This document shows positions 1-64,000 of a stretch of DNA of 64,000 bases, one piece after another; position 1 is the first letter of the stretch, and each line of letters starts with the position of its first letter. Source of the DNA: an uncultured Candidatus Micrarchaeota archaeon. Lineage in GTDB: Archaea > Micrarchaeota > Micrarchaeia > Anstonellales > Bilamarchaeaceae. The position numbers were made by a program, and so were the translations under genes. The stretch spans positions 43,735 through 107,734 of the forward strand of contig CAWDQD010000013.1 of assembly GCA_963804385.1 (NCBI GenBank), written 5' to 3'. Under the pieces are notes generated by a model, which was not told where the DNA came from, made no database searches, and saw nothing but the letters and a program-made list of their open reading frames with translations.

Positions 1-172
1 AGTCATCGGTCGTGGGGCAGAGCCGTACAGATCCGTTGACCGTGAAACCTGCAGTAATATTGCCTTGCAGGCTGTTTTGCCATGTGGCGTTGTTCGTGAG
101 ATCGGCGCAGGGGATTGCGAAGCCGAGATTCGCTAAAACCAGGATCAGAACGACAAGATAGTAGACTCTCAT
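1..172 (-). CDS. N-terminal fragment of a second secreted beta-helix surface protein; the gene continues past the left edge
   Basis: ATG at 172-170 on the minus strand. The translation MRVYYLVVLILVLANLGFAIPCADLTNNATWQNSLQG parallels the N-terminus of the 278..7711 protein (MRVNFLVVLVLVLANLSFAMYCVDFTDNSTY). The frame is open to the window edge. Confidence 0.6.
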   Translation of the reverse strand, partial: MRVYYLVVLILVLANLGFAIPCADLTNNATWQNSLQGNITAGFTVNGSVRLCPTTDD

Positions 173-229
173 GCCATTACTAACATATATGTAATTTATA
201 AACGTTTTTCCGGGATGCTAATAGGTTAT
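125..229. repeat. Copy A of a conserved promoter + 5' end (signal peptide) module shared with 7664..7758
   Basis: About 100 bp is near-identical to 7664..7758, running gagattcgctaaaaccag...gacaaga...actctcatgcc..tactaacatata.gta.tttataaacgttttt.cgggatgct. It contains a TATA-like tttataaac about 25 nt upstream of the ATG on the minus strand. Confidence 0.75.
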
Positions 230-277
230 CCGGTTACAACTGGAACAGCACTAGCCGAAGGATAAAAGAAAAAAGAT

Positions 278-3200
278 TCACTTGGATTTCTTCCTCGTGA
301 GCAGATAATAGCCAGCTCCCACGATGACCACGATCACGACTATCCAGACGAGCCATAGCCAGTTCGCTGGTTGCTGGTTCGTAGTCGTCGTGCTAGTCAG
401 GTTGGCCTGGGGCGCCGGGGCTGCCGCGGCATTGGCGAACGCCCTCGATTGCAACGCCAGGGACATCGCGAGCGCATAATTCCCTGAGGAAAGCGCTGCC
501 TGCGCCTGCGCCAGTTCTGTCTGCGCTTCAGTCACGTTCTTGCCTGAGCCGGAAGCCGCGCTTATCGCTGATTCGGCATCCGATATCGCAGCCGCCGCTT
601 CCGCCTGGGTTGGGCCGGTGCTGACGTTCTGCGTCTGGTTCTGCTGAGTCTGGTTCTGCACCTGCTGGGCAACGCACGAGTGGTCCTGGCAAATGCCTGA
701 GGAGCAGTCGCTGTCCGAGCAGCACGCGTATGCGACGCATGCGTGGTTCTCTATCTGCCCGCAGCTGCATTCCACAGCAACGCAACTTCCAGCGACGCAT
801 TGCTGGTCTTGGTCGCATGACGAGCTGTCGCTGCAGCCGGATGTCGTTATTGTCTGGTTCTGCTGCACAGGGCAGAGGTCCAGCTCAGCATTGTCCGTCG
901 CTGAGAGGTAGTCCGAATTGCCCTGCGAATATATCTGGTAGCTGCCGCTCGATGGCACGGTGAAGACCGCATTGCCTGATGCATCGGTCTGCGCCTGCTG
1001 GGAGCCTGCGCTGGCCGATGGGATCAACGTTATCGGCAGGCCAGATACGCCCGAAGACACTGTCAATTGCCCGCTAGAGCAGTTGAACGATTCGGACAGC
1101 GTCAGCGAGGATTTAGATGTCGAATGGCCGCCTTCCTGGTTCGTAGGAGATGGAGGAGAGGACGAAGTCCCGGTGTACGGGTGCCAATCCTGCCCGCTGC
1201 CTTGCCATTCGCCCCCGGATAAGGACGAACTGAATGGGAGGTCGCTCCCGCCATCAGCCCATGAGCCGCTGCTGCTCGTGATGTTGTACACATCCCATGA
1301 TGGCGTGCCGTTGGCGTAGTAATACGCGTTGCCCATGACAGAGTTGTTGAAATAGTTCACGTCCCCTTCCATAGGATAGGAAAGGACCCAGACATCAGCC
1401 TGGATCGTGTCGTTGAGGAAGGTGTTGTTGTTGACCGCCCCGCCGCCGACGACCAATCCCATCACGCCCGGCTTCTGGGCGATCATGGTGTCGTTGATGA
1501 ATGTCCCGTTGTCCGTCAGCATGCTGCCGTCATCGTCAGTGAGGAATACGGCGGAATTATAGGTTTCCGTCGACCCGGTCACGAACGAGCTGTAATAGGC
1601 TTGGGTGGCCGGCGAATCGAATATGTATGCGCCGATGCCCGTTTGCGAGCTTGCGCTCAGGCCGATCATCGTGTTGTTCGTGCTCGACTCGAACGAGATG
1701 CCGTACCCGTTTCCGGTGCCGATCGCTGCGGAATCGGTTATGTTGTTGTTGGAGCTGGAATCGATCTCTATGCCTGCGGTCCCTTCGTCGCTGCCTATGG
1801 AGCCGTAGATGAGATCGTAGTTCGAATCGATTATGCTGATGCCGCGCCAGTCCCCATCCGAATCAGTGCTTAGGATCCTGCCATTATCGACCCCATCGAA
1901 ATACACGCCCGCATCGAAACCTGTGATCGTGCAGTTCTCCACGACCGTGCCGCTGGAGTTCGAATAGATGCCATCGCCCCCGTTGTGGTCGCCGGTTATC
2001 GAATGGCCTGCGCAGTCGATGGTGACGTTATCCGCGTACACGTCGAAGCAGTCGTTGCCGTCCGCCGCCGCCACATCGCTGTCGAGCGTGACCGAGGCGT
2101 TGATGGGCCCGCATCCGGCCAGGCCGACCCACGGGTGCCAATCCTCGCCGTTGGATGTCCATTGGTCCGGAGTGTTGTCCGGGCCGAAAGGCAATGCGTC
2201 GCCTGATGTGGCCCAGCCCGGAGGGCTCGTCGTCTGGATGTCGTAGACGCTCGAAGCCGGGGTGCCGTTGCCTAGATAGTAGACGTTGCCTGTGCTCGAA
2301 TCGTTGTAGGAGTTCCCTCCGGATTCGTCGTCCACCCATTCATCGCTCGAGATGGTATTGCGCAGGAAGGTGTCTCCCGTGCTGTCATCCGTGAGATAGA
2401 TGCCGGGATGGTCGCTGGCCGCGATGGTGTTGCCGGTGAAGTTGTTCGAGGCGGCATCATCGGACGCGACCCCGTAGCCCTCGAGCGTGCCTATGGTATT
2501 GTTCTCGATGGCATTGCCGTAGACTTCACCTTCGCCATATTCGCCCCGATAATAGAGCACAAGCGCTCCGCAGTAATCGTAATCGCAGCCGTTGGTGTCG
2601 TCGGCGAAGATGGTGTTGTTCGCCACCAGGTTGTCGTATGAGCCGTCGGTGATCGATATGCCTGCGGAGTCCCGAGTGTATGCGTAGTCGTTCTCCACGG
2701 CGTATATGCGGTTGCCGGTCACGACCGAGTTCGTAGTCCCTTCATCGAGGCCGATGCCGACAATCACATTCGAGATGTTGTTGTACAGCACGTTCGTGGA
2801 ATCCTCGTCCATGAGGTAGAGCCCGGCCTGCCCGCCATCGATGAGGTTGCCGAACACGGTGTTGTTGAACGAATAGGGCAGCGAGACGTCGGCGCTGCTG
2901 TTGCCGGAGTAGTATCTCGTGTCCCATCGCGCCAGGTATTGCTGGTGCGCATAATCGTTCGGGTAGCTCTGGTTGGCCGGATAGGGGTATGCGCTCATGC
3001 CGTGGAACGGGAGCGGATCCACCGTCGAGCCGTTGTTATAGTTCACGGATTTGTAGAACCCGTCGCTGAAGAGCATGAAATCCCTTACATCCCCGGACGG
3101 CGTATCGTCCACGTACGGGAATCGCATGCTTATCTCGTCGCCGTGGTGCATGATGACGTATTCATCGTCGGTCGCGCCGAGCAGCGGCAGGACGTCGCCG

Positions 3201-6200
3201 TATTTGGTGAAGTTGCCGGATGGGTTGGAATAGCCGGACTGCGCGCTCGCATTGTAGTAGTCCGCCCACTTGTCTATCGCGCCCGTGAGGGCGGAATAGC
3301 CCCTGAAATGCAGGTCCGCGGAAGTCGCGTTGTAGGCTTCCACGGAAAGCGGGGATTCCGGACTCGTGTCCACTCCGATGTAATCGAATATGCCCGCGGG
3401 GAAGACGAGCCTCACGCGGTGGTCGCTCGTATTGAACATGCCAGTCAGGTTGACGACCACGGTCTGGGGCAGGCCGCCTGTGGCCATGAACTGCGCGTTG
3501 GAGTACGCGTTGACCCAGTTGCCTTTCGAATCCTTCACCTGGATGGACCTGGTCCCGCTCGAAGAATTGCCGACCTTGGCCATGGACAGTATGAGCTTGA
3601 CCTCTGATGCTCCGGAAAGGTTGCCCAGATCTATCGTCAGGTTCCCCGGCTCGGAGGTGTAATTCCCGTCTTTCGCGGACACTTCCTGGCTGCAGTCGGT
3701 CCCGTTGTCTGTCATGCATGAGACCAGCGAGCCTGGCGTCTTGCTGACAGTGTAGAACGTGTTGAAATCGCTCTGCATCAGGCCGGGGAGGATGTCGACA
3801 TCCGGGGAATGGTCCACGGTGTACAGCTCGACCCGGTCGAGATAGCTGATCTCGTCGTATTCTTCGGTCACCTGCATGTCGTAGGAGCCGTTATCCGGGA
3901 CGAGCATGCTTCCGGGTATCTTCGTGTATCCTGCCGGATTGGTCGGCTTCCCGCCGCCTGCCTTTGACGCGGCGCCTATACCGCCGCTCTTGGATATGTC
4001 CGTTACGAAGCCGTATCCTGTGCCGTTCCAGGTGTATACGAACGGGCACGATGTGTATCCGAAATTGCTCTGCTCCGTATTCGTGATCGTGTTGTCCCCG
4101 AGCTGGTTGTCGTCCGAGCTGTAGAGCTGGAAGCCGTAGTAGTTCTCATCGAAGCTGCTGTTGAGCAGGTAGTTGTAGTCCGAGCTGTCCTCGAACAGGA
4201 CGCCGTCGTAGTTGTTCACGAAGCTGTTGTTTGCCATCGAGTTGTAGTCCGAACCGGAGTCGAGATAGATGCCCTGGTCGTTGTCCTCGAAATAGTTTCC
4301 GGTAATAGTGCTGTTTGTCGAACCGGAGAGATAGAGGCCGGCCTCGGCGTAATTCTCGTAGAGGAGATTATCGTAGACGTTGTCACCGGTGGAATCCAGA
4401 AGCAGGATGCCGGCTAAGTCGTTGCTGTTCATGTCGCTGTTCTTTATGACGCCCCCATCCACGTCCTCGAAGGATACGCCATAAGCGAAGTCCGAGAAGG
4501 TGCAGTTCTCCACGACCGTGCCGCTGGAGCCGGACCAGACGCCGTTCGTCCCTCCTGTCCCGGTTATGGAATGCCCTTCGCAGTCTATCGTGACGTTGTC
4601 CGCATCCACGTCCACGCAGTCCCCGCTGGATGTCGAATCCGACGTGAAGGTGTAGACAGTGTTCGGGGTGGTGATGTCCACGCCGCATTGCGATATCTGG
4701 ACCGCGCTAGAATTCACCCAACCGGAGTTGTTCGCAGCATCGAATTGCACGTAAGCGCTGCACAGCCAGGAATCGCCCGTCGTGAGGTTTCCGCTGGCCA
4801 CCGTGGACAGCGATGTGTTCGAGCCGAGCGTGAGATTCGTGTAGTTCCCGGAGAACGTGAGGTTCCCGTTCTTGAACCATTGGTAGGTGACATTCACCGA
4901 AGACGCATTATCGACATCGTAGGCGAGCAGGTCGCACGAGAGGTCGCCCGTGATGCTTGGGGAAGCAGGCGAGATCGCCAATTGCTGTATGCCGAAAGGA
5001 GAGCCCAGCACCAGCGTGAACGGGTGCCAGTCCTGGCCGTTTTCTTGCCATTCGCCTTCGGACAAGGATGAGCTGAAAGGCAGGTCGCTCCCCATATCCG
5101 CCCAGCTGTCGTTGTTGACGTCCTTGATGTCGTACACTTGCCAGGAAGGCGTGCCGCCCGAGTCATAGTATATGTTGCCGGAGGTCGAATCGTTGTAATT
5201 GTTGCCGCCGGATTGGTCGTCCACCCACCGGCTGCCGGTCAGGTTGTTGTGCAGGAACGTGTTGCCGGACCCATCGATTATGATATCGATTTCGCTGTTG
5301 ACCTTGTTCCCGTGGAATTGATTGTTATCCGAGGCACCCCAGGTGAGGACCCCCCAATCATCGCCATTCCAGCATCCGGGATCCGTGATGGAGTTGCCCG
5401 AGAACGTGCTGTTGGAAACAGACTGGATGATGACGCCGACGCATTCCACCTCCGGATTGGAAGGGGAGGATATCGTGTTGTTCACGATCGTGTTGTTGGC
5501 GCCGGCCATGTTGATGCCGACTGCCCACACAAAGCCGTAGAGCGAATCGACCGAGATGGGAGTTCCCGTGATGGAGTTGTTGGAGCCCGTGAAGCTGATA
5601 CCCATGACCCAGCTCCAGTCACCACCGCCCCGCGTGACCGAGATGGTGTCGTTCTGCACGACGTTATCATTGTACGATGAGAGCGATATGCCGGCCTGGC
5701 CGTATTGGCTTCCGTCGTTGGTGATAGTGCAATTCTCTATCGTCGCTGAATCCGCGTTCACGTCTATGCCGTCTCCATTGGATGATTGGGCGAAGATTAT
5801 GCTGTGGCCGTTGCAGTCCAATGTGACGTCATCCGCGGTGATGGTTATCGGAGTGGCGTCGCCAGTCAGGTCTCCCTGGAGATAATAGGTGGAGCCTTCC
5901 TGGTCGAGCGTCGCCGGGATGTCACCTTCTGTCAGGTTGAATGACGGGGCGGTGTAGACCGCGTTCGCCGTGAGCGGAGCGTAGTCGGACACGCCAGTGA
6001 CCTTGCCGAGCGAATTTGCATCGTCGTAGGTTGTGTTCCCTATGAAAAGCGTCGGGAAGCCGGATGACGGCGTGGTGCCGTTTATCATTGCCTGCCCGCT
6101 GATGACGTTGGCCCAGATGTTCCCTTCTCCATTGCAGAGGGAGGAGTTGAAGTATTCCAAGCCGCTGCCCTGCGCATAATAGCCGCTCGTCTGCGTGAAG

Positions 6201-7711
6201 TTGTTCCAGCAGAATATGTCGCCCGATCCATAGGCTTCCGCCAGTGTCGAGCCGTTCAACAGGGTATTGTTGATGAAAACATTGCCGCTTCCGAGGTCGT
6301 CCAGATATATATCGGTTCCTCCCATCCCATTTATGGTGCTGTTCGCTATCGTGTTGTTTTCGGAATCGCCTTCCATCTCAAGCGTGTCTGAGCTGTAGCA
6401 GCTAATCAGGCTGCCGCTGATCGTGTTGTTGTCGACTTCGTAGAAAAATACGGCTATGCCGTAGTTGCATGTCAGATTGGAGCCGATGATCGTGTTGCCG
6501 GTGCTTGCGGCATTGACGTACATGCCCATGGATGAGGCGGAGGAGGCTGTCGAATTGACTATCGTCCCGTATTGGGCCTCGAAAAGGTGGATGCCGGTGT
6601 TCCCATTGGAGGTCCCGGCGGAACCGATGACCTGGTTGTATGAGCCTTCCAGGAGCATGCCCTGGCCGGAGTCCGAGGTCCCGGCGCTGCCGATGATCGT
6701 GCTGTTGGAGCCCAGGAACTGGATGCCGAAGTACGAGTCCGATGCCCCCGTGGAGTTGGCGATCGTGTCGTTGTAGCTCGACTCGATGTAGATGCCGGTG
6801 CCCGTGGTGGATGCGCCCGTGGAGTTGACGATCTCGTTGTTATCTGAATCCGTGCTCAGGAAGATGCCGTTGTCCGAGCTGGAAGTCCCCGTGGAGTTGA
6901 TGATCATGTTGCCGCTGGAGCCCGAGTAGAGGTCGATGCCCTTGTTCGAGTCCGCGATGCCGGTGGAGTCGATTATCGTGTTGTTCGTGCTCTGGTAGAT
7001 GTTGATTCCGGTGCCTGTGCTTGTCGATATGCCGCTGGAGTTCATGATCGTGTTGTTGGAGCTCGCGTACATGTAGATGCCGACTTGCGTGTCGGAGGTC
7101 CCGCTGGAGTTGATGATCGTGTTATTGGTGCTTGATTCCAGGAATATTGCGTCGCCGGGGTCGCTGACCGAGGTGGAGTTCGCGATGGTGTCGTTGGAGT
7201 CCGTATCGAGCAGGATGCCGGCGAACTCGCTGGAGGTCACGTCGCAGTTCTTGATGGTCTCGTAATCCGCGCCGCGGTAGAGGAAAATCCCTGTACCGTC
7301 CGCCTCGGTGTACACGGCGTGGGTCGTGCTTATGTTCGTGTCGCTTATAGTCCCGTTCGGTGCCTGGTCGACGTATACGCCGGTCGAGAAGTTGCTTATA
7401 TCGCAGTCCTCGATCGTCGTGTTGAACTGGTCGGTGTAGATGCCCGATGTCCCGGTCGTGTTGTCTCCGATCAGCGTCGAGCGTATGCAGCTGATCGACA
7501 CATCCGGTTGGGTTACGGTGATCGCGGTGACTCCGGAGAAGTCATACGTCCCGGGGCAGATATTGGTCGAACCGTTGATGGTGAATCCATCCGCCATATC
7601 GCCTTGGACGACTCCGTGGTAGGTGCTATTGTCCGTGAAATCGACGCAATACATGGCGAAGCTGAGATTCGCTAAAACCAGAACCAGAACGACAAGAAAA
7701 TTGACTCTCAT
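278..7711 (-). CDS. Giant (2477 aa) secreted, membrane-anchored surface protein with parallel beta-helix (PbH1/NosD-like) repeats
   Basis: ORF 278..7783 trimmed to the ATG at 7711, giving a signal-like MRVNFLVVLVLVLANLSFA. It has dozens of ~22-aa NxTIxNSxGxS-type repeats. There are three copies of a GN.YY..(N)GTPS..VY.I...W...G(S)DLPF...W...G.DWHP module. A Cys-rich block (CSDSSSCDQDQQCVAGSCVAVECSCG...) is followed by a C-terminal hydrophobic anchor WLWLVWIVVIVVIVGAGYYLL and then TRKKSK. Confidence 0.85.
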   Translation of the reverse strand: MRVNFLVVLVLVLANLSFAMYCVDFTDNSTYHGVVQGDMADGFTINGSTNICPGTYDFSGVTAITVTQPDVSISCIRSTLIGDNTTGTSGIYTDQFNTTIEDCDISNFSTGVYVDQAPNGTISDTNISTTHAVYTEADGTGIFLYRGADYETIKNCDVTSSEFAGILLDTDSNDTIANSTSVSDPGDAIFLESSTNNTIINSSGTSDTQVGIYMYASSNNTIMNSSGISTSTGTGINIYQSTNNTIIDSTGIADSNKGIDLYSGSSGNMIINSTGTSSSDNGIFLSTDSDNNEIVNSTGASTTGTGIYIESSYNDTIANSTGASDSYFGIQFLGSNSTIIGSAGTSDSGQGMLLEGSYNQVIGSAGTSNGNTGIHLFEAQYGTIVNSTASSASSMGMYVNAASTGNTIIGSNLTCNYGIAVFFYEVDNNTISGSLISCYSSDTLEMEGDSENNTIANSTINGMGGTDIYLDDLGSGNVFINNTLLNGSTLAEAYGSGDIFCWNNFTQTSGYYAQGSGLEYFNSSLCNGEGNIWANVISGQAMINGTTPSSGFPTLFIGNTTYDDANSLGKVTGVSDYAPLTANAVYTAPSFNLTEGDIPATLDQEGSTYYLQGDLTGDATPITITADDVTLDCNGHSIIFAQSSNGDGIDVNADSATIENCTITNDGSQYGQAGISLSSYNDNVVQNDTISVTRGGGDWSWVMGISFTGSNNSITGTPISVDSLYGFVWAVGINMAGANNTIVNNTISSPSNPEVECVGVIIQSVSNSTFSGNSITDPGCWNGDDWGVLTWGASDNNQFHGNKVNSEIDIIIDGSGNTFLHNNLTGSRWVDDQSGGNNYNDSTSGNIYYDSGGTPSWQVYDIKDVNNDSWADMGSDLPFSSSLSEGEWQENGQDWHPFTLVLGSPFGIQQLAISPASPSITGDLSCDLLAYDVDNASSVNVTYQWFKNGNLTFSGNYTNLTLGSNTSLSTVASGNLTTGDSWLCSAYVQFDAANNSGWVNSSAVQISQCGVDITTPNTVYTFTSDSTSSGDCVDVDADNVTIDCEGHSITGTGGTNGVWSGSSGTVVENCTFSDFAYGVSFEDVDGGVIKNSDMNSNDLAGILLLDSTGDNVYDNLLYENYAEAGLYLSGSTNSTITGNYFEDNDQGIYLDSGSDYNSMANNSFVNNYDGVLFEDSSDYNYLLNSSFDENYYGFQLYSSDDNQLGDNTITNTEQSNFGYTSCPFVYTWNGTGYGFVTDISKSGGIGAASKAGGGKPTNPAGYTKIPGSMLVPDNGSYDMQVTEEYDEISYLDRVELYTVDHSPDVDILPGLMQSDFNTFYTVSKTPGSLVSCMTDNGTDCSQEVSAKDGNYTSEPGNLTIDLGNLSGASEVKLILSMAKVGNSSSGTRSIQVKDSKGNWVNAYSNAQFMATGGLPQTVVVNLTGMFNTSDHRVRLVFPAGIFDYIGVDTSPESPLSVEAYNATSADLHFRGYSALTGAIDKWADYYNASAQSGYSNPSGNFTKYGDVLPLLGATDDEYVIMHHGDEISMRFPYVDDTPSGDVRDFMLFSDGFYKSVNYNNGSTVDPLPFHGMSAYPYPANQSYPNDYAHQQYLARWDTRYYSGNSSADVSLPYSFNNTVFGNLIDGGQAGLYLMDEDSTNVLYNNISNVIVGIGLDEGTTNSVVTGNRIYAVENDYAYTRDSAGISITDGSYDNLVANNTIFADDTNGCDYDYCGALVLYYRGEYGEGEVYGNAIENNTIGTLEGYGVASDDAASNNFTGNTIAASDHPGIYLTDDSTGDTFLRNTISSDEWVDDESGGNSYNDSSTGNVYYLGNGTPASSVYDIQTTSPPGWATSGDALPFGPDNTPDQWTSNGEDWHPWVGLAGCGPINASVTLDSDVAAADGNDCFDVYADNVTIDCAGHSITGDHNGGDGIYSNSSGTVVENCTITGFDAGVYFDGVDNGRILSTDSDGDWRGISIIDSNYDLIYGSIGSDEGTAGIEIDSSSNNNITDSAAIGTGNGYGISFESSTNNTMIGLSASSQTGIGAYIFDSPATQAYYSSFVTGSTETYNSAVFLTDDDGSMLTDNGTFINDTMIAQKPGVMGLVVGGGAVNNNTFLNDTIQADVWVLSYPMEGDVNYFNNSVMGNAYYYANGTPSWDVYNITSSSGSWADGGSDLPFSSSLSGGEWQGSGQDWHPYTGTSSSPPSPTNQEGGHSTSKSSLTLSESFNCSSGQLTVSSGVSGLPITLIPSASAGSQQAQTDASGNAVFTVPSSGSYQIYSQGNSDYLSATDNAELDLCPVQQNQTITTSGCSDSSSCDQDQQCVAGSCVAVECSCGQIENHACVAYACCSDSDCSSGICQDHSCVAQQVQNQTQQNQTQNVSTGPTQAEAAAAISDAESAISAASGSGKNVTEAQTELAQAQAALSSGNYALAMSLALQSRAFANAAAAPAPQANLTSTTTTNQQPANWLWLVWIVVIVVIVGAGYYLLTRKKSK

Positions 7712-7758
7712 GCCTCTACTAACATATACGTAGTTTATAAACGTTTTTTCGGGATGCT
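7664..7758. repeat. Copy B of the promoter + signal-peptide module (see 125..229)
   Basis: Direct sequence similarity to 125..229, including the TATA-like tttataaac and the start codon context. Confidence 0.75.
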
Positions 7759-8078
7759 CAGCACTCGTGGGCGCCGGAAGCATCCTCGTCGACCGAGAAC
7801 GCGGCTTTCCCGCTGCCGTTCACGAGGACCATCGTGATGTCCGACATCAGCACCATCCCGAGCGGTTCCGAACCGAGCCTCAGCACCGCGCGCCTCTCCC
7901 CTCCATCGACGTTACGGTTGTTCCTCAGCTTCAATGTGACCGACGCGCCGGTGTCCGTGCAGATGATATCGAGCTTCACCGTGCCGACCCTGGACACGTT
8001 TATACCTTCCGCGAGAGGCAGCTCCAGTATCAGCGGAGCGTTTCGGAGCGGTTCTGCCTTCTTCTGCCTCTGGATCAT
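7758..8078 (-). CDS. Small conserved hypothetical protein, member 1 of a 3-member local family
   Basis: ORF 7758..8198 trimmed to the ATG at 8078, because the longer form overlaps the tRNA. MIQRQKKAEPLRNAPLILELPLAEGINVSRVGTVKLDIICTDTGASVTLKL aligns with the proteins at 10144..10476 and 10473..10841. Confidence 0.5.
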   Translation of the reverse strand: MIQRQKKAEPLRNAPLILELPLAEGINVSRVGTVKLDIICTDTGASVTLKLRNNRNVDGGERRAVLRLGSEPLGMVLMSDITMVLVNGSGKAAFSVDEDASGAHEC

Positions 8079-8117
8079 GCAATGACCTTGATGGACACGA
8101 TTTAAAAAATGAGGAAA

Positions 8118-8236
8118 TCCCGACGGCCTGATTTGAACAAGCAACCTGCCGGTGTCTACGTGAAGTAGATTAGCTCGCAAAAACCGAGCATCGACCAAAG
8201 CTACAGCCGGCCGCTCTACCGTTGAGCTACGTCGGG
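8118..8236 (-). tRNA. tRNA-Tyr (anticodon GUA) with a 47-nt intron at the canonical 37/38 position
   Basis: Hand-folded cloverleaf: acceptor CCCGACG/CGTCGGG (C1:G72, the archaeal Tyr identity pair), U8A9, D arm GCTC-AACGGTA-GAGC, anticodon stem GCCGG/CCGGC with loop CU-GUA-G[intron]A, variable AGGTT, T arm GCTTG-TTCAAAT-CAGGC, discriminator A. The intron is about 8154..8200 and contains a GCTCG/CGAGC hairpin. TATA ttttataat lies about 28 nt upstream. Confidence 0.8.
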
Positions 8237-8273
8237 ATTACATACAAAAATGTCGGAAGTGATTATAAAACGC

Positions 8274-9935
8274 TCACACGCGTTTCACTGCCTTCTCATG
8301 GACGTTGACCGACCGCCCCGAAGGGTCTGCCATGCCCTTGAACTGCTTGCTCCACTCGTATGCCGTGGGGGTCGAGCATGCGATGGACGGCCCGCCTTCC
8401 ACTGTGAGCGCGGCTTCCTTCCCGGGGAAAAGCTCGTCGAATATCGAGCGGTAGAGATACGCCTCCTTGGTGGCGGGCGTGTTTATCGGGAATCTCTCCT
8501 TGGCCCCGGCCATCTGCTCGTCCGATACCCGTTCTTCAGCGTGCGCCTTCAGCGAGTCGATCCAGCTGTAGCCGACGCCGTCGGAGAACTGCTCCTTCTG
8601 GCGCCATAGCACCGAGTCCGGGATATAGCCTTCGAACGCCTTGCGCAGGAGGTATTTCTCCATCTTCCCCTGCCCGCACATCTTGTCTTTGGGGTCTATG
8701 CCCATCGCATAGTCGAGGAAATCCTTGCCGAGGAAAGGGACGCGCACTTCCACGCCCCATGCGGCCATGGATTTGTTCGCCCTTAGGCAATCGAATTTGC
8801 TGAGCTTGCTGAGTTTGCGCACGGTCTCCTCGTGGAGATCCTTCGCGCTCGGAGCCATGTGGAAATACAGATATCCTCCGAAGACTTCGTCGGCCCCTTC
8901 CCCCGAGAGCACCATCTTTATGCCGAAGCTCCTTATCTTCCTGGCCATGAGGTACATCGGAGTGGAAGCGCGTATGGTCGTCACATCGTAGGTCTCTATA
9001 TGATATATCACGTCGCGGAGAGCATCCAATCCCTCCTGCACCGTGTACGTGCATTCATGGTGCACGCTGCCGATCTTCTTCGCTACCTCCTGCGCGTATT
9101 TCAAATCAGTGGAATCCTTGAGCCCTATGGAGAACGAATGCACGCGCGGCCACCATGCCTCCTCCGCGTCCTCGGTCTCCACCCTCCGCCTGCTGTACTT
9201 CACTATGATCGATGCTATCACGGACGAATCGAGCCCGCCTGAGATCAACACCCCGTAAGGGACATCGCACATCATCTGCTTCTTGACGGATTTCTCGAGC
9301 TCGTCCCGCAGCTTCGTGACCGAGACCTGCGCGGTCGGGACCTTCTTCTCCCATTCCGGAGCGTACCATCTGACGAACTTCCCTGTGCTTCCGAGATAGT
9401 AATGGCCTGGAGGGAACTCCTTGAGCTTCTCGCAATAGGGCACCAGTGATTTCATCTCGCTCGAGATGAAGACTGCGCCGGATTTGTCCCAGCCGATATA
9501 GAGCGGGACTATGCCCATGTGATCGCGTGCGATGAAATATTCCTTGGTCTTCTTGTCATACAGGCAGAAAGCGAATATGCCATCCACCTTGGGCAGGAAA
9601 TCCGGCCCGAACTCGTCGTATAAGTAAAGTAAAACCTCGCAGTCGGATTTGGTCTGCCACTCGTGATCCTTCTTCAGCAATGCAGCGAGCTCCTTGTGGT
9701 CGTATATCTCCCCGTTCGCCGCGAGCACCCTGCCCTCCTTGGTATCGAACAGCGGCTGCGCCCCATGCTCCACGTCGACTATGGATAATCTTTCATGCGC
9801 GATGATCGTGGAATCGTCCGTGTATATGCCGCTCCAGTCCGGTCCGCGGTGCCTGATCAATGAGGCCATCCTAAGCGCCTTGTGGCGCATGGCTTTAGCG
9901 TCCTTCAATCCGAACAAACCAATGATGCCGCACAT
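8274..9935 (-). CDS. asnB: Asparagine synthetase (glutamine-hydrolysing)
   Basis: Trimmed to the MCGIIGLFG start, which supplies the N-terminal Cys nucleophile of class II glutamine amidotransferases. The SGGLDSS PP-loop is present. Length and overall sequence are typical of AsnB. Confidence 0.9.
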   Translation of the reverse strand: MCGIIGLFGLKDAKAMRHKALRMASLIRHRGPDWSGIYTDDSTIIAHERLSIVDVEHGAQPLFDTKEGRVLAANGEIYDHKELAALLKKDHEWQTKSDCEVLLYLYDEFGPDFLPKVDGIFAFCLYDKKTKEYFIARDHMGIVPLYIGWDKSGAVFISSEMKSLVPYCEKLKEFPPGHYYLGSTGKFVRWYAPEWEKKVPTAQVSVTKLRDELEKSVKKQMMCDVPYGVLISGGLDSSVIASIIVKYSRRRVETEDAEEAWWPRVHSFSIGLKDSTDLKYAQEVAKKIGSVHHECTYTVQEGLDALRDVIYHIETYDVTTIRASTPMYLMARKIRSFGIKMVLSGEGADEVFGGYLYFHMAPSAKDLHEETVRKLSKLSKFDCLRANKSMAAWGVEVRVPFLGKDFLDYAMGIDPKDKMCGQGKMEKYLLRKAFEGYIPDSVLWRQKEQFSDGVGYSWIDSLKAHAEERVSDEQMAGAKERFPINTPATKEAYLYRSIFDELFPGKEAALTVEGGPSIACSTPTAYEWSKQFKGMADPSGRSVNVHEKAVKRV

Positions 9936-10143
9936 TTTTTCCACACTCTGACCTAAGTGATAGATATCCAGTATCCTGGATATATAAATTTCAACCCAAA
10001 ATATCCGGAATATATCCATATTGCTCTCATTTTATAAATCATTTTCCGGATATTATCCTATTATTGATTACATAAACTGGATTAATGATTAAGCCTGTTA
10101 AGTGTGGCAAGTTATTATAAATAGTGTCTATTATAATGATATT

Positions 10144-10476
10144 ATGATTCTCAAGCAGAAATGCGATGGCGGAAAACCACTGCCTATGGTGGTCTGCCTG
10201 GATGGGGGGATCCACGCGCCCATGATGAGGAGGGTGAGCCTGGACATTTTCTGCCCTGATATCAACTCCGGAGTCAGATTGGACCTCAAAAGCATAAGCG
10301 AGAAAAGGGAGAAGGGGCAAGACACGCTCAAGATAGACATGGACTGGGCCGATCTGAGACCTAGGCTCGCTGGCGGGCTCCAGGTGTTCTTCGCGAGCGA
10401 TACCGATCTGACCGGGTTCCGGCTCGAGCATATCGGAAGGCTCTTCGGGAATCGCGAGCGCGGGTCGATCCAATGA
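10144..10476 (+). CDS. Small conserved hypothetical protein, family member 2
   Basis: ATG at 10144 gives MILKQKCDGGKPLPMVVCLDGGIHAPMMRRVSLDIFCPDINSGVRLDLKS, which is colinear with MIQRQKK...PLAEGINVSRVGTVKLDIICTD of 7758..8078. Confidence 0.5.
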   Translation: MILKQKCDGGKPLPMVVCLDGGIHAPMMRRVSLDIFCPDINSGVRLDLKSISEKREKGQDTLKIDMDWADLRPRLAGGLQVFFASDTDLTGFRLEHIGRLFGNRERGSIQ

Positions 10477-10841
10477 TCAAACCGGGCGCGCATCAAAGCG
10501 GTATCGGCATAATCCCGAAAGCTGGGGGTTCCAACCACAGCATGATGATCCCTTTGGCCGAAGGCATCAACATCTCCAACGTAGGCACTGTGAGATTGAG
10601 GACGTTCTGCAATGACAATAGTGCGTCGCTCGTGTTGGACCTCAAACGCGTGGACGGGACCAAGCCCGAGGGACGCGGGACCATAGAGATGACCATGGAG
10701 TGGAAAGATCTCGATTACATGCTCGCGGAAGATTTCGAGGTGTCCTTCGTGAACGACTCCCATGCGGAAAGGTTCAGGCTCGAGCGCATCGGAAGAGAAA
10801 GGATGCTCGGCGAAAAGAATGAAGAGCCCGCGAAAAACTAA
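10473..10841 (+). CDS. Small conserved hypothetical protein, family member 3
   Basis: ATGA overlap with the preceding gene. It contains MMIPLAEGINISNVGTVRLRTFCNDNSASLVLDLKR, the same motif as the other two members. Confidence 0.55.
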   Translation: MIKPGAHQSGIGIIPKAGGSNHSMMIPLAEGINISNVGTVRLRTFCNDNSASLVLDLKRVDGTKPEGRGTIEMTMEWKDLDYMLAEDFEVSFVNDSHAERFRLERIGRERMLGEKNEEPAKN

Positions 10842-12181
10842 ACGTTTCCGGCTGCACGCTGGACCACTTCGTTCAATGCCGGGTGGATGTGTATCGTCCG
10901 CAGTATGTCGTTGATGTTGCATTTCCCGGCCTTCATCGAGACGAGGACCTCGTGTATCAGGTTCGATGCCTCGGGCCCCATGATGTGGCAGCCTAATATC
11001 TTGCCTTCGTAATCCGCCAGGAATTTCACGAACCCGTTCTTTTCCCCCATGGCCTCGCCCATCCCCGTATCCGCGTAATTGTACCGGCCGACCATGTGAT
11101 CCACTTTCTTCTCCTTGAGCTCCTGCTCGGTAGCTCCGACCCCGGCTATCTGCGGGTAGGAGAAGACTGCATGCGGCATCGCCGTGTAATCCACGGGGTG
11201 CCGATGAGCCGGAGTGAGAAGGGCGATCGTCACATATTCCGCTTCCAGGTTCGCGGAGTGCTTGAACTGGTATTTGCCTGCGATGTCCCCCAGCGCCCAG
11301 ATGCCCGGGACGTTGGTCTCCATGTACTCGTTGGTCTCTATGAAACCGGCCTTGTTCGTCTTGAGGCCTGCTTTGGCGACTTCCAATATGTCCGTGTTCG
11401 GGATCCTCCCTGTCGCTATGAGCAGGTCCGTGCCTTCCACCGATGCGCCATCGCCATGGACGACGATGCGCGAGTTCTTCATCTCCACTTTCTTGGCAGT
11501 GAATTTCAGGCGCACATCGTATTGCTTCGAGAACAGCTCGGTGAAACGCTGCGATATCTCTTCATCCTCGTCAGGAAGCAATCGCACGTTGCGCTGGAGT
11601 ATCGTCACCTTCGATCCCATCGAGCCGAAGAAATGCGCAAGCTCGCACGCGATGTATCCGCCGCCGATTATGATGAGCTCCTTGGGCAGCTGCTCGAGCT
11701 TGAGCGCCCCGTCGCTCGTCATGTACTTGACCTTGTCCAGCCCTTCGATTGGCGGGATCGACGGACGCGTGCCTGCAGCGACCAGTATCTTTTCCCCCAT
11801 GATGGTCTTGCCGCCCACTTCCAATGCCTTGGCTCCGATGAATTTGGCGCGGTCCTTGAAGAGCGTCGGGTTGCTGGCTTTCCTGAGGCTGTCCTCGATG
11901 TTCTTGGAATCCGTGTCCACTGCCCGGGCGCGTGCCATCGCTTTCTTGAAATCGACCTTGACCGAACCGACCGTTATGCCGAATTCCTCGGCGTGCTTTA
12001 TCGTCTGCATGACGTCTGCCGAGTGTATCAATACTTTCGTAGGAATGCAGCCCCGGTTGAGGCACGTCCCGCCTAACGGGCCTTCCTCCACTATTGCGAC
12101 CTTCATGCCGTTCGCGGCCGCTGTCGCTGCGACATCCAACCCTGAACCCGAACCGATGACTATGAGATCGAATTTTGACAT
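10838..12181 (-). CDS. Class I FAD-dependent pyridine nucleotide-disulfide oxidoreductase (dihydrolipoamide dehydrogenase / glutathione-reductase-like)
   Basis: N-terminal GSGSG dinucleotide fold, redox-active disulfide GGTCLNRGCIPTK, second GGGYIACE NAD(P) fold, and C-terminal HIHPALNE His-Glu dimer-interface motif. Confidence 0.85.
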   Translation of the reverse strand: MSKFDLIVIGSGSGLDVAATAAANGMKVAIVEEGPLGGTCLNRGCIPTKVLIHSADVMQTIKHAEEFGITVGSVKVDFKKAMARARAVDTDSKNIEDSLRKASNPTLFKDRAKFIGAKALEVGGKTIMGEKILVAAGTRPSIPPIEGLDKVKYMTSDGALKLEQLPKELIIIGGGYIACELAHFFGSMGSKVTILQRNVRLLPDEDEEISQRFTELFSKQYDVRLKFTAKKVEMKNSRIVVHGDGASVEGTDLLIATGRIPNTDILEVAKAGLKTNKAGFIETNEYMETNVPGIWALGDIAGKYQFKHSANLEAEYVTIALLTPAHRHPVDYTAMPHAVFSYPQIAGVGATEQELKEKKVDHMVGRYNYADTGMGEAMGEKNGFVKFLADYEGKILGCHIMGPEASNLIHEVLVSMKAGKCNINDILRTIHIHPALNEVVQRAAGNV

Positions 12182-12246
12182 AAAAGAAAATCGCAGAATA
12201 AGGATAAAAAGCGTGGCTAAAGGGTTGCCAAGAAAAAAAGTAGGGC

Positions 12247-12921
12247 TTACTTTGGAATTGCTTCAATTTTGCCTGCGAGTTCTCTAAGCATCTTTGCAGT
12301 TTCCAGAGGTTCGGTAACATGCATTCGGAATGTTTCGGCAGTGTCCATGCCGCCAAACCTTTGTCTGAAATCTTCTGCCATAGCTTCTAATTGCTCAACC
12401 CTTTGTAACAAGGCCTTGGGGTCTTGAATCTCAACCAGCTTGTCTGCAGGGACTGCCACCAGAAGCGCGGTCACATCACGGTCAACCAGCGCCACCCCCG
12501 AAGCATTGGACCAGCCGACGCTGGCAAGGACGCCGCGCCCCTTGACTTCGGCGCCACAGCCCCGCCCGAGAGGTCCGCTGAAGGCACTATCCTGATGACG
12601 CACTAGGTAAATGGCTTCCGGGTCTTCACGACTACTTTCCCGTCCATTGGGAATAGCGAATGGATTTCCATCTGGTACGTACCAGCCGTCTCGGAGTGGC
12701 AGGTCTATTTTTGTTTTTCCCTCGCCCTCATTCCATGCTAGCGCCTTAGTTTTATATGCCGCGTATTTAACAGAGGTCGCCGTTCTGCAAGGTAGGAAGC
12801 CTTGGATGTTTTTCCAATCAGTGCGGATGGCTTCATTAAGTAACGCATGAGTCATCATCCTCTTCGGATCGATTGTTCTTTCGTATTTTCCGCTATCAAC
12901 CTGAACCGTTGCAACACTCAT
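12247..12921 (-). CDS. Hypothetical protein, DGWY-motif family (member 1 of 4 in the window)
   Basis: 224-aa ORF. The core DLPLRDGWYVPDGNPFAIPNG...RGVLASVGWSNASGVALV resembles 12935..13684, 39846..40829 and 40917..41798. Confidence 0.55.
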   Translation of the reverse strand: MSVATVQVDSGKYERTIDPKRMMTHALLNEAIRTDWKNIQGFLPCRTATSVKYAAYKTKALAWNEGEGKTKIDLPLRDGWYVPDGNPFAIPNGRESSREDPEAIYLVRHQDSAFSGPLGRGCGAEVKGRGVLASVGWSNASGVALVDRDVTALLVAVPADKLVEIQDPKALLQRVEQLEAMAEDFRQRFGGMDTAETFRMHVTEPLETAKMLRELAGKIEAIPK

Positions 12922-12934
12922 GGATACACCTGAT

Positions 12935-13684
12935 TTACTTGGTCTGCCCGATCAGCCTTGCAGCAGCATCGGTCTGCATGCCACTAACCAACGCCACCCC
13001 GGAAGCACCGGACCAGAAATCGTAGGCATAGACGACGCGCCTGAGGTCGCAGTCTTGGTCGCCGAGGTCGCGGACCATAGAGCCGTGCCATCCTGTTGCT
13101 TTTTTATCGAAAGTGGTCCTGACCCAGCCATGCCTGGCAGTATCAGATGAACCCGGTTTATTGCCATCAGGGAAACCGTACTCGTCAGGTTCGGCCCATC
13201 CGTTCCTCATGAAGTTCATTGCCCGCACTAATCCGGCAAGAGCAGAAAGATCAACAGCCGCTGAAACAGTAAATTCATTTTTATCGGTTGGCTCTATCTT
13301 CAATAATCTTGTGGAGGGGTAGATGCCCATGCCAACAACGTTTTGCAGGCTGATCTCTTTTCCATCGAACTGCACCGGGACATCCGGGATTATCTTCTTG
13401 TAGCGGATTCCATCTTCGACCCAGACTATTTCTTTGCCCAATCGCGCAGCCGGGTCCTTATGATAAAGGCCGTATTCATCGGTCCTTATCCAGCGGTCGC
13501 CAATGATGGATCCATAGATTCCGCTTACGTTCAATGCGTCATCGGCATCCTTTACTTTGGCTATGTCTTCAACCTCGGGTTTAGATCTTCTAAGAAGATT
13601 GAACATCCGCAATTGGGTTGCTGGACCACCCATCGCGGTCATCTGCCTGCCATCAGACAGCACGTTCGGTTGAGTTGCAGCCAT
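12935..13684 (-). CDS. Hypothetical protein, DGWY-motif family (member 2)
   Basis: Trimmed to MAATQPNV (compare MAVAQPYENK of member 4). The C-terminal part NGWAEPDEYGFPDGN...YDFWSGASGVALV parallels member 1. Confidence 0.5.
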   Translation of the reverse strand: MAATQPNVLSDGRQMTAMGGPATQLRMFNLLRRSKPEVEDIAKVKDADDALNVSGIYGSIIGDRWIRTDEYGLYHKDPAARLGKEIVWVEDGIRYKKIIPDVPVQFDGKEISLQNVVGMGIYPSTRLLKIEPTDKNEFTVSAAVDLSALAGLVRAMNFMRNGWAEPDEYGFPDGNKPGSSDTARHGWVRTTFDKKATGWHGSMVRDLGDQDCDLRRVVYAYDFWSGASGVALVSGMQTDAAARLIGQTK

Positions 13685-13780
13685 GAATACACCTGGTATT
13701 GGTGAGCATATCATGCATCAAATTACTTAAAAGCCTATCTATTGACACATATTCGCCGATGAATCTTCAGGAAAAGAGCT

Positions 13781-14992
13781 TCAGGCGAATAGCGTCTTGA
13801 GCAGGAACATCGGGCCTATCAGGACCTTGTGGTTGTGCGGGTTCAGCATCGCGTCGCTGACCACGGCCTGCACGTCCTTGCTCCGCCTCGCTTTCCCTAT
13901 CACGAGATTGAGCAGCATAGGGTTCCTGCTGAGCTTCTGTATCTTGTAGTTGGTGTCCACCTCGTTCCCGATGTGGCCGAAAAGCTCTTCGCTGTAGCTC
14001 GAAAGCGATTTCTCCGAGAAATCGTTCGCCTCGAACGCCTTCACGATGGCCTGGGCGGCGTATTTCCCGCTGGTGAGCGCGTTGCCGATGCCCTCCCCGG
14101 TGAAAGGGTCTATGAGCGATGCGGCGTCCCCGACCAGCACGCAGCCGTCGAACGCGATCTTCACGCGCTTTGATGCGAAGGGGAGCATCCAGCTCTTTAT
14201 CTCGGTCACTCTTTTCGCGTCCTTGAAGCGCGCCTTGAATATCGGGTTCTTCTCGATCGTGTCGAGCATGACCTTCTGGAGGTTGACCTTGTTCTTCTTC
14301 ACGTCGTCAACGATCATGCCGATGCCCACGTTCGCCCGGTTGTTCGGCAGAGGGAATATCCAGAAATACCCCGGCAGAGCCTCTTTCACGAAGTGCAATT
14401 CGATGTTCTCGCTCATGCCGCCCACCCCTTCGTAGTAGCACCTGAGGCCTGCGCAGCGGTGGAGGTCGTCCCCCTGGCGCGCGTTGAGCTTGCTCGCCAT
14501 CACTCCCGCAGCTCCGTCCGCGCCCACCACGACCTTGGCCCGGAATTCCATCTCCTTGCCTGCGAAATCGCCCCGGACGCCTACGACGCGGCTGCCTTCC
14601 ATCACCAGGTCCTTGACGAAGAAGCCTTCGATGGTCTTGGCAGCGGCTTCCTTCGCGTGCTGGAATATCACGTTGTCGAAGACCTCGCGCCTGCACACGA
14701 ACCCTGGCGGCTGCTCCCCGGGCTTGCCGGCCGGGATCGGAGCCACCGTCCCGTTGGGGGAAGAGAACGTCACTCCGTACATGTCCTGGTGCTCCACGTC
14801 CTTGAAGCTCCCCAGGATGCCCAATTCGCTTAGGACGCCCACGGAGCGGCCGCTTATGCCGTCTCCGCATATCTTCTCGCGCGGGAATCTGGCCCGGTCG
14901 AGCAGAAGGACCTTCTTCCCCGCTTTCGCGAGGAACAGCGTGCACGAACATCCGGCAGGCCCTGCGCCTGCGACGATGACATCAAATTCCAT
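13781..14992 (-). CDS. Geranylgeranyl reductase family flavoprotein (archaeal lipid saturation type)
   Basis: Trimmed to MEFDVIVAGAGPAGCS (FAD fold). Contains the KICGDGIS and GDAASLIDPFTGEGIGNAL motifs typical of GGR. Confidence 0.85.
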   Translation of the reverse strand: MEFDVIVAGAGPAGCSCTLFLAKAGKKVLLLDRARFPREKICGDGISGRSVGVLSELGILGSFKDVEHQDMYGVTFSSPNGTVAPIPAGKPGEQPPGFVCRREVFDNVIFQHAKEAAAKTIEGFFVKDLVMEGSRVVGVRGDFAGKEMEFRAKVVVGADGAAGVMASKLNARQGDDLHRCAGLRCYYEGVGGMSENIELHFVKEALPGYFWIFPLPNNRANVGIGMIVDDVKKNKVNLQKVMLDTIEKNPIFKARFKDAKRVTEIKSWMLPFASKRVKIAFDGCVLVGDAASLIDPFTGEGIGNALTSGKYAAQAIVKAFEANDFSEKSLSSYSEELFGHIGNEVDTNYKIQKLSRNPMLLNLVIGKARRSKDVQAVVSDAMLNPHNHKVLIGPMFLLKTLFA

Positions 14993-15038
14993 GTGACCAC
15001 CGAAAAGACGATAAATGCTATAGAAGTATGAAATATGT

Positions 15039-15539
15039 ATGCTTATAATCATTTGCGGATTGCCCGGCAGCGGGAAGACCACGCTCTCCAGGCTGGTGTC
15101 CAGGCGCTATCGTGCGCTCCACATCAGCAGCGATGCCGTGAGGAAGGAGGTCATCCCGCATCCGACCTATTCCGAAGACGAGAAGAAAAAAGTGTACGAC
15201 GAGCTCGCGCGGCGCGTCGGAGCGGCGCTAAGCGAAGGGAGGAACGTGATCGCGGATTCCACGAACTACAAGAGAGAGCACAGGGAACGGATGAGGAAAT
15301 TGGCCGAGAGCATGAAGACGAGAAGCTACACCATCCTCTGCACCCTGCCCGAAGAGGAGATAAAGCGCAGGCTCGACCGTAGGAGGCAGGGCCTGAGCGA
15401 TGCGGATTACGCGGTATATATCAAGGTCAAGGGCATTTTCGAGAAGATGGACGAGGAGCATGTCGAAGTGGACTGCTCGCTCCCCAAGAAGGAGATGCTC
15501 GCGATCGTGGAAAGATACATAGGTGGCACCCATGGATAG
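15039..15539 (+). CDS. P-loop kinase-like ATPase (AAA_33 / zeta-toxin-like fold)
   Basis: MLIIICGLPGSGKTTLS Walker A at the N-terminus; about 166 aa. Confidence 0.75.
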   Translation: MLIIICGLPGSGKTTLSRLVSRRYRALHISSDAVRKEVIPHPTYSEDEKKKVYDELARRVGAALSEGRNVIADSTNYKREHRERMRKLAESMKTRSYTILCTLPEEEIKRRLDRRRQGLSDADYAVYIKVKGIFEKMDEEHVEVDCSLPKKEMLAIVERYIGGTHG

Positions 15540-16506
15540 CGAGATGGTCAGGAGATACGCGGATGAGAACGGTTTCAAGGTAGTGGAGACGCACATATCG
15601 TGGCTGCTCATCGGCAAGGAGGCTTATAAAATAAAGAAACCGGTCAAGTTCTCGTTCCTGGATTTCTCCACCCCCTCGCGCAGGAGGTTCTTCTGCAACG
15701 AGGAGGTCAGGCTGAACCGCAGGCTCGCCAAGGACGTCTATCTCGGCGTGGTCAGGATAGCCGAGGAGGACGGGAAGATGCGGATCCTGGGTGATTCGGA
15801 GACCGTACCGGAAGGCTCGGCCGTGGATTATGCGGTCAAGATGAGGGCCCTGGACGAGAGCAAGAGGATGGATCGGCTCCTGATGCAGGGCAAGGTCGGA
15901 GAAGGAGACATGCGGAACCTCGCCAGGATGATCGCCGACTTCCACGCTAAGACCGAGAAGGCCAAGGACGACTACGGGTCGCCGGACATAATATGGAAGC
16001 AGGTGTCTGACCTGCAGAATTTCAAGGAGGCCATCCAGAAGGCGTGCGGCATGGGCGCGTCCGTGGAGTTCATACTCGGCCGCTCCAAGGCGTTCATGGA
16101 CAGGAACCGGGAGCTGTTCATGAAGCGGATGGGCAGGGTGAGGGACTGCCACGGGGACCTGCATTCCGGGAACATATTCATGGACAACGGGATAACGATC
16201 ACCGATTGCATAGAGTTCAACCGGGACTTCCGCTGCATCGACGTGGCGAGCGACATCGCGTTCATGGCCATGGACCTGGACGCTTTCGGGAAGGAGGAGC
16301 TCTCGGACATATTCGTAGGGGAATACGTGACCAAGACGGATGATGGCGGAGCCGTCCAGATGCTCAAGTTCTACAAATGCTACCGCGCGAATGTGAGAGC
16401 GAAAGTCGCGGCCATCGGCTGGATGCAGGGCGGGAGCCTTGAAAACATCGAGAGGATGAAAAAATACCTGGCTTTAGCGGAGAGGTATGCGACGGAACTT
16501 GGATAA
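15532..16506 (+). CDS. Aminoglycoside/choline-kinase-like phosphotransferase (APH fold)
   Basis: Catalytic loop HGDLHSGNIF and downstream IEFNRDFRCIDVASDIAF. The start was set to the first ATG, which overlaps the upstream stop by 8 nt. Confidence 0.75.
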   Translation: MDSEMVRRYADENGFKVVETHISWLLIGKEAYKIKKPVKFSFLDFSTPSRRRFFCNEEVRLNRRLAKDVYLGVVRIAEEDGKMRILGDSETVPEGSAVDYAVKMRALDESKRMDRLLMQGKVGEGDMRNLARMIADFHAKTEKAKDDYGSPDIIWKQVSDLQNFKEAIQKACGMGASVEFILGRSKAFMDRNRELFMKRMGRVRDCHGDLHSGNIFMDNGITITDCIEFNRDFRCIDVASDIAFMAMDLDAFGKEELSDIFVGEYVTKTDDGGAVQMLKFYKCYRANVRAKVAAIGWMQGGSLENIERMKKYLALAERYATELG

Positions 16507-16541
16507 TACCTTTTTATACACTTGTATACACTAATAATACG

Positions 16542-17864
16542 ATGTCTTCCTCAGAATTATTCCTAGCCGCCACGCGTCCCAAAGCAGCCCGGCCGCTCCG
16601 GACCCTGCCGGAGAAATTGAAGGTGGGACTGCAGGCCCAGCTCGAAGGCATTATGGTCCCGGGGAACAGGAAGGAGTACCTGGATGCAGTGGCAGGCATC
16701 TCGGAGAACGTCTTCCCTGACGAGATACCTGGGATGCCGGAAAAGTACGACAAGGATATCATCGGGATCAACGGGGCGGTCGATTTCTCGAAGAGGCGCC
16801 TGCAGGCGGTCGCCAGGCTGCTCAGGCTCGCGGATTCGGACGATTACCTGAAATTCCTCGCGAGGCCGGGTTTCCGTCTGGCTACGTTCGAGAAGATGGC
16901 GGCTACATTCAATACAGACAGGGCGATCGTTTTCACTGATGTGCCTCCGGATGTCACCGAGAAGGCCGAAAGGATCTGCGCCCTGGCCAAGGAGGATTCG
17001 GATCATGCGCTCCGCGGCATCGCTGGCATACTGAAAGAATATCTCTCCAGGGACGCCGAGGAATCGTTCGAGCGGGCTTCGGCCATATGGACAGCGTACG
17101 AGAGCGCCGCGTTCCTGAGCGGTAACATAGAACGGGCGGCATCGCTGGTGCGCAAGAGCCACCCGCGAGTGTATTCCAGCCAGAAGAGGCTGTTCGAAGA
17201 CCAGGAATTCGTGTCCCCGCTGCTGCAGCAGGAGCTCGTTCCGGAGTATCTCAAATTCGTGGTGAAACCGCTTCTCCTCGAGCATGGGATCTACACCCAT
17301 CTGGACAAACGCAAGTACCTCAGGTTCTCGAAAAGATCCGACATCTGCATGATGAGGGGATATGTCCTGAGCCACCCCGAGGAGATATTCAAGAAGGACA
17401 CCCTGGCCATCACACTCGGCTGGGACATGCTGTTCAGGAGGGATGAGGAGCAGCACGCCCAGCACGAGCTGCAGCACGCGTTCGACAACCTGATATCCGT
17501 GGATGGCGGCAGCACGGATAGGGAATACCGGGCGACGCTGGCCGAGCTGGCGTTCTGCAGGAACAAATGGCCCACTCTCAACATGCTGATGGAGGTACCG
17601 GAACAGATATTGCTGGTGGCGATCCTAGGTGCCAAGCCCAACAGCAAACCTCATTTCGATGCCAAGGCGAGGGCGTGGAGAGAGCTCGCGCACGTGAACC
17701 CCGATATGTCAGGCATGATCGATGTGGTGGCGTCCCCGAATCCGCCCCTTCGCAACCTGGAACCCGGCAATGCAGGGGCGCACGCCATGGATCTCCTCAA
17801 TAAAGCCTACAAGAAGGCGTGCGGCCTCACTTACGACGAGATTCTTCGGCCGTTCAGGAGATAG
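16542..17864 (+). CDS. Hypothetical protein with an HExxH motif (putative zinc metallopeptidase-like)
   Basis: 440-aa ORF directly downstream of the kinase pair. Contains EEQHAQHELQHAFD (HExxH) followed by EYRATLAELAF. Confidence 0.55.
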   Translation: MSSSELFLAATRPKAARPLRTLPEKLKVGLQAQLEGIMVPGNRKEYLDAVAGISENVFPDEIPGMPEKYDKDIIGINGAVDFSKRRLQAVARLLRLADSDDYLKFLARPGFRLATFEKMAATFNTDRAIVFTDVPPDVTEKAERICALAKEDSDHALRGIAGILKEYLSRDAEESFERASAIWTAYESAAFLSGNIERAASLVRKSHPRVYSSQKRLFEDQEFVSPLLQQELVPEYLKFVVKPLLLEHGIYTHLDKRKYLRFSKRSDICMMRGYVLSHPEEIFKKDTLAITLGWDMLFRRDEEQHAQHELQHAFDNLISVDGGSTDREYRATLAELAFCRNKWPTLNMLMEVPEQILLVAILGAKPNSKPHFDAKARAWRELAHVNPDMSGMIDVVASPNPPLRNLEPGNAGAHAMDLLNKAYKKACGLTYDEILRPFRR

Positions 17865-17874
17865 TATACTTTTC

Positions 17875-17972
17875 TGAACTATATGGTTCACTTTTCTATA
17901 CTATATGGTTTATTAATTTATACTATGAACTATATTTGTGAACTATATGGTTCAAATATTTGAACTATTGGG
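17875..17972. promoter_or_regulatory. Cluster of TGAAC-N6-GTTCA operator-like repeats at the HEPN-MNT promoter
   Basis: tgaactatatggttca occurs perfectly at 17875-17890 and 17939-17954. Partial copies are at 17897-17912 (tatactatatggttta), 17926-17938 (tgaactatatttg) and 17961-17972 (tgaactattggg). Confidence 0.55.
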
Positions 17973-18468
17973 AAAGAAGAGCACTTCGATCGTTTTACGA
18001 TACTTCCTCAAGCACCCTACAGAAGAGGCGTATGCCGCCCAGCTCGGAAAGAAGCTGAAAATCGCGAGAACGAGCATTTTGGATGCATTGGCCGTGCTGC
18101 AAAAAAGCCAGTTGATAGGACTGAAAAATATTGGGAGGACAAAACAGTACTTACTGAAAAGAGAGGATGCACGCGTCAAGCAACTCAAAATCATCTATAC
18201 AGTCGACAATCTACTGTCGATGCTCAAAGAAATTGAAGGGGTGGAAGTATATCTTTACGGATCGGCAGCGCGCGGCGAAGATACTGAGAAAAGCGACATA
18301 GACATTCTTTTCATGGGAGAGCGCCCGAAAGACGGACTGCTGGAAAATATCCAAAGCGAAGAGAAGATCAAGCCGATTTTCCTCACTTTCCTGGAATATT
18401 CCTCTTTGGCCAGGAAGGACAAACCTTTTTATGAGAGGATTGAAAAGGACAAGATAAGGCTGATATGA
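17947..18468 (+). CDS. Minimal nucleotidyltransferase (MNT) with an N-terminal winged-helix domain; antitoxin-type partner of HEPN
   Basis: LYGSAARGEDTEKSDIDILF (GSxxRG...DxD pol-beta NTase motif). The N-terminal ~90 aa is wHTH-like. First ATG at 17947. Confidence 0.8.
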   Translation: MVQIFELLGKKSTSIVLRYFLKHPTEEAYAAQLGKKLKIARTSILDALAVLQKSQLIGLKNIGRTKQYLLKREDARVKQLKIIYTVDNLLSMLKEIEGVEVYLYGSAARGEDTEKSDIDILFMGERPKDGLLENIQSEEKIKPIFLTFLEYSSLARKDKPFYERIEKDKIRLI

Positions 18469-18890
18469 TGGACCTAGAACAATTGGTGGCGGCAGGACTT
18501 ATCCATAAGGTCGTGCCTGCGAAAGACCTCGCGGAGAAAGAGTTCCATGAAGCCGATTACGATATTGAACGTGCCAAGGAAGCCCTAGAAAGCAAAGATT
18601 ACAAGTGGTCCATAGTCAAGGCGTATTATGCCGTGTTCCATTCCGCCAGGGGAATCATGTTCCTGATGGGATACCGTGAAAAATCGCATTTCGGAGTCGG
18701 AGAGTATCTAGGCATATTATCCAAGGAAGGGAAACTGGAAAGCAGATATGCACAGGACTTCAAGGCGGCGATGAGCGCTCGGCAGGCCGCGGATTACAAT
18801 TACGATTATTCGAAAGAGAAGGCTGAGATGGTCGTTTCCATGGCGGAAGAATTCCTGGAGAGGATGGAAAAATTAAAGACGGCATTGTGA
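18465..18890 (+). CDS. HEPN domain protein (toxin-type partner of MNT)
   Basis: ATGA overlap with the MNT gene. About 140 aa, helical, with MSARQAADYNYDY, typical of the HEPN family partnered with MNT. Confidence 0.8.
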   Translation: MMDLEQLVAAGLIHKVVPAKDLAEKEFHEADYDIERAKEALESKDYKWSIVKAYYAVFHSARGIMFLMGYREKSHFGVGEYLGILSKEGKLESRYAQDFKAAMSARQAADYNYDYSKEKAEMVVSMAEEFLERMEKLKTAL

Positions 18891-18894
18891 TCAT

Positions 18895-19797
18895 ATGGAC
18901 GAATCGATCAAGCAGCTCGGAAAGGCGTTCTTGGTTACGGTCATCGTCCTCATAGTCCAGATAATCGGTTTCTATTACTCGAACAGCCTCGCGTTATTGG
19001 GAGACACGGCGCACGTTTTCTCTGACTTGCTGGCACTCGGTGCGTCGTTATGCGCGATGTGGCTCGCCTACCAGGCAGCGACCCCCCGGAGGACGTTCGG
19101 ATTCCACCGCGTGGAGGTTTTCGCCGCGCTATTCAACGGGTTATTGCTAGTCGTGATGGCGTTCTTCATAGCTTATGAGGCATTGCAGAGGCTCGGCGGC
19201 GTATATCCTGTAAACAGCCTTCCGATGATCATCACTTCACTAGTCGGCCTCGCAGGCAACGTATACGTGGCTTACAACCTCCAGCACGAGGAGAATCTGA
19301 ATGTCCGGAGCGCGTTCATACATGCGGCTGGAGACGCCCTATCATCGGTCGGAGTGCTTTTCGGCGCGATAATCATCATGTTCACGGGGCTTTTCGTCGT
19401 TGATGTCGCGGTCAGCCTGCTCATCGCCGTGCTCATACTCTTCAGCGCTTACACCATCCTGCGCGGCTCGTTCTCCATCCTCCTCGAATCCGCGCCATAC
19501 GAGGCCGGGGAGGACAAGATAACCGCGGCGGTCATGAAGATAGATGGCGTGGAAGGCGTGCACGACGTCCATGTATGGCGCACATGCTCGGACATGATAT
19601 TCGCCATGATGCACGTGGAGACCGGGAATGTGAAACTGATAGAGACGCGGATGCTATCGGAGAAAATAGAAGACATGCTGAACCATTCCTTTAGCATCAC
19701 GCACGCGACGATCCAGTTCGAGCCGGTCGGCTGCTCATGCGAGAACAAGGGGAAATGCGACATGCTGGCGCACAAGAAAAAGAAGCACGCTCACTAA
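18895..19797 (+). CDS. Cation diffusion facilitator (CDF) family metal efflux transporter
   Basis: Six predicted TM segments, metal-site motifs HVFSDLLALG and HAAGDALSSVG, a C-terminal cytoplasmic domain and a His-rich tail. Confidence 0.85.
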   Translation: MDESIKQLGKAFLVTVIVLIVQIIGFYYSNSLALLGDTAHVFSDLLALGASLCAMWLAYQAATPRRTFGFHRVEVFAALFNGLLLVVMAFFIAYEALQRLGGVYPVNSLPMIITSLVGLAGNVYVAYNLQHEENLNVRSAFIHAAGDALSSVGVLFGAIIIMFTGLFVVDVAVSLLIAVLILFSAYTILRGSFSILLESAPYEAGEDKITAAVMKIDGVEGVHDVHVWRTCSDMIFAMMHVETGNVKLIETRMLSEKIEDMLNHSFSITHATIQFEPVGCSCENKGKCDMLAHKKKKHAH

Positions 19798-21344
19798 TGC
19801 CTGAAATGCCGTATCCCGGTGAAGATCATGGTCATGCCGTGCTCGTCCGCTGCCCTTATGACGTCCGCGTCCTTTATCGAGCCGCCGGGCTGGATGACAG
19901 CGGTTATCCCTAGTTTCGCGGCGAAGTCTATGCCGTCCCGAAACGGGAAGAAGGCGTCGCTCGCCATCGCGCACCCGCGCAGCTCCTCGCCGTGGTCCTG
20001 CGCAATCATGGCCGCGAGCTTCGCGGCATCGATCCTCTTCATCTGCCCTGCACCGATGCCGACCGCGCGGCTCTCCCTCGCGTACACTATGGCGTTGGAT
20101 TTCACGTATTTCACTATCTTCCAGGCATAGAGCATGGCCGCCTTCTCCTTATCGGTCGGCTGGCGCTTGGTCACGACTTTCAGCTCTTCCAGCATCCTGA
20201 CATTGGCGCTCTGCGTGAGCAGCCCCCCGAGTATGCTGCGGTATTTCCGATATGGTTTTCTCGGGACGTCCAGCCCGGGGGTGTCCATCACGCGCATGTT
20301 CTTCTTCTGCTTGAGCACGTTCAGGGCGGCAGGATCGAAACCCGGCGCGATCACGATATCTACGAATTTGCTCGTTATCTCCCTGGCCATCCTCTCGTCG
20401 ACTACCCGATTGAGAGCCACGACGCCTCCGAAAGAGGCCTCGGGATCCACGGATTTGGCCTTCCTGAACGCCTCGACTATGTCTTCGTCCGAAGCAACGC
20501 CGCAGGGGTTGTTGTGCTTGACTATGACTCCGGTCGGGGCTTCGAACTCGCGGATGAGCTTGAACGCGGCGTTGCAGTCCAGGATGTTGTTGTAGGATAA
20601 TTCTTTTCCCTGCAACTGCTTGGCGTCGAGTATCGATGGGTTCTTGAAGAAATCGTCGCGGTAGACGCTGGCCCGCTGGTGCGGGTTCTCTCCATAGCGC
20701 AGCTCCTGCTTCTTCCTGAAAGTGAGGTTCAGGTACTCCGGGAACTCGTCCCCGTAGCCGAACTCCCGCCTGAAATACTGCTCTATCGAGACGTCGTAGT
20801 GCGCGACATGGTTCCACGCCTGGACGGCTAATCTTTCCAAGGTCTTGTGGGATAATGTACGGGAGCTCCTTTGCAGCTCATCGAGTATGGAATTGTAATC
20901 CCTCGGGTCGCAGACGACCGCGACGTTGCGGTAGTTCTTGGCTGCCGCGCGGATCAATGTCGGGCCCCCGATGTCTATGTTCTCGATCATCTCCTCGATC
21001 TGCGCGCCCTTCATGACGGTCTGCTCGAAGGGGTAGAGGTTGACTATGACCAGGTCGATCGGGTCTATGCCCAATTCCTTTATCTCCATCATGTGCTTGT
21101 GGTTCATGCGGTCTGCCAGGATGCCGCCGTGGATCTTCGGATGTAAAGTTTTCACGCGTCCGTCCAGGATCTCCGGGGAGCCGGTCACTGCTGAGACTTC
21201 TTTCACTTTCACATGGTTCTGGGAGAGGATTTTCGCTGTGCCACCGCTGGAGATTATCTCTATTCCAAGATCAGATAAGGCTCGGCCTAATTCGACTATG
21301 CCTTCCTTGTTGTGAACGCTTATTAGTGCCCGCCTCACCTGCAT
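19794..21344 (-). CDS. purH: Bifunctional AICAR transformylase / IMP cyclohydrolase
   Basis: 516 aa. The N-terminal MGS-like RALISVHNKEGIVELGR, GGTAK, LHPKIHGGIL and the overall sequence are typical of PurH. Confidence 0.92.
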   Translation of the reverse strand: MQVRRALISVHNKEGIVELGRALSDLGIEIISSGGTAKILSQNHVKVKEVSAVTGSPEILDGRVKTLHPKIHGGILADRMNHKHMMEIKELGIDPIDLVIVNLYPFEQTVMKGAQIEEMIENIDIGGPTLIRAAAKNYRNVAVVCDPRDYNSILDELQRSSRTLSHKTLERLAVQAWNHVAHYDVSIEQYFRREFGYGDEFPEYLNLTFRKKQELRYGENPHQRASVYRDDFFKNPSILDAKQLQGKELSYNNILDCNAAFKLIREFEAPTGVIVKHNNPCGVASDEDIVEAFRKAKSVDPEASFGGVVALNRVVDERMAREITSKFVDIVIAPGFDPAALNVLKQKKNMRVMDTPGLDVPRKPYRKYRSILGGLLTQSANVRMLEELKVVTKRQPTDKEKAAMLYAWKIVKYVKSNAIVYARESRAVGIGAGQMKRIDAAKLAAMIAQDHGEELRGCAMASDAFFPFRDGIDFAAKLGITAVIQPGGSIKDADVIRAADEHGMTMIFTGIRHFRH

Positions 21345-21478
21345 AAAGCGCCTCTCGCCTGGATTGAATTGAAATTAAAGAAACAGTTAACTGATATGGT
21401 GTCCTTGGGTTATAAAGGCTTATGGTTTGGGACGGAAAATAGACGGAAAGAATGGATTGACGAATATATTTTCATCCG

Positions 21479-22327
21479 CTATTCTATCTCCGTCTTTATC
21501 TTATCCAATACCTCGTCCGGGGCCCCGAACGCTCCGAGCTTCTGGCCTTTGGCCGCCCCATGGAAATCAGAGCCGCCGCTCATCAGGAAGCCGCCTACCG
21601 AAGCGAGTGCTTGCACGTGCGCTACATGCTCCTCGTTCTGCGCTTCGTTGAGGTTGGCTTCGGGCATGTTGGTGATGTAATCATAATAGACTTCCAGCCC
21701 GTCGCCGTCCGCGTACTCGAAATCGGCAACCAGCTTGTCCAGATCGTATCTGTAGATGAACGGATGGGCCAGGAACGCCAATCCCCCGGCTGAATGGATG
21801 AGAGAGATGGCTTCCTCCAAGGAGAAACCTATCGGCCGGTCCACGTATGCGGGCTTGCCGTTGCCGAGCAGCTTGTCGAAAGCGGACTGGACGGTCGGGA
21901 AATCGTTAGGGTACTTCTCCACCAAAACCTGCGCTATGTGCGGCCGCCCTATGCTGCCTTTGGCCTTGGCTTTCACTTCTTTGAATGGAATCTCATAACT
22001 CAGTTCCTTGAGTTTGGCGATTATAGCTTTCTTCTGGTTCTCACGCTCGGTCTTGATGGATTTCAGCTTCTTGTTGAGGCCCTTGTCCTCCGGGTCTATA
22101 TACAATCCGAGGATGTGGATATCCATGTAGTTTTTGTCGAATATGGATAATTCGATGCCCCGGATCACTTCCATGGGCTCTTTGCCGGTTATCTTGGCTG
22201 CGCTCATGACGGTGTCGTGGTCTGTGACCGCTATCGCCTTGAGGCCCGCTGACTTGGCTTCCGCCACCAGCTCCTCTAATGATAGCGAGCCGTCGGACGC
22301 TGTCGTGTGCGTATGTAGGTCTATCAT
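21479..22327 (-). CDS. PHP-domain metal-dependent phosphoesterase (TrpH/YciV-like)
   Basis: Trimmed to the only ATG, giving MIDLHTHTTASDGS (PHP motif I). AVTDHD and a C-terminal GGSDFHG are also present. Confidence 0.8.
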   Translation of the reverse strand: MIDLHTHTTASDGSLSLEELVAEAKSAGLKAIAVTDHDTVMSAAKITGKEPMEVIRGIELSIFDKNYMDIHILGLYIDPEDKGLNKKLKSIKTERENQKKAIIAKLKELSYEIPFKEVKAKAKGSIGRPHIAQVLVEKYPNDFPTVQSAFDKLLGNGKPAYVDRPIGFSLEEAISLIHSAGGLAFLAHPFIYRYDLDKLVADFEYADGDGLEVYYDYITNMPEANLNEAQNEEHVAHVQALASVGGFLMSGGSDFHGAAKGQKLGAFGAPDEVLDKIKTEIE

Positions 22328-22407
22328 CGGAATCACCAACTGATACAAGATAAATAAAGCTATCCAATCCGTTTATAATATTTAGTCAGTAGAATGGATT
22401 TGCTTTT

Positions 22408-22501
22408 GCCTCAGTAGTGTAGAGCACTTTCCAGTGCGCACGATGGTTCAGCATACGAGACTGTCACTCTCGCGACCCGGGTTCGAATCCCGGCTGAGGC
22501 G
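22408..22501 (+). tRNA. tRNA-Asp (anticodon GUC) with a ~20-nt insertion (putative non-canonical intron) in the D-loop
   Basis: Acceptor GCCTCAG/CTGAGGC with discriminator G. D stem GTGT/GCAT. Anticodon arm CGAGA-CTGTCAC-TCTCG. T arm CCGGG-TTCGAAT-CCCGG. The D-loop is 30 nt (22421-22450) instead of about 8-11 nt and contains the hairpin GCAC-tttcca-GTGC. TATA gtttataata lies about 30 nt upstream. Confidence 0.65.
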
Positions 22502-22572
22502 CTTTTTGTTTTTCCGCGCGATGACTACAAAACAGACGCGACTTTTATAAAGAATAGGCGTATGCTATCATA

Positions 22573-23340
22573 ATGAATTTCAATCTGCATATCGACGAAT
22601 ATGCTGATAGATACAAAAGTAGACCGCAGCTAATCCGAGCACTCACCGAAGATTGGTTTTCCGATGAGATGTATTGCCCCAACTGTCTTTCCGAAGTCGA
22701 ACAATTTCCTGCAAATTCGAAAACAAAGGATTTTTTCTGTTCAAACTGCGCCCATACGTTTGAACTCAAGAGCCATGCCGCAAATTTCCCTAGGACTATC
22801 CCCGATGGGGCGTATGAAACATTAATTGCGAACATTCAATCAAACCATGCACCAGATTTTTTCTTCCTTTGTTATGATGCAAAATGGCAAGTGTCTGATT
22901 TGTTTCTCGTACCCAGATTTTTCCTGAATCGCTCGGTTATTGAAAAACGTCCGCCATTGTCTAGTACAGCAAGGAGGGCAGGTTGGGTCGGGTGCAACAT
23001 TAAACTTGATAGGATTCCTTTCGCTGGCAGGATCGATGTTTTGAAGAATTACACTGAGACGAAACCAAATGACGTGCAAAAGAAATACAAAAAAGCAATT
23101 TTTCTGGATGAGAAAGATATTTCGCAAAAAGGCTGGTTTTCAGATATGCTACGTTGCGTACAGACTTATCATAACACTTTCAGTCTGGAACAGTTTTACC
23201 ACGATTTCGAAGATGAATTACAGGGATTACATCCAGATAACAGACATCTTAAGGACAAGATTCGCCAGCAGTTGCAGGTTCTTCGTGATAAGGGCTTCTT
23301 ACGGTTTTCTGGACGAGGTACATACGTTTTGTTCAAGTAA
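22573..23340 (+). CDS. DpnI-like methyl-directed (G-m6A-TC) type IIM restriction endonuclease
   Basis: Colinear with my recollection of DpnI. N-terminal ...RALTEDWFSDEMYCPNCLSE...DFFCSNCAHTFELKSH, then IPDGAYETLI, PLSSTARRAGWVGCNIKLDRIP, and a C-terminal winged helix KDKIRQQLQVLRDKGFLRFSGRGTY. The gene is visibly AT-richer than its neighbours. Confidence 0.8.
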   Translation: MNFNLHIDEYADRYKSRPQLIRALTEDWFSDEMYCPNCLSEVEQFPANSKTKDFFCSNCAHTFELKSHAANFPRTIPDGAYETLIANIQSNHAPDFFFLCYDAKWQVSDLFLVPRFFLNRSVIEKRPPLSSTARRAGWVGCNIKLDRIPFAGRIDVLKNYTETKPNDVQKKYKKAIFLDEKDISQKGWFSDMLRCVQTYHNTFSLEQFYHDFEDELQGLHPDNRHLKDKIRQQLQVLRDKGFLRFSGRGTYVLFK

Positions 23341-23355
23341 GGTTTTTTACCTCTG

Positions 23356-23541
23356 CTACTCGATACAGATATTGCCCGGGCCGGCGATCTTCATCCACTG
23401 ACAGTTGCCATCGATGAACTCATCGGCGTAAGTTTGGGCGTCCATTTTCGGAGGAAGATGAATAAGGCGTACATTGCTGTCGTTGAAGTCCAAGACGGCT
23501 ATCCACCCGTTTTCCTTTACCGATTTGCTTTTCACGCTCAT
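23356..23541 (-). CDS. Small hypothetical protein (61 aa), last gene of the minus-strand operon
   Basis: ORF only. It lies 48 nt downstream of the ATPase gene on the same strand. Confidence 0.3.
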   Translation of the reverse strand: MSVKSKSVKENGWIAVLDFNDSNVRLIHLPPKMDAQTYADEFIDGNCQWMKIAGPGNICIE

Positions 23542-23589
23542 TGTCTTTCACCTCTTCTCAAAATACTCTTTTAGAAGAGCATTGACTAA

Positions 23590-25815
23590 TCAAATCTCCA
23601 CTTTCATATACTCGTCTTTCTCCCATCTTATTTTCTTTATAGCGTCCAAAACGCCAGGGTCCCACGAAACCCAAGTGAGCGGCAATCCGTTCTTCTCGGC
23701 CCGCTCAGCATGGTCAAGTATGACACGCCTAATCGCAGTTGTCTGAATCTCGTAACCTCGCCTTCCGAGGTTGTTCCATAGATAATTTTTCTTCGTGTTA
23801 ATAGGATAGGCTATAAGGTCTACGGAGTCGACCATCTTTTTGCCTGCTCCATTCGGTTCTGGAACGACCACTAGCATGTATTTTTTCTGGAGATCCTTTA
23901 TAGTCTGGACCAGCATGCGCTCATGCAGTGTCGAACCGATCCGGCTCCGGTCCGTATCAAGGATCCTGTCGGCATCGACCCATTTGAGCCCCTTGTCGGT
24001 CAGAGCGTACTTGCTATCGTTCTCGACTGCAAGCCCCAGCCCGAGCAGATTATTGAGTATCCCGGGAGAGCTTGGTACCCCATATACCGTCGCCTTGTTT
24101 TTCACTATCCCGAATCCCAGAATAAGTTTGACCAAGTCAGCCCTGGGTTTCCCAGGATTATAATATATCGCCAAAAGCCCCAGGTACATCGGAGGCGTGG
24201 GCATATCTCTAGGCGGAGACGAAGGCAGCTCCGAAATCCCCCCAGGCACACTCGTTCCGCCCATATCTATCGGCAATTCAGGCTCTTTTATCTCGGATGG
24301 GAAGAAAGCGGTCTCGTGCAATCGACCCAGTTCGGAATCGTCGAGCGGTTTTATCTTGACGTAATCCCCGAAGTGCTGGCCTTTGGCTGCACGGACCTGG
24401 TCGAACACGAACGCTTCGCCAATCCCAGCGGTCCCCAGATAAGCGCTCTCCAGGTCCTTGAACCCGAATATCCTCTTGGCGCTGTCCAGGAAATCGGCGT
24501 CCTTGTAGCTGTGGACGACGCGGATAGCGCTGGAGTTGGTGAACGATTTGGGCAGATCCTCGAGCTGCTGCGTGCTGACGATCATGCCGAAGCCGTATTT
24601 CCTTCCCAACCGCACGATGCGGCTGGGCAGAGGCTCGTAGACCTGGATGTCGTCCCTCTGGTTCTGCAATACGGCCCATGCGTCATCGAAAACAACGAGC
24701 AGCCTCATCTTCTCCGGCTGGCCCTCGAAGTATTCGACTATCCTCTGGAATATGGAGTAGGAGACGGTGGATTTCTCGATCTGGTTCAATCCGGCCAAAC
24801 TGACCACATTGTTCCGGGTGAGCATCCCGTCCCAGAACTCCTCCGGTTCGGTCCCGAAAACCCGCTGCACCGTGCGTAGCCTTTGGTCTATCCAGTTGGC
24901 GTACTGCCGCTGCTCCGGGCTCAGTTTCCTGTCCTTGGATCTGCGGTCCACGTCCTGCCAGATGTCGAGCAAAGAGGGCGTCTGGTTCTTCTGATAGTAG
25001 GATATAGCGATCGTGCGCAGCATGTTGGACTGCAATGGCGTGAGCTTAGCGCCGAACTGGAATAATTCGGATATGCTTGAGACCCTGTCAGCGACAGAAG
25101 CGCCGCGAAGCAGAAACGGATTTATCTTGAAGTGCTTGCCTGCCTTCCAGACGGTCGCGTTTATCTTGGAACCCCACTCTTCGCTCTCTCCGTTCCAGTC
25201 CAATATGAGGAATTTTGTCCCATACGCCAGGGCCGAGCGTATCAGGAACGCACGCAACGTCGTGGTCTTCCCTGAGCCTGAGCCGCCTAATATTATAGCA
25301 TGGGGATTCGGCTCGGCTAGGTAATCCAGGACGAATTCCCGGGTCTCGCCGACCATGAGGGGCTTGTTATAACCGTCCTGCCGCTCGCCTGATAGCGTAT
25401 ATTCGCGGGTGTCTAGATAGTGCTTGAACGCCGTGCCCAGATGTATGCCAGCCGCCTTGTCCTTCTTTGTCTTCAGGCCGCTGTAGTAGTGGAACCTGAA
25501 TATCAGAAGGGATAGCGCTACGACGACGCAGGCCAGGAAGAGGAAGAGCGCGAGGCTCGCCGCGATGCCGAATAAGAGGGAGAAGATGAAATACGGGATG
25601 GCGGCCAGACCCGCGAAGATGATGAGTATTAGTAAAGTATAGATGAGATGCATCCTGAACTGCGGGGTGGTATGCCATCGCGCGGTCTCGGGCTTGACCC
25701 GGCCATGCAGGTCATTGATGGCGTCGCTGGCATCCATCTTCACTTCGACTGCCATGCGTGATAGCTTCTTCTGGGCCTTCGGCTTGACAACAGGGATATC
25801 GTTCTTATCCGCCAT
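23590..25815 (-). CDS. Membrane-anchored HerA/VirB4/FtsK-superfamily ATPase (DUF87-like) with a C-terminal wHTH and a PD-(D/E)xK-like module
   Basis: N-terminal hydrophobic hairpin(s) LIYTLLILIIFAGLAAIPYFIF...LFLFLACVVVALSLLIF. Walker A ILGGSGSGKTTT, Walker B LLVVFDDAW, and the HerA-type LGRKYGFGMIVSTQQLEDLP. The C-terminal ~150 aa contains LHERMLV...VDLIAYP...GYEIQTT, an E..D..ExQ nuclease-like pattern. Confidence 0.8.
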   Translation of the reverse strand: MADKNDIPVVKPKAQKKLSRMAVEVKMDASDAINDLHGRVKPETARWHTTPQFRMHLIYTLLILIIFAGLAAIPYFIFSLLFGIAASLALFLFLACVVVALSLLIFRFHYYSGLKTKKDKAAGIHLGTAFKHYLDTREYTLSGERQDGYNKPLMVGETREFVLDYLAEPNPHAIILGGSGSGKTTTLRAFLIRSALAYGTKFLILDWNGESEEWGSKINATVWKAGKHFKINPFLLRGASVADRVSSISELFQFGAKLTPLQSNMLRTIAISYYQKNQTPSLLDIWQDVDRRSKDRKLSPEQRQYANWIDQRLRTVQRVFGTEPEEFWDGMLTRNNVVSLAGLNQIEKSTVSYSIFQRIVEYFEGQPEKMRLLVVFDDAWAVLQNQRDDIQVYEPLPSRIVRLGRKYGFGMIVSTQQLEDLPKSFTNSSAIRVVHSYKDADFLDSAKRIFGFKDLESAYLGTAGIGEAFVFDQVRAAKGQHFGDYVKIKPLDDSELGRLHETAFFPSEIKEPELPIDMGGTSVPGGISELPSSPPRDMPTPPMYLGLLAIYYNPGKPRADLVKLILGFGIVKNKATVYGVPSSPGILNNLLGLGLAVENDSKYALTDKGLKWVDADRILDTDRSRIGSTLHERMLVQTIKDLQKKYMLVVVPEPNGAGKKMVDSVDLIAYPINTKKNYLWNNLGRRGYEIQTTAIRRVILDHAERAEKNGLPLTWVSWDPGVLDAIKKIRWEKDEYMKVEI

Positions 25816-25848
25816 TAACCCCCCATAGATTATTGCCCAATCGGGGAT

Positions 25849-26847
25849 TTAAGGGTTCGTTTTCTTGAAATAATCGAGCGGGATTATGGCGATGGCCGAG
25901 TTGACCCAGCCGTGGAGGTAGTCGGATATCGGCTGCGAGGTTATGTCTCCGTTCCCGATGTGCGATTGGGATATGGTCGGTTTCCCGTTTATGTTACCGG
26001 AATAGACGGAGGTGTGCCCCACGATGAACGGGGTTCCCAAAGGCCGGTCCTTGTCCTTCAGCTTCGATGTGTCGATCACTTGGTTGTTGGCATCCAGCCA
26101 GATCACCTTGTCGTGCTCCTTGGCCTCCCATTCCCGCGATTCCTTCATGTTTCCGAAATGCTTCTCATCTAGGAAAATGACCACGTCCCCTTCCCTGGCC
26201 TCTTTCGCGAATTCATCCACCCCGTCCTTGTAGGAGACGCCCCTGAAGGCGTTCGGCTTGGCGAGTTTCGGCTTAAGCTCGAGGGTCGCTTTCCCTGCGG
26301 CCAGCGCTTCGTTGAGCTCGACGCCCGTGTCGGGATTGACCACCCGCACGTCGTTATTGGTAGTAATCGACCGGTTCACGAACTGCAGGCAGTCCTGCGG
26401 ATTCCCCAGGGTGACCGGACCGGTCAGCTCGGCGTTGTTCTCGGCTGCGACCAGTCTTATCACGCGGACCGCTTCGCTTAGCCACCCCTTATCCTGCTCG
26501 GTCGCCTTGTTGGCATCCAACCGGGCGACCATATCCGGAGGGACGACGACGGGATATGCGATCTGGGCGGTATTCCCGTTCTGCGTCTGCTCGGCCACCA
26601 GGAAATACTTGCCTGCCTTCCGGTCTTTTTCCTCCTGCGGACCAAGGAGGTCCAGCTGCGCGCCTATGAACTCCCTTTTCTGTATGGGGACGCCGTCCAC
26701 GTTCGCGAGCGGCTTGGCTGAATTGTGGTTGAGGACCAGCTTGATGTTCCGGTCTGTCTGCATCCTCGCTCCATCGTTCGCAGGCTCGTGCGCGATGGGA
26801 TATTTCGGAGCTTTCTGCGCTTCCACGACGGGAACGGGTGCTGGCAT
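25849..26847 (-). CDS. Hypothetical protein (332 aa), middle gene of the operon
   Basis: Long ORF with 33-nt gaps to both neighbours on the same strand. I recognised no confident motif. Confidence 0.6.
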   Translation of the reverse strand: MPAPVPVVEAQKAPKYPIAHEPANDGARMQTDRNIKLVLNHNSAKPLANVDGVPIQKREFIGAQLDLLGPQEEKDRKAGKYFLVAEQTQNGNTAQIAYPVVVPPDMVARLDANKATEQDKGWLSEAVRVIRLVAAENNAELTGPVTLGNPQDCLQFVNRSITTNNDVRVVNPDTGVELNEALAAGKATLELKPKLAKPNAFRGVSYKDGVDEFAKEAREGDVVIFLDEKHFGNMKESREWEAKEHDKVIWLDANNQVIDTSKLKDKDRPLGTPFIVGHTSVYSGNINGKPTISQSHIGNGDITSQPISDYLHGWVNSAIAIIPLDYFKKTNP

Positions 26848-26879
26848 GAATCATGATTCGCATTGAAAAATTATTAAAT

Positions 26880-28637
26880 TCATTGGCAGGCGCCGCTGTT
26901 CGTCCCGGTCTCCCCGGGCGGGCAGCAGAATCCGTTCCCGTTCGAATCCGCCCACGCCCCGTCGCCCGGAGCGCAGCAGAAGCCCTTCCCGTTGTTGTCC
27001 ACGTAGTTCCCGTATCCCGAATCGCAGCAGTAGCTGTCCCCGTTGCCGTCCACGTGGCCTGTCCCGCCGGAGCTGCACGAGAAGCATGCGCCGGAATCAG
27101 AATTGCAAAACGGATAGGCAGACGTGCAGCCGCAGTAAGAGCATTTGGGCACTAGCTCACCTGAGGAGCAGTATCCTCCGGCCAATGAGGAGGAGCAGGA
27201 GCCGTACGGAGTGCCGTCCTGGCAGGCGAGTAACGGTACGAACTCGCTCCAGTTACTGTAAGCTGGCAGGCTCTGCAATTCGTTTATGTCTATCGCGAAG
27301 CCGATGCCCGGCGCGCTCCCGGTATAGCCCAGGGTGTTTATGCCTATCAATGACCCGTCGCTGGTGAGGAACAACCCGCCGCCGCTGTTGCCGTGGTTTA
27401 TCGCGGCATCCGTCTGGATGTATTTGGTCCCGCTATTTTGCACGAAATTCGAGATTATGCCGTTGGTGACCGTGTTCTGGAGGCCCAGCGGAGAGCCTAT
27501 CGCGACCACGGTCGCGCCTTGCGATTCGTTCTCGTTTCTTATCATCGCCGGTTCCCCGTAGGTCCCATGCACGTATATGACGGCCAGGTCTATGCCGTAG
27601 GGTGCCACACGGATGTCCGATGCGGTGGCGGTCTTCTGGTCCTCGGTCTCGATCAGCACGTTGGCGATCCCGGACGACTCGTTCACCACATGGTCATTCG
27701 TGAGTATCACCGTCTGGCCGTTCCCCTGGCTGAGGATCACGCCCGAGCCGCTGTCCACGCCGGGCACCTCCACGTAGACCACGCTCTTCTGGGCCGCGGA
27801 GATTATCTGCTCGGTCTGCTGCTCCTGGGTTATGCATGAATCGTTGCTGCAGATCAGCCCCTGGCCGCAGCCGCAGTCCGCGCAGTCGAATACGAGTTTT
27901 TCCTGCTCATCGCAGAGATAGCTCACCTGCGAGCAATGCCCGACCACCGTGCCATCGGAGCACGAGCGGGGGACCACGCTTATCGGAGCGGCCGCATCAG
28001 ACGGGAGATAGAAGCCGTCGCCTTCGAATCTCGCCGGTATGGATTGCATGCCGGTCTCGTTGAAGGACACGCTGGTCTGCGCGATGCCCGATGCATCCGT
28101 CCGGGCGCCGTATGACCCGATCAAGACGGTCTCGTTGGATAGCGGGACGCCTCTCGAATCCGCGAGCGTGGCGTTTATCAGCACTCCGGTCGCGTCCTGG
28201 GCCTGCGCAGGGACGGAAAGCCGTATGGATGTCGGTATGTATACAGGGACCGACGCGCTCCCGGAATCATTCTTGTGGAATATGTCGCCGGAATAGACGA
28301 TTGAGAGGTCGATCATCTTCCCGCACCAATCGGGTTTTACCTCCTGCGTGGAGGAGAAGCGGCCGTTCTGGTCTGTGTTGAGTTTCTCCAGCAGGACTCC
28401 GTCCACATACGTCGATGTCGGCCCGGATACGCCTCGGCCGTCGCTGCCGGTCAACTGCACGGAATATGAGAGCGAGCCGCCGCAGGTAGCGTTCGCATTC
28501 GCTGAAAGCTGGACAGGGGATTGGAAGACGCCCAAGAAAGCGAGCAAAACGATCAATGCGAGGATTAGGATGACGACTGCGGATATGCCGACTATCCCTT
28601 CAGCCAATAGGACGAAAATTTGCGGCTTCTTAGGCAT
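26880..28637 (-). CDS. Membrane-anchored extracellular trypsin-like (S1, HtrA/DegP-type core) serine protease with Cys-rich modules
   Basis: Start set to MPKKPQIF, about 27 nt from the TATA cattataaac (an alternative ATG is at 28649). It has one N-terminal TM segment. The catalytic triad context is LTNDHVV, IDLAVIYV and AINHGNSGGGLF. Two Cys-rich segments are present, including a C-terminal CSYCGC...CFSCSSGG...FCCAPG...FCCPPG. Confidence 0.8.
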   Translation of the reverse strand: MPKKPQIFVLLAEGIVGISAVVILILALIVLLAFLGVFQSPVQLSANANATCGGSLSYSVQLTGSDGRGVSGPTSTYVDGVLLEKLNTDQNGRFSSTQEVKPDWCGKMIDLSIVYSGDIFHKNDSGSASVPVYIPTSIRLSVPAQAQDATGVLINATLADSRGVPLSNETVLIGSYGARTDASGIAQTSVSFNETGMQSIPARFEGDGFYLPSDAAAPISVVPRSCSDGTVVGHCSQVSYLCDEQEKLVFDCADCGCGQGLICSNDSCITQEQQTEQIISAAQKSVVYVEVPGVDSGSGVILSQGNGQTVILTNDHVVNESSGIANVLIETEDQKTATASDIRVAPYGIDLAVIYVHGTYGEPAMIRNENESQGATVVAIGSPLGLQNTVTNGIISNFVQNSGTKYIQTDAAINHGNSGGGLFLTSDGSLIGINTLGYTGSAPGIGFAIDINELQSLPAYSNWSEFVPLLACQDGTPYGSCSSSLAGGYCSSGELVPKCSYCGCTSAYPFCNSDSGACFSCSSGGTGHVDGNGDSYCCDSGYGNYVDNNGKGFCCAPGDGAWADSNGNGFCCPPGETGTNSGACQ

Positions 28638-28711
28638 GAGGATACGCATGCTTTGAAGTTTATAATGCTTGAGAAAAGGATTAAAGAAAACTATATCGGA
28701 TATTGGTCTGT

Positions 28712-29548
28712 ATGGCAATTGAAGAGATATTATCATCTCCCATAGTCGAAAATACGCTGGAGGGCGTATTCCATAAGAAGCCGTTCCATATCATCGAGCG
28801 GCCAGGCTCATTCGTCATAATCCTCAAAGAAGAACCAGCGGACAGGGTCACCCGGCTGATCATACTGAAACCTAATGGATATACGGCCAATCACCCGCAG
28901 GAATTGAGCAGCCATCCCGAGGCGAGGGAAGCGACCCTAGAAATCAAAGGAGCGGTCGGCGCTGGTAAAAAAGGGTACAATCTGATAAAAAATTGCGTGG
29001 AATTCGTTTATTATCCGACCAGGCAGGCGGAAACGATATCCTCCTTCCCGTATGCCAAAGCGGACAACGCCCTGCGGCTGGTGAAGAATTCCAGGACGAA
29101 GTTCAAGGTCATAAAATCCAGCGGCTACGGCTTCTATCACAACCTACGCAATCTCACCGATAGGTGGCTGGTGCTGGTACTGAACAAGAAGCTCGACTTG
29201 TCGAAAGAGATAGATTATGGTTTGCTCGACGCTTGCAGCGGTGAAGAAAAGCGCGCTTTGCTGGAGTTCCATGGTTTGGTTACCGAGAAAGGGGATATGA
29301 TATTCAAGGAGAACAGAACGGCAATAGAAAAGATAACCTCGCTTTCTCCGAAGAGGTGTTTGCCGGTCCTGATCACGTTCCTGAATATGCCGGAACTCGG
29401 GAAACACGAGCAATGCACGGTCTTCGCGGTAATCCTCAAGATGGCCAAGCTGGATAAGCGGCTTGCGCTCGGATTGCTCTCCGACGCCCTGGCCAAGAAC
29501 ACCGCGCAACCGTATTATCTGAACGAACTGATCGAAAAGATCTCCTAA
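28712..29548 (+). CDS. Hypothetical protein (278 aa)
   Basis: ORF trimmed to the first ATG (MAIEEIL). It is divergent from the protease operon. No motif recognised. Confidence 0.45.
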   Translation: MAIEEILSSPIVENTLEGVFHKKPFHIIERPGSFVIILKEEPADRVTRLIILKPNGYTANHPQELSSHPEAREATLEIKGAVGAGKKGYNLIKNCVEFVYYPTRQAETISSFPYAKADNALRLVKNSRTKFKVIKSSGYGFYHNLRNLTDRWLVLVLNKKLDLSKEIDYGLLDACSGEEKRALLEFHGLVTEKGDMIFKENRTAIEKITSLSPKRCLPVLITFLNMPELGKHEQCTVFAVILKMAKLDKRLALGLLSDALAKNTAQPYYLNELIEKIS

Positions 29549-29565
29549 GCCGCTGGAGGAGTTTA

Positions 29566-29832
29566 CTATTTCCGTATCCCGATCCATTTCTCATAATCCT
29601 TATGCTTGCCGACAAAATAGAAACGCCGGACTTTTCTATCTTCGAATGATTTGTAGCATATCCTATACTGGCGTCCGAGCTCTTCGACAAAATATGGAAC
29701 GCCATGCTCGAGATGCCTGGTCGGCAACCCCTCCAAGATACGTTTTATCTTCTTCGTGACCCGCAGTTTCATATCATCTGGGAGGTCGCTGAAGTATTCT
29801 TTCCAGCCTTCATCGAATTCAGACGCATACAT
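29566..29832 (-). CDS. RelE/ParE-family type II toxin
   Basis: 88 aa. ...LGRQYRICYKSFEDRKVRRFYFVGKHKDYEKW matches the RelE/ParE C-terminal pattern (YRIxY...hhhhxhGxHxxxY). It lies directly downstream of a small RHH gene. Confidence 0.7.
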   Translation of the reverse strand: MYASEFDEGWKEYFSDLPDDMKLRVTKKIKRILEGLPTRHLEHGVPYFVEELGRQYRICYKSFEDRKVRRFYFVGKHKDYEKWIGIRK

Positions 29833-29837
29833 CTGAT

Positions 29838-30098
29838 CTACTCGAGCATTTTCGCGTATTTCTCGCCGAGCGCTTCCTTCGCTGTCAGGACCTTCCGTTT
29901 CCCTTCTTTGATCTCTTTGTCTATCTGCCGCATTTTCTTGACCGCTAGAGGTTCGCTCAATCTCTTGAGCTGGTGATGCTCATTGTAATCCATGATGGCC
30001 ACGCGGATGGCCTCGGTCTTGTTGGTCGCGATCTTCTTGGCGAGCATCTCGTTGATAACTTCTTCCGGGAAGCCCCCGATCTTCAGCGTTATATTCAT
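29838..30098 (-). CDS. Ribbon-helix-helix (CopG-like) antitoxin
   Basis: Trimmed to MNITLKIGGFPEEVINEMLAKKIATNKTEAIRVAIMDY (RHH-like beta-alpha-alpha). A 5-nt gap separates it from the toxin gene. Confidence 0.65.
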   Translation of the reverse strand: MNITLKIGGFPEEVINEMLAKKIATNKTEAIRVAIMDYNEHHQLKRLSEPLAVKKMRQIDKEIKEGKRKVLTAKEALGEKYAKMLE

Positions 30099-30205
30099 GC
30101 ATTGACACCGCATTTAGTATGTACTCAGTCCTTATTAAATATATTTATTGTGTCAAATAATGTATTTTCGTAAGCTATTTAAACAGTTCCGCGTATAATG
30201 ATAGT

Positions 30206-30481
30206 ATGGAACTGATCGAGCGGTTGGTGGGGATGAAAGCGCCGAGCCAGTCCAAGTCATATTTCATAGGATTGGAGAGGGGCAGGATCTGGGCAGAGGA
30301 CGGGGATTACATCGAGGTCCGGCGATGGAGTGCTTTCAGGGGCGAATACCTGGACGTCGCGCTCCCGGATTACGAGGAGATGCACTATCTCGTCCTGAAC
30401 GCCGAAAGCCGCATCGAGTGGGTCCAGTTCGTGCGCGGCTGGATCGACGGCGTCAAATCCTTCAAAAGGCAGCTATTTTAG
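30206..30481 (+). CDS. Hypothetical protein (91 aa)
   Basis: ORF with TATA-like ctatttaaac about 25 nt upstream of the ATG. Confidence 0.4.
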   Translation: MELIERLVGMKAPSQSKSYFIGLERGRIWAEDGDYIEVRRWSAFRGEYLDVALPDYEEMHYLVLNAESRIEWVQFVRGWIDGVKSFKRQLF

Positions 30482-30508
30482 CTTTCCCATCATTATCCCC
30501 TGCGGGAG

Positions 30509-31411
30509 ATGATTATGAGGAACCTCGTCCTGATAATATTGGCTGCTGTATTGGTTTTCGGGTGCGTGAATGCCCCGACGCAATCTACGAACGGAACGCA
30601 GAGCAATGCCGTCATACCTTCATTAGGAGGGCAGACCTGCACCCAATCGCAGACATTCTCCGCTCTGGGCCCGGGCATACTCTCGAAGACCAGCGAACTC
30701 ACTGCGAGCGTCACGTGCGCAGGCGGGCAGAGCATAGTCGTCAGCGTGGACAATAGCCCTATCGACACGGTGCAGGTGCAGACCAACGACACTCAGAACG
30801 TCACGCTCGGGATACCGGCCACGATGGACGGCCAGCACACAGTCACTGTGGAGATCGGCGGCCAGAACGTTTTTTCTGACTCGTGGAACGTCACCCCGCT
30901 GGGATTCCAGAAGGTCGAAGGGTTGGAGACCGACGCCGTATCGTACAGGCAATGGCTCGCCGAGGCCGTGGATGTCGGCAACCAGATAACCGTCGCGCGC
31001 GCGGAAGCGTACCTGAGCACCGAGCAGTCATCGATGCAGCCGAACAGCAGCATGATCATGGAGATAAGGACCGACGACAACGGCAAGCCGGGCGCCGTGG
31101 TCGGCACCGCGAAGGACCCGATGAGCGCAATCACGCAGAGCGACAACTGGGTAGGTTTCGATTTCTCTCCGGCCGTGACTCTCGCGCCGGGCCGCTACTG
31201 GATGGTGGTGAAGGCGCAGCAGGGCCAGACCGGCCTCGTCACCGACATAGTGCAGCTGCATTACGTGACGGTCGACAAGACCGCGGCGGGCAACGATTAC
31301 ACCAGGCAGATGACGCTCAGCGTGGACGAGAACACCGGGATCGCGACCGAAACTTCGTGGCAGCCGCTGGGCTACGACAAGGAATACGACGTGTTCCTGG
31401 AATCCGAATGA
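30509..31411 (+). CDS. Secreted or lipid-anchored hypothetical protein
   Basis: N-terminus MIMRNLVLIILAAVLVFGCVNAPT (signal peptide with a lipobox-like FGC). The remainder is Thr/Ser/Gln-rich and beta-type. Confidence 0.6.
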   Translation: MIMRNLVLIILAAVLVFGCVNAPTQSTNGTQSNAVIPSLGGQTCTQSQTFSALGPGILSKTSELTASVTCAGGQSIVVSVDNSPIDTVQVQTNDTQNVTLGIPATMDGQHTVTVEIGGQNVFSDSWNVTPLGFQKVEGLETDAVSYRQWLAEAVDVGNQITVARAEAYLSTEQSSMQPNSSMIMEIRTDDNGKPGAVVGTAKDPMSAITQSDNWVGFDFSPAVTLAPGRYWMVVKAQQGQTGLVTDIVQLHYVTVDKTAAGNDYTRQMTLSVDENTGIATETSWQPLGYDKEYDVFLESE

Positions 31412-31413
31412 GC

Positions 31414-32082
31414 CTATCGCCGCAATGAGCCGAACATGTCGCCCAGGACTGCGAACCTCAGCCTCTCGATGGTCTCCCCAAGCTTATGGCCGCAGTCGCT
31501 GCAGAAATCCATGCCCGGGGCTGTGTACCGTGCGACGAAGTCCTGGAAACCCGAGACCCCGTGCCGGATGCACATCTCGCTATGGCATTCCTGCTCGTCC
31601 CGGATGAACAGCTTGCCCGCCTCATGCTTCACTATCGCGATGAGGACGTTGCGCCGCAAGGATCTGATATGCTCCAGCGCGTCGAGCGAGACAGCGGCGT
31701 ATCCCAGGTATATGCCTACTCCGATGAACAGGTCATGGAGGACGCGGCTCGATGAAGGAGTTTCGCTCCGGATCAGCATGCTATGGGGCGTCACCGCGAT
31801 GCCGAAGACGTTCGTGATGCCCATGTCGCTGTTGTATCGGTCGAAAGCGCTGTGCGGTATCTGGTCCACGTGTATGCTTTCCTGCGCGGACGTTATCGAA
31901 CGCAGGGATTTCTTGTACTTCACGCGCCTGAACGCGCCTTTCTCATCTGCGCAGGCGCTCTCCACCATGACGCCCAGCCGCCCGAAAGGCTTGAGCCCGT
32001 CCTCTATCGTGGGGACGAGCTCCTTGGCCATGGCTGGATAGATTATCCTGAGCTTGACCTGCCTGAGGATGGTGGGGTTCAT
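31414..32082 (-). CDS. Archaemetzincin-like (peptidase M54 fold) protein lacking HExxH, paralog 1 of 5
   Basis: VKLRIIYP N-terminus, NVFGIAVTP, and VKHEAGKLFIRDEQECHSEMCIRHG...MDFCSDC. The Cys4 pattern CX4C...CXXC is retained, but HExxHxxGxxH is degenerate (HEAGK). Confidence 0.6.
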   Translation of the reverse strand: MNPTILRQVKLRIIYPAMAKELVPTIEDGLKPFGRLGVMVESACADEKGAFRRVKYKKSLRSITSAQESIHVDQIPHSAFDRYNSDMGITNVFGIAVTPHSMLIRSETPSSSRVLHDLFIGVGIYLGYAAVSLDALEHIRSLRRNVLIAIVKHEAGKLFIRDEQECHSEMCIRHGVSGFQDFVARYTAPGMDFCSDCGHKLGETIERLRFAVLGDMFGSLRR

Positions 32083-32107
32083 GCATGAGTAATGTTATGA
32101 ACTTTAT

Positions 32108-32668
32108 TTAAACGTGTGCAGACCCGATACTGTCTTTTATCTTATCCCGGCAGCTCAGGCAGAGGTCCAGGTCCGGCACCACGCATTTGGCGACGAAGTC
32201 GTTGAAATCCGAGACGCCCTGGAGGAGGCATCCGGCAGTGCAATGGGTCGGAATGAACAGCAGGCCAGCCTGTCGCTGCACCATCTTGGCGAGCACTTCC
32301 GGGAATCCATCGGACATCTTATGGTAAGAGACGAACGCGTATTTCCCGTATGCGCTGGAGCAGGAGAAGACCTGCATCTTGCCGGCGTCCGGCCGGAGCA
32401 GGGGATGGATCGTGAGCGCGATGCCGGAGACCGAGCCGAAATCGTCGAAGATGCCGGTCTGGAGCCGGTCGAGCCGTATGCTTTCCACTGCGGAAACCGC
32501 CGAGCGCAGCGGCTTCGAGTATCTGACGCCCCGGAAAGCGCCTTTCTCATCCGCGCAGGAGGTCTCGACCGCGATATCGAATTGCCTTAACGCCTTTAGC
32601 CCGGCTTCTGCCGCCTTCACGTGCTGCGGTGGCATGTAATCCGGGTAAAGAAGACGGATTCTCTTCAT
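32108..32668 (-). CDS. Archaemetzincin-like protein lacking HExxH, paralog 2 of 5
   Basis: MKRIRLLYPDYM, SGIALTIHP, and VQRQAGLLFIPTHCTAGCLLQGVSDFNDFVAKCVVPDLDLCLSC. Confidence 0.6.
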   Translation of the reverse strand: MKRIRLLYPDYMPPQHVKAAEAGLKALRQFDIAVETSCADEKGAFRGVRYSKPLRSAVSAVESIRLDRLQTGIFDDFGSVSGIALTIHPLLRPDAGKMQVFSCSSAYGKYAFVSYHKMSDGFPEVLAKMVQRQAGLLFIPTHCTAGCLLQGVSDFNDFVAKCVVPDLDLCLSCRDKIKDSIGSAHV

Positions 32669-32710
32669 GCATGATTAGTGTTATGAAATCCATATAAATG
32701 TATTTGAAAA

Positions 32711-33298
32711 TCAGTTCATGCCATGGCTGAGGCGCATTATCGTGGATTTTATGGCGGCCGCGCAGTCCCTGCAGAGGTCGATGCCGGGGAACACGACCAG
32801 CTGGAAGAACTCGGAAAAATCGGATGTCTCCTGCATCAGGCATTCGTTGGGGCAGGCCGCGCCCTGGCCTTCGGGCGCCGGTATCAGCAGCTGGCTCGCC
32901 TGGTATCTCACGAGCGCCGTGATGGCCGGGCCAGGATCCGGAAGCCGCATGGGGGCGGCGAGCGAGACCGCGGCGCTGGCCATATAGCCGCCGATCGCTG
33001 ATACCGTCTCGCCATCCGTATCTATCAGGAAATTAGGCGTGAGCGCGATGCCGAAGATATTGGATCCGTCGGAAAAAGCGTCGCGCAGGAGATCCTTGAC
33101 GCGTATGTCGCCATCCGCGTTCACCACGCGCCGGAGCGGATTCGAGAGCCTGACATCAACGAACGCCCTCTCGCTGGCAGGGGCGCTTTCCACCAGCGCC
33201 TTGAACCGATTGAATGGCTCGAGCCCCTCTTCAGCGGCTTTGACATGCTCCCGCGCGAGGGTGCCGGGGTAGATGAGCCTGAGGGTCACGTTCTTCAT
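32711..33298 (-). CDS. Archaemetzincin-like protein lacking HExxH, paralog 3 of 5
   Basis: ORF 32711..33610 trimmed to MKNVTLRLIYPG (ATG at 33298). Contains NIFGIALTP and VRYQASQLLIPAPEGQGAACPNECLMQETSDF...IDLCRDC. Confidence 0.6.
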   Translation of the reverse strand: MKNVTLRLIYPGTLAREHVKAAEEGLEPFNRFKALVESAPASERAFVDVRLSNPLRRVVNADGDIRVKDLLRDAFSDGSNIFGIALTPNFLIDTDGETVSAIGGYMASAAVSLAAPMRLPDPGPAITALVRYQASQLLIPAPEGQGAACPNECLMQETSDFSEFFQLVVFPGIDLCRDCAAAIKSTIMRLSHGMN

Positions 33299-33306
33299 GG
33301 ACACGC

Positions 33307-33933
33307 CTATACCGCTTTTTGTTTCAGGAACTCGGAGGATTGGCGGGAATGTATCAGGCGCCTTATCGTATCGGATATGTCGGCGCCGCACTTTTTGCAC
33401 AGATCGGTGCCCTGCGCCATTATGCGCTCCACGAAATTGTCGAGATTGTGGATATGCTCCATGAGGCAGACGTTGGGGCAGTCCGGATCCGCGCCGGGGT
33501 TTCTCGGGATGAATATGTGGGCCGCTTCGTATCTGACTATCGCACCCAGGGCAGGCATCCGCATCTGCACCGGAAGCCTCATCACACCGTCGAGCGAGAC
33601 CGCCGCGCATTTCAGGTACGCGCCCGCGCTGAGGACGGGGTCGTGGTTATCCGACCGCACAATAGGATGCGCTGTGAGAGCGATGCCAAAGACATTGAGA
33701 TAATCGTCGCAACGCTCTTTCAGCACCGGATCGAGCGGCATCAGGTTGTCGGCGTAGGTTATCTTCCGCAGAAGGACAGCGTGCCTGGCATTCTCGAACG
33801 CGCCGGCTTCGGCGGCCATCGTCTCCACCAGGGCCCCGAATCGCGTGAACTCCTTCAGCCCTGCGCTCGCCGCCTTCACGGTATGAGGTTCCATGGATGG
33901 CGGGTATATCAGGCGGAGAGTCACGTTCTTCAT
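33307..33933 (-). CDS. Archaemetzincin-like protein lacking HExxH, paralog 4 of 5
   Basis: MKNVTLRLIYPPS, NVFGIALTAHP, and VRYEAAHIFIPRNPGADPDCPNVCLMEHIHNL...TDLCKKC. Confidence 0.6.
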   Translation of the reverse strand: MKNVTLRLIYPPSMEPHTVKAASAGLKEFTRFGALVETMAAEAGAFENARHAVLLRKITYADNLMPLDPVLKERCDDYLNVFGIALTAHPIVRSDNHDPVLSAGAYLKCAAVSLDGVMRLPVQMRMPALGAIVRYEAAHIFIPRNPGADPDCPNVCLMEHIHNLDNFVERIMAQGTDLCKKCGADISDTIRRLIHSRQSSEFLKQKAV

Positions 33934-33975
33934 GCTGATACAGTGTTAGGTAATATCTATAAATGTACTTGAAAC

Positions 33976-34563
33976 TCAGTTGCCCAGCCGGCTAACAGTC
34001 CATTGCACGGCGGTGACGCAGTCCTCGCAGAGCTCCGAGCCGCGGGCCATGACCCGGTCCACGAAATCCGCGAATTCATGGGTGCATCGCATCAGGCAAT
34101 CGTTGCGGCAGTCTGGGGGTCCCTCGCTCGGGATGAGCAGCTTGCTCGCGTTGTATTTGACCATGGCGCTGATGATTGGCCCCGGATCCTGGAGCAGCAA
34201 TGGGTTGCCGAGCGATACTACGGCTCCGGTCATATAGCCGCCGAGGGCCGAGATGCTCTCGCGGCGATCCGTCCCGGGTATGATGAGATACGGCGTGAGA
34301 ACGATGCCGAAGACATTATGCGAGATGTCGACCGGGCTGTCGGGGTCTATGCATCTGAGCCGGATGTTGCGTTCCGCCAAGGCCATACTGCGCAGCAGCT
34401 TCGGGTACCTGAGCCGCCTGTATGCGGATTCCTGGATGGCGCATCGGCTCTCGATTTGGACATTGAAGTCCTTGAACGGCTCCAGCCCGGCCCTCGCGGC
34501 CAAGAGATGCTGCTGAGGAAGGGAGCGCGGGTAGATGAGGCGGAGGGTTACGTTATCCATCAA
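33976..34563 (-). CDS. Archaemetzincin-like protein lacking HExxH, paralog 5 of 5
   Basis: MMDNVTLRLIYPRS, NVFGIVLTP, and VKYNASKLLIPSEGPPDCRNDCLMRCTHEF...SELCEDC. Confidence 0.6.
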   Translation of the reverse strand: MMDNVTLRLIYPRSLPQQHLLAARAGLEPFKDFNVQIESRCAIQESAYRRLRYPKLLRSMALAERNIRLRCIDPDSPVDISHNVFGIVLTPYLIIPGTDRRESISALGGYMTGAVVSLGNPLLLQDPGPIISAMVKYNASKLLIPSEGPPDCRNDCLMRCTHEFADFVDRVMARGSELCEDCVTAVQWTVSRLGN

Positions 34564-34625
34564 ACAATCAGTGATGCGGAATCATTAAAATGAAATAGGA
34601 AAAAAAGGGGAAAAACCGGAAAGAA

Positions 34626-34835
34626 TTATTTCTTCATGTCTTTCATGTCGCAGTTCTTGCACATCGGGCAGAGGCAAAGTCCATGCACGAGGAGCACCAA
34701 ACCGTACAGCACAAGGAGCCAGCCGCCGTACATCGCGCCTGCCGCTCCGAGAATCCCGGCGAATCCGAGCCCTGCGAGGGCCACTACGATTCCGCTGATT
34801 ATATTGCATGTTCCGCACGGTCCACAACAACCCAT
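34626..34835 (-). CDS. Cys-rich small membrane protein (69 aa)
   Basis: MGCCGPCGTCN, then two hydrophobic helices, then HGLCLCPMCKNCDMKDMKK. Confidence 0.45.
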   Translation of the reverse strand: MGCCGPCGTCNIISGIVVALAGLGFAGILGAAGAMYGGWLLVLYGLVLLVHGLCLCPMCKNCDMKDMKK

Positions 34836-34906
34836 TCGTACATCACCCCAATTTTTTTACTATTTTTATGCTGTCTGAAATCTTTCAAGCAAGAGTTATA
34901 AAGCTT

Positions 34907-35323
34907 CTATGGGGCGGAGATTTTGCGGGCTATCGATTTAAGATTCTCGAATTTGAGGTGCATGTCGCCTTCTATCTCGCTGAGCGTCTGCTCGAGGGTG
35001 CGCCCGCGCAGGTAGTACATGCGGCCGTCCTTGGCGACAAGGCCGGAACGCTGGAATAAATTGAGATGGTATATCACGGCGGCCTGGCTCACTTCGGAAA
35101 GCGCCATTATGTCACGAGATGAGATGCCGGTGCCTTTTATGCTCGCCCGGACGAGCGCACGGAAAACGAAACGGCCGACGTCGTCGCGCTCGTCGCCGAG
35201 GCCCAGGCACTGGTATATATAATCTATCTCGCTATCCTGGTTCTCCTCGTCCGCAGGCACGGAGATGTACCGGATGACGATCTGACGATAATAGCGCCTT
35301 TGCATATGTTTATACTTCCGCAT
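34907..35323 (-). CDS. Winged-helix (ArsR/TrmB-like) transcriptional regulator, divergent from grpE
   Basis: ISSRDIMALSEVSQAAVIYHLNLFQRSGLVAKDGRMYYL (HTH plus wing). It shares an AT-rich intergenic region with several TATA-like boxes with grpE. Confidence 0.6.
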   Translation of the reverse strand: MRKYKHMQRRYYRQIVIRYISVPADEENQDSEIDYIYQCLGLGDERDDVGRFVFRALVRASIKGTGISSRDIMALSEVSQAAVIYHLNLFQRSGLVAKDGRMYYLRGRTLEQTLSEIEGDMHLKFENLKSIARKISAP

Positions 35324-35424
35324 AAATATTTAAAAATATTTCGATATATTAAACAGTTTGTTAAATATTTCAACCTGGTGATTATACGGCTGACAAGAAG
35401 AATTTGCCAAAATCCGAACCGAGC

Positions 35425-35946
35425 ATGGGGCTGGCAGAGCCCGCTAAGGCCGATGCCATCGCCCCGGCGCCTGATAAGAAGCTCGTCCAGCACGAGGAGC
35501 CGAAGCTTTTGGGCGCTCAAGACAAGGTGAAGGAGCTCGAAGACAGATTGCTGAGGCTGCAGGCCGAGTTCGACAACTACAGGAAAAGGGCCGCGCGCGA
35601 GAACGAGAATATACGCGAGAGCGTTTCCGCAGAGATGCTGCTGAAATTCCTGCCCATATTCGACGAGTTCGATATCGCCATGACGCACGTGGACAAGGCG
35701 AGCCACAAGGATTTCAAGCAGGGCATCGAACTGATATTCGCCAAGATGCTCGACTTCCTCAAGAAGGAGGGCGTGGAGCCGATGAAAGCGCTCGGAGAGG
35801 GATTCGACCCTTACAAGCACGACGCCATCAGGCAGGGAGCGGGCGAGGACGGGAAAGTCATAGAGGTCGTGCAGAAAGGATACTTATACAAAGGAAGGGT
35901 GCTGCGCCATGCGAAGATCGTGGTCGGCAAGAAGGAGGTCGATTAG
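35425..35946 (+). CDS. grpE: Nucleotide exchange factor GrpE
   Basis: LRLQAEFDNYRKRAARE and the C-terminal FDPYKHDA...VVQKGYLYKGRVLRHAKVVV pattern. The start was set to the first ATG; the track ORF begins at a TTG at 35404. Confidence 0.85.
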   Translation: MGLAEPAKADAIAPAPDKKLVQHEEPKLLGAQDKVKELEDRLLRLQAEFDNYRKRAARENENIRESVSAEMLLKFLPIFDEFDIAMTHVDKASHKDFKQGIELIFAKMLDFLKKEGVEPMKALGEGFDPYKHDAIRQGAGEDGKVIEVVQKGYLYKGRVLRHAKIVVGKKEVD

Positions 35947-36058
35947 ATGGGAATCGATGAGAAAATCGTAGCTCCACAGAAGAAGGAATTCAAATTGAAG
36001 ATACTCATACCTCCGGGGCAGAAGGTCCCGGTAGGGATAGCGTCATAGAGGTGGATTT

Positions 36059-37951
36059 ATGGGAAAAATCATAGGAGTGGATCTGGGTACATCTAACAGC
36101 GCAGCGGCGTTCCTTGAGGGAGGGCGACCGAAGATAGTCCCGAGCACTGAAGGGATAACGCAATACGGGAAGGCGTTCCCGAGCTACGTCGCGCTCACAA
36201 GGGACGGGCAGAGGATAATAGGCGAGCCGGCAAGGCGCCAGGCTGTCGCGAATCCGGAAGGCACGGTCACCGCGTTCAAGCGCAAGATGGGGACGGACTA
36301 CAAATACAAGATATTCGGCAAGGAGTACCGGCCGCAGGAGCTCTCCGCTTTCCTTCTCCAGAAGATAAAGAAGGACTCCGAGGAATTCCTGGGCGAGACT
36401 GTCGACAAGGCGGTCATCACCGTGCCCGCTTATTTCAACGACAACCAGAGGCAGGCGACCAAGGACGCGGGAGAGATCGCGGGCTTGGAAGTGGTTAGGC
36501 TCGTCAACGAGCCGACCGCCGCATGCCTTGCTTATGGACTAGATAAGGCCGGAAAGGACATGAAGATCCTGGTCTTCGATCTCGGCGGAGGAACGCTAGA
36601 TGTCACGATAATGGATTTCGGGGGCGGAGTCTTCGAAGTGAAATCCACCAACGGAGACACGCAGCTCGGCGGGACGGACATGGATAGGATAATCTCCGAG
36701 TACCTGGCCGACCAGTTCCGCAAGGAGAGCGGCGTGGATGTCAACAAGGACAAGCAAGCGCAGCAGAGGATACTCGAAGCGGCTGAGAAGGCCAAGATCG
36801 AGCTTTCAACCACTATAGAGAGCGAAGTGAATCTTCCTTTCCTAGCTTCCGTCGACAACCAGCCCAAGCATTTCGTGCACAAATTGACCCGCGCGAAGCT
36901 CGAGGACCTGGTACGCCCGATAATCGAGAAATGCCGCGCACCGGTCGAGAACGCGCTGCGCGATGCCAAGCTCTCTCCGGCCCAGATAGACAGGATAATC
37001 ATGGTCGGCGGGCCCACGCGCATGCCGATAGTGCAGAAATTCGTCGAGGATACATTGGGCAAGAAGGTGGAGAGAGGCATAGACCCCATGGAATGCGTCG
37101 CGATGGGCGCCGCGGTGCAGGCTGGAGTACTTTCCGGCGAAGTGAAGGACATCCTGCTGCTCGATGTCACGCCCCTATCGCTCGGTCTCGAGACCATGGG
37201 CGGAGTGATGACGAAATTGATCGACAGGAACACCACCATCCCGACCAAAAAATCGCAGATATTCTCGACCGCATCGGACATGCAGACCGCGGTGGACATA
37301 AACATACTGCAAGGCGAGCGTCCGATGGCCAGGGACAATGTCGCATTGGGGAAGTTCACCCTCACAGGGATACCGCCCGCGCCGCGCGGAGTCCCGCAGG
37401 TGGAAGTCACTTTCGACATAGACGCGAACGGCATACTCCATGTCGGGGCGAAAGACAAGGCAACGAACAAGGAGCAGAGCATGAGGGTTACCGCGCCGCT
37501 GAAGATGAAGGACGACGAGATAAAGGCGAAGATGGCGGATGCCGAACGCTATTCCGCGCAGGACAAGGAGGCCCTCGAGCTCGCGAACGCGAAGAACGAG
37601 GCCGAGTCCATGATCTACTTGACCAAGAAGACGGTGGACGATTTCAAGGACAAGCTCTCGAAGGAGCAGTTCGACAAGGTGAGCGCGGCTCAGAAGAAAC
37701 TCGAGGACGTGATGAGCTCGAACGACGCCGGGAAGATACGGGCCGAGTCCGATTCCCTGAAGAAAGTGATAGAGGAGATCGGCGGCTCGATGTACCAGCA
37801 GCCAGGACCTAATATGGGCGGCGGACCGGGAGATACCGGAGAACAAAACCAGAGTGGCGAGGATTCAGGACACGGTTCCGAGCATCCGAAGAAAAAGAAG
37901 AAGAAAGACGATAATGTCGTCGAAGGCGACTACGAGAAGGTTGACAAGTGA
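36059..37951 (+). CDS. dnaK: Hsp70 chaperone DnaK
   Basis: [18 protein letters not shown] and the full-length Hsp70 sequence. A GAGGTG Shine-Dalgarno-like element lies 5-6 nt upstream. Confidence 0.95.
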
Positions 37952-38250
37952 AAAACTACAGGAAGGTGCTCGGAGTCTCCCAAGACGCGGGGGAAGCGGA
38001 GATAAAGCGGGCCTATCGCAGGCTCGCCCTCCAGTTCCACCCGGACCGGAACAAGGACCCGGGAGCCGAAGCGAGGTTCAAGGAGATAAACGAGGCCTAC
38101 GCCATCCTTAGCGGGAAGCAGAGCGAGCCGATCGTCGTTTCCGCGCCTAGAGCGAGGCGTACCGGAAGGGAGATGACCGACTGGGCGAGCGAAGTGATGG
38201 GCATCTGGGAGGACATTAAAGAAGAAAAGCACAATAATATGTATCGCTAG
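37948..38250 (+). CDS. J-domain-only protein (100 aa)
   Basis: GTG start overlapping the dnaK stop. [52 protein letters not shown] has an intact HPD. There is no G/F or zinc-finger region. Confidence 0.7.
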
Positions 38251-38256
38251 CAAGTG

Positions 38257-38691
38257 ATGAACATGTATCAAAAAGAAGGCGCGCAGAACGAGCTCAGCGA
38301 CTGGTTCTATGACCTGGGCGTGGGGATAATCGCCGCGATCATGATGGTCTACGTGAACCAGACCAACGCCATAGATGTCCTGTGGGCCATGGTTTTCGGA
38401 GGCGCGCTTTTCATTCTGGGAGTGATCTTGGAGGAGCAGACCGAACTGATCGGCATGCAGATGAAAAAACGGTTTCCGGACTCGCTGCGGCATCTCGGCC
38501 TGCTCCATGAATTCGACAGGTACATGATAGATCTGGGGAGCGGCATACTCATATCCGGAAGCGTGCTCTATCTCCAGAAAGATAACGCATTCACGATACT
38601 GTTCGGGATCGCTGCGGTGGTTTCGCTGGGGATCGCCTGGTTCCTGGATAAGCCGATAGAGAGGGGAAAGGCGCATAAGACGTACAAATAA
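38257..38691 (+). CDS. Membrane protein (about 4 TM) located between the J-only gene and dnaJ
   Basis: ORF with several hydrophobic segments ([55 protein letters not shown]). Confidence 0.5.
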
Positions 38692-38699
38692 GGGATTGC

Positions 38700-39806
38700 A
38701 TGGCGAAACGGGATTATTACGAAGTGCTAGGGGTGGACAAGAGCGCCACGGCAGACCAGATCAAGCAGGCGTACCGGAAGCTCGCGCTGCAATACCACCC
38801 GGACCGGAACAAGGATCCATCGGCCACTGAGAAATTCAAGGAGATAAGCGAGGCTTACGCTGTCCTCAGCGACGAGAAGAAGAAGGCGCAGTACGACCAG
38901 TACGGCCATGCCGGATTCGACCAGATGTATTCCCGCGACGACATATTCCGCTCCGCTGACTTCAGCGATTTCCAGGACATGTTCGAGGGCTTCGGGAGCG
39001 ACCCTTTCAATATCTTCGGAGGACGGTCGCCGTTCGGAGGCAGGGGGAGCGGCAGGCGGCAGGACTACGGAGCGGACCTCGCGACGAGAACGGATATCAC
39101 GCTGGAAGAGGCTGCCAAAGGAACGAAGAAAGAGCTCGGTTATCATCACAGCAAGGGATGCCCCAAATGCGACGGGACCGGAAGCGAGCCCGGGAGCCAG
39201 AGGAAGACGTGCCCGGCATGCGGAGGCCGCGGACAGGTGCAGACCGCGCGACGCATGGGGCCCATGCAGTTCTATACCGTGAACACCTGCGCGAAATGCC
39301 GTGGGGAGGGAAACACGATGGAGAAGCCGTGCAAGTCATGCGGAGGCTCGGGCCGCGTGAGCGAATACGAGCACATCAACGTGAACGTCCCGGCAGGCAT
39401 CCAGAGCGGCATGCAGCTGCGGCTGGACGGCCTTGGAGAGTACGGGAGGGACGGGCCCGGCGATCTGTTCGTCACGGTTTACATAATGAAGCACGACCGC
39501 TTCGAGCGCCAGGGGGACGACCTCTGGACCGAAGTCCCGGTCAGTTTCACCAAAGCGGCCTTGGGCGGAGACATAACGGTGAAGACGCTTTTTGACGAGG
39601 ATAAGCTCCACATACCTGCTGGTACCCCATCGCACACGGTCTTCAGATTACGGGGGGAAGGCATGCCCAGGATAGGAAGAGGCGGCAAAGGGGATTTGAT
39701 GGTGCGCGCTATAATAGACGTACCAAAAAAACTGAGCGGGAAGCAGAAGGAATTATTGCACGAATTCGAGAAGGAAGGCGAGAAGAAAGTTTTCGGGGTA
39801 TTCTGA
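38700..39806 (+). CDS. dnaJ: Type I Hsp40 co-chaperone DnaJ
   Basis: J domain with HPD, a G/F region, four CxxCxGxG zinc-finger repeats ([32 protein letters not shown]) and C-terminal domains. Confidence 0.92.
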
Positions 39807-39845
39807 AAGTTGTCGGCTTGGATAAAACCAAATAAATGAAAAAAT

Positions 39846-40829
39846 TTATCTCCTGATCGCTTTCGAGACCAGTTCTTCCAGGGTGCGCGTGGCGTTCAGG
39901 ACGTCCGCTCCTCCTGCTTCTACGAGCGCCGCGATCTCTTCCCTGACCTTCGCGAGCAGGCCGTCCAATCCGTCCGCTGCGACCGGAAGCTCGAGAGTAG
40001 TCTTCGGGGTAGAAACCGGGGTGCGTTGCGCCATCACGGTATTATCATTAGCCAATGAGGGAGCGCTGAGGAGTTCCCGGATCCTGGGGGTGTCCGCTCC
40101 GGGCACTTCCACAACTACCCCGAGCCTTTCTGATGGCCATGCATAAGCTCCGATGCTGCGCCCTCCGCTGCGTATCATGAGGCCCACATAAGAGTTCTGG
40201 GTCAGCCTGTTGAACTTCCTGGCCCCGGGTGCGTTGCTCACTACCGGCCCCTGCGGGACAGTGGTGTCATGCGGTATGTACCACCCGTCTTTCTCCGGGA
40301 AATCCGGGACGATTATCAGCCTATCGTCAGGGATGCGCAGCTCTATCTCTTTTATCGCTCTGAAATCCGCGCTCAGCAGGGGTTCGATGCCGTGTTTTGT
40401 TATTATCTCCCGCAGCGTCCGGGTTTTATTGTCGAACGTGTACGCGATGTCCGCGGAAGTCAGGCCAACGGCCACGAGCGCGACGTCCTTTTCGCCTTTG
40501 GCGCTGCCGGTATCGAGGACGACTTTCGGCGCGCCTTCGACCGAGAATACGATGTGCTTGCCCAATTTGGTTCCGGGCGCTTCGTACGCTATGGAGGCGT
40601 CGACCGCGAAGGAGGGAAGCTCCAACCGGCCCGGGCCCGGCGCGAGTGCGGCGTCGGCGACCTTGGGGGAGAGCAACTTGAGATTGGTCCCGTACTTGGT
40701 ATTGAATGATTCCACGAACGGATGCGCGTGGAAAAGCGCTATGGTATGGTTCGCCCTCAAAACCACGAGGTTCCTTATCCTGCCCTCGGCACGCACGCTC
40801 AGAATCTTGTTTCCATGAATAGCATCCAT
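39846..40829 (-). CDS. Hypothetical protein, DGWY-motif family (member 3)
   Basis: MDAIHGNKILSVRAEGRIRNLVVLRANHTIALFHAHPFVESFNT is colinear with member 4. The core is DFPEKDGWYIPHDTTVPQGP...GAYAWPSERLGVVVEVP. Confidence 0.6.
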   Translation of the reverse strand: MDAIHGNKILSVRAEGRIRNLVVLRANHTIALFHAHPFVESFNTKYGTNLKLLSPKVADAALAPGPGRLELPSFAVDASIAYEAPGTKLGKHIVFSVEGAPKVVLDTGSAKGEKDVALVAVGLTSADIAYTFDNKTRTLREIITKHGIEPLLSADFRAIKEIELRIPDDRLIIVPDFPEKDGWYIPHDTTVPQGPVVSNAPGARKFNRLTQNSYVGLMIRSGGRSIGAYAWPSERLGVVVEVPGADTPRIRELLSAPSLANDNTVMAQRTPVSTPKTTLELPVAADGLDGLLAKVREEIAALVEAGGADVLNATRTLEELVSKAIRR

Positions 40830-40916
40830 AATCACACCTGATTACTTTTCATGACAAACCCTTTTTAAATACACGTTTTTGTCCATTTATAGCGACTAAT
40901 AAAAGGACCGACGGGA

Positions 40917-41798
40917 TCAGCCTCTTCCGGTCGGCGGGTAACCGAGGCTTCCGACTTCCTGGTTGAACAGGCTCAGCACCTTGCTGATCTCCGCGGAGGC
41001 CATGCGGACTCGCGAAGCTCCGAAAAGAGATTCTATCTTCTCCACGTCCTTGTCTGGCACCTCGGCCACCACTGCGAAGAGCGTGGAGGCAGGAAATACC
41101 CCGATCAAAGAGTCCTGGTTCTTCTGGGTGCCGTAGCGGACTATCGGACCGACATAAGAGGTGAGGTTCGTCCTGTAGATGAATCTGGCTTCCGGGCACT
41201 TTATCACATCTGCGCCGGAGGTGACGCCGGTCCCGGCATGGATCATGTGGTAACCGTTCTTGGCCGGGAATCTCTCCACCAGCGTCAACCGGTCATGCGG
41301 GATCAGCAGCTGTATCTCGGTGACCGCTTTGAAATCCGCGCTGAGCATGGAATCGATGCCTTTGGCGTCCAGGAGCTCCTGCAGCGACCTCGCCCTGCCG
41401 TCTACGGTATACGCGATATCGGATGCGGCCAGGTTCGTGGCCACGAGCGCGGCGTTCTCCGCTCCTTCATATTTCCCGGTGGCCATGACCACTGTAGGGG
41501 CGGTGAGATCTGAGAAGACGACATGCTTCCCGAGCTTGGTTCCGGGCTTCTCATAAGCGATGGCTCCGTTGACCGGGAACGCGAACGACCCGATATTCTC
41601 GGTGACGAGCGCGACGTCGGCCACGAGGTTGGATATGACTGCGAGGCTCGTCCGGTTGTCGGTGTTCAGCGATTCCAGCAGCGGATAGGCCTCGAAAGGC
41701 CTCACCGAGCGGTTTCCTTTCACTATGAGGAGGTTCTTCGTCTCGCCTCCGACCTGCAGTTTCAGCAGCTTGTTTTCATAAGGTTGAGCGACAGCCAT
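40917..41798 (-). CDS. Hypothetical protein, DGWY-motif family (member 4)
   Basis: Trimmed to MAVAQPYENKLLKLQVGGETKNLLIVKGNRSVRPFEAYPLLESLNT. The core is RFPAKNGYHMIHAGTGV...FPASTLFAVVAEVP. Confidence 0.6.
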   Translation of the reverse strand: MAVAQPYENKLLKLQVGGETKNLLIVKGNRSVRPFEAYPLLESLNTDNRTSLAVISNLVADVALVTENIGSFAFPVNGAIAYEKPGTKLGKHVVFSDLTAPTVVMATGKYEGAENAALVATNLAASDIAYTVDGRARSLQELLDAKGIDSMLSADFKAVTEIQLLIPHDRLTLVERFPAKNGYHMIHAGTGVTSGADVIKCPEARFIYRTNLTSYVGPIVRYGTQKNQDSLIGVFPASTLFAVVAEVPDKDVEKIESLFGASRVRMASAEISKVLSLFNQEVGSLGYPPTGRG

Positions 41799-41949
41799 GT
41801 TTGCACCTAGATCATACGTGCGCAGTACTATTTTTAAATTTACTTTTTTATACATTTATAGCAACTTTATGGTTACATTCGGAGACGGACAGAAATCATA
41901 TGCAATGGAAAATCCGGAACCGGATTTTGAGAAGATTTTTTAACAAAGC

Positions 41950-42456
41950 ATGAGAGAGGATATTGAGGTTGAAAACATGGTTGAAGGAGCTGATATAGCT
42001 AAGTTCGTGAGCGGCGTCAAGACAGAAGGGCTCAGCGTATTCGATCCGCGCTCCCCTAAGATCATCGTACTCCATCAGGATAGCCTGACGCAGGAGACGC
42101 CATACGAAACGGTGTTCAAGCTCAATGACGCGAACGACTGCAGGAAATTCCTGGACGCGTTCCTGAAGAACAGGGACATCATGATAGAGCTGAGCGGAAA
42201 GGAGAGCGCGATCGGCAAGGCTATTGACACCATATCCAAAGCCCCGAACCTCTCCAAGGGCGACATAGATGCCATAAAGAAGGTTGTCGATACGGGAAGC
42301 ACGCCATATTCATCCAACAAGGATATATCCAACGCGCTGGCGAAGATGAATCAAAACGCGGCCGACAAGGGCCTGGGTAAAGCGATTGCGGATAATACGA
42401 TGGGAGCGCTCGCCCAGAGAGGGAAGAGGCTGAAGGAAGCGGAAGAGATGCGCTAG
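41950..42456 (+). CDS. Hypothetical protein (168 aa)
   Basis: ORF only. The start is uncertain; an internal ATG at 41977 is possible. Confidence 0.4.
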   Translation: MREDIEVENMVEGADIAKFVSGVKTEGLSVFDPRSPKIIVLHQDSLTQETPYETVFKLNDANDCRKFLDAFLKNRDIMIELSGKESAIGKAIDTISKAPNLSKGDIDAIKKVVDTGSTPYSSNKDISNALAKMNQNAADKGLGKAIADNTMGALAQRGKRLKEAEEMR

Positions 42457-42878
42457 CGGGACGCGCACTCTGGTATCTTTTTCTTGTCGTGCAGGCTGTC
42501 CTTCACTGCATTCTCGAATGCGGTCAGCTTCATCAGCCTCATGTCGATCTCGTAGGAGTCGTCCGTCGACTTCAATCCGGATTCCATCAGGCGCGTCTTC
42601 TCAGCGTCTATCTCTGAAAGCACCTTGGAATGGTTCTCGCCGCACAATCCTGAGCGGAGCTCGGACTTCCAGCCCTCGATCCTGTCGGCTATCGAAGGCG
42701 GCTCGACCACCTCGATGGATTCGGCTGCCGGCACTGTCTCCCGATCCACCTTCGGCATGAACATCATCGCCCCGGTGATCGCCAGGAGCGCCGCCGCATT
42801 AACCAGGATATTGCGCTTAGGCCTGGCCGGATCCCTGGCTTCGGGAATGCCCACATCGCGCCTCTTCAATGAATGCAA
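42453..42878 (-). CDS. Hypothetical N-terminally membrane-anchored protein
   Basis: ORF with a single hydrophobic segment LVNAAALLAITGAMMFM near the N-terminus. Confidence 0.4.
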   Translation of the reverse strand: MHSLKRRDVGIPEARDPARPKRNILVNAAALLAITGAMMFMPKVDRETVPAAESIEVVEPPSIADRIEGWKSELRSGLCGENHSKVLSEIDAEKTRLMESGLKSTDDSYEIDMRLMKLTAFENAVKDSLHDKKKIPECASR

Positions 42879-42939
42879 ATGATCGCCTTGTCTTTTCTGT
42901 TAGGTTAGATGTTATGTTGTGTACTTATTAAAAAGGTTG

Positions 42940-43725
42940 TCATTTGCTCAGGAAATCTATCAGCAGGCCGCTCAGCGTGAGGTTCAGCCCCCGCGTGCCG
43001 TCGAAAAGCGCGGTCCCGTGAAAAGAGCCGGGGTATATCGCCATCGACGCCTGCGGTTTCATGGAGCTTATCTCGTAGGCGCTGTTCAACGAGTAGGCGT
43101 CGCCTTCGGATGCGACCACGAGGAGCGGCTGCGAATAGTTGGCCACGCTCCCGGTGATGTCCACGTTGTTGAATCCGATGCCGGGCGAGACCATCGCGAC
43201 TTTCGTTATATGATCATCCTGCCCTGCGGCGAGGATCGCGGACGTGGAGCCCATGCTCGCGCCGACCACGTACGTCTCGTTCACCGAAGGGAATTTGGAG
43301 AACGCGTAGGATTGCCCGTCGATGACATCGTCATGCAGGTCCACGAATTGCGGGTAGGTGAAATCCTGCCAGGTCCCCAGGTTCGTGCTCTTCCCGTGGC
43401 CCTTGGGGTCTATGGCGAGTATGAGCGCGTCCGGCACGGCGTCATGTAGGCCGAGTATGAAATCCTGGGGGTATTGCGTCCTCGGGGTCCCGAGGCCCGG
43501 GATCAGGATTATCAGTCTGGTCGGCGTATCGATGCTCGGATACAGGCTGCCGTAGACGGTCCAGCCGTCGGAATCATAAGATATCTCGTAAGAAGGAGGC
43601 GTGGTGTTCTGGTAGGATTGCTGCGGCTGGGTCACGTTCTGGGTGATATTCTGGGTCGCGCCGCTATTCGAAACGCAGCCGAATAGCAGCGCCAGACCAA
43701 AAACGAGTAAAAAAAACCGCATCAT
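42940..43725 (-). CDS. Secreted or lipid-anchored alpha/beta hydrolase
   Basis: Trimmed to MMRFFLLVFGLALLFGCVSN (signal/lipobox-like). The nucleophile elbow is VVGASMGST (GxSxG). Confidence 0.7.
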   Translation of the reverse strand: MMRFFLLVFGLALLFGCVSNSGATQNITQNVTQPQQSYQNTTPPSYEISYDSDGWTVYGSLYPSIDTPTRLIILIPGLGTPRTQYPQDFILGLHDAVPDALILAIDPKGHGKSTNLGTWQDFTYPQFVDLHDDVIDGQSYAFSKFPSVNETYVVGASMGSTSAILAAGQDDHITKVAMVSPGIGFNNVDITGSVANYSQPLLVVASEGDAYSLNSAYEISSMKPQASMAIYPGSFHGTALFDGTRGLNLTLSGLLIDFLSK

Positions 43726-44006
43726 TTCCTTCTCTTCTTCTTCGCGGCTTTCTTGGCCTTCTTCTTGGGAGCCGCTTTCTTCGCCTGAGGCTTGCAGCAG
43801 CTGCAGTCGCATTCATCGGACGTGGATAGTTCCTCGACGCTGATCTCTATGCCTTCGATGTTATCTGCCAATGCGTCGAGAGCGATGATCATCCTGTCTA
43901 TATAGCTCGCAAGGATCCGAAGGTCCATGGTCTCCGCGCCCGCATAGAGCTCGTCCCGGATCTGCTTCAGCTCTTCCCTGAAATCCTCTGTGCTTTTTGC
44001 CATCAT
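43722..44006 (-). CDS. Small coiled-coil protein with a CDCSCC motif and a Lys-rich tail
   Basis: ORF overlapping the hydrolase start (ATGA type). The C-terminus is SDECDCSCCKPQAKKAAPKKKAKKAAKKKRRK. Confidence 0.45.
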   Translation of the reverse strand: MMAKSTEDFREELKQIRDELYAGAETMDLRILASYIDRMIIALDALADNIEGIEISVEELSTSDECDCSCCKPQAKKAAPKKKAKKAAKKKRRK

Positions 44007-44029
44007 TACCACCGGCTATACCTATCCGC

Positions 44030-44770
44030 CTAGCTTTTAAAAGTTTTCAGGAGCCGCGCTATCTCCAGGCACTCGTCTTTGGTCAATGTCCTGACCCGGC
44101 GTTCCCTGAAGGCCCCGAGCTGCTCCAATTCCTCGGGCTTGAATTTGGAATCTATGAGAGCGCCGCGAACCAGCTTGTTCCTGTGCGAGAAAAGAGATCG
44201 TATGACATCCTCCTGGAACTTATCCAGGCGGATGCCTGTAGGCGTCAGGATTATTATCGCGGAATCCACTTTGGGGACCGGGCGGAAAAGGTGGCGGGGC
44301 ACTATCCGCTCGAGCTTCACCTCGAACGCGAGCTGAGCCGTCACGCTCAGGCGGCCGTAATTCTTCTCCCCGGCTTTCGCTACCATCTTCTGCGCGAACT
44401 CCTTCTGCACCATCAGCACCGCGCGCTCGAACTTCAATGGGGCGATAGTGAAGACGATATCGGATGATATATAGTATGGGATGTTGCCGATGACGATGTC
44501 GCACGCGGGCGGCTCCGCTTTCAAAAAATCCCCTTCGACTATCTCGGCCCTCCCTGCGAATTTTTCCTTCAATAGGGAAGCGAACCTGGAATCCTTCTCC
44601 ACGGCGATCATTCTTCTGGGTTTCAGGGCGAGCACGGCCTCTGTCAGCCTGCCATCACCGGGGCCGATCTCTAGGACTGTCTTCCCTTGCGGCTCCGCGA
44701 GCTTCGCCTCCAGCGCGAGGATGTTTTTATCTTCTAAGAAGCATTGGCCGAGGGATTTCTTGCGCTCCAT
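44030..44770 (-). CDS. rsmA: 16S/18S rRNA (adenine-N6,N6)-dimethyltransferase (KsgA/Dim1)
   Basis: LGQCFLEDKNIL, VLEIGPGDGRLT (SAM motif I) and VIGNIPYYISS. Confidence 0.88.
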   Translation of the reverse strand: MERKKSLGQCFLEDKNILALEAKLAEPQGKTVLEIGPGDGRLTEAVLALKPRRMIAVEKDSRFASLLKEKFAGRAEIVEGDFLKAEPPACDIVIGNIPYYISSDIVFTIAPLKFERAVLMVQKEFAQKMVAKAGEKNYGRLSVTAQLAFEVKLERIVPRHLFRPVPKVDSAIIILTPTGIRLDKFQEDVIRSLFSHRNKLVRGALIDSKFKPEELEQLGAFRERRVRTLTKDECLEIARLLKTFKS

Positions 44771-44827
44771 ATGAGAGAATAAATTGCCAGAGGTTCTTAA
44801 CGCATGCGCTTGCGGCGGGTTGGTTAA

Positions 44828-44875
44828 CTACTTTAGTCAACTTTTTATAACTTTCTAAACAATATGATATCCATG
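44828..44875 (+). promoter_or_regulatory. Conserved promoter module, copy 1 (CTACTTTAGTCAACTTTTTATAACTTT...ATG)
   Basis: A near-identical ~48-bp element also occurs at 46001, 47188 and 48357. The TATA box TTTTTATAA lies about 25 nt upstream of the ATG. Confidence 0.7.
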
Positions 44876-45997
44876 GGAAGGTCATTATTCTTATTGCCCG
44901 CAGCAGGCAACATTTCATTACGAGCCCAGATTCAGAGGCTGCGTGATGGATTCGGGCATGACAGCCTCAAGGTCGAGGGCCCGTTCGCGGACAAGGACGG
45001 CGCTGTCGCGGAACTCGTCGAGCATGTGCGGGCCAGGGCCAGGGGAGGCGGGATCTCCGAGAGCGACGCTCTCATGTGCACGCTCCTGCCGCAGGATATC
45101 CTGCCCGAGGGCTATCCGAAAGAAGAAGCCTCGATGCTCGAGGTCCCCTTCGTCCTGAAGCATCAACATATGGGCGCGAAGCGCGAATACCCGGAGAGCG
45201 CAGGGGAGATAGCCTCTGTCGACGCTCTCGCGTTCGGCCAAGACGCAGCGAGGCCGGTGACCCCGACGGGTCTGACAGTGCTCGGCGTGTCCGTCCTGAG
45301 GAGGCTCGGGGTGGAATGCTATTACTCGACATACACGTGCTACGTGGACGAAGAATCCTCCGGAAAGGTGGAGTTCGTGATGCCGATTATCGCCGCGCCT
45401 AAAGTCAATGGCTTGCGGATGATATCGATGTGCCCGATCCCGGCGAGCACGCTCTCTTCGAGCCCTCCGCACCTGGAGGTGCTGGATGATGACGCCCTGC
45501 TTTCGGCCATCAAGCTCGAGAACGCGTACCTGCATGCCAAGGCGCTCATGCTGGATATCGCTGGCGGCAGGCCCGGATCCGGCCTTGAGCGCGTTCTGCG
45601 GGCCATGCAGATAGGCCATACGCTACACGAGGGGAAAACGATCTGGGCTGTGCGGGATGCACAGGAGGATGTCGGGAGCGCCAAGGAGATCCTCGGGCCC
45701 GGCACGGATCTGGATAGCCTGAGGGTGAGATACGAGAAGGACGTCGTGCTGACCTTGACCGAACCCCCGCGCCATATCTTGAAAGCCGCTTCGGTGATGC
45801 TTCCGGAAGATATCGCGCAGGGTGTCGCTTCCTTCGTGGAGGCCGAAGACAAGATGGCCGGCCTCTTGGATTTCCTTGATACGGTCTCTTGGCACAACGC
45901 CATACCCGCGTTCAATAGTTATCTGAAATCTACCTCGACCATGAACGAGCATATGCACACCGGATCGGAATGCGAACGCATGGGGACGGGGAATTGA
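44873..45997 (+). CDS. Hypothetical protein, tandem paralog 1 of 4 (YPESAGE / IGHxxH / NEHxHxxxEC family)
   Basis: Start set to MGRSLF by analogy with the other three. Motifs: YPESAGEIAS, LGVSVLRRLGVECYY, MQIGHTLHEG, MNEHMHTGSEC. Confidence 0.7.
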   Translation: MGRSLFLLPAAGNISLRAQIQRLRDGFGHDSLKVEGPFADKDGAVAELVEHVRARARGGGISESDALMCTLLPQDILPEGYPKEEASMLEVPFVLKHQHMGAKREYPESAGEIASVDALAFGQDAARPVTPTGLTVLGVSVLRRLGVECYYSTYTCYVDEESSGKVEFVMPIIAAPKVNGLRMISMCPIPASTLSSSPPHLEVLDDDALLSAIKLENAYLHAKALMLDIAGGRPGSGLERVLRAMQIGHTLHEGKTIWAVRDAQEDVGSAKEILGPGTDLDSLRVRYEKDVVLTLTEPPRHILKAASVMLPEDIAQGVASFVEAEDKMAGLLDFLDTVSWHNAIPAFNSYLKSTSTMNEHMHTGSECERMGTGN

Positions 45998-46000
45998 AAG

Positions 46001-46047
46001 CTACTTTAGTCTACTTTTTATAACTTTCTAGACAATATGATATCATG
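46001..46047 (+). promoter_or_regulatory. Conserved promoter module, copy 2
   Basis: ctactttagtctactttttataactttctagacaatatgatatcATG. Confidence 0.7.
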
Positions 46048-47184
46048 GGAAGGTCAGTTTATCTCATCGCTCCGGCTAATGCCAGGTCCATGCACGCGCA
46101 GCTGCGCAGGCTTAATGACCAGTTCGGGGAACAGAATCTGAAGCTGGAGGGCCCGTTCGCGGACAAGGACGGCGCGATCGCCGATATCGCGGACCGCGTG
46201 CGGATGGTATCTCGGTTCAACAGCATCGATCTCATAAACGCCACCATGGTCATGCTCAAGCCGCAGAACAAGCTGCCGAAGGACGAGCAGCCATCGCTGC
46301 TCGATGCGCCGTTCATCGCCGACTCCCTTCCTCTTGACGGGTGGCAGAGCTATCCCGAGAGCGCCGGAGAGACCGCTTCGCGCGGGGCGGTGGAATACGA
46401 AGGAGGCTGGGCGAGGATCGCGGAACCTACAGACCTCAACGTGCTCGCGGTGTCCGTCCTAAGGCGGCTCAAGGTGGAATGCTATTTCGCCATGGCGGTC
46501 TGCCGCATACCTGACGAGACCGTCACCAGGGCCGGGATTCAATCCGGAGGCATAATCTTGCCTGCGATCATCTGGCCTTCCGGCAGCGAGACCAGGACAT
46601 TCTCGATCATACCGAAGGACAATGACATCCTCGCGGCTTCTTCGTCCACCTCGTTCGAGGCCATGGACGACGACGCCATCCTTTCGCTCATCACGCTCAA
46701 GAACGCGCACAAGCACGCCAAGTCGCTGATGGCGGACATAGCGAAGCGACAGCAGGCATTCGAAGGCGAGAGGCCGCTCAGGTGCATGGAGATAGGGCAC
46801 ATGGTCCATAATGCGGTATCCCTGTGGACCCTTCCCGAAGCGCAGGAGGACATCGGACGCGCGAAGGGCATGCTCGGACCCGGCAAGCTCGAGGGCATCG
46901 AGAGCGTCAGGGAGAGGATCGGCCAGAGCCTCGTGCGGACGATCACCGACCCGAAAACCCATGCAATGGCGGCCGCGGCTGTGATGCTCCCGGAGGATTT
47001 AAGGCTGAGGGTGCGAGGATACGCCGAGGGCAAGACCAGTATGAACCTGCTGAAGTTCCTGGAAACGGTCTCGAACCATCCGGCCATGTCCCCGTTCCGG
47101 GAATATCTCTCGCTGTCGTTCGGGATGAACGACCATCTCCACCACGCCTCGGAATGCAAGGCCAGCAAAGGCGCGACCGCTTAG
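46045..47184 (+). CDS. Hypothetical protein, tandem paralog 2 of 4
   Basis: MGRSVYLIAP. Motifs: YPESAGETAS, LAVSVLRRLKVECYF, MEIGHMVHN, MNDHLHHASEC. Confidence 0.7.
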   Translation: MGRSVYLIAPANARSMHAQLRRLNDQFGEQNLKLEGPFADKDGAIADIADRVRMVSRFNSIDLINATMVMLKPQNKLPKDEQPSLLDAPFIADSLPLDGWQSYPESAGETASRGAVEYEGGWARIAEPTDLNVLAVSVLRRLKVECYFAMAVCRIPDETVTRAGIQSGGIILPAIIWPSGSETRTFSIIPKDNDILAASSSTSFEAMDDDAILSLITLKNAHKHAKSLMADIAKRQQAFEGERPLRCMEIGHMVHNAVSLWTLPEAQEDIGRAKGMLGPGKLEGIESVRERIGQSLVRTITDPKTHAMAAAAVMLPEDLRLRVRGYAEGKTSMNLLKFLETVSNHPAMSPFREYLSLSFGMNDHLHHASECKASKGATA

Positions 47185-47187
47185 CAA

Positions 47188-47234
47188 CTACTTTAGTCAA
47201 CTTTTTATAACTTTGTTATCAATAGGATATCATG
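47188..47234 (+). promoter_or_regulatory. Conserved promoter module, copy 3
   Basis: ctactttagtcaactttttataactttgttatcaataggatatcATG. Confidence 0.7.
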
Positions 47235-48356
47235 GGAAGGTCAGTGTACGTCTTGCCTCGTGCAAGAGATAAGCCGATAAGCGACCAGTTGCGCAGGCTG
47301 AGGGACGAGTTCGGCCATTGCAGCCTGAAGCTCGACGGCCCGTTCGCGGACAGTTATGATTCGGTAGCGAAAATAGTGGAGCATGTGCAGCGAAGGATGA
47401 GGAGCGAGGGGATGGACGAGGTGAGCGCCACTGTGCTTACGCTCTTGCCCCAGAACCTAGTCCCTGGAGATAGCCTGCTGTCCGGCAGCTCGATGCTCGA
47501 TGTCCCTTTCATCCTGGACATGCAGCCCGGGATGGTGCGGGGATATCCTGAAAGCGCGGGGGAGGCAGCGCTGGTCCCGTCCATCGGATTCCAAGGAGGC
47601 CTAGCCAGGGAGATTGATCCTTCCAGCATCACGATCCTCGCGGTGTCGATGCTCAGGAGGCTGGGGAGAGAATGCTATTTCTCGATATACAATTGCGAGT
47701 CGAGCGCGACGGACGAGACACACGATATAGACATGAACGTGCCGGCGATCCTCTTGCCTGAGGATAGGGGCATGAATATGGCTTCCGTGGTCCCGATGCC
47801 GATTGTATCCAAAACATCGTACCCGCCGTTCCTCGAGGTGGTGGACGAGGACGCGCTCCTCTCTGTCATCAAGCTCAATAACGCGTACCAGCACGCGCAT
47901 GCCCTGATGGCCGACATGGCGGGTCATGGCATCAAGTCCTACGGCGAACGCACGAGCAGGTCTGTCCGGATCGGGCACGAGCTCCACGCGGGAATATCAG
48001 CCTGGACCGTCTCCGAAGCGAAGGAGGACATCGAAGACGCCGCGGGGATGTTCGGGCCGGGCAACAGGCTCTCCAGCATCAGGGAAAGCGTCGAGCAGTG
48101 CATCGTGCGCATCATGACCACGGCTCCGTTACATGCCATGGCTGCGGCTTCCGCCATGCTTCCGAAGGAGATCGTGGGGGAAATCGAGATGTTCGTAGGG
48201 TCCCAAAGCAAGAAGGTGGACTTCTTCCAGTTCCTGGATAGCCTTTCAGACCACCCGTCCATAGCGCAGTTCAAGGAGTATTTCAGGTCGACGTTCACGA
48301 TGAACGAGCACATACACCCTGTCGCTGAATGCAGAAGCATCCGTGGGGACAATTAG
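47232..48356 (+). CDS. Hypothetical protein, tandem paralog 3 of 4
   Basis: MGRSVYVLPR. Motifs: YPESAGEAAL, LAVSMLRRLGRECYF, VRIGHELHAG, MNEHIHPVAEC. Confidence 0.7.
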   Translation: MGRSVYVLPRARDKPISDQLRRLRDEFGHCSLKLDGPFADSYDSVAKIVEHVQRRMRSEGMDEVSATVLTLLPQNLVPGDSLLSGSSMLDVPFILDMQPGMVRGYPESAGEAALVPSIGFQGGLAREIDPSSITILAVSMLRRLGRECYFSIYNCESSATDETHDIDMNVPAILLPEDRGMNMASVVPMPIVSKTSYPPFLEVVDEDALLSVIKLNNAYQHAHALMADMAGHGIKSYGERTSRSVRIGHELHAGISAWTVSEAKEDIEDAAGMFGPGNRLSSIRESVEQCIVRIMTTAPLHAMAAASAMLPKEIVGEIEMFVGSQSKKVDFFQFLDSLSDHPSIAQFKEYFRSTFTMNEHIHPVAECRSIRGDN

Positions 48357-48403
48357 CTACTTTAGTCAACTTTTTATAACTTTGTAATCAATATAATATC
48401 ATG
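48357..48403 (+). promoter_or_regulatory. Conserved promoter module, copy 4
   Basis: ctactttagtcaactttttataactttgtaatcaatataatatcATG. Confidence 0.7.
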
Positions 48404-49519
48404 GGATTATCAGTCTTACTCGCGCCTTCTCCGAATAAGGATATGAAGCGCGCGCAGATGACCGTGGTGAATGCGCAGCTCGGGCCCGGGGCGGCGCTCT
48501 ACGGCCCTTTCTCAGACAAGGACGGCATGGTCGAGGAGATCGCGCGCAAGGTGCTCGGATCCGGCGGACGCGATCTGCTGGAGGCCACCGTGCACGCACT
48601 CCGGCCCCAGGACCTGCTTTCCCTCAATTCTCAGAAACGCTCGATGCTGGACGTCCCGTTCATACTGCCTGGCGGGATATGGCTGTGCCCGGAAAGCGCG
48701 GGAGAGACGGCATCGGCCGATATCGTGGAATACGGCAGCGCGGAGGCGAGAGAGGCGTCGGTCGCCGCGCTCACCATGCTAGCCGTCTCCGTGCTCAGGA
48801 GGCTCGGAGTTGAAAGCTATTTCGCGCTTTACAATTACGGGGGGCGCCCGGTCGACGAAGAGCTTAGCAACCGCCATATCCTGTTCGTCAGCCAGACAGT
48901 GCCGGTGATCATTGCGCAAGCCGGCCCGCAGACCAGGATCGGATCGGTGCTTCCGGGTGGATTGAAGTCCTTCCTGGGCATCCCGCCCGAGGCCTTCGAG
49001 GTGCTGGACGAAGCCGCGCTCCTCTCGCTCATCAAGATCCAGAACACGTACGACGATGTGGAGGCCCTCATGGCGGACATAGCGGGAAGCACTCCGGAAT
49101 CCGAAGTGGAACGGACTGTCATCTCGATGATGAGGTCGATGCAGATAGGGCATCTGCTGCACGATGGCGGGAATCTCTGGACCCCGGACGAGGCGCAGGG
49201 GAGCGCCACCTGCTCCACCAGACGGGATGTACCCAGGAGCGTCAGGCTGGCGGTGGAGGATGGGATCGTGCATACCATAACCTGCCGCGGCTGCCATGCT
49301 GCCGCAGCCGTGTCGATTATGCTCCGGCAGGAATCCGCTGATGAGCTTTTCGAAGAGGCTGGAGTGGCGGGCCACGACAACGACCTGACCGAGTTCCTGC
49401 GCGCCGCCCCGGACTCGGCGGAGATGCGCCCGCTCAAGGAGTACCTGGGGTCGGCTTTCATGATCAACAACCATATCCATCCCGAGTCGGACTGCAAGAC
49501 CGGCCATGGGAAGAATTAG
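48401..49519 (+). CDS. Hypothetical protein, tandem paralog 4 of 4 (most divergent)
   Basis: MGLSVLLAPS. Motifs: CPESAGETAS, LAVSVLRRLGVESYF, MQIGHLLHDG, INNHIHPESDC. Confidence 0.7.
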   Translation: MGLSVLLAPSPNKDMKRAQMTVVNAQLGPGAALYGPFSDKDGMVEEIARKVLGSGGRDLLEATVHALRPQDLLSLNSQKRSMLDVPFILPGGIWLCPESAGETASADIVEYGSAEAREASVAALTMLAVSVLRRLGVESYFALYNYGGRPVDEELSNRHILFVSQTVPVIIAQAGPQTRIGSVLPGGLKSFLGIPPEAFEVLDEAALLSLIKIQNTYDDVEALMADIAGSTPESEVERTVISMMRSMQIGHLLHDGGNLWTPDEAQGSATCSTRRDVPRSVRLAVEDGIVHTITCRGCHAAAAVSIMLRQESADELFEEAGVAGHDNDLTEFLRAAPDSAEMRPLKEYLGSAFMINNHIHPESDCKTGHGKN

Positions 49520-49623
49520 AGAGTTTCCCGTTTTTCCATCGCCAGCAGCGGGCTCTGCGGACTTGAATATAAAATTATAGAAATGGCAACAAATTTAAAA
49601 ATGATTTGCAATATCATAAAAGC

Positions 49624-51084
49624 ATGAGTACTACTACACCGAGTTATATCGAGATGAGCAAGGATGGATCGCAGACGACCTGCAAAATAGACCTCGGACG
49701 GGAGGTCCAGCAGCCGACCAGGATGGACCCGCGAAGAAACGATATATACTCCTTTGGCGGGCTGGTGGCGAAGCTATACGACAGGTACGATGTCTCGTTG
49801 CTCATCGGGGAGATCTTCGGCAAGAAGGCGTTGGATGTTGCCGAAGTCGAACCGAATTGCGCTGTATATAGAAATAAGGGCCAGTTCGGAGAGATAAGGA
49901 GCCTCGATAACATTGCCACAGAAATCCGCTTCCAGGTGGATGGCGCCCTCATCCTAGTCGTGTATGAGACCGAGAATTCAAGATCGAGATATTATTGGGA
50001 AAATTCTAGCAATGACGGGGAAACCAGGGCAAGGCAGGTCATCACGATAACCGCCAGGGATGACTTGATCGCGGGCATGGTCGCCCATCCCGAATTCACG
50101 TATGTATGCGATTTCCTCAGGACTCAACCTGCTTCGGAATACAAGCCGAGAGTGCAGGAGTTCAAGGTCGATTTGGGAAGAGCGGTTTATCAGCTGATGG
50201 ATGGGGGAAAGTTCGGCCAATCCGCAGCCTATGGTGATGTCGCCCTGCTGATGGGGAAGATATTCGACGAAAGCGTGTTCCGCAGCGCGGTGGCCATGAC
50301 TCCGCAGCATGCCCTCAGGAGCAATAAGAGGATGGTGGCCGCTTCGGCGGAATACCAAGGGTTAGCGATAAGACAGGAAGCGCCCAGGGAGCGCGTCATC
50401 GAGACTTCACGATTCAGCGATTGGAACCTCATCCGGGGGATCGAGTTCCTGGTAGGCGATAGGAAGATCAGCGTCAGATACGAGACAGCATTCAAGGTCG
50501 GAGAGCCCGAAGAACTTCCTGCAGAAGACGCCGCGGCGAGGGATATTATCACCATCAACGGCCCTAAGGACCTTGTCGATAGGATTTCGGCTCATGCGGA
50601 AATCGCATCGATCATAGATGGATTGAAGGCCAGGGATATCTCCGCTGTCGAATCAAAAGTCAGGGCAAAGACGATTGCGCCAATCCCGCCCGTAAAGGCG
50701 CCGCGCAGCGAAGGCCCGGGGTTCCCGAGGCGCGGTGGAATACGCGAGGGCGCTCCTGACGGGCAACCCAGTTTCACCCGCAATGGAATAAGCGTTCCAG
50801 CTAGGTTCAGGGATGATCATACCCTGCACACCAGCGGATTCACAGACGATGTAGGCGGCAGGGAGGGCCCCGGGTCCATGAGGCGCTATTACGAAAGGAG
50901 GGACGATAATAAGCGGCATTTCGGAGTTCCTGGATACCAGGACCAGTTCATGAGGGCGCCGCCGAGGTTCAGGAAGCCCGAACCTCAACCCAAACCTGCG
51001 GCTAATGCCGTTGAAGGACTCGCGAGGCTTACAATGAAGCAAGCCAGGCCGGGTTACGATAGGCTCGGCAGGCGCACACGCTAG
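49624..51084 (+). CDS. Hypothetical protein with an internal domain duplication and an Arg/Gly/Pro-rich C-terminal tail
   Basis: Trimmed to the first ATG (MSTTTPSY). The two ~160-aa repeats begin KIDLGREVQQ... and FKVDLGRAVYQ.... Each ends with (I)ITI(T/N)(A/G)..DL..(M/I).AH.E. The C-terminal ~140 aa is rich in R, G and P (PRRGGIREG, RRYYERRDD, PPRFRKPEPQPKP). Confidence 0.6.
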   Translation: MSTTTPSYIEMSKDGSQTTCKIDLGREVQQPTRMDPRRNDIYSFGGLVAKLYDRYDVSLLIGEIFGKKALDVAEVEPNCAVYRNKGQFGEIRSLDNIATEIRFQVDGALILVVYETENSRSRYYWENSSNDGETRARQVITITARDDLIAGMVAHPEFTYVCDFLRTQPASEYKPRVQEFKVDLGRAVYQLMDGGKFGQSAAYGDVALLMGKIFDESVFRSAVAMTPQHALRSNKRMVAASAEYQGLAIRQEAPRERVIETSRFSDWNLIRGIEFLVGDRKISVRYETAFKVGEPEELPAEDAAARDIITINGPKDLVDRISAHAEIASIIDGLKARDISAVESKVRAKTIAPIPPVKAPRSEGPGFPRRGGIREGAPDGQPSFTRNGISVPARFRDDHTLHTSGFTDDVGGREGPGSMRRYYERRDDNKRHFGVPGYQDQFMRAPPRFRKPEPQPKPAANAVEGLARLTMKQARPGYDRLGRRTR

Positions 51085-51093
51085 AGAACGTGG

Positions 51094-51121
51094 TCGTCTT
51101 TCTTCCCTTCTATGACCAGCA
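51094..51121. repeat. 28-bp perfect direct repeat, left copy; a relic of the 3' end of the DUF357-like gene
   Basis: tcgtctttcttcccttctatgaccagca is identical to 52313..52340. The extended ~40-bp similarity still encodes LVIEGKKDDHVL-stop on the minus strand, versus LVIEGKKDEHIL-stop in the intact gene. Confidence 0.8.
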
Positions 51122-51167
51122 TCTAATCCAAGATAAGATTATTAGCTTCTAAGTGCCATAATGGGGC

Positions 51168-52298
51168 ATGGCAGCAGGGAAGGATATCCACTTGGCGTCG
51201 GAGCAGAAGATCTACCCCAATCATTTCAGCTTGAATATCCCTGGGATTTACGAGGGCGTTTTCGATGTCGAGTTCTTGCACCTGAGGTTCACGCAGAAGC
51301 TGAAGAACAGCGGCTATAGGGTATACCTGAACATAGAGAATGACAGGGGGAAGAAGACGACAGAACTGACCTATGTTGAATCCGGCCCGAAGCCACCCAG
51401 AACCAAGAGATATTCCATATCCCCTTCCGGCGTCGAGGGATACCATCTGGGAGAATTCGTGCGGCCAGGCGATAACAAAGTGTATATCGAAGCTATAGCT
51501 AAGGACGGGACTAAAAAATCAAGCAAAGGCGTGACATTCCTCAATCCTGGATCCACTTTCATGACCAACGGGGTCCGGTTCGTGTTCGAGGATCCGGAAT
51601 CCTATGACAGGTATGGGACGGGGTACCTGTCGGAATTGACCCGGATAATATCCGCCATGAACATCTTCATGGAACCTGGTTTCAAGGTCGAGGGAATCAT
51701 CCTGCAAAAGGCGCCCGAAGCCAAACCGGGCGACAGGTCAAAAGCCGAAGAGGGCAGCCGGCAAAATTATACGGTCGATGCCAGACCCGGATACAGGTCG
51801 ATAATGATGGACGAGAACGCGCTCGGCGATTACCTCATATCCCGTTTGACGGTTGTCCACGAAGCCGCGCATCACTTCCATGTCCAGATACAGGTGAAAG
51901 ACAGGCAAAAATGGGCGTCTTTCGTGAAATTATTCGAAAAAATGGATGAGGCGTCGCATAAGCAGTTCATGGTATTCGAACCATTCGCGGAGCACCGCTA
52001 CGACCCGACGCTCCCCAAAAGTTTCGGCCACCCGCACGATAAGCCGGAAGAGCTGTTCGCAAGCGCGTCCACAGTGCTGAAATATTTCGGAAACGGGTTC
52101 GTCAAGCAGGTCGAAGAGATGCTGAGGAATACGAATGCATCGGACAGGGCGATGGTGAGGCAGAGCGTGCTTGAGGTCGCAAGGGCGGTCGTGAATATGT
52201 ACATGGAAAACAAGAACTGCCCTAAAAACTTCTTCCACCCCGAACTACTCAAATTCATCGGCATGGAACAGGGCAACGCGATGAGATTGAAACAGTAA
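51168..52298 (+). CDS. Hypothetical protein with an HExxH motif (putative metallopeptidase-like)
   Basis: 376-aa ORF. RLTVVHEAAHHFHVQIQ contains HEAAH, and ELFASAST lies downstream. The gene is bounded by the 28-bp direct repeats. Confidence 0.6.
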   Translation: MAAGKDIHLASEQKIYPNHFSLNIPGIYEGVFDVEFLHLRFTQKLKNSGYRVYLNIENDRGKKTTELTYVESGPKPPRTKRYSISPSGVEGYHLGEFVRPGDNKVYIEAIAKDGTKKSSKGVTFLNPGSTFMTNGVRFVFEDPESYDRYGTGYLSELTRIISAMNIFMEPGFKVEGIILQKAPEAKPGDRSKAEEGSRQNYTVDARPGYRSIMMDENALGDYLISRLTVVHEAAHHFHVQIQVKDRQKWASFVKLFEKMDEASHKQFMVFEPFAEHRYDPTLPKSFGHPHDKPEELFASASTVLKYFGNGFVKQVEEMLRNTNASDRAMVRQSVLEVARAVVNMYMENKNCPKNFFHPELLKFIGMEQGNAMRLKQ

Positions 52299-52299
52299 A

Positions 52300-52554
52300 T
52301 CAAAGGATGTGCTCGTCTTTCTTCCCTTCTATGACCAGCACCGCGTCTATGAATCCGTATGCGTAGTTGGCCGCGCCGAAGGAAGTGAAATAATCGCCCG
52401 AGTCGAAGAAATGCCTCGCGTCCTTCGAGTAGTTCTCAGCGTATTCCATCACTTTCGGGTATTTCTTGTCGAGGTCCAAGGAGCGGAAGATTGAGAGTAT
52501 ACGCTCCAGCTTGTCCAGGTCCTTCTTCGCGCGCTCTTTCTGGTCCATTTCCAT
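52300..52554 (-). CDS. DUF357-like small archaeal protein
   Basis: 84 aa. YAENYSKDARHFFDSGDYFTSFGAANYAYGFIDAVLVIEG matches my recollection of the DUF357 pattern (..Y..DA..F...GDY......Y..G.LDA). Confidence 0.55.
   Translation of the reverse strand: MEMDQKERAKKDLDKLERILSIFRSLDLDKKYPKVMEYAENYSKDARHFFDSGDYFTSFGAANYAYGFIDAVLVIEGKKDEHIL
52313..52340. repeat. 28-bp perfect direct repeat, right copy (inside the 3' end of the DUF357-like gene)
   Basis: Identical to 51094..51121. Confidence 0.8.
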
Positions 52555-53066
52555 CAGTGCTCGAAAACCATCTCGCTCATCGGTCGCCTGGATGTGGCTG
52601 CGGGCTTCTCGTTCGGGTAACCGATCGCGAGCATGGCGACGGGGACTTCGAATTCCACCGCTCCGACTATCCTAGCGACCTCGAGCGGCTCGAACCCTCC
52701 GACCCACACCGAGCCGAGGCCCTCGTCCTGCGCCGCGAGCTGGGCATAGGCGCACGCTATCGTCGGGTCCTGAAACGAGTAGAGTTCCGCCCCGCGGTCG
52801 CCGTATTTACCCTCGGACCTCATGATGTCCGCGCAGAACACGATTATCACCGGCGCTTTGGCCAGATTGGGCTGATCCGAACCTATGGCGAGGCTTTCCC
52901 TCTTGTCCTTGCTGCGGACCAGGTGCATCTTGTATGCCTGGAGGTTCCCTGCGGAAGGCGCGGTCATCGCCGCCTCGAGTATCCTCTTGACGATCTTGAC
53001 GTCGACTTTCTTGTCTGAAAACTCCCGGACCGAACGCCTGGCCAGGATGAGCTTGGAGAATTCCAT
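52554..53066 (-). CDS. Nitroreductase family protein
   Basis: ARRSVREFSDKKV N-terminal motif, PSAGNLQ, and about 170 aa in length. Confidence 0.8.
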   Translation of the reverse strand: MEFSKLILARRSVREFSDKKVDVKIVKRILEAAMTAPSAGNLQAYKMHLVRSKDKRESLAIGSDQPNLAKAPVIIVFCADIMRSEGKYGDRGAELYSFQDPTIACAYAQLAAQDEGLGSVWVGGFEPLEVARIVGAVEFEVPVAMLAIGYPNEKPAATSRRPMSEMVFEH

Positions 53067-53147
53067 GATTTCGTATTGGAGGGAAAATAATAAAATGGGG
53101 ACTACGGCAAGCTAGAACTTTAATAGTTCACACGCCAAATAACGTCC

Positions 53148-53597
53148 ATGGGAACCGGCTCGATCATTCTTGTGATAATAGGGGTGGTACTCCTCCTATT
53201 TTTTGGTTTGCCTATTTATGGTGGGTATGAGGCAGACAGCTCTTGGAAAGCGGTTCCAGGCACGGTTACGAACACGTTTCTCCAGCAGGGGTATAAAGGC
53301 TCCATATTGCCATGCGTCAGCTATTCCTATGATAGTGGAAATACGTCATTTGGTGGAACTTCTTGCCAAGTCGACTATTTCACTAATTTAACGAGCCTGA
53401 CGGTATTAAACGAGACTTATTATCTTGGCAAAAACGTCGATATACTCGTGGACCCGACAAACATGCATGATTCAAAACTTAAAGATTTTACGCAGCCATT
53501 CAGTTTGGCGCAGGTGATCCCGTTTTTATTGGCCTTATTAATAACAGCAAAAGGCGTATCGGGTTTGTTACCAAAAAAGCAGACACGACCTAGCTAG
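53148..53597 (+). CDS. DUF3592-like membrane protein (TM - beta domain - TM)
   Basis: An N-terminal TM IILVIIGVVLLLFFGL, then WKAVPGTVTN...CVSYSYDSGNTSFGG...VDILVDP, then a C-terminal TM VIPFLLALLITA. Confidence 0.5.
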   Translation: MGTGSIILVIIGVVLLLFFGLPIYGGYEADSSWKAVPGTVTNTFLQQGYKGSILPCVSYSYDSGNTSFGGTSCQVDYFTNLTSLTVLNETYYLGKNVDILVDPTNMHDSKLKDFTQPFSLAQVIPFLLALLITAKGVSGLLPKKQTRPS

Positions 53598-53724
53598 GAC
53601 GAATGAATTCTTATTGAATGGAGACTAAGAAGACGGGATGGCTAGGGACTGCGTTGGTCATTATTTAAGTTATTAAAAATGGCAAAACATATATTTATAA
53701 GAAGTTTCCATCACAAACGAATAT

Positions 53725-54366
53725 ATGCAGTCCCAGCTGAAGCTTCCGAGGACCCCAATCACGAAAGACATCATGGTTTGGGAGCGCCATCTGGACATCA
53801 CTTGTCCGGTCGACTCCAAAGACATCAAAGGATTCGGCCAATGGGTGAATTGGAACGGATTCAAACCAGGACACCTGGCGTTCGATTTCGCAGCCTATAT
53901 GGATAGGACCGGTGGGAAGATAGTGTTGGGTTTACCCTCTGAAACCCCGATAAGAGCGGTGGCGGATGGTTTGGTGATTGGAGTATCGCGCGGGGTTTGC
54001 GGTTACGCTCATTACATCCACATAGAGCATGGAAAGGAAGAGTTTATGGGCTTGATGGGAGACGGCTTGATGTCTGGCTATTATCACGTAGTCCCATTGG
54101 TTGAAGCCGGTAAAAAAGTTAAGAAAGGCGATATCATCGCGACTCTGTATAAGAATCCCGGAGAATCGGAAGGAAGGCTGGTCCATTTGCATTTTGGATT
54201 GGAAAATGCATACGACGGAAAGCCGAATGAGGTTGATCCGGTTGAACTGTTCCCGGAAATCGGCGTTCTGGTCGCGGAACCTCAAGGCAGTGCACGATTC
54301 GCTATCAGGGATTTGACGCCTTCGCCAGAGATATCCATTTCGCATTTTGCCAAGCTCATGATATGA
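53725..54366 (+). CDS. M23 (LytM/lysostaphin-type) metallopeptidase family protein
   Basis: HxxxD motif GHLAFDFAA, the YIHIEHG segment, and HxH motif LVHLHFGLE. Confidence 0.7.
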   Translation: MQSQLKLPRTPITKDIMVWERHLDITCPVDSKDIKGFGQWVNWNGFKPGHLAFDFAAYMDRTGGKIVLGLPSETPIRAVADGLVIGVSRGVCGYAHYIHIEHGKEEFMGLMGDGLMSGYYHVVPLVEAGKKVKKGDIIATLYKNPGESEGRLVHLHFGLENAYDGKPNEVDPVELFPEIGVLVAEPQGSARFAIRDLTPSPEISISHFAKLMI

Positions 54367-54435
54367 CAGGGGCGATTACGCGATTCGGGCCCGCTGCAAA
54401 GCAATAAAAACATATACAGATATCAATTATCACTG

Positions 54436-55803
54436 ATGAGACAGGTCGAGGTGCGGCAGGGCGTCAAGCCGATGCAGACGGGCATGCGCGCAGATGCCGC
54501 GAGAGCGAAACCCAAGCCTTCGGCGGGGTATGCCACGGTTTCCGAGCGGAGCATGGATCTAGCGGTCAAAGGGAGGTTCGGCGAAGCCGTTTCCCTGCTG
54601 GAAGGTTTCATCGAAGAGAATCCCGCCCATATCGAGGCGCTGAGGAAGCTCATGCGCATGCACATAGCAGCGGGCAATGTCGCCGGAGCTGAATCCGCGT
54701 ACCGCGCAGCCAAGCGCAGGTCTGCCTTGGGGGATAGCCTCGATGTGCTCATGATCAACGTTTATTGCGAAGCCAAGGAATTCGACAAGGCCCTGGAGAT
54801 CATGGAATCGGAGCCGAGCGGCAGGCTGGTCAGCGAGGATGCCTGCGCCAGGGCTTTCCGGTTTTACCTTGACAGGAAGGATTTCGATGGGGTCCTCAGG
54901 GTCCTGGCCGTTGCGTTCAAGAAGTGCGCTCCACCCAAGGAGTCGCTGCTGGAGCTGATCTCCGCGATGGGAAGGGATTGCGTGGAACGCATCATCGGGT
55001 CGGTCCGGGCATCGGCTCCGTTGTGCGGGGCCTCCGAGCGGCCTTTCATCTACTCGAATCTCATCAGCACGTTGAAGGAGCTCGGCATGACGGATGCCGC
55101 GCAGAGGGTGTTCAAGCTGGCGCAGGACAACGGCTCGGTGGACAAGGTCGTCTGCAATTCCATGCTGGCTGCGTATTCCATAGCAGGACGGAGAGACGAG
55201 GCCGAGGAACTCTTCGATTCTGCCGAAAGGACCGGCCTGCTGACCCCGCACGTGTTCACCTCCATGGTAGGGCTCTACTCGAAAGCCGGCGATATGGATG
55301 CTGCCGCGGAAGCGTACGAGAAGGCATGGTCGGCGGGGATGCAGGATCCCCATCTCGTCACGGTCATGACGACCGCATATCTGTGGAGGAAGGAGTACGC
55401 TGAGGCGAAATCCGTCTATGATAGGGCCTGCGAGAGGGGCGTCTCGGACGTTGTCCTGCACGGGACCATGGTCAGGCTGAACATCAAGGCGGACCGGCAT
55501 GAAGACGCGATAGACGCGTTCAATTCCGCCGTGAGCAGCGGCCAGATAGACGTGAGGATATGCGGCGAGATCATCAAGGCATTCCGTTCAGGCACCGAGA
55601 GGGAGATCGCGTTCGAGCTTCTCGGCGAGGCGTGCAACAGGACGGATGTGAACGCCATCAACGTCGCGATCCTGCTGGACGACCTCCTGGCCAGGGGGAG
55701 ACACGATGATGCGGAAAGGGTCGTCGGCTTGCTGCCAAATTCCCTGAAGCGCCACCCGAAGCTCACGACATGGGTCCGGAAGGCATCAGAACCCCGGGAA
55801 TAG
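54436..55803 (+). CDS. Helical-repeat protein with PPR-like (pentatricopeptide/TPR-class) repeats
   Basis: At least six consecutive 34-35-aa units. Examples: YSNLISTLKELGMTDAAQRVFKLAQDNGSVDKVV / CNSMLAAYSIAGRRDEAEELFDSAERTGLLTPHV / FTSMVGLYSKAGDMDAAAEAYEKAWSAGMQDPHL / VTVMTTAYLWRKEYAEAKSVYDRACERGVSDVVL. Confidence 0.7.
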   Translation: MRQVEVRQGVKPMQTGMRADAARAKPKPSAGYATVSERSMDLAVKGRFGEAVSLLEGFIEENPAHIEALRKLMRMHIAAGNVAGAESAYRAAKRRSALGDSLDVLMINVYCEAKEFDKALEIMESEPSGRLVSEDACARAFRFYLDRKDFDGVLRVLAVAFKKCAPPKESLLELISAMGRDCVERIIGSVRASAPLCGASERPFIYSNLISTLKELGMTDAAQRVFKLAQDNGSVDKVVCNSMLAAYSIAGRRDEAEELFDSAERTGLLTPHVFTSMVGLYSKAGDMDAAAEAYEKAWSAGMQDPHLVTVMTTAYLWRKEYAEAKSVYDRACERGVSDVVLHGTMVRLNIKADRHEDAIDAFNSAVSSGQIDVRICGEIIKAFRSGTEREIAFELLGEACNRTDVNAINVAILLDDLLARGRHDDAERVVGLLPNSLKRHPKLTTWVRKASEPRE

Positions 55804-56460
55804 TTTCCAGGTCTTTTTCCTGTATTCTTCATAATCCGGGCCGAACGCTCCGCGCAGGGCCTTCTCTTCCACGTAAATGCGGTATTCGTACGCTGCGATG
55901 CAGACAGCAATCCCTATGACCGCGCCTAGCGTGCTTCCGACGGCCAGGGGAAGTCCGAAGTATGTAAGCAGGCTTCCTGTGTAGGATGGATGCCGGATGT
56001 ACTTGTACGGGCCGTCCGTGACCAGCTCGGCTTTCTCGCGGATCTGGACGCGCACCGTGAAGTGCTTGCCGAGTATTATTATCGCCCATTCGCGCAACGC
56101 GATGCCCGCGAGCGCCAGGATTAACCCGAAATATTGCAGGCCCGGGTTTATCGAACCGTAGCCGGAGTACCGGAACATGAACACTACGAACAATACGACG
56201 AATCCGGCGCCGCTCACTATCCAGAACGACCCGCGGTCCTGGCTCGCAGCCCCGGAGTTCTTCCTGCTCCAGAACGAGTTGACGATTTCGGCTACTATCC
56301 ACGCGCTGAAAACGACCTTGAACGCGACTGCCGCCAAAATAGATGGGAACCATGAATTCGGGAAAGCGTCGGGCTGCGCGATGAGGGAGAAGACGAACAT
56401 GAGGAACCCGATGACCGTGGCGATCGCTATGAGGGTGTCCAATATGTATTCGTTTTTCAT
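55786..56460 (-). CDS. Isoprenylcysteine carboxyl methyltransferase (ICMT)/PEMT-family membrane methyltransferase
   Basis: Multi-TM protein with GPYKYIRHPSYTGSLL. Confidence 0.75.
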   Translation of the reverse strand: MKNEYILDTLIAIATVIGFLMFVFSLIAQPDAFPNSWFPSILAAVAFKVVFSAWIVAEIVNSFWSRKNSGAASQDRGSFWIVSGAGFVVLFVVFMFRYSGYGSINPGLQYFGLILALAGIALREWAIIILGKHFTVRVQIREKAELVTDGPYKYIRHPSYTGSLLTYFGLPLAVGSTLGAVIGIAVCIAAYEYRIYVEEKALRGAFGPDYEEYRKKTWKLFPGF

Positions 56461-56563
56461 CCTGATCGCTTTGATATCCGCGCGGAATATTTATCAATGG
56501 CATCGCGACATGACGGGTGCCAGACACACGACTTGAATCAGTCTGCCCGCACAAAAGAAATAA

Positions 56564-57544
56564 TCAAGAGTGCGTGGGATTATAAATTCCAGAAGTGCGG
56601 GTAGTCAACGGGTCATCTCCTCTTTTCTTTTCGCTCCAGAATTTCAGATAGATAAGCGCCTTCGGCGCGATGATTTTCAGTGCACTAATCTGCTTTCGAT
56701 CCATAACGCCCTTTCGCTGCAATACCCGCTCTGCTTCTTTGAGCTTTTCCTGGTTTCCCGAATCGGAAAGCACTACTTTTTCGATATCGTAGAATCCATT
56801 GTCCATATCGGCTAGCAATAGCAATGCCTTGGCAGCCATGGTGGCGAGTTCCTGCCTTTTGATCTTGCCCTTGGCGAGGAACTCCTCGAAACTGCCGAGT
56901 GCTTTGGGCGGGATGAAGAAATCCGGTAATGGAGTGACGTCTATGCACTTCAGCAAGGCAGATTGGACGCTCTGAACGCACTGCATCTCGCTGAATCGTG
57001 TTTCTCTCAATTTGTTTTGGTCTGATATGATATGACGCCAGTCACCCCGCATATGGTTCAGATCAACTCCCAGCTCCAGCAGGCAATCGATATCGAAAAT
57101 ATCTTTGATAATCTGGGTGGGTTCAATCTCAAGCCGTCCTATTGTACCGAAGGCGAGTGATGAAAGCTTTGCAGCCAGGAAGTAGCACTTCTTGGGGATA
57201 CGTACCATCGTATCATCAATCTTGTGCGTTTCAGTTTCTGGAATGTCAAACCTCCCGATGTCGAGTTTCACCATCACATCATCTTTAGAGATGCTGTAAA
57301 AGAGAAAATTCTGAGACCGGCTATACCGTTCTGTCACCGCGTACCCTGCATCCTTGAGGCTTTTGATAAGCGCTCCCACATCTCCAGGATAAGAGATGTC
57401 CAAATCGATGCTCAGCCGCTTTGGCTTTTCGAACAGAGCCTGTATCGCGCTTCCACCTAGAAACACTATCCGAGGCTCTATCTTCACGAGCAGTGATAGA
57501 ACCCTGAAGACGGTCCTGCTCCTTTTCTCAAAATCCTTGTTCAT
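56564..57544 (-). CDS. AbiEii/AbiGii-like nucleotidyltransferase toxin (DUF1814)
   Basis: FLGGSAIQALF...RLSIDLDISY (GGxA...SxDxD NTase motif), about 326 aa. The gene is visibly AT-richer than its flanks. Confidence 0.7.
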   Translation of the reverse strand: MNKDFEKRSRTVFRVLSLLVKIEPRIVFLGGSAIQALFEKPKRLSIDLDISYPGDVGALIKSLKDAGYAVTERYSRSQNFLFYSISKDDVMVKLDIGRFDIPETETHKIDDTMVRIPKKCYFLAAKLSSLAFGTIGRLEIEPTQIIKDIFDIDCLLELGVDLNHMRGDWRHIISDQNKLRETRFSEMQCVQSVQSALLKCIDVTPLPDFFIPPKALGSFEEFLAKGKIKRQELATMAAKALLLLADMDNGFYDIEKVVLSDSGNQEKLKEAERVLQRKGVMDRKQISALKIIAPKALIYLKFWSEKKRGDDPLTTRTSGIYNPTHS

Positions 57545-58143
57545 GTAATCATCTTTACAAGCTCTACGTTTCTGCGACCGGCTCTGTAATGCCTTTCGTC
57601 TATTTTCAGATGGGTCTTTTTTGATAACTCATATGCGAAGATACTCACGAACCAGCCCAGGTACCTCCTCAGGGAATACCGGTACAATTCATTGAAATGT
57701 ATAGGTTTGCCGCCAGTAAGATAATACTCCCACAAATCAAGTACGTCTTTCAGGGAGAGCGGTAATATCTCGTTTTTCGCGTAGTGGAGAAGGTCCACAA
57801 GGCATTTCTCGAGTTTGGGTTGGACTCCCTCGACCTCTCTCCTGTTCCTGGCCTCGCTCGCCACAATCACGATGCTCGCCTCATTTTCCGGTCTCGTAAT
57901 CTTGAGAACTGGTTTTTTTATGCCGTAATAGACGTCATAACGGGTGTATGCCTGAGCGACAAGTCCGGCCAGTGAATCTACGGCCACCGGATCGCATTCT
58001 ATGAAAATGATGTTCCTCCTCCAGTTATGCATGAATGGGATGAATGGGGAGAGGTCCCAGATCACGAAACCTAGGGCGGGCATCTCCTTATGGATGATTT
58101 TTGTTATTTTTTCGGTTTCCTTTCCGAAGGTCATACTTGTCAT
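57541..58143 (-). CDS. Upstream partner of the AbiEii-like toxin (putative AbiEi-type antitoxin/regulator)
   Basis: ATGA overlap with the toxin gene, about 200 aa. The position and size fit AbiEi, but I recognised no definitive motif. Confidence 0.5.
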   Translation of the reverse strand: MTSMTFGKETEKITKIIHKEMPALGFVIWDLSPFIPFMHNWRRNIIFIECDPVAVDSLAGLVAQAYTRYDVYYGIKKPVLKITRPENEASIVIVASEARNRREVEGVQPKLEKCLVDLLHYAKNEILPLSLKDVLDLWEYYLTGGKPIHFNELYRYSLRRYLGWFVSIFAYELSKKTHLKIDERHYRAGRRNVELVKMIT

Positions 58144-58209
58144 GTAGATAGATTATATGACAAATATATTTAAAACTATGTTTTGTCATGTAGATAAACT
58201 ACATGACAA
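58137..58209. promoter_or_regulatory. Operator-like repeats at the AbiE-like promoter
   Basis: TTGTCATGTAGATA occurs at 58137-58150 (overlapping the start codon) and 58183-58196. There is a perfect 11-bp inverted repeat TTGTCATGTAG-ataaa-CTACATGACAA at 58183-58209. The TATA ttttaaatatat lies between them. Confidence 0.6.
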
Positions 58210-58236
58210 GTGGCTACCCGCAGCTGGACCCCGATA

Positions 58237-58905
58237 TCAGGGTTTCCTCGCGAGTATCACCGCTTCGAGCCCTTCCCGGAAATGCACGTCCGCGACGAAC
58301 CCGATTTTTGTGAGAAGAGAGACCGCTTCCTGGAGCATGAAATAATTCGGCGCGTCCGCTTGGTAGTGCGCCACCCACTCCTCGTTGAGCGGGCTGGGGA
58401 GTTTCTTGCATAGCTCAAGCTGCCACTCGAATACGCGCTTCTGCACCATCCGGTCGCTATACGAGAATAGATCCCCGTCCACGAACGCGCCGCCTTTGCT
58501 CAGGCTGCGGAATATGAGGGAAAAAATCTCCTCCTGCGCTTCTTTGGGCAGGTTGTGGATGACGTATGCAGCGTAGATGGTGTCGAATCTCCGGTCCGAC
58601 AGGTAATCCAGCGCATCGGCCGATTCGACCGTGAGCTTCGGGTTGGAAAAGCGTCCGCGCACTATCTCGGCCATCTCGGGGCTCCGGTCGATAGCGTGGA
58701 GGCTCCTGATGCAAGGCGGCATTTTATCTAGGACGAAGGATAGCGTGATGCCCGTACCCACGCCAAGCTCCGCTACGTCGCCTTTCTCCTGCTGCACCAG
58801 ATCCGCCACCTTCCGCTGGAACGCGTCGTGGTGCGGGATTATCTTCCCGAAGTCGTCGTATTCCCGCGCCTTTTTCCCGTGGAACAACGCGTCTTTCTGC
58901 TTCAT
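58237..58905 (-). CDS. Class I SAM-dependent methyltransferase
   Basis: VAELGVGTGITL (motif I) and FDTIYAAYVIHNL (motif II/III region). Confidence 0.75.
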   Translation of the reverse strand: MKQKDALFHGKKAREYDDFGKIIPHHDAFQRKVADLVQQEKGDVAELGVGTGITLSFVLDKMPPCIRSLHAIDRSPEMAEIVRGRFSNPKLTVESADALDYLSDRRFDTIYAAYVIHNLPKEAQEEIFSLIFRSLSKGGAFVDGDLFSYSDRMVQKRVFEWQLELCKKLPSPLNEEWVAHYQADAPNYFMLQEAVSLLTKIGFVADVHFREGLEAVILARKP

Positions 58906-58914
58906 AGTCTCACC

Positions 58915-59571
58915 TCAGAATCTTTTGGAAATGAAACCGCCCGCATTATAGGCGACGTCTGGCTTGTGCCCCATCTCTGACAGATCAAGCGCCGCTCCTG
59001 CCCCCCAGCCGCTCAGCTCCAGCCCGAGCCGCAGCCTCTGCGCGCTGAAGATGTTGCCGCCCTTGTCGCCATCGGTCAGGTTCTCGAACTGCGTGAGCAG
59101 CCGCACTGTCTTGAAGAGCCCCGGGGCGAACCTCACGACAGTGTCCGATTCGAGGTAAGGCTGGCTGTCCATGCCGATCGTCGCAACAGTGAAAAGGCTG
59201 ATATCGCCTTTTTTTACGAAGAACTGCGCGCCGGCCCTGGGAACGGCCTTCCCGCCGAACGCCTGCACCTCGCCGACGGCATCCAGTCCGCCAGCCAGAT
59301 TTATGCACAAATCCGCAAGAGCGAAAGAGCTGATCGCTCCGGTGTAATCCACGGACGGCCTCGCCCTGATGAACACGCCGAGTTTTTTCGTGACGTCCGC
59401 CGACGCTTTCATGTCCATGGTCGCGCTCTTGTTCCCGGCCATCAATTCGATTGAATCCGCTTTGGCCGGGTTCGCCATCATGATGCCTGCGACCAGAACG
59501 GCCCCTGCGAACGCCCTGCTTGATCCTGCGGATGGGATATTCCCGTTATCCTTGGTTTTTTTGAATTCCAC
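58915..59571 (-). CDS. Secreted protein with a beta-barrel-OMP-like alternating pattern and a C-terminal Phe
   Basis: There is no ATG before the hydrophobic core, so a GTG at 59571 was chosen (VEFKKTKDNGN...AFAGAVLVAGIMMANPAKA-DS, signal-like). About 10-12 amphipathic beta-strand-like segments are present (LGVFIRARPSVDY, SLFTVATIGMD, QRLRLGLELSG, GAGAALDLSE). The protein ends ...AYNAGGFISKRF. Confidence 0.5.
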   Translation of the reverse strand: MEFKKTKDNGNIPSAGSSRAFAGAVLVAGIMMANPAKADSIELMAGNKSATMDMKASADVTKKLGVFIRARPSVDYTGAISSFALADLCINLAGGLDAVGEVQAFGGKAVPRAGAQFFVKKGDISLFTVATIGMDSQPYLESDTVVRFAPGLFKTVRLLTQFENLTDGDKGGNIFSAQRLRLGLELSGWGAGAALDLSEMGHKPDVAYNAGGFISKRF

Positions 59572-59667
59572 AATTATCACCAAGTACGACAACTCAATCA
59601 GGATATATATTATCTCATGAAGAAAAACGCAAGAAAACCGCAATTTTATTAAAGTTATTTAGGATAA

Positions 59668-60642
59668 ATGGCATATATGAAACTGGACAAGAAGGACAGG
59701 GACCTGCTCACGCTCCTTTACACCGACTCGCGCGCCAGCTTCACGGAGATGGGCAGGGAACTAAGGCTGAGCAGCAGCACCGTGGAGAGGAGGATGCGCA
59801 GGCTGCAGGAAGGCGGGGTCATAACATTGCTGATGGCCAACATAAATTTCGCCAAGCTCGGCCTCAGATCCTACCGGCTCTATTTCAAGTTCGACGTGAT
59901 GGACGCGAAGACCGAGAAGGAGATGCTTCTCTTGTTCGGCACGATACCGAACACGCTCTGGGGGGTCGTATGCGAAGGGGAGTACGACGTGTTATGGAGG
60001 ATAGTCGTGCGGGACGAGATCGACGTGGAGGACATAATGAACCTGGTCACGGCCCGATTCGGCGCCAGGATAATCGAGAAGTCGGTGGCCACGACCACGT
60101 ACCAGACATACCTCTCGTGGAACCGCGCTTTCGGCGGCGGGCGCAAGCCCGAGTTCCCGCTCCAGCGTGCGGGCGAGATCGAAAAACCGGATGAGACAGA
60201 CATGAGGATACTCGCGGCGCTCTACGGGAACTCTCGCGCGACGACCGTGGAGCTCGCGGATCTGGTAGGCCTCACCCCGGACGCCGTCAGCTACAGGATG
60301 AGGAAACTCTCGGAGAGGGGATTGATACTGGGCTACACCGCGTGGTACGACGCGAAGGAGCTCGGGCTGGAATACTACAAGATACTCTTCGGTTTCAGGG
60401 GCATGACGGCCGAGAAGGAGAAGAAATTCCTGGATTTCTGCCTGGAGCACGATTCGGTCATATTCCTGAACAAGACCATCGGCTCCTGGGACATGGAGGT
60501 GGACGTCATAGTCAAGGACGTGACGGAGCTGCACGGATTCCTGCTGGAGATAAAGACGAAGTTCGGCCACATGATAGGCAAGCACGCTTATGTAGCTGCG
60601 ATAGAGGAGAGGATGCTGAACCCGCTTAGGGAGCATCTGTGA
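59668..60642 (+). CDS. Fused tandem Lrp/AsnC-family transcriptional regulator (two HTH + RAM units)
   Basis: LDKKDRDLLTLLYTDSRASFTEMGRELRLSSSTVERRMRRLQEGGVI, and a second unit DETDMRILAALYGNSRATTVELADLVGLTPDAVSYRMRKLSERGLI. Confidence 0.8.
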   Translation: MAYMKLDKKDRDLLTLLYTDSRASFTEMGRELRLSSSTVERRMRRLQEGGVITLLMANINFAKLGLRSYRLYFKFDVMDAKTEKEMLLLFGTIPNTLWGVVCEGEYDVLWRIVVRDEIDVEDIMNLVTARFGARIIEKSVATTTYQTYLSWNRAFGGGRKPEFPLQRAGEIEKPDETDMRILAALYGNSRATTVELADLVGLTPDAVSYRMRKLSERGLILGYTAWYDAKELGLEYYKILFGFRGMTAEKEKKFLDFCLEHDSVIFLNKTIGSWDMEVDVIVKDVTELHGFLLEIKTKFGHMIGKHAYVAAIEERMLNPLREHL

Positions 60643-60669
60643 TTTTCCGCCCAGGTTGGGATCGTAAGA

Positions 60670-61143
60670 TTAAGGTTTCTCGAGCGCGCCCTTGGCCGAT
60701 TCGGAGATCTGGAGCTGCAACGGCCTGCCCGGATCTATCGGTATGCCGTATTTGGAAATCGATTCTGGTGTGATATGTATGGCCGTTATATCCCTGGAAA
60801 CTTCGTCCCGCTCATAAGTGTTGGCGCCTATGACACAGTCCCAGTCTCTGGGGTAATCCTTGTTCCTTGGGTCTTTGAGATCTAAAAGCACAAGAAAGCC
60901 GTGCTGTGAAGCGGTTTCTATGAAAACGAGAGGCTTCGGCAATGGAGCCCCATCCGAACCGTTGCGGACGAGAAGCGCCCGTACCTGGGTTCCATAATTG
61001 CCTACGATGATCGGTTCGCATGCGCTGACCTCAAGCCTGTGCTTGAGAGCCATATTGCGATCTCCATCGACAAGCCCCTTCCGGGATGCGAATGGCTGGA
61101 CGCCATCGGCAGGAGCAAGGGGCTTTCGTATAAGGCTAGCCAT
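60670..61143 (-). CDS. Hypothetical protein (157 aa)
   Basis: ORF only. Confidence 0.4.
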   Translation of the reverse strand: MASLIRKPLAPADGVQPFASRKGLVDGDRNMALKHRLEVSACEPIIVGNYGTQVRALLVRNGSDGAPLPKPLVFIETASQHGFLVLLDLKDPRNKDYPRDWDCVIGANTYERDEVSRDITAIHITPESISKYGIPIDPGRPLQLQISESAKGALEKP

Positions 61144-61249
61144 AAATTTAATGTGTTACTATATATTTAAAAATGGGAGCAAAGAACGGGATTGAAACAC
61201 ATTCATAGAGATAGATAGATGAGATTGATAGGAATAGAGGAATATAGGT

Positions 61250-61363
61250 GTCAGCAGCAGCGTATCTTCCCGCCCATAGGGCAGTACAAATATCGCCGTG
61301 AAAGAGCTTAACTTCTGAGTTCGGAACGGGATCAGGTGTTTCCTCTTTCCTATGACCGCTGAC
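61250..61363 (-). rRNA. 5S ribosomal RNA (not linked to 16S/23S in this window)
   Basis: The minus strand reads GUCAGCGGUCAUAGGAAAGAGGAAACACCUGAUCCCGUUCCGAACUCAGAAGUUAAGCUCUUUCACGGCGAU...GGGAAGAUACGCUGCUGCUGAC. It has the conserved CCGAAC...GAAGUUAAGC core and an 8-bp helix I between the ends. The ends are accurate to within a few nt. Confidence 0.85.
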
Positions 61364-61385
61364 AAAATTAATATGAGCTATAGGG

Positions 61386-61394
61386 TTTATAAAG
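61386..61394 (-). promoter_or_regulatory. TATA box for the 5S rRNA gene
   Basis: The minus strand reads CTTTATAAA, about 23-31 nt upstream of the 5S 5' end. Confidence 0.5.
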
Positions 61395-61449
61395 ATAAGC
61401 AAGAGCGCATGCCCATCAAATAAAAACACTCCATACGAGAACGGTTCTT

Positions 61450-62976
61450 ATGACTGAGACTACGCATATGCACTGGTCGGAATGGCTCGCCGAACGCGTC
61501 ATAGCCGAGAAGAAAGAGCCGTACGTCATCGCGAGCGGGATAACCACTTCGGGCCCGGCGCATCTCGGTACGTTGTGCGAGTTCCTGTTCCCGGACGCCA
61601 TAAGGAAGCAGATAGAGAAACGAGGGAAAAAAGTCACGTTCTATTTCATGGCCGATATACTCGACGCGTTCGATTCCGTTCCTTTAGCCATGGAACAGTA
61701 CAAATCTCAGCTGGAGCCGCACCTCGGGAAGCCGCTGTGCGACGTCCCCGACCCGACCGGGAAAGCGAAAAGCTTCGGCGACCATTTCCTCGAAGAGGTC
61801 GTGGCCTTGATGGGCAAGTTCGGCGTGAAGGCGACCGTCCTCCGCATGAACGAGGTCTACGAGAGCGGGAGATTCGACGAGTGGGCGGGGTTCTATTTCA
61901 AGAACGAGGCGGAGGCGAAGAGGATAGTCGAGGAGTCGAGCGGGAAACAGGAGAAGAAGGACTGGTCCCCCATAATGCCGATATGCGAGAAATGCGGCAG
62001 GGTCGCGACCACGCGGGTCGTCAGCCACACCGACGATTCATACGAATACGTCTGCGACAAGGACGTGAAATACACCAAAGGATGCGGCCATCGCGGCAAG
62101 AACAGGATCTCTGATCACAGGTACAAGCTCACATGGAGGCTGGACTGGCCGACGAGAAAACAAATATTCCACACGAGCATAGAGGGCGCGGGCATGGACC
62201 ACCACACGAAGGGCGGCTCGGAGGACACCTGCAGGGAGATAACCCAGAAGCTCATGAAGGCGGATTACCATATCCCGTTCAAGTACGGGTTCATACTCTT
62301 CCAGGGGAAGAAATACTCCAAATCCAAGGGCATAGGCATGGGCGTGTCGGACCTGGTGATGCTGGTGCCGCCGGAGATACTCAAATACATACTCATCAAG
62401 CCGGACCTCGAGGAGAACGTGGATATCAATCCGACTCCTGAGAATTTGCTAAAGACCATGGAGGATTTCCAGCTCGCCGCCCAGCTATCGGGCAAGGACA
62501 AGGAGGGCATGAGCAGGCACGAGAGGAAGATGGCGATCGCTTTCGAATTGTCAGCTGACAAGCTGAACTGGAAAGTCCCGTTTTTGGACGTGCTATTGTA
62601 TTACCAGATATACGGGAGCTGGGAAAAAGTCGCGGACATGACCAAGGACCCGGAAGGCACAGAGTACCTGAGGCCCTTCGTCACGGAGTGGATAAACCGG
62701 AGCTTCATGCCAGAGGATTACCGCTTCAAGTACCAGCCCGGAGTTTTGCCTGTTTCAGAAAACGTGAAGGGTGCGCTTGGAGTGCTCAAGCCCGATATGG
62801 ACGCATTGGCGATTCATAACGCGATCCATGATTACGCGTCCGGCAAGGGCATCGAGACGAAGGTTATGTTCTCGGAGCTATACCGCGCGCTCATAGGAAA
62901 AGAACGCGGCCCGCGCGCGGGAAAGCTGATCGCCGCCCTCGGAGTGGAGAAGGTGAAGAAGGATCTCGGCGCTTGA
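61450..62976 (+). CDS. lysK: Class I lysyl-tRNA synthetase
   Basis: ITTSGPAHLGTLCEF (HIGH-type motif), GKKYSKSKG (KMSKS-type), and about 508 aa, typical of archaeal-type LysRS. The start could instead be the ATG at 61468. Confidence 0.88.
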   Translation: MTETTHMHWSEWLAERVIAEKKEPYVIASGITTSGPAHLGTLCEFLFPDAIRKQIEKRGKKVTFYFMADILDAFDSVPLAMEQYKSQLEPHLGKPLCDVPDPTGKAKSFGDHFLEEVVALMGKFGVKATVLRMNEVYESGRFDEWAGFYFKNEAEAKRIVEESSGKQEKKDWSPIMPICEKCGRVATTRVVSHTDDSYEYVCDKDVKYTKGCGHRGKNRISDHRYKLTWRLDWPTRKQIFHTSIEGAGMDHHTKGGSEDTCREITQKLMKADYHIPFKYGFILFQGKKYSKSKGIGMGVSDLVMLVPPEILKYILIKPDLEENVDINPTPENLLKTMEDFQLAAQLSGKDKEGMSRHERKMAIAFELSADKLNWKVPFLDVLLYYQIYGSWEKVADMTKDPEGTEYLRPFVTEWINRSFMPEDYRFKYQPGVLPVSENVKGALGVLKPDMDALAIHNAIHDYASGKGIETKVMFSELYRALIGKERGPRAGKLIAALGVEKVKKDLGA

Positions 62977-62991
62977 AAAGACTAAAAGCGG

Positions 62992-63639
62992 CTACCAGAT
63001 GTACGGCACCAGCCGGTATCTTGTTTTTTTACAAAACTCTTCGTAGCCCTTGAGCCCTCTCCGCAGCGTATTATCCTCCATATAGGTACGCAGGACGAAG
63101 AATATCGCGCCGCAAATGGCCGGAACGAGTGCATAAAACGAGCCTAACGCCACCGGTATGCTCAGGTAGAAAACTATCGCCCCTGCGTACATCGGATGGC
63201 GCACCACTGAATACGGGCCCGTAGATATTACCTCCTGATCCTTCGAGACCTTGACCATCCGGGTGAGGTACGGGTTCACCTTCAAGACCAGGAACACGAA
63301 AGCGAATGCGAACGCTATCGCGATGAAACCGAGCGCCTCAACCCGCGGCGATTGGACATGGTAGAGACCGGAGACCACGAATATCGATATGAAGCAGATT
63401 CCGATCAGGAGCAGCAGGACAGTGTCCCAGAACTCGCCTTTCTCGAGCGAGAGCCGTTCCGTTAACCACTCGGGATTGTTCTTCAGCGCCCATATGCCGA
63501 TTATCATGGAGCAGGCGGCATACAGCCCGAGCAGAGCCCACCCTTCGGGCCAGTTCATGGTTCCGGCGGGAACGAAAATCAGGATGGCGAAGGCGAATAT
63601 GAAGACGAGCCAGCGGGCGAAAAGCGAGATAGCATGCAT
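62992..63639 (-). CDS. ICMT/PEMT-family membrane methyltransferase (second copy in the window)
   Basis: Multi-TM protein with GPYSVVRHPMYAGAIVFY. Confidence 0.7.
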   Translation of the reverse strand: MHAISLFARWLVFIFAFAILIFVPAGTMNWPEGWALLGLYAACSMIIGIWALKNNPEWLTERLSLEKGEFWDTVLLLLIGICFISIFVVSGLYHVQSPRVEALGFIAIAFAFAFVFLVLKVNPYLTRMVKVSKDQEVISTGPYSVVRHPMYAGAIVFYLSIPVALGSFYALVPAICGAIFFVLRTYMEDNTLRRGLKGYEEFCKKTRYRLVPYIW

Positions 63640-63720
63640 GGGGAAATGTCCGGTCTAATATTATTATAATCGAGCCATCCCGGCGGTATTTAAATTTAAT
63701 GTGATACAACGTATTAGTAT

Positions 63721-64000
63721 ATGTCATATGATTTGCACTCGCTCAAGCCGAGCGATGTTATTTCCCTCCAACCCGAGCAGATTCTGGAATCCGTAATGAA
63801 ATGGATGGCAGAGCTGAGGCGAAAGGAGGGGCTGCCTGGATCCGAAGCATTCTTCACGCCCCAGCTGCTCGATTTGATGAAGGTCAAGGATACGATGGCC
63901 GCGTTCGAGCAGAGCTTCATGCGCTATCTCCAGAAGACCAAGGTCGGAGCGCAGAGGCTATTCGACCATATCATGCGCAACGAGGAAGGTAGGGACGTGG
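63721..64000 (+). CDS. 5' part of a hypothetical gene that continues past the right edge
   Basis: ATG at 63721 with TATA-like tatttaaattt about 25-30 nt upstream. The frame is open to the window end (MSYDLHSLKPSDVISLQPEQILESVMKWMAELRRKEG...). It is absent from the ORF track, which appears to omit ORFs open at a window edge. Confidence 0.45.
   Translation, partial: MSYDLHSLKPSDVISLQPEQILESVMKWMAELRRKEGLPGSEAFFTPQLLDLMKVKDTMAAFEQSFMRYLQKTKVGAQRLFDHIMRNEEGRDV

Follow-up and report, generated by a model that had tools for sequence, protein, structure and literature searches.

A membrane-anchored HerA/VirB4-type ATPase with a winged-helix and nuclease-like tail in a strain-variable island of a Micrarchaeota genome

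Introduction

The closest described systems place related ring ATPases in DNA transfer, DNA import, repair and defence. Coupling proteins of type IV secretion (T4CPs; VirD4, TraG, TrwB) combine an N-terminal two-helix membrane anchor with an FtsK/HerA-superfamily nucleotide-binding domain (NBD) interrupted by a helical insertion, and belong to mobile elements. In FtsK/SpoIIIE and in TraB of Streptomyces, a membrane anchor, a motor and a C-terminal winged helix follow one another in that order; in actinomycete integrative elements, TraB by itself is the motor that drives conjugation of dsDNA. The HerA-nuclease machines (HerA-NurA in repair, SIR2-HerA, DUF4297-HerA, TdpAB and mad8 of MADS) pair a cytosolic HerA-type core with a separate nuclease effector. 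CedB and CedD of Crenarchaeota are TM-anchored HerA/VirB4-like import ATPases (PMC11868833), and TedB is placed beside them (PMC11868833, PMC9905601). In Patescibacteria, the bacterial counterparts of the DPANN archaea, T4CP homologues run into the thousands, the majority of them at a distance from virB4, and the T4SS there are suspected of functions other than conjugation (PMC12102498). How DNA is processed for transfer in archaeal conjugative plasmids and integrative elements (ICEs) is open, as these elements have no recognisable relaxase (PMC9905601, PMC6563490). The mobile elements of DPANN archaea, and their gene exchange with hosts, are poorly known.

The window considered here, the whole stretch of 64,000 nucleotides that was analysed, comes from an uncultured Candidatus Micrarchaeota archaeon, a member of a group of very small, symbiotic archaea. 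A first-pass annotation, made from the sequence alone, had described in it an operon of four co-directional genes with a plausible role in DNA transfer or defence. The real feature of this locus is the 741-aa ATPase encoded by the third of these genes, and not the block in which it lies.

The four-gene block is not a conserved unit

The block and the tRNA gene beside it comprise the following features:

22428..22502, plus strand: tRNA-Asp, its 3' end facing the island; anchors the variable island
23356..23541, minus strand: 61-aa ORF (ORF list)
23590..25815, minus strand: 741-aa ATPase (ORF list)
25849..26847, minus strand: 332-aa ORF (ORF list)
26880..28736 as listed, or 26880..28649 from the start chosen in the first-pass annotation, minus strand: protease ORF (ORF list)

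All four minus-strand ORFs are present where they had been placed, separated by gaps of 32, 33 and 48 nt. The protease start at 28649 yields MRILMPKK and a second ATG follows at 28637; the TATA box that had been put at about 28660 is found as TTATAAA at 28665-28659, some 25 nt 5' of that second ATG. Co-directional genes, gaps of 32-48 nt and a TATA-like box before the first gene all favour a single operon-encoded system made of the protease, the 332-aa protein, the ATPase and the 61-aa ORF, and the 332-aa and ATPase genes also lie near each other in the closest relative (L007). However, a search for the block in other genomes found it as a unit in no related locus, among only about 12 contexts examined. 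L007, whose ATPase is 84% identical and occupies the same chromosomal site, has neither the protease nor the 61-aa ORF, and two opposite-strand genes separate its 332-aa homologue from its ATPase. At the same site, L014 has the 332-aa gene and no ATPase, and in L012 the 332-aa gene stands beside ribosomal protein genes. None of the protease, the 332-aa gene and the 61-aa ORF occurs in some 8-10 other ATPase loci. The first-pass annotation had itself made conservation of the block a deciding point, so its four-gene system falls.

Features internal to the block also speak against the operon. The spacer from the stop of the protease to the start of the 332-aa gene contains a T5 run and a TTTAATAA box, and the four genes are unlike in GC content, with values of 0.60, 0.58, 0.54 and 0.50 (protease 0.60, ATPase 0.54). 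The arrangement is a genuine one: the junctions DpnI/61-aa/ATPase, 332-aa/protease and protease/281-aa are each spanned by identical contigs from independent soil metagenome runs, and the DNA contigs compared with the locus showed no joints. In run X1, a contig is arranged as in L007 past the end of the 332-aa gene; the two arrangements thus occur together in a single sample, which again disfavours the operon. A single system encoded by these four genes is accordingly very improbable. The best explanation is a chance juxtaposition of four genes in a mosaic, strain-variable island by tRNA-Asp, on the chromosome of what is probably a soil micrarchaeon (DPANN), and annotations should not list the locus as a system of four genes for defence or transfer. 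Both the ATPase gene and the 332-aa gene are themselves not chance ORFs, since both have homologues and dN/dS values against L007 of 0.11 and 0.20, respectively.

Membrane anchor and motor of the ATPase

The ATPase divides into four parts along its length:

25480..25662, minus strand: two-helix TM hairpin, residues 52-112 (hydropathy and model helices)
24316..25458, minus strand: small beta domain and P-loop core, residues 120-500 (motifs, profiles, model)
24001..24195, minus strand: winged helix-turn-helix (wHTH), residues about 541-605 (C-terminal model)
23593..23931, minus strand: PD-(D/E)xK-like domain, residues 629-741 (model and invariant residues)

The hydropathy segment at 52-112 corresponds to two long helices, 51-82 and 84-114, in the AF2 model (pLDDT 83.9), with basic residues on both flanks. 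The core contains Walker A (GGSGSGKT, 177-184), a helical insertion at about residues 241-330, Walker B (LLVVFDD, 372-378), GRKYG (404-408) and STQQ (414-417). In Walker B, DD replaces the DE of the family, a trait of the subclade to which the window copy belongs. G404, R405, K406, G408 and Q416 are invariant in 53 homologues, and K183, D377, R405 (the Arg finger) and Q416 (the sensor Gln) are invariant across the family. With a P-loop core, both Walker motifs, Arg finger, sensor Gln and matches of model to structures, the protein belongs to the HerA/FtsK superfamily of ring ATPases. The earlier reading of a TM hairpin joined to a HerA/VirB4-type core thus stands, on family-wide invariance and a confident model.

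Its place within the superfamily is less sharply drawn by the profile searches. In Pfam, DUF87 scores 30.9 bits (cut-off 23.2) and FtsK_SpoIIIE 26.3 bits, just over its cut-off of 24; the T4CP models stay below threshold (TrwB_AAD_bind 16.4 vs 20.5, T4SS-DNA_transf 16.2 vs 20.1). Foldseek matches the model to HerA (4d2i, 1.6e-12), VirB4 (4ag6, 9e-12) and TrwB (1e9s, 7e-8). HerA, VirB4, DptH/DndH, TrwB and DotL are among the matches of both Foldseek and the PDB profile search, and HerA-nuclease machines provide the top structural and PDB-sequence matches. By sequence, the core is closer to HerA than to T4CPs, and closer to HerA/VirB4 than to FtsK. The best NCBIfam matches are CedB (63.6 bits) and CedD (56.9 bits), against equivalog cut-offs of 700 and 600; the best PADLOC matches are mad8 (58 bits), several HerA models and DndH.

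Homologues form 67 clusters, the named ones from Micrarchaeota/ARMAN MAGs, and scans of genome, metagenome and viral contigs (genome_contigs, metagenome_contigs, viral_contigs) with back-translated patterns gave few or no relatives among the matches listed. The family is so far known almost only from Micrarchaeota-type MAGs.

The C-terminal tail

The tail is modelled with high confidence (pLDDT 94). Its first domain is a winged helix, in keeping with weak Pfam matches in the family (HTH_45 in 7 of 29 members, wHTH in 5) and with wHTH proteins among the BFVD fold matches of the C-terminal model. The second shows an alpha-beta-beta-beta-alpha-beta order in the model and an H...D...E-x-Q signature (H631, D666, E689, Q691) that is invariant in the family. 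In the model D666 precedes strand 2 and E689-x-Q691 lies in strand 3, with Gln in place of the canonical Lys; BglII likewise uses E-x-Q. The first-pass annotation had seen a winged helix followed by a nuclease-like end (HE...VDL...EIQ), and family-wide invariance and a confident model bear this out. Its further assignment of the end to a PD-(D/E)xK-like fold is carried by element order and the invariant signature, and is the part that the fold searches leave below significance: Foldseek with the two-domain model found no match in PDB or BFVD at E <= 1e-3, the best lying between 7e-3 and 1e-2, and the sub-significant matches (E > 1e-3) are to restriction endonucleases, VRR-NUC, Vsr, FokI and Ecl18kI. 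Neither Pfam nor PDB sequence searches matched the nuclease-like domain, and a PDB sequence search with the C-terminal profile returned nothing meaningful. The predicted fold is best described as PD-(D/E)xK-like, rather than as an established member of that superfamily.

This C-terminal module is rare, with 126 matches among 1.84 billion representatives. Outside the ATPase family, it forms the end of proteins whose Pfam scores exceed the thresholds of TrwB_AAD_bind, T4SS-DNA_transf and TraG-D_C, and relatives of one of them (P0179) bear the name 'type IV secretory system conjugative DNA transfer family protein'. Profile-profile alignment (hhalign) of the module against P0166 gives a probability of 96.9 (E 1.7e-10). 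Full-length alignment of the ATPase family with P0179 is collinear over 484 columns (98.6, E 1.3e-15), and the ATPase cores alone align to the T4CP-like NBDs at 97.4 (E 1.3e-11). The module is thus homologous to the C-terminus of T4CP-like proteins, including a member from Ferroglobus placidus (P0211). These DUF8128-VirD4/TraG-type proteins (P0179, P0166, P0211) share with the window ATPase the collinear order of P-loop core, wHTH and nuclease-like domain, the homologous motifs G(G/S)ExH, (P/F/V)D(L/I) and E-x-(E/Q), and a setting in defence or mobile-element islands. They differ in having a DUF8128 N-domain, or none, instead of a TM hairpin, in passing the T4CP Pfam thresholds that the window ATPase fails, in reading E-x-E instead of E-x-Q at the third motif, and in coming from Nitrososphaerales, Archaeoglobi and vent metagenomes, not Micrarchaeota.

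The ATPase in tRNA-integrating elements

In three related loci, which belong to other Micrarchaeota, the ATPase lies inside elements bounded by att repeats at tRNA genes. In L010, an exact 28-nt direct repeat of the 3' part of tRNA-Ala bounds 11.6 kb that hold an integrase, the ATPase, a 144-aa protein and a type III R-M system. In L020, a 38-nt repeat bounds 13.6 kb with an integrase, the ATPase, a 139-aa protein and GmrSD; in L001, a 47-nt repeat with 2 mismatches, derived from tRNA-Asn, bounds 9.4 kb with the ATPase, a 138-aa protein, MmeI and an integrase. Common to all three are the tyrosine integrase, the ATPase and the 138-aa protein, and their defence genes differ. Since the ATPase stays and the defence genes vary, it behaves as part of the element core and not as cargo. 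Elsewhere, the family is best explained as a core gene of tRNA-integrating elements of 9-14 kb with changing restriction and defence cargo.

The window copy departs from this pattern. The same tRNA-Asp is found at the same site in L007 and L014, and its 3' end recurs in L007 as a 15-nt copy, 8 nt after the ATPase stop. The window itself has no att remnant of tRNA-Asp, no integrase, and neither the 138-aa partner nor a remnant of its gene, so that all three recurrent companions of the ATPase (tyrosine integrase, 138-aa protein, tRNA att repeats) are missing and the window copy does not sit in a recognisable tRNA-integrating element. Its dN/dS of 0.11 against L007 indicates that it is under purifying selection and functional. 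It is probably an integrase-less copy, domesticated or stranded, that selection maintains.

What does the ATPase do?

The general idea of a role in DNA transfer or defence was reasonable, given the domain reading and the mobile-element, defence-rich settings of the relatives. The reading preferred here, held at a probability of roughly 0.55, is that the window ATPase is a mobile-element DNA translocase-nuclease. The protein would assemble into a membrane-attached and presumably hexameric DNA pump, whose winged helix would select element DNA, whose nuclease-like domain would nick or cut it, and whose motor would thread it across the membrane into a contacting cell. The mode of action of such a pump would resemble that of a VirD4/TraG coupling protein, or of TraB, the FtsK-type motor of integrative elements in Streptomyces, and the nuclease domain would take the place of a relaxase. 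FtsK, TraB and T4CPs are likewise built with a membrane anchor and a C-terminal wHTH, unlike the cytosolic HerA proteins of defence systems.

Comparison with these motors leaves likenesses and differences on each side. The ATPase has the N-terminal TM domain followed by an NBD that is expected of a T4CP, together with the helical insertion, the TrwB fold match and the mobile-element setting, but it falls outside the T4CP Pfam families and its link to them is indirect, by way of the T4CP-like family that shares its C-terminal module. It also adds the wHTH and nuclease-like tail, and neither T4SS partners (VirB4, VirB6) nor a relaxase were seen in the scanned parts of the window and about 12 loci. 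TraB elements, like those of the ATPase, carry an integrase but no other recognisable transfer gene; TraB and FtsK, unlike the ATPase with its nuclease-like tail, are not known to have a nuclease domain.

Several observations count against the translocase-nuclease reading. Beside family members (about 12 loci) and in the scanned parts of the window, no gene for a mating pore, a pilin, VirB4 or a VirB6/CedA-like protein was seen. The T4CP Pfam scores are below threshold and the core is closer to HerA; the nuclease fold is below Foldseek significance, and its canonical Lys is Gln. The window copy is without integrase, att remnant and 138-aa partner, and has DD in Walker B. The neighbourhoods are rich in defence genes, which would fit a defence role equally well.

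Could defence be the real function? A HerA-type motor with a fused nuclease effector might recognise and degrade invading DNA at the membrane, as a single-protein defence or as the core of a system. This is possible if unlikely. It draws on the likeness to HerA-NurA, SIR2-HerA, DUF4297-HerA and TdpAB, which use separate effectors, on the PADLOC matches to mad8, HerA models and DndH, and on Foldseek matches that include SIR2-HerA, TdpAB, DUF4297-HerA and the DndH C-domain. DpnI, MmeI, type III R-M, GmrSD, AbiEii and TA modules are among the neighbours, and the nuclease-like 138-aa partner lies directly downstream of the ATPase in four loci. However, among att-bounded elements it is the ATPase that persists and the defence cargo that changes, and the C-terminal module is common to T4SS coupling-type ATPases. 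The machines named above have a cytosolic HerA and a separate effector, whereas here the nuclease-like domain is fused and the protein membrane-anchored; among the genes seen next to the ATPase there was no NurA, SIR2 or DUF4297. PADLOC found no complete known system and no other mad gene: the P-loop-level matches of the ATPase are isolated, and the other three proteins gave nothing relevant. A membrane hairpin and a C-terminal wHTH are, besides, not typical of the HerA of a defence system.

It seems improbable that the protein is an episymbiont's pump for DNA uptake or nucleotide scavenging, which would cut and import host or ambient DNA much as CedB/CedD do. CedB and CedD are the best NCBIfam matches and, like the ATPase, TM-anchored archaeal HerA/VirB4-like proteins; the Patescibacteria T4CP homologues, mostly away from virB4 and with a suspected non-conjugative T4SS role (PMC12102498), show a comparable situation, and an integrase-less copy under purifying selection would suit such a pump. 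Against it, the scores are roughly ten-fold under the equivalog cut-offs, no CedA/CedA1 partner, CedA-like channel or pilin was seen, the window shows no adjacent polytopic membrane partner, and Ced proteins have no wHTH-nuclease tail. Other family members lie inside mobile elements, and the ATPase is missing from the close relative L014 at the same site, which points to an accessory gene rather than a core nutritional function. Packaging of the genome of an integrated membrane-containing virus by an ATPase of the FtsK-HerA packaging clade, suggested by PHROG matches to a terminase-labelled and an FtsK-like family, a weak Pox_A32 Pfam match and the integrase-bearing elements, is highly improbable and is set aside, because no capsid or other virion gene is recognised in the 9-14 kb elements and no relative was found in IMG/VR; the ATPases of this packaging clade are small and are not known to carry wHTH-nuclease tails.

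Within the translocase-nuclease reading, a bolder proposal, distinctly unlikely as it stands, is that the wHTH and PD-(D/E)xK-like tail could be the missing DNA-processing enzyme of archaeal conjugation-like transfer, a stand-in for the relaxase. The Micrarchaeota elements, with integrase, pump-nuclease and 138-aa partner, would then be minimal self-transmissible elements that move without a pilus apparatus between touching cells, perhaps those of a DPANN symbiont and its host. Both the Micrarchaeota family and the archaeal T4CP-like family, the latter with a protein of the cultured Ferroglobus among its members, have the nuclease-like domain joined in frame to a DNA-pump ATPase. This recurrence in two separate branches makes the domain a concrete and testable candidate for the DNA-processing step. 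On this proposal, DPANN archaea would also have a defined family of integrative elements of very small size.

Neighbouring genes

The protease gives family matches to Trypsin_2 (3e-21) and to the DegP/HtrA core (7.8e-34), far under the equivalog cut-offs, and has TNDH and GNSGG motifs, one N-terminal hydrophobic anchor and 26 Cys, in agreement with its description as a TM-anchored, Cys-rich trypsin-like protease. Family scans found no PDZ domain in it, and its PADLOC matches were limited to the protease portions of the RT-protease and LmuA models. With no counterpart found in any related locus, this HtrA-like serine protease is an unrelated neighbour that, of the loci compared, only the window has.

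The 332-aa protein has no hydrophobic segment and no match in Pfam, NCBIfam, PADLOC, PHROG or PDB. Only 3 homologue clusters exist, two of them without the ATPase; it is a genus-level backbone gene, unlinked to the ATPase. The 61-aa ORF has no homologue in related loci or family libraries. Compared with the 138-aa partner of the elements as a possible counterpart, it proved unrelated; it is a putative gene, supported only by a GAGGTGA 6 nt 5' of its ATG.

Beyond the block, the label of a RelE/RHH module at 29566..30113 finds no support in Pfam or NCBIfam, and the DpnI-like neighbour was recognised correctly:

22573..23340, plus strand: DpnI-like methyl-directed restriction endonuclease (PF06044 at 5.7e-60)

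The GC content of this gene is low (0.41), and it is cargo of the island.

A four-gene row beside tRNA-Asp

The first-pass annotation had read four minus-strand ORFs as a single operon with a plausible role in defence or DNA transfer. All four are present in the window, and their positions hold:

26880..28649/28736, minus strand, HtrA-type protease
25849..26847, minus strand, 332-aa ORF
23590..25815, minus strand, 741-aa ATPase ORF
23356..23541, minus strand, 61-aa ORF

Gaps of 32, 33 and 48 nt separate them, and the sequence TTATAAA lies at 28665-28659, about 25 nt upstream of the protease ATG at 28637; a TATA-type box at this distance fits a leaderless archaeal mRNA. Read-through from the protease into the 332-aa gene would not be required by the sequence, since the interval between the protease stop and the next start contains a T5 run and a TTTAATAA box. 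The protease is membrane-anchored, trypsin-like and cysteine-rich, as described: it has a single N-terminal hydrophobic anchor, a weak Ig-like match, a Trypsin_2/HtrA-type core (3e-21 in family scans) with both TNDH and GNSGG motifs, and 26 cysteines in two clusters. Its match to the DegP subfamily (7.8e-34) scores far under the equivalog cut-offs, and the family scans matched no PDZ domain. Neither the 332-aa nor the 61-aa product matched a family in Pfam, NCBIfam, PADLOC or PHROGs.

GC content along the island is 0.41 in the flanking DpnI-like gene, 0.50 in the 61-aa ORF, 0.54 in the ATPase, 0.58 in the 332-aa gene and 0.60 in the protease. A Pfam scan upheld the DpnI-like label, and the RelE/RHH label for 29566..30113 could not be confirmed. 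The DpnI-like methyl-directed restriction gene (22573-23340) is probably a recent acquisition, given its low GC (against 0.55 for the window) and its absence from syntenic relatives.

Conservation of the block

Could the row be a functional unit? ATPase homologues fall into 67 clusters, those named being Micrarchaeales, ARMAN-1 or “Marsarchaeota” MAGs, and the window sequence itself was met only in soil and sediment metagenomes. The closest ATPase relative (84% identity) belongs to locus L007, which is syntenic with the window on both flanks: one has purH, a PHP-domain gene and tRNA-Asp, and the other has the 300-aa gene, a 91-aa gene and ~198-aa genes in a tandem array. L007 has no protease, 61-aa ORF, DpnI gene or RelE/RHH pair, and its 334-aa homologue of the 332-aa protein is parted from the ATPase by two opposite-strand genes (596 and 125 aa). 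Only three homologue clusters of the 332-aa protein were found: the L007 type, one at the same chromosomal site, by tRNA-Asp and the PHP-domain gene, where the ATPase is missing altogether (L014), and one adjoining ribosomal protein genes (L012). At eight more ATPase loci all three supposed partners are missing. Both arrangements co-exist in one soil run, where a contig that matches the 332-aa gene at its 3' end leads on into L007-type sequence and not into the ATPase. The block is thus not conserved as a unit in any of these loci. By the first-pass annotation's own standard this refutes a four-gene system, and that framing is not supported; the best-supported reading is that the genes are accidental neighbours within a mosaic island at tRNA-Asp.

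Architecture of the ATPase

An AlphaFold model of the ATPase built from alignment A1 (53 full-length homologues) is confident (pLDDT 83.9). It starts with two long helices (51-82 and 84-114) that match a hydrophobic segment at 52-112; basic residues flank the pair on both sides, so the remainder of the protein would be cytoplasmic. Next come a small beta domain, a P-loop core interrupted by a helical insertion (~241-330), a disordered linker (500-535) and two compact C-terminal domains. Among the positions that never vary in the 53 homologues are K183/T184 of Walker A, D377 of Walker B, R405 of GRKYG and Q416 of STQQ; model and alignment thus bear out the predicted transmembrane hairpin, Walker motifs and GRKYG...STQ signature. 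Fold searches match the core to HerA (4d2i, 1.6e-12), VirB4 (9e-12) and TrwB (7e-8), and also to the DndH C-domain and the SIR2-HerA, TdpAB and DUF4297-HerA defence complexes. When PDB sequences were searched by profile, HerA came out on top, with DotL and other coupling proteins lower. Family-library matches are all sub-threshold or barely significant: DUF87 at 30.9 bits, FtsK_SpoIIIE at 26.3, CedB at 63.6 (cut-off 700), CedD at 56.9 (cut-off 600) and PADLOC mad8 at 58. The ATPase is therefore a member of the HerA/FtsK superfamily, with no sub-clade fixed by the comparisons.

A tail shared with coupling proteins

The C-terminal tail, modelled alone from the last 207 residues (alignment A2, 29 sequences), reaches pLDDT 94. 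It is predicted to form a winged helix and then a domain ordered alpha-beta-(short alpha)-beta-beta-alpha-beta-alpha-beta, with H631 in the first helix, D666 just ahead of the second strand and E689-x-Q691 on the third. None of these four residues varies among the 53 sequences. In the model this is the layout of a PD-(D/E)xK nuclease with Gln replacing Lys. BglII uses E-x-Q. Database support is only suggestive: weak wHTH Pfam models match 5-7 of the 29 members, and Foldseek retrieves FokI (1.2e-2) and Ecl18kI (0.11) from the PDB and several “restriction endonuclease”, VRR-NUC, Vsr, MmcB and endonuclease I entries from BFVD (probabilities 0.3-0.98), none of these PDB or BFVD matches reaching E 1e-3. 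The earlier reading of the tail as wHTH plus nuclease-like is therefore plausible and in keeping with these results, though it stays a prediction.

Searched against 1.84 billion representative proteins, the tail profile found only 126, mostly the ATPase family or its fragments. The exceptions are proteins of ~600 and ~900 aa (P0166, P0171, P0179, P0181 and P0186) that exceed the Pfam thresholds for TrwB_AAD_bind, T4SS-DNA_transf and TraG-D_C and are thus VirD4/TraG-type coupling proteins. Their tails read GGELHR...PD(I/L)(V/I)AYP...(A/Y)(L/I)E(V/I)E. By hhalign, the tail profile matches P0166 with probability 96.9 (E 1.7e-10), and the full-length family is collinear with P0179 over the 484 columns between Walker A and the C-terminus (probability 98.6, E 1.3e-15; 97.4 for the ATPase parts alone). 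P0179, on a hydrothermal vent contig (L023, 10001-12691), is a DUF8128-TrwB/TraG-like ATPase with the same wHTH and nuclease-like tail, flanked by AbiEi/AbiEii, Dcm and Vsr, a Cas4-like PDDEXK gene and a large helicase/MZB pair. Its relatives named [quoted passage not shown] come from a Nitrososphaerales MAG and Ferroglobus placidus, the latter with the tail present, and Patescibacteria are rich in more distant ones.

Integrated elements of the family

At four loci a tyrosine integrase is encoded no more than a few kb from the ATPase, and three of these show the element boundaries directly:

L010, 4193-4220 (3' part of tRNA-Ala) and 15777-15804, exact 28-nt direct repeat enclosing 11.6 kb: integrase, ankyrin-repeat protein, ATPase, 144-aa protein, type III R-M pair
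L020, 3447-3484 (in tRNA-Ala) and 17068-17105, 38-nt repeat enclosing 13.6 kb: integrase, ATPase, 139-aa protein, 770-aa protein, GmrSD
L001, 6199-6245 and 15547-15593 (in tRNA-Asn), 47-nt repeat with two mismatches enclosing 9.4 kb: ATPase, 138-aa protein, 275-aa protein, MmeI-type R-M, integrase, IS

Integrase, ATPase and a ~138-aa protein are common to all three, while the defence genes vary by element. The small protein is encoded directly downstream of the ATPase in four Micrarchaeota loci:

L001, 10223-10639
L010, 10878-11312
L020, 10184-10603
L022, 10197-10610

It is conserved better than the ATPase (65-82% identity between loci). Neither Pfam nor PHROG gave a match for it, and the motif GRIDLVA...RVAIEYDH hints at a small PD-(D/E)xK/Vsr-like nuclease. 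No capsid, VirB4, channel or pilin genes were recognised in the elements, and IMG/VR yielded no relative.

The window has no integrase, 138-aa gene or att remnant. Its ATPase is under purifying selection (dN/dS 0.11 against L007; purH, for comparison, 0.04). In four of the 53 members Walker B has DD where the family has DE, namely the window (codon of residue 378 at 24682-24684), L007, L004 and L008, and these are exactly the four without a nearby integrase and 138-aa partner. In L007, a 15-nt direct repeat of the tRNA-Asp 3' end (12219-12233 and 13958-13972) includes a copy 8 nt past the ATPase stop; this copy and the tRNA itself enclose an AAA_14/DUF4143 gene, which suggests serial integration at this tRNA.

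Proposed role of the ATPase

FtsK, Streptomyces TraB and coupling proteins combine a membrane anchor, a ring motor and a C-terminal winged helix, the same layout as the ATPase. From architecture and context we infer, as the best-supported reading, a mobile-element-derived, membrane-attached DNA translocase that would carry a module of its own for binding and cutting DNA. The most economical mechanism would be DNA processing and transport in the service of element transfer, given this layout, the tail held in common with bona fide T4CP-like proteins, and the ATPase's place as element core while defence cargo varies. Recognisable relaxases are missing from archaeal conjugative elements (PMC9905601, PMC6563490). 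As the main rival reading, the HerA-nuclease fusion could act in defence, a role supported both by the defence-rich neighbourhoods and by the structural kinship with HerA defence complexes; the variation of defence genes around a constant ATPase is among the grounds for preferring transfer. An episymbiont might also use the ATPase for Ced-like DNA uptake (PMC11868833, PMC12102498).

The HerA/FtsK superfamily and the logic of pairing pump with nuclease are already known. The literature searched held no account of the ATPase-tail fusion, of its confinement to Micrarchaeota, of its return in an archaeal T4CP-like branch or of the small att-bounded elements that have it as their core.

Other genes of the window

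Two tandem families are present. On the minus strand, 31414-34563 and probably to 35820, lie at least five paralogues of ~190-220 aa (31-46% mutual identity), an array that L007 keeps as six to seven copies of ~198 aa; the one member tested had no family match. Four paralogues of ~375 aa (36-45% mutual identity) occupy the plus strand at 44864-49519, possibly to 52298; neither the first (44864-45997) nor an adjoining 492-aa ORF (49606-51084) matches Pfam or NCBIfam. A giant 2501-aa ORF (278-7783, minus strand) with repeated NosD/right-handed beta-helix domains presumably encodes a surface protein. So, probably, does the 300-aa gene at 30509-31411, kept in L007 and L014, whose product carries a hydrophobic segment at the N-terminus and weakly matches the “choice-of-anchor R” domain (1e-6, 28.8 bits, cut-off 30).

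Follow-up and report, generated by a model that had tools for sequence, protein, structure and literature searches.

Archaemetzincins (peptidase family M54) are conserved from archaea to humans, and their biological role is essentially unknown. The family is defined by the signature HEXXHXXGXXHCX4CXMX17CXXC, and its four cysteines, which in AfAmzA make up a structural metal site, are also important in CarG (PMC3427221). For AMZ-tk, mutation of any of the three histidines, or of Glu to Gln, has reportedly abolished activity (PMC4681839), and the canonical archaeal enzymes MkAmzA and AfAmzA are inactive in standard assays (PMC3427221); thus, the term "active" is poorly defined in this family. 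CarG of Myxococcus xanthus (HQxxH...HC-x4-C-x-M-x16-C-x2-C) carries two bound zinc ions and is devoid of protease activity; it acts as an obligate partner of CarD, a transcription factor (PMC8156234). This protein works via protein-protein interaction, is encoded directly 3' of the transcription-factor gene, and has lost catalysis while keeping a Cys4 site that is needed for its stability (PMC3427221, PMC8156234). In human AMZ1, the third zinc ligand is replaced with Asn, Ser or Thr (PMC3427221), although this larger eukaryotic protein keeps HExxH and is a reported aminopeptidase.

In the present study, five head-to-tail minus-strand genes (g1 to g5, 31414-34560) were analysed in a window of 64,000 nucleotides (the whole stretch of DNA under analysis) from a member of the Micrarchaeota, a DPANN archaeon. 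The earlier note had described these genes as archaemetzincin-like paralogs of 186-222 aa without a catalytic motif. Full-length alignment (31-44% identity, 27 invariant columns) established that these are real paralogs, ORF analysis gave 222, 186, 195, 208 and 194 aa for g1 to g5, respectively, and a fivefold repeat recurring every 620-650 nt was also observed at the DNA level. Herein, we propose that the five genes probably encode small cytoplasmic pseudoenzymes derived from M54, likely acting as non-catalytic binding partners or regulators. The residues for cutting proteins have been lost and the fold and the cysteines of the zinc site have been kept; therefore, a binding or regulatory function is most likely. 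The retained scaffold and the old substrate cleft might provide a protein- or peptide-binding surface with its own specificity in each paralog, and the paralogs might assist or regulate other proteins without catalysis, in the manner of CarG with CarD in Myxococcus; this binding-partner role is inferred by analogy. The interpretation of the earlier note, apparently catalytically dead M54-like copies that could be pseudoenzymes, was supported with the qualification that an inactive homolog is already known as CarG (PMC3427221, PMC8156234); the array is not a new kind of system. The likeness to CarG comprises catalytic loss, Cys4 retention and shared M54 ancestry, and the only tie to the upstream helix-turn-helix (HTH) gene is its neighbouring position in three closely related genomes. 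CarG differs in being a single gene restricted to myxobacteria and in having exchanged only Glu for Gln with three His kept (PMC8156234), whereas the window proteins lack one to three His ligands.

The segments HEAGKLF, QRQAGLL, RYQASQL, RYEAAHI and KYNASKL, previously proposed to occupy the zinc-binding position, coincide exactly with the HExGH segment that intact relatives show in a 97-sequence alignment. The catalytic HExxHxxGxxH is absent from all five proteins, and the loss of ligands was borne out column by column. At the HExxH...H columns, g1 (31414..32082, ORF call as for the other four genes; motif at 31612-31626) reads H, E, K and E, the last being a Glu before the first Cys. For g2 (32108..32668; motif at 32261-32275), the residues are R, Q, L and H, with the His before the first Cys retained. 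The residues in g3 (32711..33298; motif at 32891-32905) are Y, Q, Q and A, with Ala at the third-ligand position, and thus no catalytic ligand remains; the entire protein contains two His and exactly four Cys. The start of g3 is an internal ATG within a 299-aa ORF, as the longer ORF would overlap g4, and an identical protein was observed on three other contigs. Asp is found at the third-ligand position in both g4 (33307..33933; motif at 33517-33531; Y, E, H and D) and g5 (33976..34560, starting at an ATG one codon inside a TTG at 34563; motif at 34141-34155; Y, N, K and D). Thus, every copy has substitutions at between one and all three of the catalytic zinc ligands, and the general-base Glu is retained only in g1 and g4. 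Neither an intact HExxH nor an HxxEH was found anywhere in the 17 array copies of three genomes. From the ligand loss, conventional metzincin peptidase activity is predicted to be absent in g1 to g5. The most divergent of the five paralogs is g1, which also carries a C-terminal extension ending in LGDMFGSLRR.

The four Cys are invariant across the array copies (17 of 17), and each of the five window copies carries the Cys4 pattern C-x3/4-C ... C-x2-C (g1, 31492-31587, CHSEMC...FCSDC; g2, 32150-32242, CTAGC...LCLSC; g3, 32762-32854, CPNECLM...LCRDC; g4, 33388-33480, CPNVCLM...LCKKC; g5, 34018-34110, CRNDCLM...LCEDC). These cysteines align with those of AfAmzA, with spacings of x3-4 and about x20-22 compared with the published x4 and x17, and the structural zinc site is predicted to be retained. 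The Met of C-x-M (Met-turn), attributed to all copies in the earlier note, was observed in g3, g4 and g5 (CLM), but not in g1 (CIR) or g2 (CLL). Compared with the solved AmzA proteins (2x7m, MkAmzA; 3zvs/4a3w/4axq, AfAmzA; 3lmc), the window proteins are likewise single-domain and cytoplasmic (~160-210 aa), with the C-terminal C-x3/4-C-x-M...C-x2-C in register (its Met in g3, g4 and g5); cytoplasmic location is expected because the N-terminus, MKNVTLRLIYP, corresponds to the first beta-strand of the AF2 model rather than to a signal peptide. However, HExxHxxGxxH is destroyed in every window copy, ~20 rather than 17 residues separate the Cys pairs, the loop from the active-site helix to the first Cys is longer and variable, and the genes form a tandem array of 5-7 copies without curated-HMM matches.

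Concerning the fold, AF2 models of g3 (pLDDT 89.4, pTM 0.89) and g1 (pLDDT 80.9) were used as Foldseek queries in place of experimental structures, and solved AmzA was the top PDB match of both, consistent with the archaemetzincin fold proposed earlier. For g3, the matches were 2x7m (E 1.3e-6, TM 0.61/0.65) and 4axq (E 2.4e-6, TM 0.60/0.70), and for g1, MkAmzA 2x7m (E 4.3e-7); other metzincins came next, including a snake-venom metalloproteinase, karilysin, MMP-7 and snapalysin. The predicted models, with confident AF2 folds obtained from 9 sequences only, show that g1 to g5 keep the metzincin catalytic-domain fold. The curated Peptidase_M54 profiles gave a different result: in direct hmmscan runs, neither Pfam PF07998 nor NCBIfam NF033823 'archmetzin' matched g1 to g5 even at E<=10, and thus these proteins are not M54 members by curated models. 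Matches of the HExGH-bearing relatives to the curated models were sub-threshold only (e.g. 33.9 bits for P0016, where the cutoff is 145), and 63 of the 97 alignment members touched PF07998 at E<=1 (best 8.4e-9). A profile of the five proteins searched directly against the PDB returned AmzA only, at E 1.5. The clade profile aligned with 50 HExGH-bearing relatives over 201 columns (hhalign, probability 100%, E 7.4e-42), and the profile of these relatives matched AfAmzA (E 1.6e-14), MkAmzA (1.7e-13) and 3lmc (3.6e-9), with HExGH..HC..CxM..CxxC in register with the AmzA chains. Sequence homology to M54 is therefore supported transitively, from the clade to the HExGH relatives and from these to AmzA. 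Judged by the AF2/Foldseek, hhalign and relatives-versus-AmzA comparisons, g1 to g5 are homologous to archaemetzincin, and their origin is best explained by a divergent, Micrarchaeota-specific branch of the M54 family.

Further findings concern this branch. When 1.84 billion representatives were searched with the clade profile, 112 matches were obtained, most with HExGH and HC-x4-C-x-M...C-x2-C. The HExGH-bearing Micrarchaeota relatives (e.g. MDO8554404.1 and MBI5222807.1) are annotated 'hypothetical protein [Candidatus Micrarchaeota archaeon]', and the whole Micrarchaeota branch is missed by current HMMs. These relatives resemble the window clade over their full length (hmmsearch E 1e-29 to 1e-10), with equal length, a shared N-terminal half and the DFC-x2-C ending, but differ in retaining the invariant H, E, G, H and H together with the four Cys, and in their low copy number (one or two) and unrelated gene contexts. 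Outside the window's clade, HExxH has also been lost in ~30 of the 97 representatives, about one third of those in the branch, apparently through several independent events. In addition, dead copies have multiplied in one lineage to form an array that is under selection and evolves fast. A branch missed by HMMs, repeated motif loss and an array of dead copies together suggest that the archaemetzincin scaffold has widespread non-proteolytic use, as in bacterial CarG. Moreover, these proteins provide a natural variant series, from intact through YExxH..D to fully degenerate, with which the ligands of archaemetzincin folds could be sought. The statement that archaemetzincins are normally single-copy was too strong, as two are present in Thermococcus kodakarensis (PMC4681839) and pairs were observed in other Micrarchaeota.

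The array adjoins a gene for a Cys-rich miniprotein, a small HTH gene, and then grpE, dnaK, a J-domain ORF and dnaJ, as noted earlier. The miniprotein (34626..34835, minus strand, 69 aa, MGCCGPCGTCN...CLCPMCKNC) has two hydrophobic helices and is encoded upstream of the array, on its strand; it is conserved at L010:143-340 and L007:4012-4170; no other conserved partner gene was found beyond it. The HTH gene (34907..35323, minus strand), which bounds the locus and is divergent from grpE-dnaK-dnaJ, encodes 132-138 aa with a weak ArsR-type match (Pfam HTH_5, E 0.0038, below the cutoff); the identity is 94-96% in L009/L007 and 55-80% in other Micrarchaeota, always beside grpE. The other boundary is the p300 gene (30509..31411, plus strand, 300 aa), convergent with g1 at a distance of 2 nt; its product is predicted to be a secreted or lipoprotein-like protein and matches the NCBIfam choice-of-anchor R domain just under the cutoff (E 1e-6). 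In other Micrarchaeota, this gene directly abuts the HTH gene, and the site between them is empty, with no room for the miniprotein. Thus, the array and the miniprotein are a lineage-specific insertion, and the array proteins are candidates for factors specific to one lineage of the DPANN archaea, a poorly understood group. A survey of related genomes revealed same-site arrays in two close metagenomic genomes, with 7 and at least 6 copies compared with 5 in the window.

The variable copy number, the degenerate active site and a dN 5-15 times that of dnaK might indicate decaying duplicates, either pseudogenes or drifting genes, with no function of their own. We regard this as highly improbable. 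All 17 copies in the three genomes are intact ORFs (186-224 aa) although the paralogs are only 27-49% identical, neither the Cys4 site nor the core strands vary, and the AF2 folds are confident. The frameshifted versions on contig L001 are probably assembly errors, because intact counterparts exist on other contigs from related samples. Moreover, ortholog dN/dS was 0.15-0.46, every pair falling below 0.5; the neutral evolution that would have spoken against the earlier proposal was thus not observed, and the copies are selected and are not pseudogenes. The array-bearing genomes are close (dS about 0.5-1), with 96-97% identity for DnaK and 84-90% for HerA, compared with 48-79% for orthologs of the family, e.g. 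57% each for the g1 orthologs (L009:12497-13171 and L004:586-1257), 64% for g2 (L007:6135-6707) and 48% for g4 (L009:10001-10597). Thus, the array copies are under purifying selection, yet evolve several-fold faster than the neighbouring genes.

The motif Y-E-x-x-H...D is kept in g4 and in most copies of the sister genomes. Catalysis might persist in this subset, in residual or altered form, and some copies might still be hydrolases that bind metal via Tyr, His and Asp with Glu as the base, with g1, g2, g3 and g5 regulatory or inactive. The YExxH..D state is the commonest in the window's clade, is seen in the relatives' copies L9_2, L9_4, L7_2 and L7_3 (with the near variant YExxH..N in L9_3), is conserved between orthologs of different genomes, and has a counterpart outside the clade in P0017, in which YELGH..H adjoins an intact HELGH paralog. 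Asp is also accepted as the third metzincin ligand, HEXXHXXGXX(H/D) (PMC3427221). However, this state is found in only one of the five window copies, the small Gly of HExGH is Ala in g4, and the loss of AMZ-tk activity reported for any single His-ligand mutation (PMC4681839) makes a remodelled hydrolase unlikely. In addition, no metzincin is known in which Tyr replaces the first His ligand. A tie to the heat-shock system, in which the proteins would be CarG-like HTH cofactors, or co-regulated clients or co-factors of GrpE-DnaK-DnaJ, appears quite unlikely. In all three array-bearing genomes, the array is co-directional with and directly 3' of the HTH gene, as carG lies directly downstream of carD (PMC8156234), and Graef et al. 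have speculated that oxidation of the Cys4-Zn site regulates archaemetzincins, citing Hsp33 as a precedent (PMC3427221). Nevertheless, conservation of the HTH-grpE-dnaK-dnaJ block extends across Micrarchaeota in which the array is missing, no family member was found in 80 dnaK loci with 10-kb flanks, including loci with 80-87% DnaK identity, relatives elsewhere occur in unrelated contexts, and the three genomes are too close for shared synteny to be informative. A lineage-specific insertion accounts for the position beside the hsp70 locus, which therefore carries little functional weight, and a functional link is not supported. In a bolder and decidedly improbable extension, the array would comprise diversifying protease-derived recognition modules and a subset with a re-engineered metal site, perhaps in a previously unrecognised system dealing with host or stress proteins. 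Each old substrate cleft would bind a different protein or peptide target, the YExxH..D subset would carry a Tyr/His/Asp metal site with chemistry unseen in metzincins, and, in a host-dependent DPANN archaeon, the fast-evolving, copy-variable family, inserted together with the Cys-rich membrane miniprotein, could sense or handle host- or stress-derived proteins. Non-catalytic binding partners or regulators remain our preferred explanation.

The suggestion that each gene has its own TATA box and a similar short spacer held in part. The spacers before g5, g4, g3, g2 and g1 are 65, 42, 8, 42 and 25 nt, respectively, and A/T boxes were observed ~25-32 nt 5' of the ATG of g5, g4, g2 and g1; with only 8 nt upstream, g3 has neither a spacer of its own nor a TATA box. 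These boxes are putative promoters. The array may follow the HTH and miniprotein genes in transcription, with leaderless mRNAs started in part at its own TATA-like boxes. Between the miniprotein gene and g5, the T-rich spacer (34561..34625) contains the A/T box CATTTTAATGA ~30 nt before the ATG, and in the spacer of g1 (32083..32107), the box TTTAAATAAA overlaps the stop codon of g2. The spacers of g4 (33934..33975) and g2 (32669..32710), all on the minus strand, share the TATA-like box ACATTTATA, ~30 nt before the ATG in g4, and are homologous to each other (repeat family D5), with the spacer of g1 as a looser homologous relative.

Five consecutive ORFs were observed on the minus strand at 31414-34560, namely g1 (31414-32082, 222 aa), g2 (32108-32668, 186 aa), g3 (32711-33298, 195 aa from an internal ATG, the alternative being a longer 299-aa ORF that would overlap g4), g4 (33307-33933, 208 aa) and g5 (33976-34560, 194 aa). 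The encoded proteins share 31-44% identity and can be aligned end to end, and the DNA consists of five copies with a period of 620-650 nt. Because these copies are only 60-80% identical, the duplications are old, and no sign of recent gene conversion was seen in the DNA-level comparison. From the miniprotein gene onward, the spacers in transcription order are 65, 42, 8, 42 and 25 nt, and there is clear homology between the one preceding g4 and the one preceding g2. The earlier note had given each gene its own TATA box. TATA-like A/T boxes, which may serve as promoters, lie 25-32 nt upstream of the ATG of g5, g4, g2 and g1, but the assignment fails for g3, where the preceding spacer is too short at 8 nt.

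The five proteins are archaemetzincin homologs with a metzincin fold and belong to a divergent branch not recognised by curated models. The M54 identity proposed earlier was not recovered by direct matching: scans of g1-g5 with Pfam Peptidase_M54 and NCBIfam archmetzin gave no match even at E<=10, and a five-protein profile compared with all PDB sequences retrieved only two entries, both of the Archaeoglobus fulgidus archaemetzincin (E 1.5), aligned over the Cys-rich C-terminus only. A search with g3 alone yielded zero relatives in the GTDB genomes, and a PADLOC scan of g1-g5 yielded no defence-system match. The identity was upheld, however, by a chain of profiles and by predicted structures. 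Eight clusters matching the family were obtained in a word-indexed search of 5.8 billion proteins, and an HMMER search run exhaustively over 1.84 billion representatives yielded 112 matches. The top 13 of these (>140 bits) make up the clade of the window itself; among those from member P0014 down (<=117 bits), most have HExGH intact, with HC-x4-C-x-M-Q...DFC-x2-C after it. A profile of 50 HExGH-bearing relatives, containing zero window sequences, was matched to the profile of the window's clade with a probability of 100% (E 7.4e-42, 201 columns). The same profile of relatives matched the solved archaemetzincins AfAmzA (E 1.6e-14) and MkAmzA (E 1.7e-13) as well as the Methanocorpusculum M54 protein 3lmc (E 3.6e-9), with HExGH, HC, CxM and CxxC all in register. 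At E<=1, PF07998 is matched by 63 of the 97 family members, the lowest E-value being 8.4e-9. AlphaFold2 models computed from only nine input sequences reached a pLDDT of 89.4 and a pTM of 0.89 for g3 and a pLDDT of 80.9 for g1; the best PDB matches were solved archaemetzincins, namely 2x7m (E 1.3e-6) and 4axq (E 2.4e-6) for g3, with TM up to 0.70, and 2x7m (E 4.3e-7) for g1, followed for both models by snake-venom metalloproteinase, karilysin, MMP-7 and snapalysin. The five relatives with an NCBI name, from which the taxonomy of the wider family is taken, are all "hypothetical protein [Candidatus Micrarchaeota archaeon]".

The ligand columns were read from a 97-sequence alignment, in which the H-E-x-G-H...H columns are invariant in the intact relatives. 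The positions of the first His, the Glu, the second His and the third ligand are occupied by H, E, K and E in g1, by R, Q, L and H in g2, by Y, Q, Q and A in g3, by Y, E, H and D in g4, and by Y, N, K and D in g5. Neither HExxH nor HxxEH occurs elsewhere in any copy, and g3 has two histidines in the whole protein. A six-frame scan of the 64-kb window revealed no HExxHxxGxx[HD] motif, so a canonical amzA is absent within the window. The four cysteines of the Cys4 site are invariant across the copies, and g3-g5 retain the Met of the Met-turn, which g1 and g2 have lost. In the archaemetzincin AMZ-tk, changing any of the three His, or the Glu to Gln, reportedly kills activity (PMC4681839), and Cys4 is reported to bind a structural metal on which the stability of AfAmzA depends, and to be important also in the inactive Myxococcus homolog CarG (PMC3427221). 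Taken with this literature, the ligand losses and the invariant Cys4 bear out the earlier description of the copies as probably catalytically dead yet structurally intact.

The same array was found in two more genomes, in which DnaK shares 96-97% identity with that of the window, with seven copies in one (L009) and at least six in the other (L007 and L004, from one sample); HExxH occurs in none of the 17 array copies of the three genomes. The expansion described earlier from this one stretch recurs in its relatives. The g3 protein is also present, identical, on three other metagenomic contigs. Some copies have recognisable orthologs across genomes (57% identity for g1, 64% for g2, 49% for g3 and 48% for g4 between the window and the related arrays) and others are without counterpart. 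Ortholog dN/dS was 0.23-0.46 (NG86) or 0.15-0.18 (YN00) in the closest pairs and below 0.6 in all pairs, dS being near saturation in the window-versus-relative pairs. Ortholog pairs only were used, since paralog values are unreliable owing to saturated dS in the most diverged pairs, on which YN00 failed. In the same genomes, dN/dS was 0.02-0.06 for DnaK (96-97% protein identity), 0.05-0.17 for GrpE (83-88%), 0.07-0.12 for the HerA-like ATPase (84-90%) and 0.10-0.32 for the 300-aa gene convergent with g1 (72-89%). The array family is therefore under purifying selection, yet it changes several times as fast as the genes around it and gains and loses copies; the non-neutral evolution by which the earlier note had proposed to judge the copies is thus observed. 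Conservation is strongest in the core strands (RLIYP, FGIALTP) and the AAVS strand, in the helix of the former active site and at the Cys4 site, and variation and indels fall mainly in loops near g3 residues 71-80, 91-100 and 141-150, of which the latter two appear to flank the former cleft.

The closest dnaK loci are all from Micrarchaeota, and the window's DnaK is 80-87% identical to those of Candidatus Micrarchaeota, Micrarchaeia and Bilamarchaeum MAGs. In all other Micrarchaeota loci recovered, the 300-aa gene (30509-31411, plus strand) directly adjoins the HTH gene (34907-35323, minus strand), with a gap of about 20-70 nt where both ends align; a conserved block has therefore received the array and the Cys-rich miniprotein by a lineage-specific insertion. 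This miniprotein (34626-34835, minus strand; 69 aa, two hydrophobic helices, MGCCGPCGTCN...CLCPMCKNC) is kept in the three array-bearing genomes (L010:143-340; L007:4012-4170); since other Micrarchaeota lack it at this position, it came in along with the array. No protein family matched it, and no association with array relatives was found elsewhere (locus L091). Relatives elsewhere are single or paired in unrelated contexts, one pair consisting of a YELGH copy adjoining an intact HELGH copy. HExxH is absent in about 30 of 97 representatives. In a rough neighbour-joining tree without bootstraps, the window's clade forms one group, all dead, and several more dead clades and scattered dead singletons, including the CarG-like HQxxH state, lie among intact members. 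A viral or mobile origin was unsupported: the viral structure library BFVD gave only generic MMP-like proteases, and neither an integrase nor a repeat boundary was seen. An extra 352-aa ORF, without counterpart in the window, lies between the miniprotein gene and the seven-copy array (L009:7623-8681; L010:447-1508). On contig L001 (ENA ERZ25039480 contig_80859, 66.8 kb; 8700-11900), the array is split by frameshifts into fragments P0003, P0004 and P0008. The window and a Logan contig have it unbroken, and these frameshifts are most likely assembly indel errors, not real pseudogenisation.

Herein, we propose that g1-g5 are probably cytoplasmic pseudoenzymes. The proteins keep a Cys4-stapled metzincin scaffold, probably without the conventional catalytic zinc; they would act through binding instead of cleavage, and may have diversified as paralogs, each toward different targets. 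As to function, the nearest known parallel is Myxococcus xanthus CarG. This archaemetzincin-like protein has HQxxH and no protease activity, and it serves as obligate partner to CarD, a transcription factor encoded directly upstream (PMC8156234, PMC3427221); the array proteins might likewise have a partner. The analysis establishes the fold, the homology, the lost ligands, the retained Cys4, the selection and how the locus arose; binding, a partner and promoter activity are inferred. A functional tie of the array to the HTH regulator or the Hsp70 system, a sub-hypothesis of this pseudoenzyme reading, would be suggested by proximity to the HTH gene and the divergent grpE-dnaK-dnaJ genes; it is weakened by the insertion history, by which this adjacency says little about function, and we regard it as rather improbable. 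A general link of the family to the hsp70 locus is ruled out, as none of 80 dnaK loci has a member within 10 kb. Slightly less doubtful, though still unlikely, is that the YExxH..D subset, g4 included, has a metal site rebuilt from Tyr, His and Asp. YExxH..D is the commonest ligand state among the 17 array copies, and it lacks the first of the histidines on which AMZ-tk activity reportedly depends. That the copies are decaying pseudogenes, as their lost ligands could imply, is hardly credible, since this reading is ruled out by the ortholog identities and dN/dS.

Inactive archaemetzincin homologs are already known, namely CarG and AMZ1, in which the third ligand is altered, and pseudoproteases as such are nothing unusual. 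New are a Micrarchaeota-specific divergent M54-like family invisible to curated models, the fact that this family lost the catalytic motif repeatedly, and a tandem array of 5-7 copies that are all dead, selected and fast-evolving. No paper among the top-ranked literature results treated archaemetzincin together with Micrarchaeota or DPANN. The finding is not a new category and is of use for work on metzincins, pseudoenzymes and DPANN genomes.

Several other features were observed in the window. A second tandem array of six consecutive plus-strand ORFs of 372-492 aa lies at 44864-52298 (44864-45997, 46045-47184, 47232-48356, 48401-49519, 49606-51084 and 51168-52298); ORFs 2-4 are 38-46% identical to ORF 1 and the last two just 16-22%, and two ORFs scanned against Pfam gave no match. 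On the minus strand, a 741-aa HerA/DUF87-type ATPase (23590-25815), which weakly matches CedB/CedD/VirB4-like proteins of DNA import or conjugation, lies beside a conserved 332-aa protein (25849-26847); L009 has both genes as well, and L004 has the ATPase. No equivalent of the block at 26880-30113 was seen in the sequenced portion of the L009 locus, which is syntenic in other respects, and the block looks like a window-specific insertion. It contains the gene of a trypsin-like peptidase (618 aa) that carries an Ig-like domain, an ORF of 281 aa and two small ORFs (88 and 91 aa) in a toxin-antitoxin-like arrangement. A 100-aa J-domain-only ORF (37948-38250, plus strand) overlaps the dnaK stop codon upstream of full-length dnaJ (38700-39806), a position kept across Micrarchaeota dnaK loci. 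A giant 2501-aa protein with NosD/right-handed beta-helix repeats (278-7783, minus strand) is probably a surface protein. A stand-alone 5S rRNA gene (61249-61363, minus strand; Rfam, 79.9 bits) is present, and no 16S or 23S rRNA gene was detected anywhere in the window. ARAGORN reported only a tRNA-Asp (22428-22502); Rfam also identified a 119-nt, presumably intron-containing tRNA (8118-8236, minus strand), which, together with a geranylgeranyl-reductase-like gene, fits an archaeon.

Follow-up and report, generated by a model that had tools for sequence, protein, structure and literature searches.

Among catalogued proteins, VVC03186.1 (UniRef100_A0A5E4LTK6), from Candidatus Bilamarchaeum dharawalense of the Micrarchaeota, belongs to the same family as the array proteins analysed here (P0057, profile E = 1e-60, full length), but it is only a distant relative of our copies and is itself unannotated and unstudied. 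The described systems that the locus otherwise recalls are the canonical archaeal promoter, with a TATA box ~26 nt upstream of the start and a BRE immediately 5' of it, and the transglutaminase-like superfamily (PF01841; 3isr, factor XIII, TG2), of which erythrocyte protein 4.2 (7uzs) is an inactive member. In DPANN archaea such as the Micrarchaeota, many genes are lineage-specific and without known function, and these are thought to underlie the symbiotic lifestyle. The locus lies in a 64 kb stretch of DNA, the window, whose DnaK is 80-87% identical to that of Micrarchaeota MAGs. On balance, we read it as four tandem copies of a Micrarchaeota-specific orphan gene, each of them an independent transcription unit, with the following features:

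44828-44872, + strand: putative copy 1 promoter, with the shared 27-mer and an 8/8 TATA box ending 23 nt before the ATG; included in an alignment with 19 further promoters of the family
44873-45997 (alternative start 44864), + strand: paralogue W1, an open reading frame of 374 aa from the MGRS ATG at 44873; family HMM E = 9e-125
46001-46044, + strand: putative copy 2 promoter, with one A-to-T change in the BRE-position block; occupies nearly all of the 47-nt spacer
46045-47184, + strand: paralogue W2, 379 aa; orthologue of L083 copy 1 (55% amino acid identity) and the copy chosen for modelling
47188-47231, + strand: putative copy 3 promoter, with the 27-mer and a TATA box
47232-48356, + strand: paralogue W3, 374 aa; open reading frame, family HMM
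48357-48400, + strand: putative copy 4 promoter, with the 27-mer and a TATA box
48401-49519, + strand: paralogue W4, 372 aa; the most divergent of the four and orthologue of L083 copy 2
49531-49535, + strand: T5 run 12 nt past the W4 stop codon, which from its sequence may be an archaeal oligo-T termination signal
49560-51084, + strand: lineage-conserved neighbour of 486 aa with its own conserved promoter, TTTAAAAA lying 22 nt before the ATG at 49624

All four reading frames are intact and colinear on the + strand, spanning 44873-49519, and at 372-379 aa they agree with the four tandem ~375-aa paralogues described in the first-pass annotation. The repeat unit of 1163-1187 bp consists of a 44-nt promoter plus coding sequence. 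W1 most probably starts at the MGRS ATG at 44873 and not at the in-frame upstream ATG at 44864, given that an MG(K/R)S start directly 3' of the promoter is found in all family members.

The spacers of 44-47 nt are far more alike than the genes they separate. Counted on the sequences, the 44-nt promoters are pairwise 86-95% identical, and the similarity stops abruptly 5' of CTAC. In the whole 64 kb window, the 27-mer CTACTTTAGTCWACTTTTTATAACTTT occurs only at 44828, 46001, 47188 and 48357 (0 expected from 100 shuffles); it is identical in three of the copies, with a single-base difference in the fourth, much as the first reading of ~47-bp near-identical upstream elements had it. Each element is laid out as a family-specific block at -44 to -38, a BRE-position block at -37 to -31, a TATA box at about -30 to -23 and an A/T-rich proximal element, which in copy 1 are CTACTTT, AGTCAAC, TTTTTATA (44842-44849) and CAATATGATATC. 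In all four copies TTTTTATA matches the archaeal TATA consensus TTTWTAWA at 8/8 positions, 22-23 nt before the ATG. The TATA box stands 22-24 nt before the ATG in 20/20 family promoters, with a conserved 7-nt block directly upstream, and 21-23 nt before it in 14 of the remaining 21 window genes with a good TATA box.

Each spacer thus has the makings of a compact, complete archaeal promoter: as in the canonical BRE/TATA arrangement, the centre of an 8/8 TATA box lies ~26 nt upstream of the presumed start, the BRE position immediately 5' of the box is taken up by a 7-nt block, and the ATG falls at the expected start site, as it does for most window genes. The array differs from the canonical promoter in its extra family-specific block at -44 to -38 and in being nearly unchanged across genomes whose proteins drop to ~30% identity. 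Because the element abuts the start codon, there is no room for a 5' UTR or a Shine-Dalgarno sequence. The TATA spacing of 22-23 nt implies that the array transcripts are probably leaderless and, with the ATG at the expected transcription start, each copy would probably be transcribed from its own promoter as its own leaderless mRNA. An upstream transcript would terminate in the T-run of the next TATA box; in W1-W3 the T5 run after the stop codon sits within the TATA box of the following copy; no hairpin terminators above chance were found.

The proteins of the array are only 38-46% identical to one another, in line with the estimate by eye of below 50%. Codon-aligned, their coding DNA is 53-60% identical (third positions, 44-53%) and NG86 pS among copies is 0.50-0.58, that is, synonymous sites are saturated. 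W2 groups with L083_1 and W4 with L083_2; one-to-one orthologues of at least two copies exist in a sister genome. Saturation and orthology together show that the duplications are old. A recent duplication would have left coding DNA as alike as the spacers, the outcome that the first-pass annotation had named as fatal to its case; with 53-60% for coding DNA and 38-46% for protein set against 86-95% for the promoters, its proposal of much stronger conservation in the regulatory DNA than in the proteins holds.

The same promoter precedes family members in 10 other Micrarchaeota genomes, where the proteins are ~30% identical and copy number ranges from 1 to 4. The first-pass annotation had noted neither this recurrence across species nor the archaeal (Micrarchaeota) host nor the probable leaderless transcripts. 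The block is conserved in 11 genomes, with information content jumping at -44, and over 50 upstream positions compared between the window and L083, family promoters keep 39-43 whereas housekeeping genes keep 29-30. Since the promoter has been kept in 10 other genomes despite ~30% protein identity, purifying selection, and not recent duplication, would explain most of its conservation. It is unlikely that the promoters are alike through concerted evolution instead, with short gene-conversion tracts homogenising the spacer and first codons in the absence of any special functional constraint. The window promoters are indeed more uniform than those of L083 and L209, whose copies differ mutually at 3-8 positions of a 30-nt block, and W1-W3 have in common ATGGGAAGGTCA (AGG, Arg as third codon) where Lys or Asn is encoded by the relatives in L083, L209, L002, L084, L210 and L212; W2 shares the Arg codon despite its orthology to L083_1. 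However, the consensus is also kept in the single-copy genomes L085, L086 and L087, where conversion is impossible, and the window copies equal the cross-species family consensus, as selection predicts. The part 3' of the TATA box keeps orthologue-specific differences, such as CAATATAATATC common to W4 and L083_2, and the coding sequences, judged by flat identity profiles and saturated pS, give no sign of recent conversion. The uniform window promoters and the Arg third codon of W1-W3 do make some gene conversion of promoter and 5' end possible, and local homogenisation in the window strain may add to a likeness that we attribute mainly to purifying selection.

Selection would thus hold the promoter at one consensus, the likely effect being strong, matched expression of all copies, and a dedicated factor could possibly read the -44 to -31 block. 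The first-pass annotation had placed a shared regulator-binding site upstream of the TATA box and proposed a motif search to define its regulon. The -44 to -38 block does prove conserved in 11 genomes and specific to the family: in a search over 569 kb of archaeal loci the promoter motif was found only upstream of family genes, as was the single metagenome match. Neither a regulon nor a regulator was found. The fuller form of the idea, in which a dedicated transcription factor binds the -44 to -31 block as its operator and the array and its 486-aa neighbour form a small co-regulated regulon, is possible but doubtful. Conservation that continues for ~7 nt past the BRE position and then breaks off sharply on the 5' side, the family specificity of the block within the 569 kb, and a weak dyad (ACT-TT-AGT) that can be read in ACTTTAGT would suit an operator, and the promoter of the neighbour gene is also unusually conserved and has CAATATCATA, just before its ATG, in common with the family. 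However, the dyad is imperfect as well as short, no CTACTTTAGTC block is present in the promoter of the neighbour, and the conserved neighbours at the loci examined include no transcription-factor gene. No other gene in the 64 kb window or the 569 kb of archaeal loci carries the block, hence there is no regulon beyond the family. The -44 to -38 block may simply belong to an extended, strong core promoter.

The gene family is a Micrarchaeota-specific orphan. It comprises ~86 clusters among 1.8 billion proteins, and all its loci are from Micrarchaeota, with 1-4 copies per genome and copies lost or frameshifted between related genomes (a frameshifted copy is found in L083). Searches against Pfam, NCBIfam, PDB, PADLOC and PHROG returned no match for the family, and the four copies gave no Pfam hit at E <= 0.1. 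The earlier statement that the family could not be placed therefore stands in every profile library searched, and none of them mapped it to a well-known enzyme.

The array proteins are predicted to be soluble, acidic and two-domain (pI 5.0-6.2, ~41 kDa), with neither a transmembrane segment nor a signal peptide predicted. The AlphaFold2 model of W2 is confident (pLDDT 85.5, pTM 0.87) and has an N-terminal alpha/beta domain followed by a C-terminal helical bundle with a conserved His3-Cys motif. Foldseek, a check that had been suggested along with AlphaFold, gave top hits that are mostly of the transglutaminase fold (3isr with probability 0.90, FXIII, TG2, TG3, 3kd4 and NAT). Transglutaminases, 3kd4 or NAT account for more than 20 of the top 50 hits, a resemblance that is weak and non-significant (best E = 0.07, TM 0.22-0.28, none at or below 0.001). 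The core fold of the transglutaminase-like superfamily has a nucleophile-bearing helix packed on an antiparallel sheet; the predicted core appears to follow its order of elements, with a helix bearing ...LRRLG... followed by beta-strands. The model thus weakly suggests an N-terminal domain resembling a transglutaminase/papain-type fold without the catalytic Cys.

An active cysteine peptidase or transferase of the transglutaminase-like kind is an extremely improbable role for the paralogues. Proteins of the transglutaminase fold make up most of the leading Foldseek hits, and hhalign pairs LAVSVLRRLGVE with the helix located after the catalytic Cys in TG2, albeit over 16 aligned columns at 2.5% probability against an approximate TG2 core sequence. 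The triad Cys and His are nevertheless missing: position 128, the catalytic-Cys equivalent at the N-terminus of helix 128-141, is L, P, A, I or V with no conserved Cys, and the candidate His position is Pro173 in 67/71 members, a possible Asp being D208 in 56/71 (His and Asp mapped by eye). PF01841 has no hit in any of the 71 members at E <= 5. In lacking the catalytic Cys the array proteins are like erythrocyte protein 4.2; their fused His3-Cys helical bundle was not seen in any of the top-scoring transglutaminase-fold hits.

The conserved motifs listed in the first-pass annotation are present, but two of them less generally than it implied. YPESAGE is found in copies 1-3 and is CPESAGE in copy 4, and AQED(I/V)G is found only in copies 1 and 2, copy 3 having an altered form and copy 4 having lost it. 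LAVSVLRRLGVECYF, EVLDDDALLS, IGHxLH and MNxHxHxxxEC are present in the array proteins, and all copies retain the conserved core residues. Of 71 members, 68-69 retain each of H252, H364, H366 and C371, and H252 is absent only from three outliers, precisely those with a disrupted HxH motif, a coincidence that strengthens the earlier suggestion of a metal site. These residues, joined in many members by CxxCH (an ancestral motif kept in W4 and lost in W1-W3), probably, judging by their conservation, hold a metal such as zinc. The HExxH motif of zincins is not found in the paralogues, in which the conserved motif is IGHxLH, followed by the C-terminal HxHxxxxC.

Our tentative assignment for the array protein is a non-catalytic, metal-stabilised binding or adaptor protein, whose partner-contact surfaces would diverge between paralogues and species. 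Such divergence would account for both the dN/dS of ~0.4 and the presence of 1-4 copies per genome. The next option, a metal-dependent enzyme on a remodelled fold, is one that we hold with some doubt; an active site could be marked by the invariant R140, E205, W261 and R289 and would speak for an enzyme and against a binding protein. Between orthologues, dN/dS is 0.39-0.45; housekeeping genes with comparable dS have 0.06-0.16. Such raised rates make the first-pass description of the proteins as diversifying plausible, but they stay below 1 and fit relaxed constraint equally as well as positive selection.

The same rates would be expected of conflict or interface proteins, whether antiviral defence or symbiont-host effectors, diversifying in an arms race. 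Orthologues are 50-55% identical while DnaK is 95% identical, genomes carry between 1 and 4 copies, one of those in L083 being frameshifted, and the DPANN phylum consists of obligate symbionts. We nonetheless consider an arms race improbable: dN/dS does not reach 1 and is matched by that of further hypothetical genes in the vicinity (0.24-0.44), the neighbourhood is syntenic and housekeeping with no mobile-element marks, and the paralogues have no signal peptide or transmembrane segment. The four copies match no known defence or phage component in PADLOC or PHROG and have no relatives in IMG/VR contigs, nor was any viral fold match obtained. Quite unlikely as a whole is a composite in which a Micrarchaeota-specific, highly expressed, metal-stapled pseudo-transglutaminase serves the interaction of the symbiont with its host or viruses, the array being a diversifying set of specificity variants that expands and contracts through promoter-plus-gene cassette duplication while a dedicated factor on the -44 to -31 block turns on all copies at once. 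Near-identical promoters, one architecture in all four copies, conserved core residues and copy types that persist as orthologues across species could also point to subunits of one hetero-oligomeric assembly, the promoters equalising their amounts. This we regard as very unlikely, as a copy number of 1-4 among related genomes, with copies lost or frameshifted, fits a fixed stoichiometric complex poorly.

The family stands out for its confident predicted structure, candidate metal-binding residues, variable copy number and a promoter conserved far beyond the protein, which together make it a defined target for experiments. To our knowledge, no genetic tools exist for the Micrarchaeota phylum; the array protein lends itself to work on structure and binding, and the 44-nt element is, judging by its sequence, a ready-made, probably strong, leaderless promoter. 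Should the -44 to -38 block bind a factor, it would be among very few regulatory elements known in DPANN; otherwise, the finding is a well-documented orphan family in a tandem array.

The first-pass annotation had also proposed that the array and the genes at 49.6-52.3 kb form one system, which the comparative evidence does not bear out. The 486-aa gene neighbours the array in one lineage only, is separated from it by inserted genes in other genomes and was not found beside single-copy family members. It thus adjoins the array as a lineage-conserved neighbour, and a functional link does not appear supported. The gene at 51168-52298, which is unrelated to the array and contains an HExxH motif (HEAAH), has no detectable relative but itself among 5.8 billion proteins. 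The protein of the 486-aa neighbour is basic, contains two internal repeats and has a disordered tail of ~130 aa that is rich in Arg and Pro.

The four consecutive colinear paralogs described in the first-pass annotation are real. They form a tandem array of independent units, W1–W4 in order of coordinates, and belong to an undescribed, Micrarchaeota-specific family.

44864/44873–45997, + strand, W1, intact ORF
46045–47184, + strand, W2, intact ORF
47232–48356, + strand, W3, intact ORF
48401–49519, + strand, W4, intact ORF

The encoded proteins are colinear and 38–46% identical, the spacers separating the genes are 44–47 nt long, and the repeat unit of the array measures 1163–1187 bp. The conserved motifs listed earlier are present, except for AQED(I/V)G, which has changed in W3 and is missing from W4. 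The disparity noted between near-identical upstream elements and diverged genes is borne out: the 44-nt elements ahead of the four genes, read from the printed sequences, share 86–95% pairwise identity, whereas the codon-aligned coding DNA is 53–60% identical (44–53% at third positions) and NG86 pS is saturated at 0.50–0.58. The coding regions are thus not as alike as the promoters, nor does the family prove to be a known enzyme. The window contains exactly four copies of the 27-mer CTACTTTAGTCWACTTTTTATAACTTT, one ahead of each gene, with none expected by chance, and the similarity of the upstream elements ends abruptly 5′ of CTAC.

Judged by its sequence, the conserved spacer has all the parts of an archaeal promoter. 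TTTTTATA, which ends 22–23 nt ahead of the ATG in W1–W4, matches the TATA consensus TTTWTAWA at 8 of 8 positions; AGTCAAC occupies the BRE position, CTACTTT prolongs the conserved block to −44 relative to the ATG, and CAATA is found at about −13 to −9. This spacing puts the expected start site on or beside the ATG, so that the W1–W4 mRNAs are probably leaderless. A TATA box 21–23 nt ahead of the ATG is the rule in the host genome, being found in 14 of the 21 other window genes with a good TATA match, and this common layout indicates that the core of the array promoter is the organism’s generic, optimal promoter; the −44 to −38 block and the proximal part are family-specific. As the spacers hold nothing besides the promoter, every copy is expected to be transcribed as a separate unit. 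Each TATA box contains the sole T5 run 3′ of the preceding stop codon, and this run may therefore help to end the upstream transcript; scans for hairpin terminators and for bacterial-type promoters and terminators gave counts at chance level.

Conservation of the promoter reaches back much further than that of the protein sequence. An alignment of 20 promoters from 11 genomes, among them single-copy genomes whose proteins are just 27–31% identical to W1–W4, needs no gaps around the TATA box; the TATA-to-ATG distance is 22–24 nt in 20/20, and the information content rises from about 0.2 bits to 0.8–2 bits exactly at −44. Between the window and L083, the closest genome, 39–43 of 50 upstream positions are kept in family promoters, compared with 29–30 of 50 for dnaJ, ksgA and a hydrolase gene. 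The relaxed motif TTTNNTNNAYTTTTTATAAC has 24 matches in 569 kb of archaeal loci, all ahead of family genes, and the one match in an exact scan of JGI metagenomes is another family array; in a degenerate scan of GTDB genomes, matches in AT-rich bacteria drowned out all else, and the scan is uninformative on a regulon. Given this cross-species conservation, the spacing and the family-only motif matches, the promoters are alike mainly because purifying selection acts on a gene-specific promoter. The promoter may carry a site for a dedicated factor. The window copies match the consensus across species and differ mutually by 0–3 mismatches in a 30-nt block. Local gene conversion in the window strain may have added to this similarity: the window promoters vary less among themselves than do those of L083 and the related locus L209, and the third codon is AGG in W1–W3 but AAA, AAG or AAT in every sister genome, although the segment 3′ of the TATA box retains ortholog-specific states, such as CAATATAATATC, common to W4 and the L083 copy L083_2.

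dS against L083 is similar over all syntenic genes (0.54–0.98), and dN/dS is 0.39 for W2/L083_1 and 0.45 for W4/L083_2, 0.25 for the 486-aa neighbor directly downstream of W4, 0.16 for the hydrolase, 0.09 for an AsnC-type regulator, 0.07 for ksgA and 0.06 for both dnaK and dnaJ. Array orthologs are 50–55% identical between the window and L083, and DnaK 95%. Nearby hypothetical genes are comparably fast (dN/dS 0.24–0.44), and the array figures show weak average constraint rather than proof of positive selection. The loci L088 and L001, at 99.9–100% identity to the window, are uninformative for strain-level dN/dS.

Of 5.8 billion proteins, a word-indexed search with the four-copy profile picked out only ten clusters. 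Exhaustive HMM searching of 1.84 billion proteins yielded 86, clustered at 50% identity. The sole named relative is VVC03186.1, an ‘Uncharacterised protein’ of Ca. Bilamarchaeum dharawalense; no relatives were found in IMG/VR viral contigs, a GTDB search with a distant subfamily gave no match, and literature searches on the family gave nothing. All related loci recovered are Micrarchaeota or unclassified archaeal MAGs. The samples underlying ERR11594402, ERZ25039473 and ERZ25039480 contain the window population or near relatives, and the 1.57 Mb contig_20877 of ERZ25039480 represents a complete genome. The window itself encodes DnaK, DnaJ, a class I LysRS and a KsgA homolog, its DnaK being 80–87% identical to that of Micrarchaeota (DPANN) MAGs. 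Counted in recovered genomic loci, the family gene is present in four copies in the window, three in L002, L209 and L083, two in L084, L210 and L212/L213, and one in L085, L086 and L087. In an NJ tree and in sliding-window identities W2 pairs with L083_1 and W4 with L083_2, and the L002 and L084 copies likewise pair one-to-one, which makes the duplications older than these species splits. BLAST extension had hinted that L083_1 is a mosaic of W1, W2 and W3, but by sliding-window identity it is a plain W2 ortholog. The third L083 copy is split by a frameshift (10354–11441) and could be a real pseudogene. Array copies 3 and 4 are also split in L088 (3043–5329), whose identity to the window is 99.9% and whose alignment to it shows 8 gaps over 15 kb; from the contig name and gap pattern, these splits are probably assembly indel errors.

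The first-pass annotation could not place the family, and database searches agree: single W1–W4 proteins had no match in Pfam, NCBIfam, PADLOC or PHROGs, all 71 aligned family members had none in Pfam, and 4- and 71-sequence profiles had none among PDB sequences. The W1–W4 proteins are acidic (pI 5.0–6.2), about 41 kDa in size and without hydrophobic segments. A confident AlphaFold2 model of W2, built from a 10-sequence alignment (pLDDT 85.5, pTM 0.87), comprises an alpha/beta domain (~residues 1–207) and a helical bundle (~209–375), and we conclude that the proteins are soluble and two-domain. Foldseek found no match to this model in the PDB at E ≤ 0.001 and no meaningful match in BFVD. Most of the sub-threshold PDB list, its head included, consists of proteins with the transglutaminase fold, namely 3isr (probability 0.90, E = 0.07), factor XIII, TG2, TG3, protein 4.2, 3kd4 and arylamine N-acetyltransferase. 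A motif of the family, xELTxLAVSVLRRLGVE, is similar to C..FA.....LR.LGIP of transglutaminases; an hhalign comparison with a TG2 core fragment aligned only the motif stretch (16 columns, 2.5% probability) and is not evidence. Unlike in transglutaminases, the position expected for the catalytic Cys, at the helix start, is L, P, A, I or V in the family, and the likely His position is Pro173 in 67/71 members (His and Asp were mapped by eye). With moderate confidence, we regard the N-terminal domain as degenerate transglutaminase-like.

R140 is kept in 71/71 members, C371 in 69/71, and E205, H252, W261, R289, H364 and H366 in 68/71 each. H252 is absent solely in three outliers with a disrupted HxH motif, evidence that the His and Cys residues belong to a single site. 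In line with the earlier suggestion of a metal site from invariant His, Cys and Glu residues, this His3-Cys site probably binds a metal. A CxxCH motif at 302–306 is found in many members (C302 in 40/71, C305 in 27/71), kept in W4 and lost in W1–W3. The family is not a known enzyme, a recognizable defense system or a mobile element; its function may be that of a binding protein or of an enzyme. The array represents a clean, testable orphan family with a compact promoter, in a phylum for which no genetic tools are known, and nothing in it overturns expectations.

Two genes lie downstream of the array:

49560–51084, + strand, 486-aa neighbor, true start at the ATG at 49624
51168–52298, + strand, HExxH gene, 376-aa ORF with HEAAHHFH and, downstream, PEELFASAS

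The proposal that the array and these genes (49.6–52.3 kb) constitute a system finds no support beyond a possible link to the 486-aa neighbor. This gene is rare (five clusters), has TTTAAAAA 22 nt ahead of its ATG and shows the same pattern as the array, its promoter being strongly conserved between species (41/50 positions, about 82%) and its protein 34–53% identical. With a pI of 9.1 the protein is basic; it contains two internal repeats and, at the C-terminus, a disordered tail of about 130 aa that is rich in Arg and Pro. Its AlphaFold2 model is poor (pLDDT 57) and the Foldseek matches are noise. It lies directly 3′ of the array in the window, L083 and L209, is separated from it by ksgA in L002 and by ksgA plus two to four more genes in L210 and L212, and is not beside the family members of L084–L087. 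The HExxH gene product looks zincin-like by eye, has no PDB or Pfam match and has no detectable relatives besides itself among 5.8 billion proteins. The gene is missing from sister loci and lacks a canonical TATA box at the usual distance. It could have been inserted recently or have arisen de novo.

The array is in a syntenic housekeeping region without a conserved functional partner. A functional link to ksgA, AMMECR1 or Memo was considered and rejected, since orientation varies and the single-copy members in L085 and L086 adjoin A-type ATPase genes. In the comparison at window 44030–44770, the array and ksgA diverge in the window, in L083 and in L209, and converge in L002, L084, L087, L210 and L212; this location on opposite sides of ksgA indicates a small local rearrangement around the array.

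Elsewhere, the window contains the following features:

278–7783, − strand, 2501-aa protein with five NosD/right-handed beta-helix stretches
8118–8236, − strand, 119-nt tRNA called by Rfam
17870–18890, + strand, gene pair for a nucleotidyltransferase (MNT) and a HEPN protein, as is typical of toxin-antitoxin modules
22573–23340, + strand, DpnI-like restriction endonuclease, specific for methylated DNA
39846–41855, − strand, two adjacent genes (329 and 312 aa), no Pfam match
56564–58143, − strand, AbiEii and DUF6577 pair

The 2501-aa protein is probably a giant surface protein. The 119-nt tRNA, which probably contains an intron, is not called by ARAGORN, whose only call in the window is tRNA-Asp (22428–22502). 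The genes at 39846–41855 look to be another rapidly evolving tandem pair (dN/dS 0.32), and two neighboring genes at L083 3102–5005 both match the one at 39846 (62% and 32% identity). The DpnI-like endonuclease and the AbiEii and DUF6577 pair are defense or toxin-antitoxin genes scattered over the window. Upstream of the MNT/HEPN pair, a GAACTATATGGTTC-like dyad is present three or four times; it is a possible operator.
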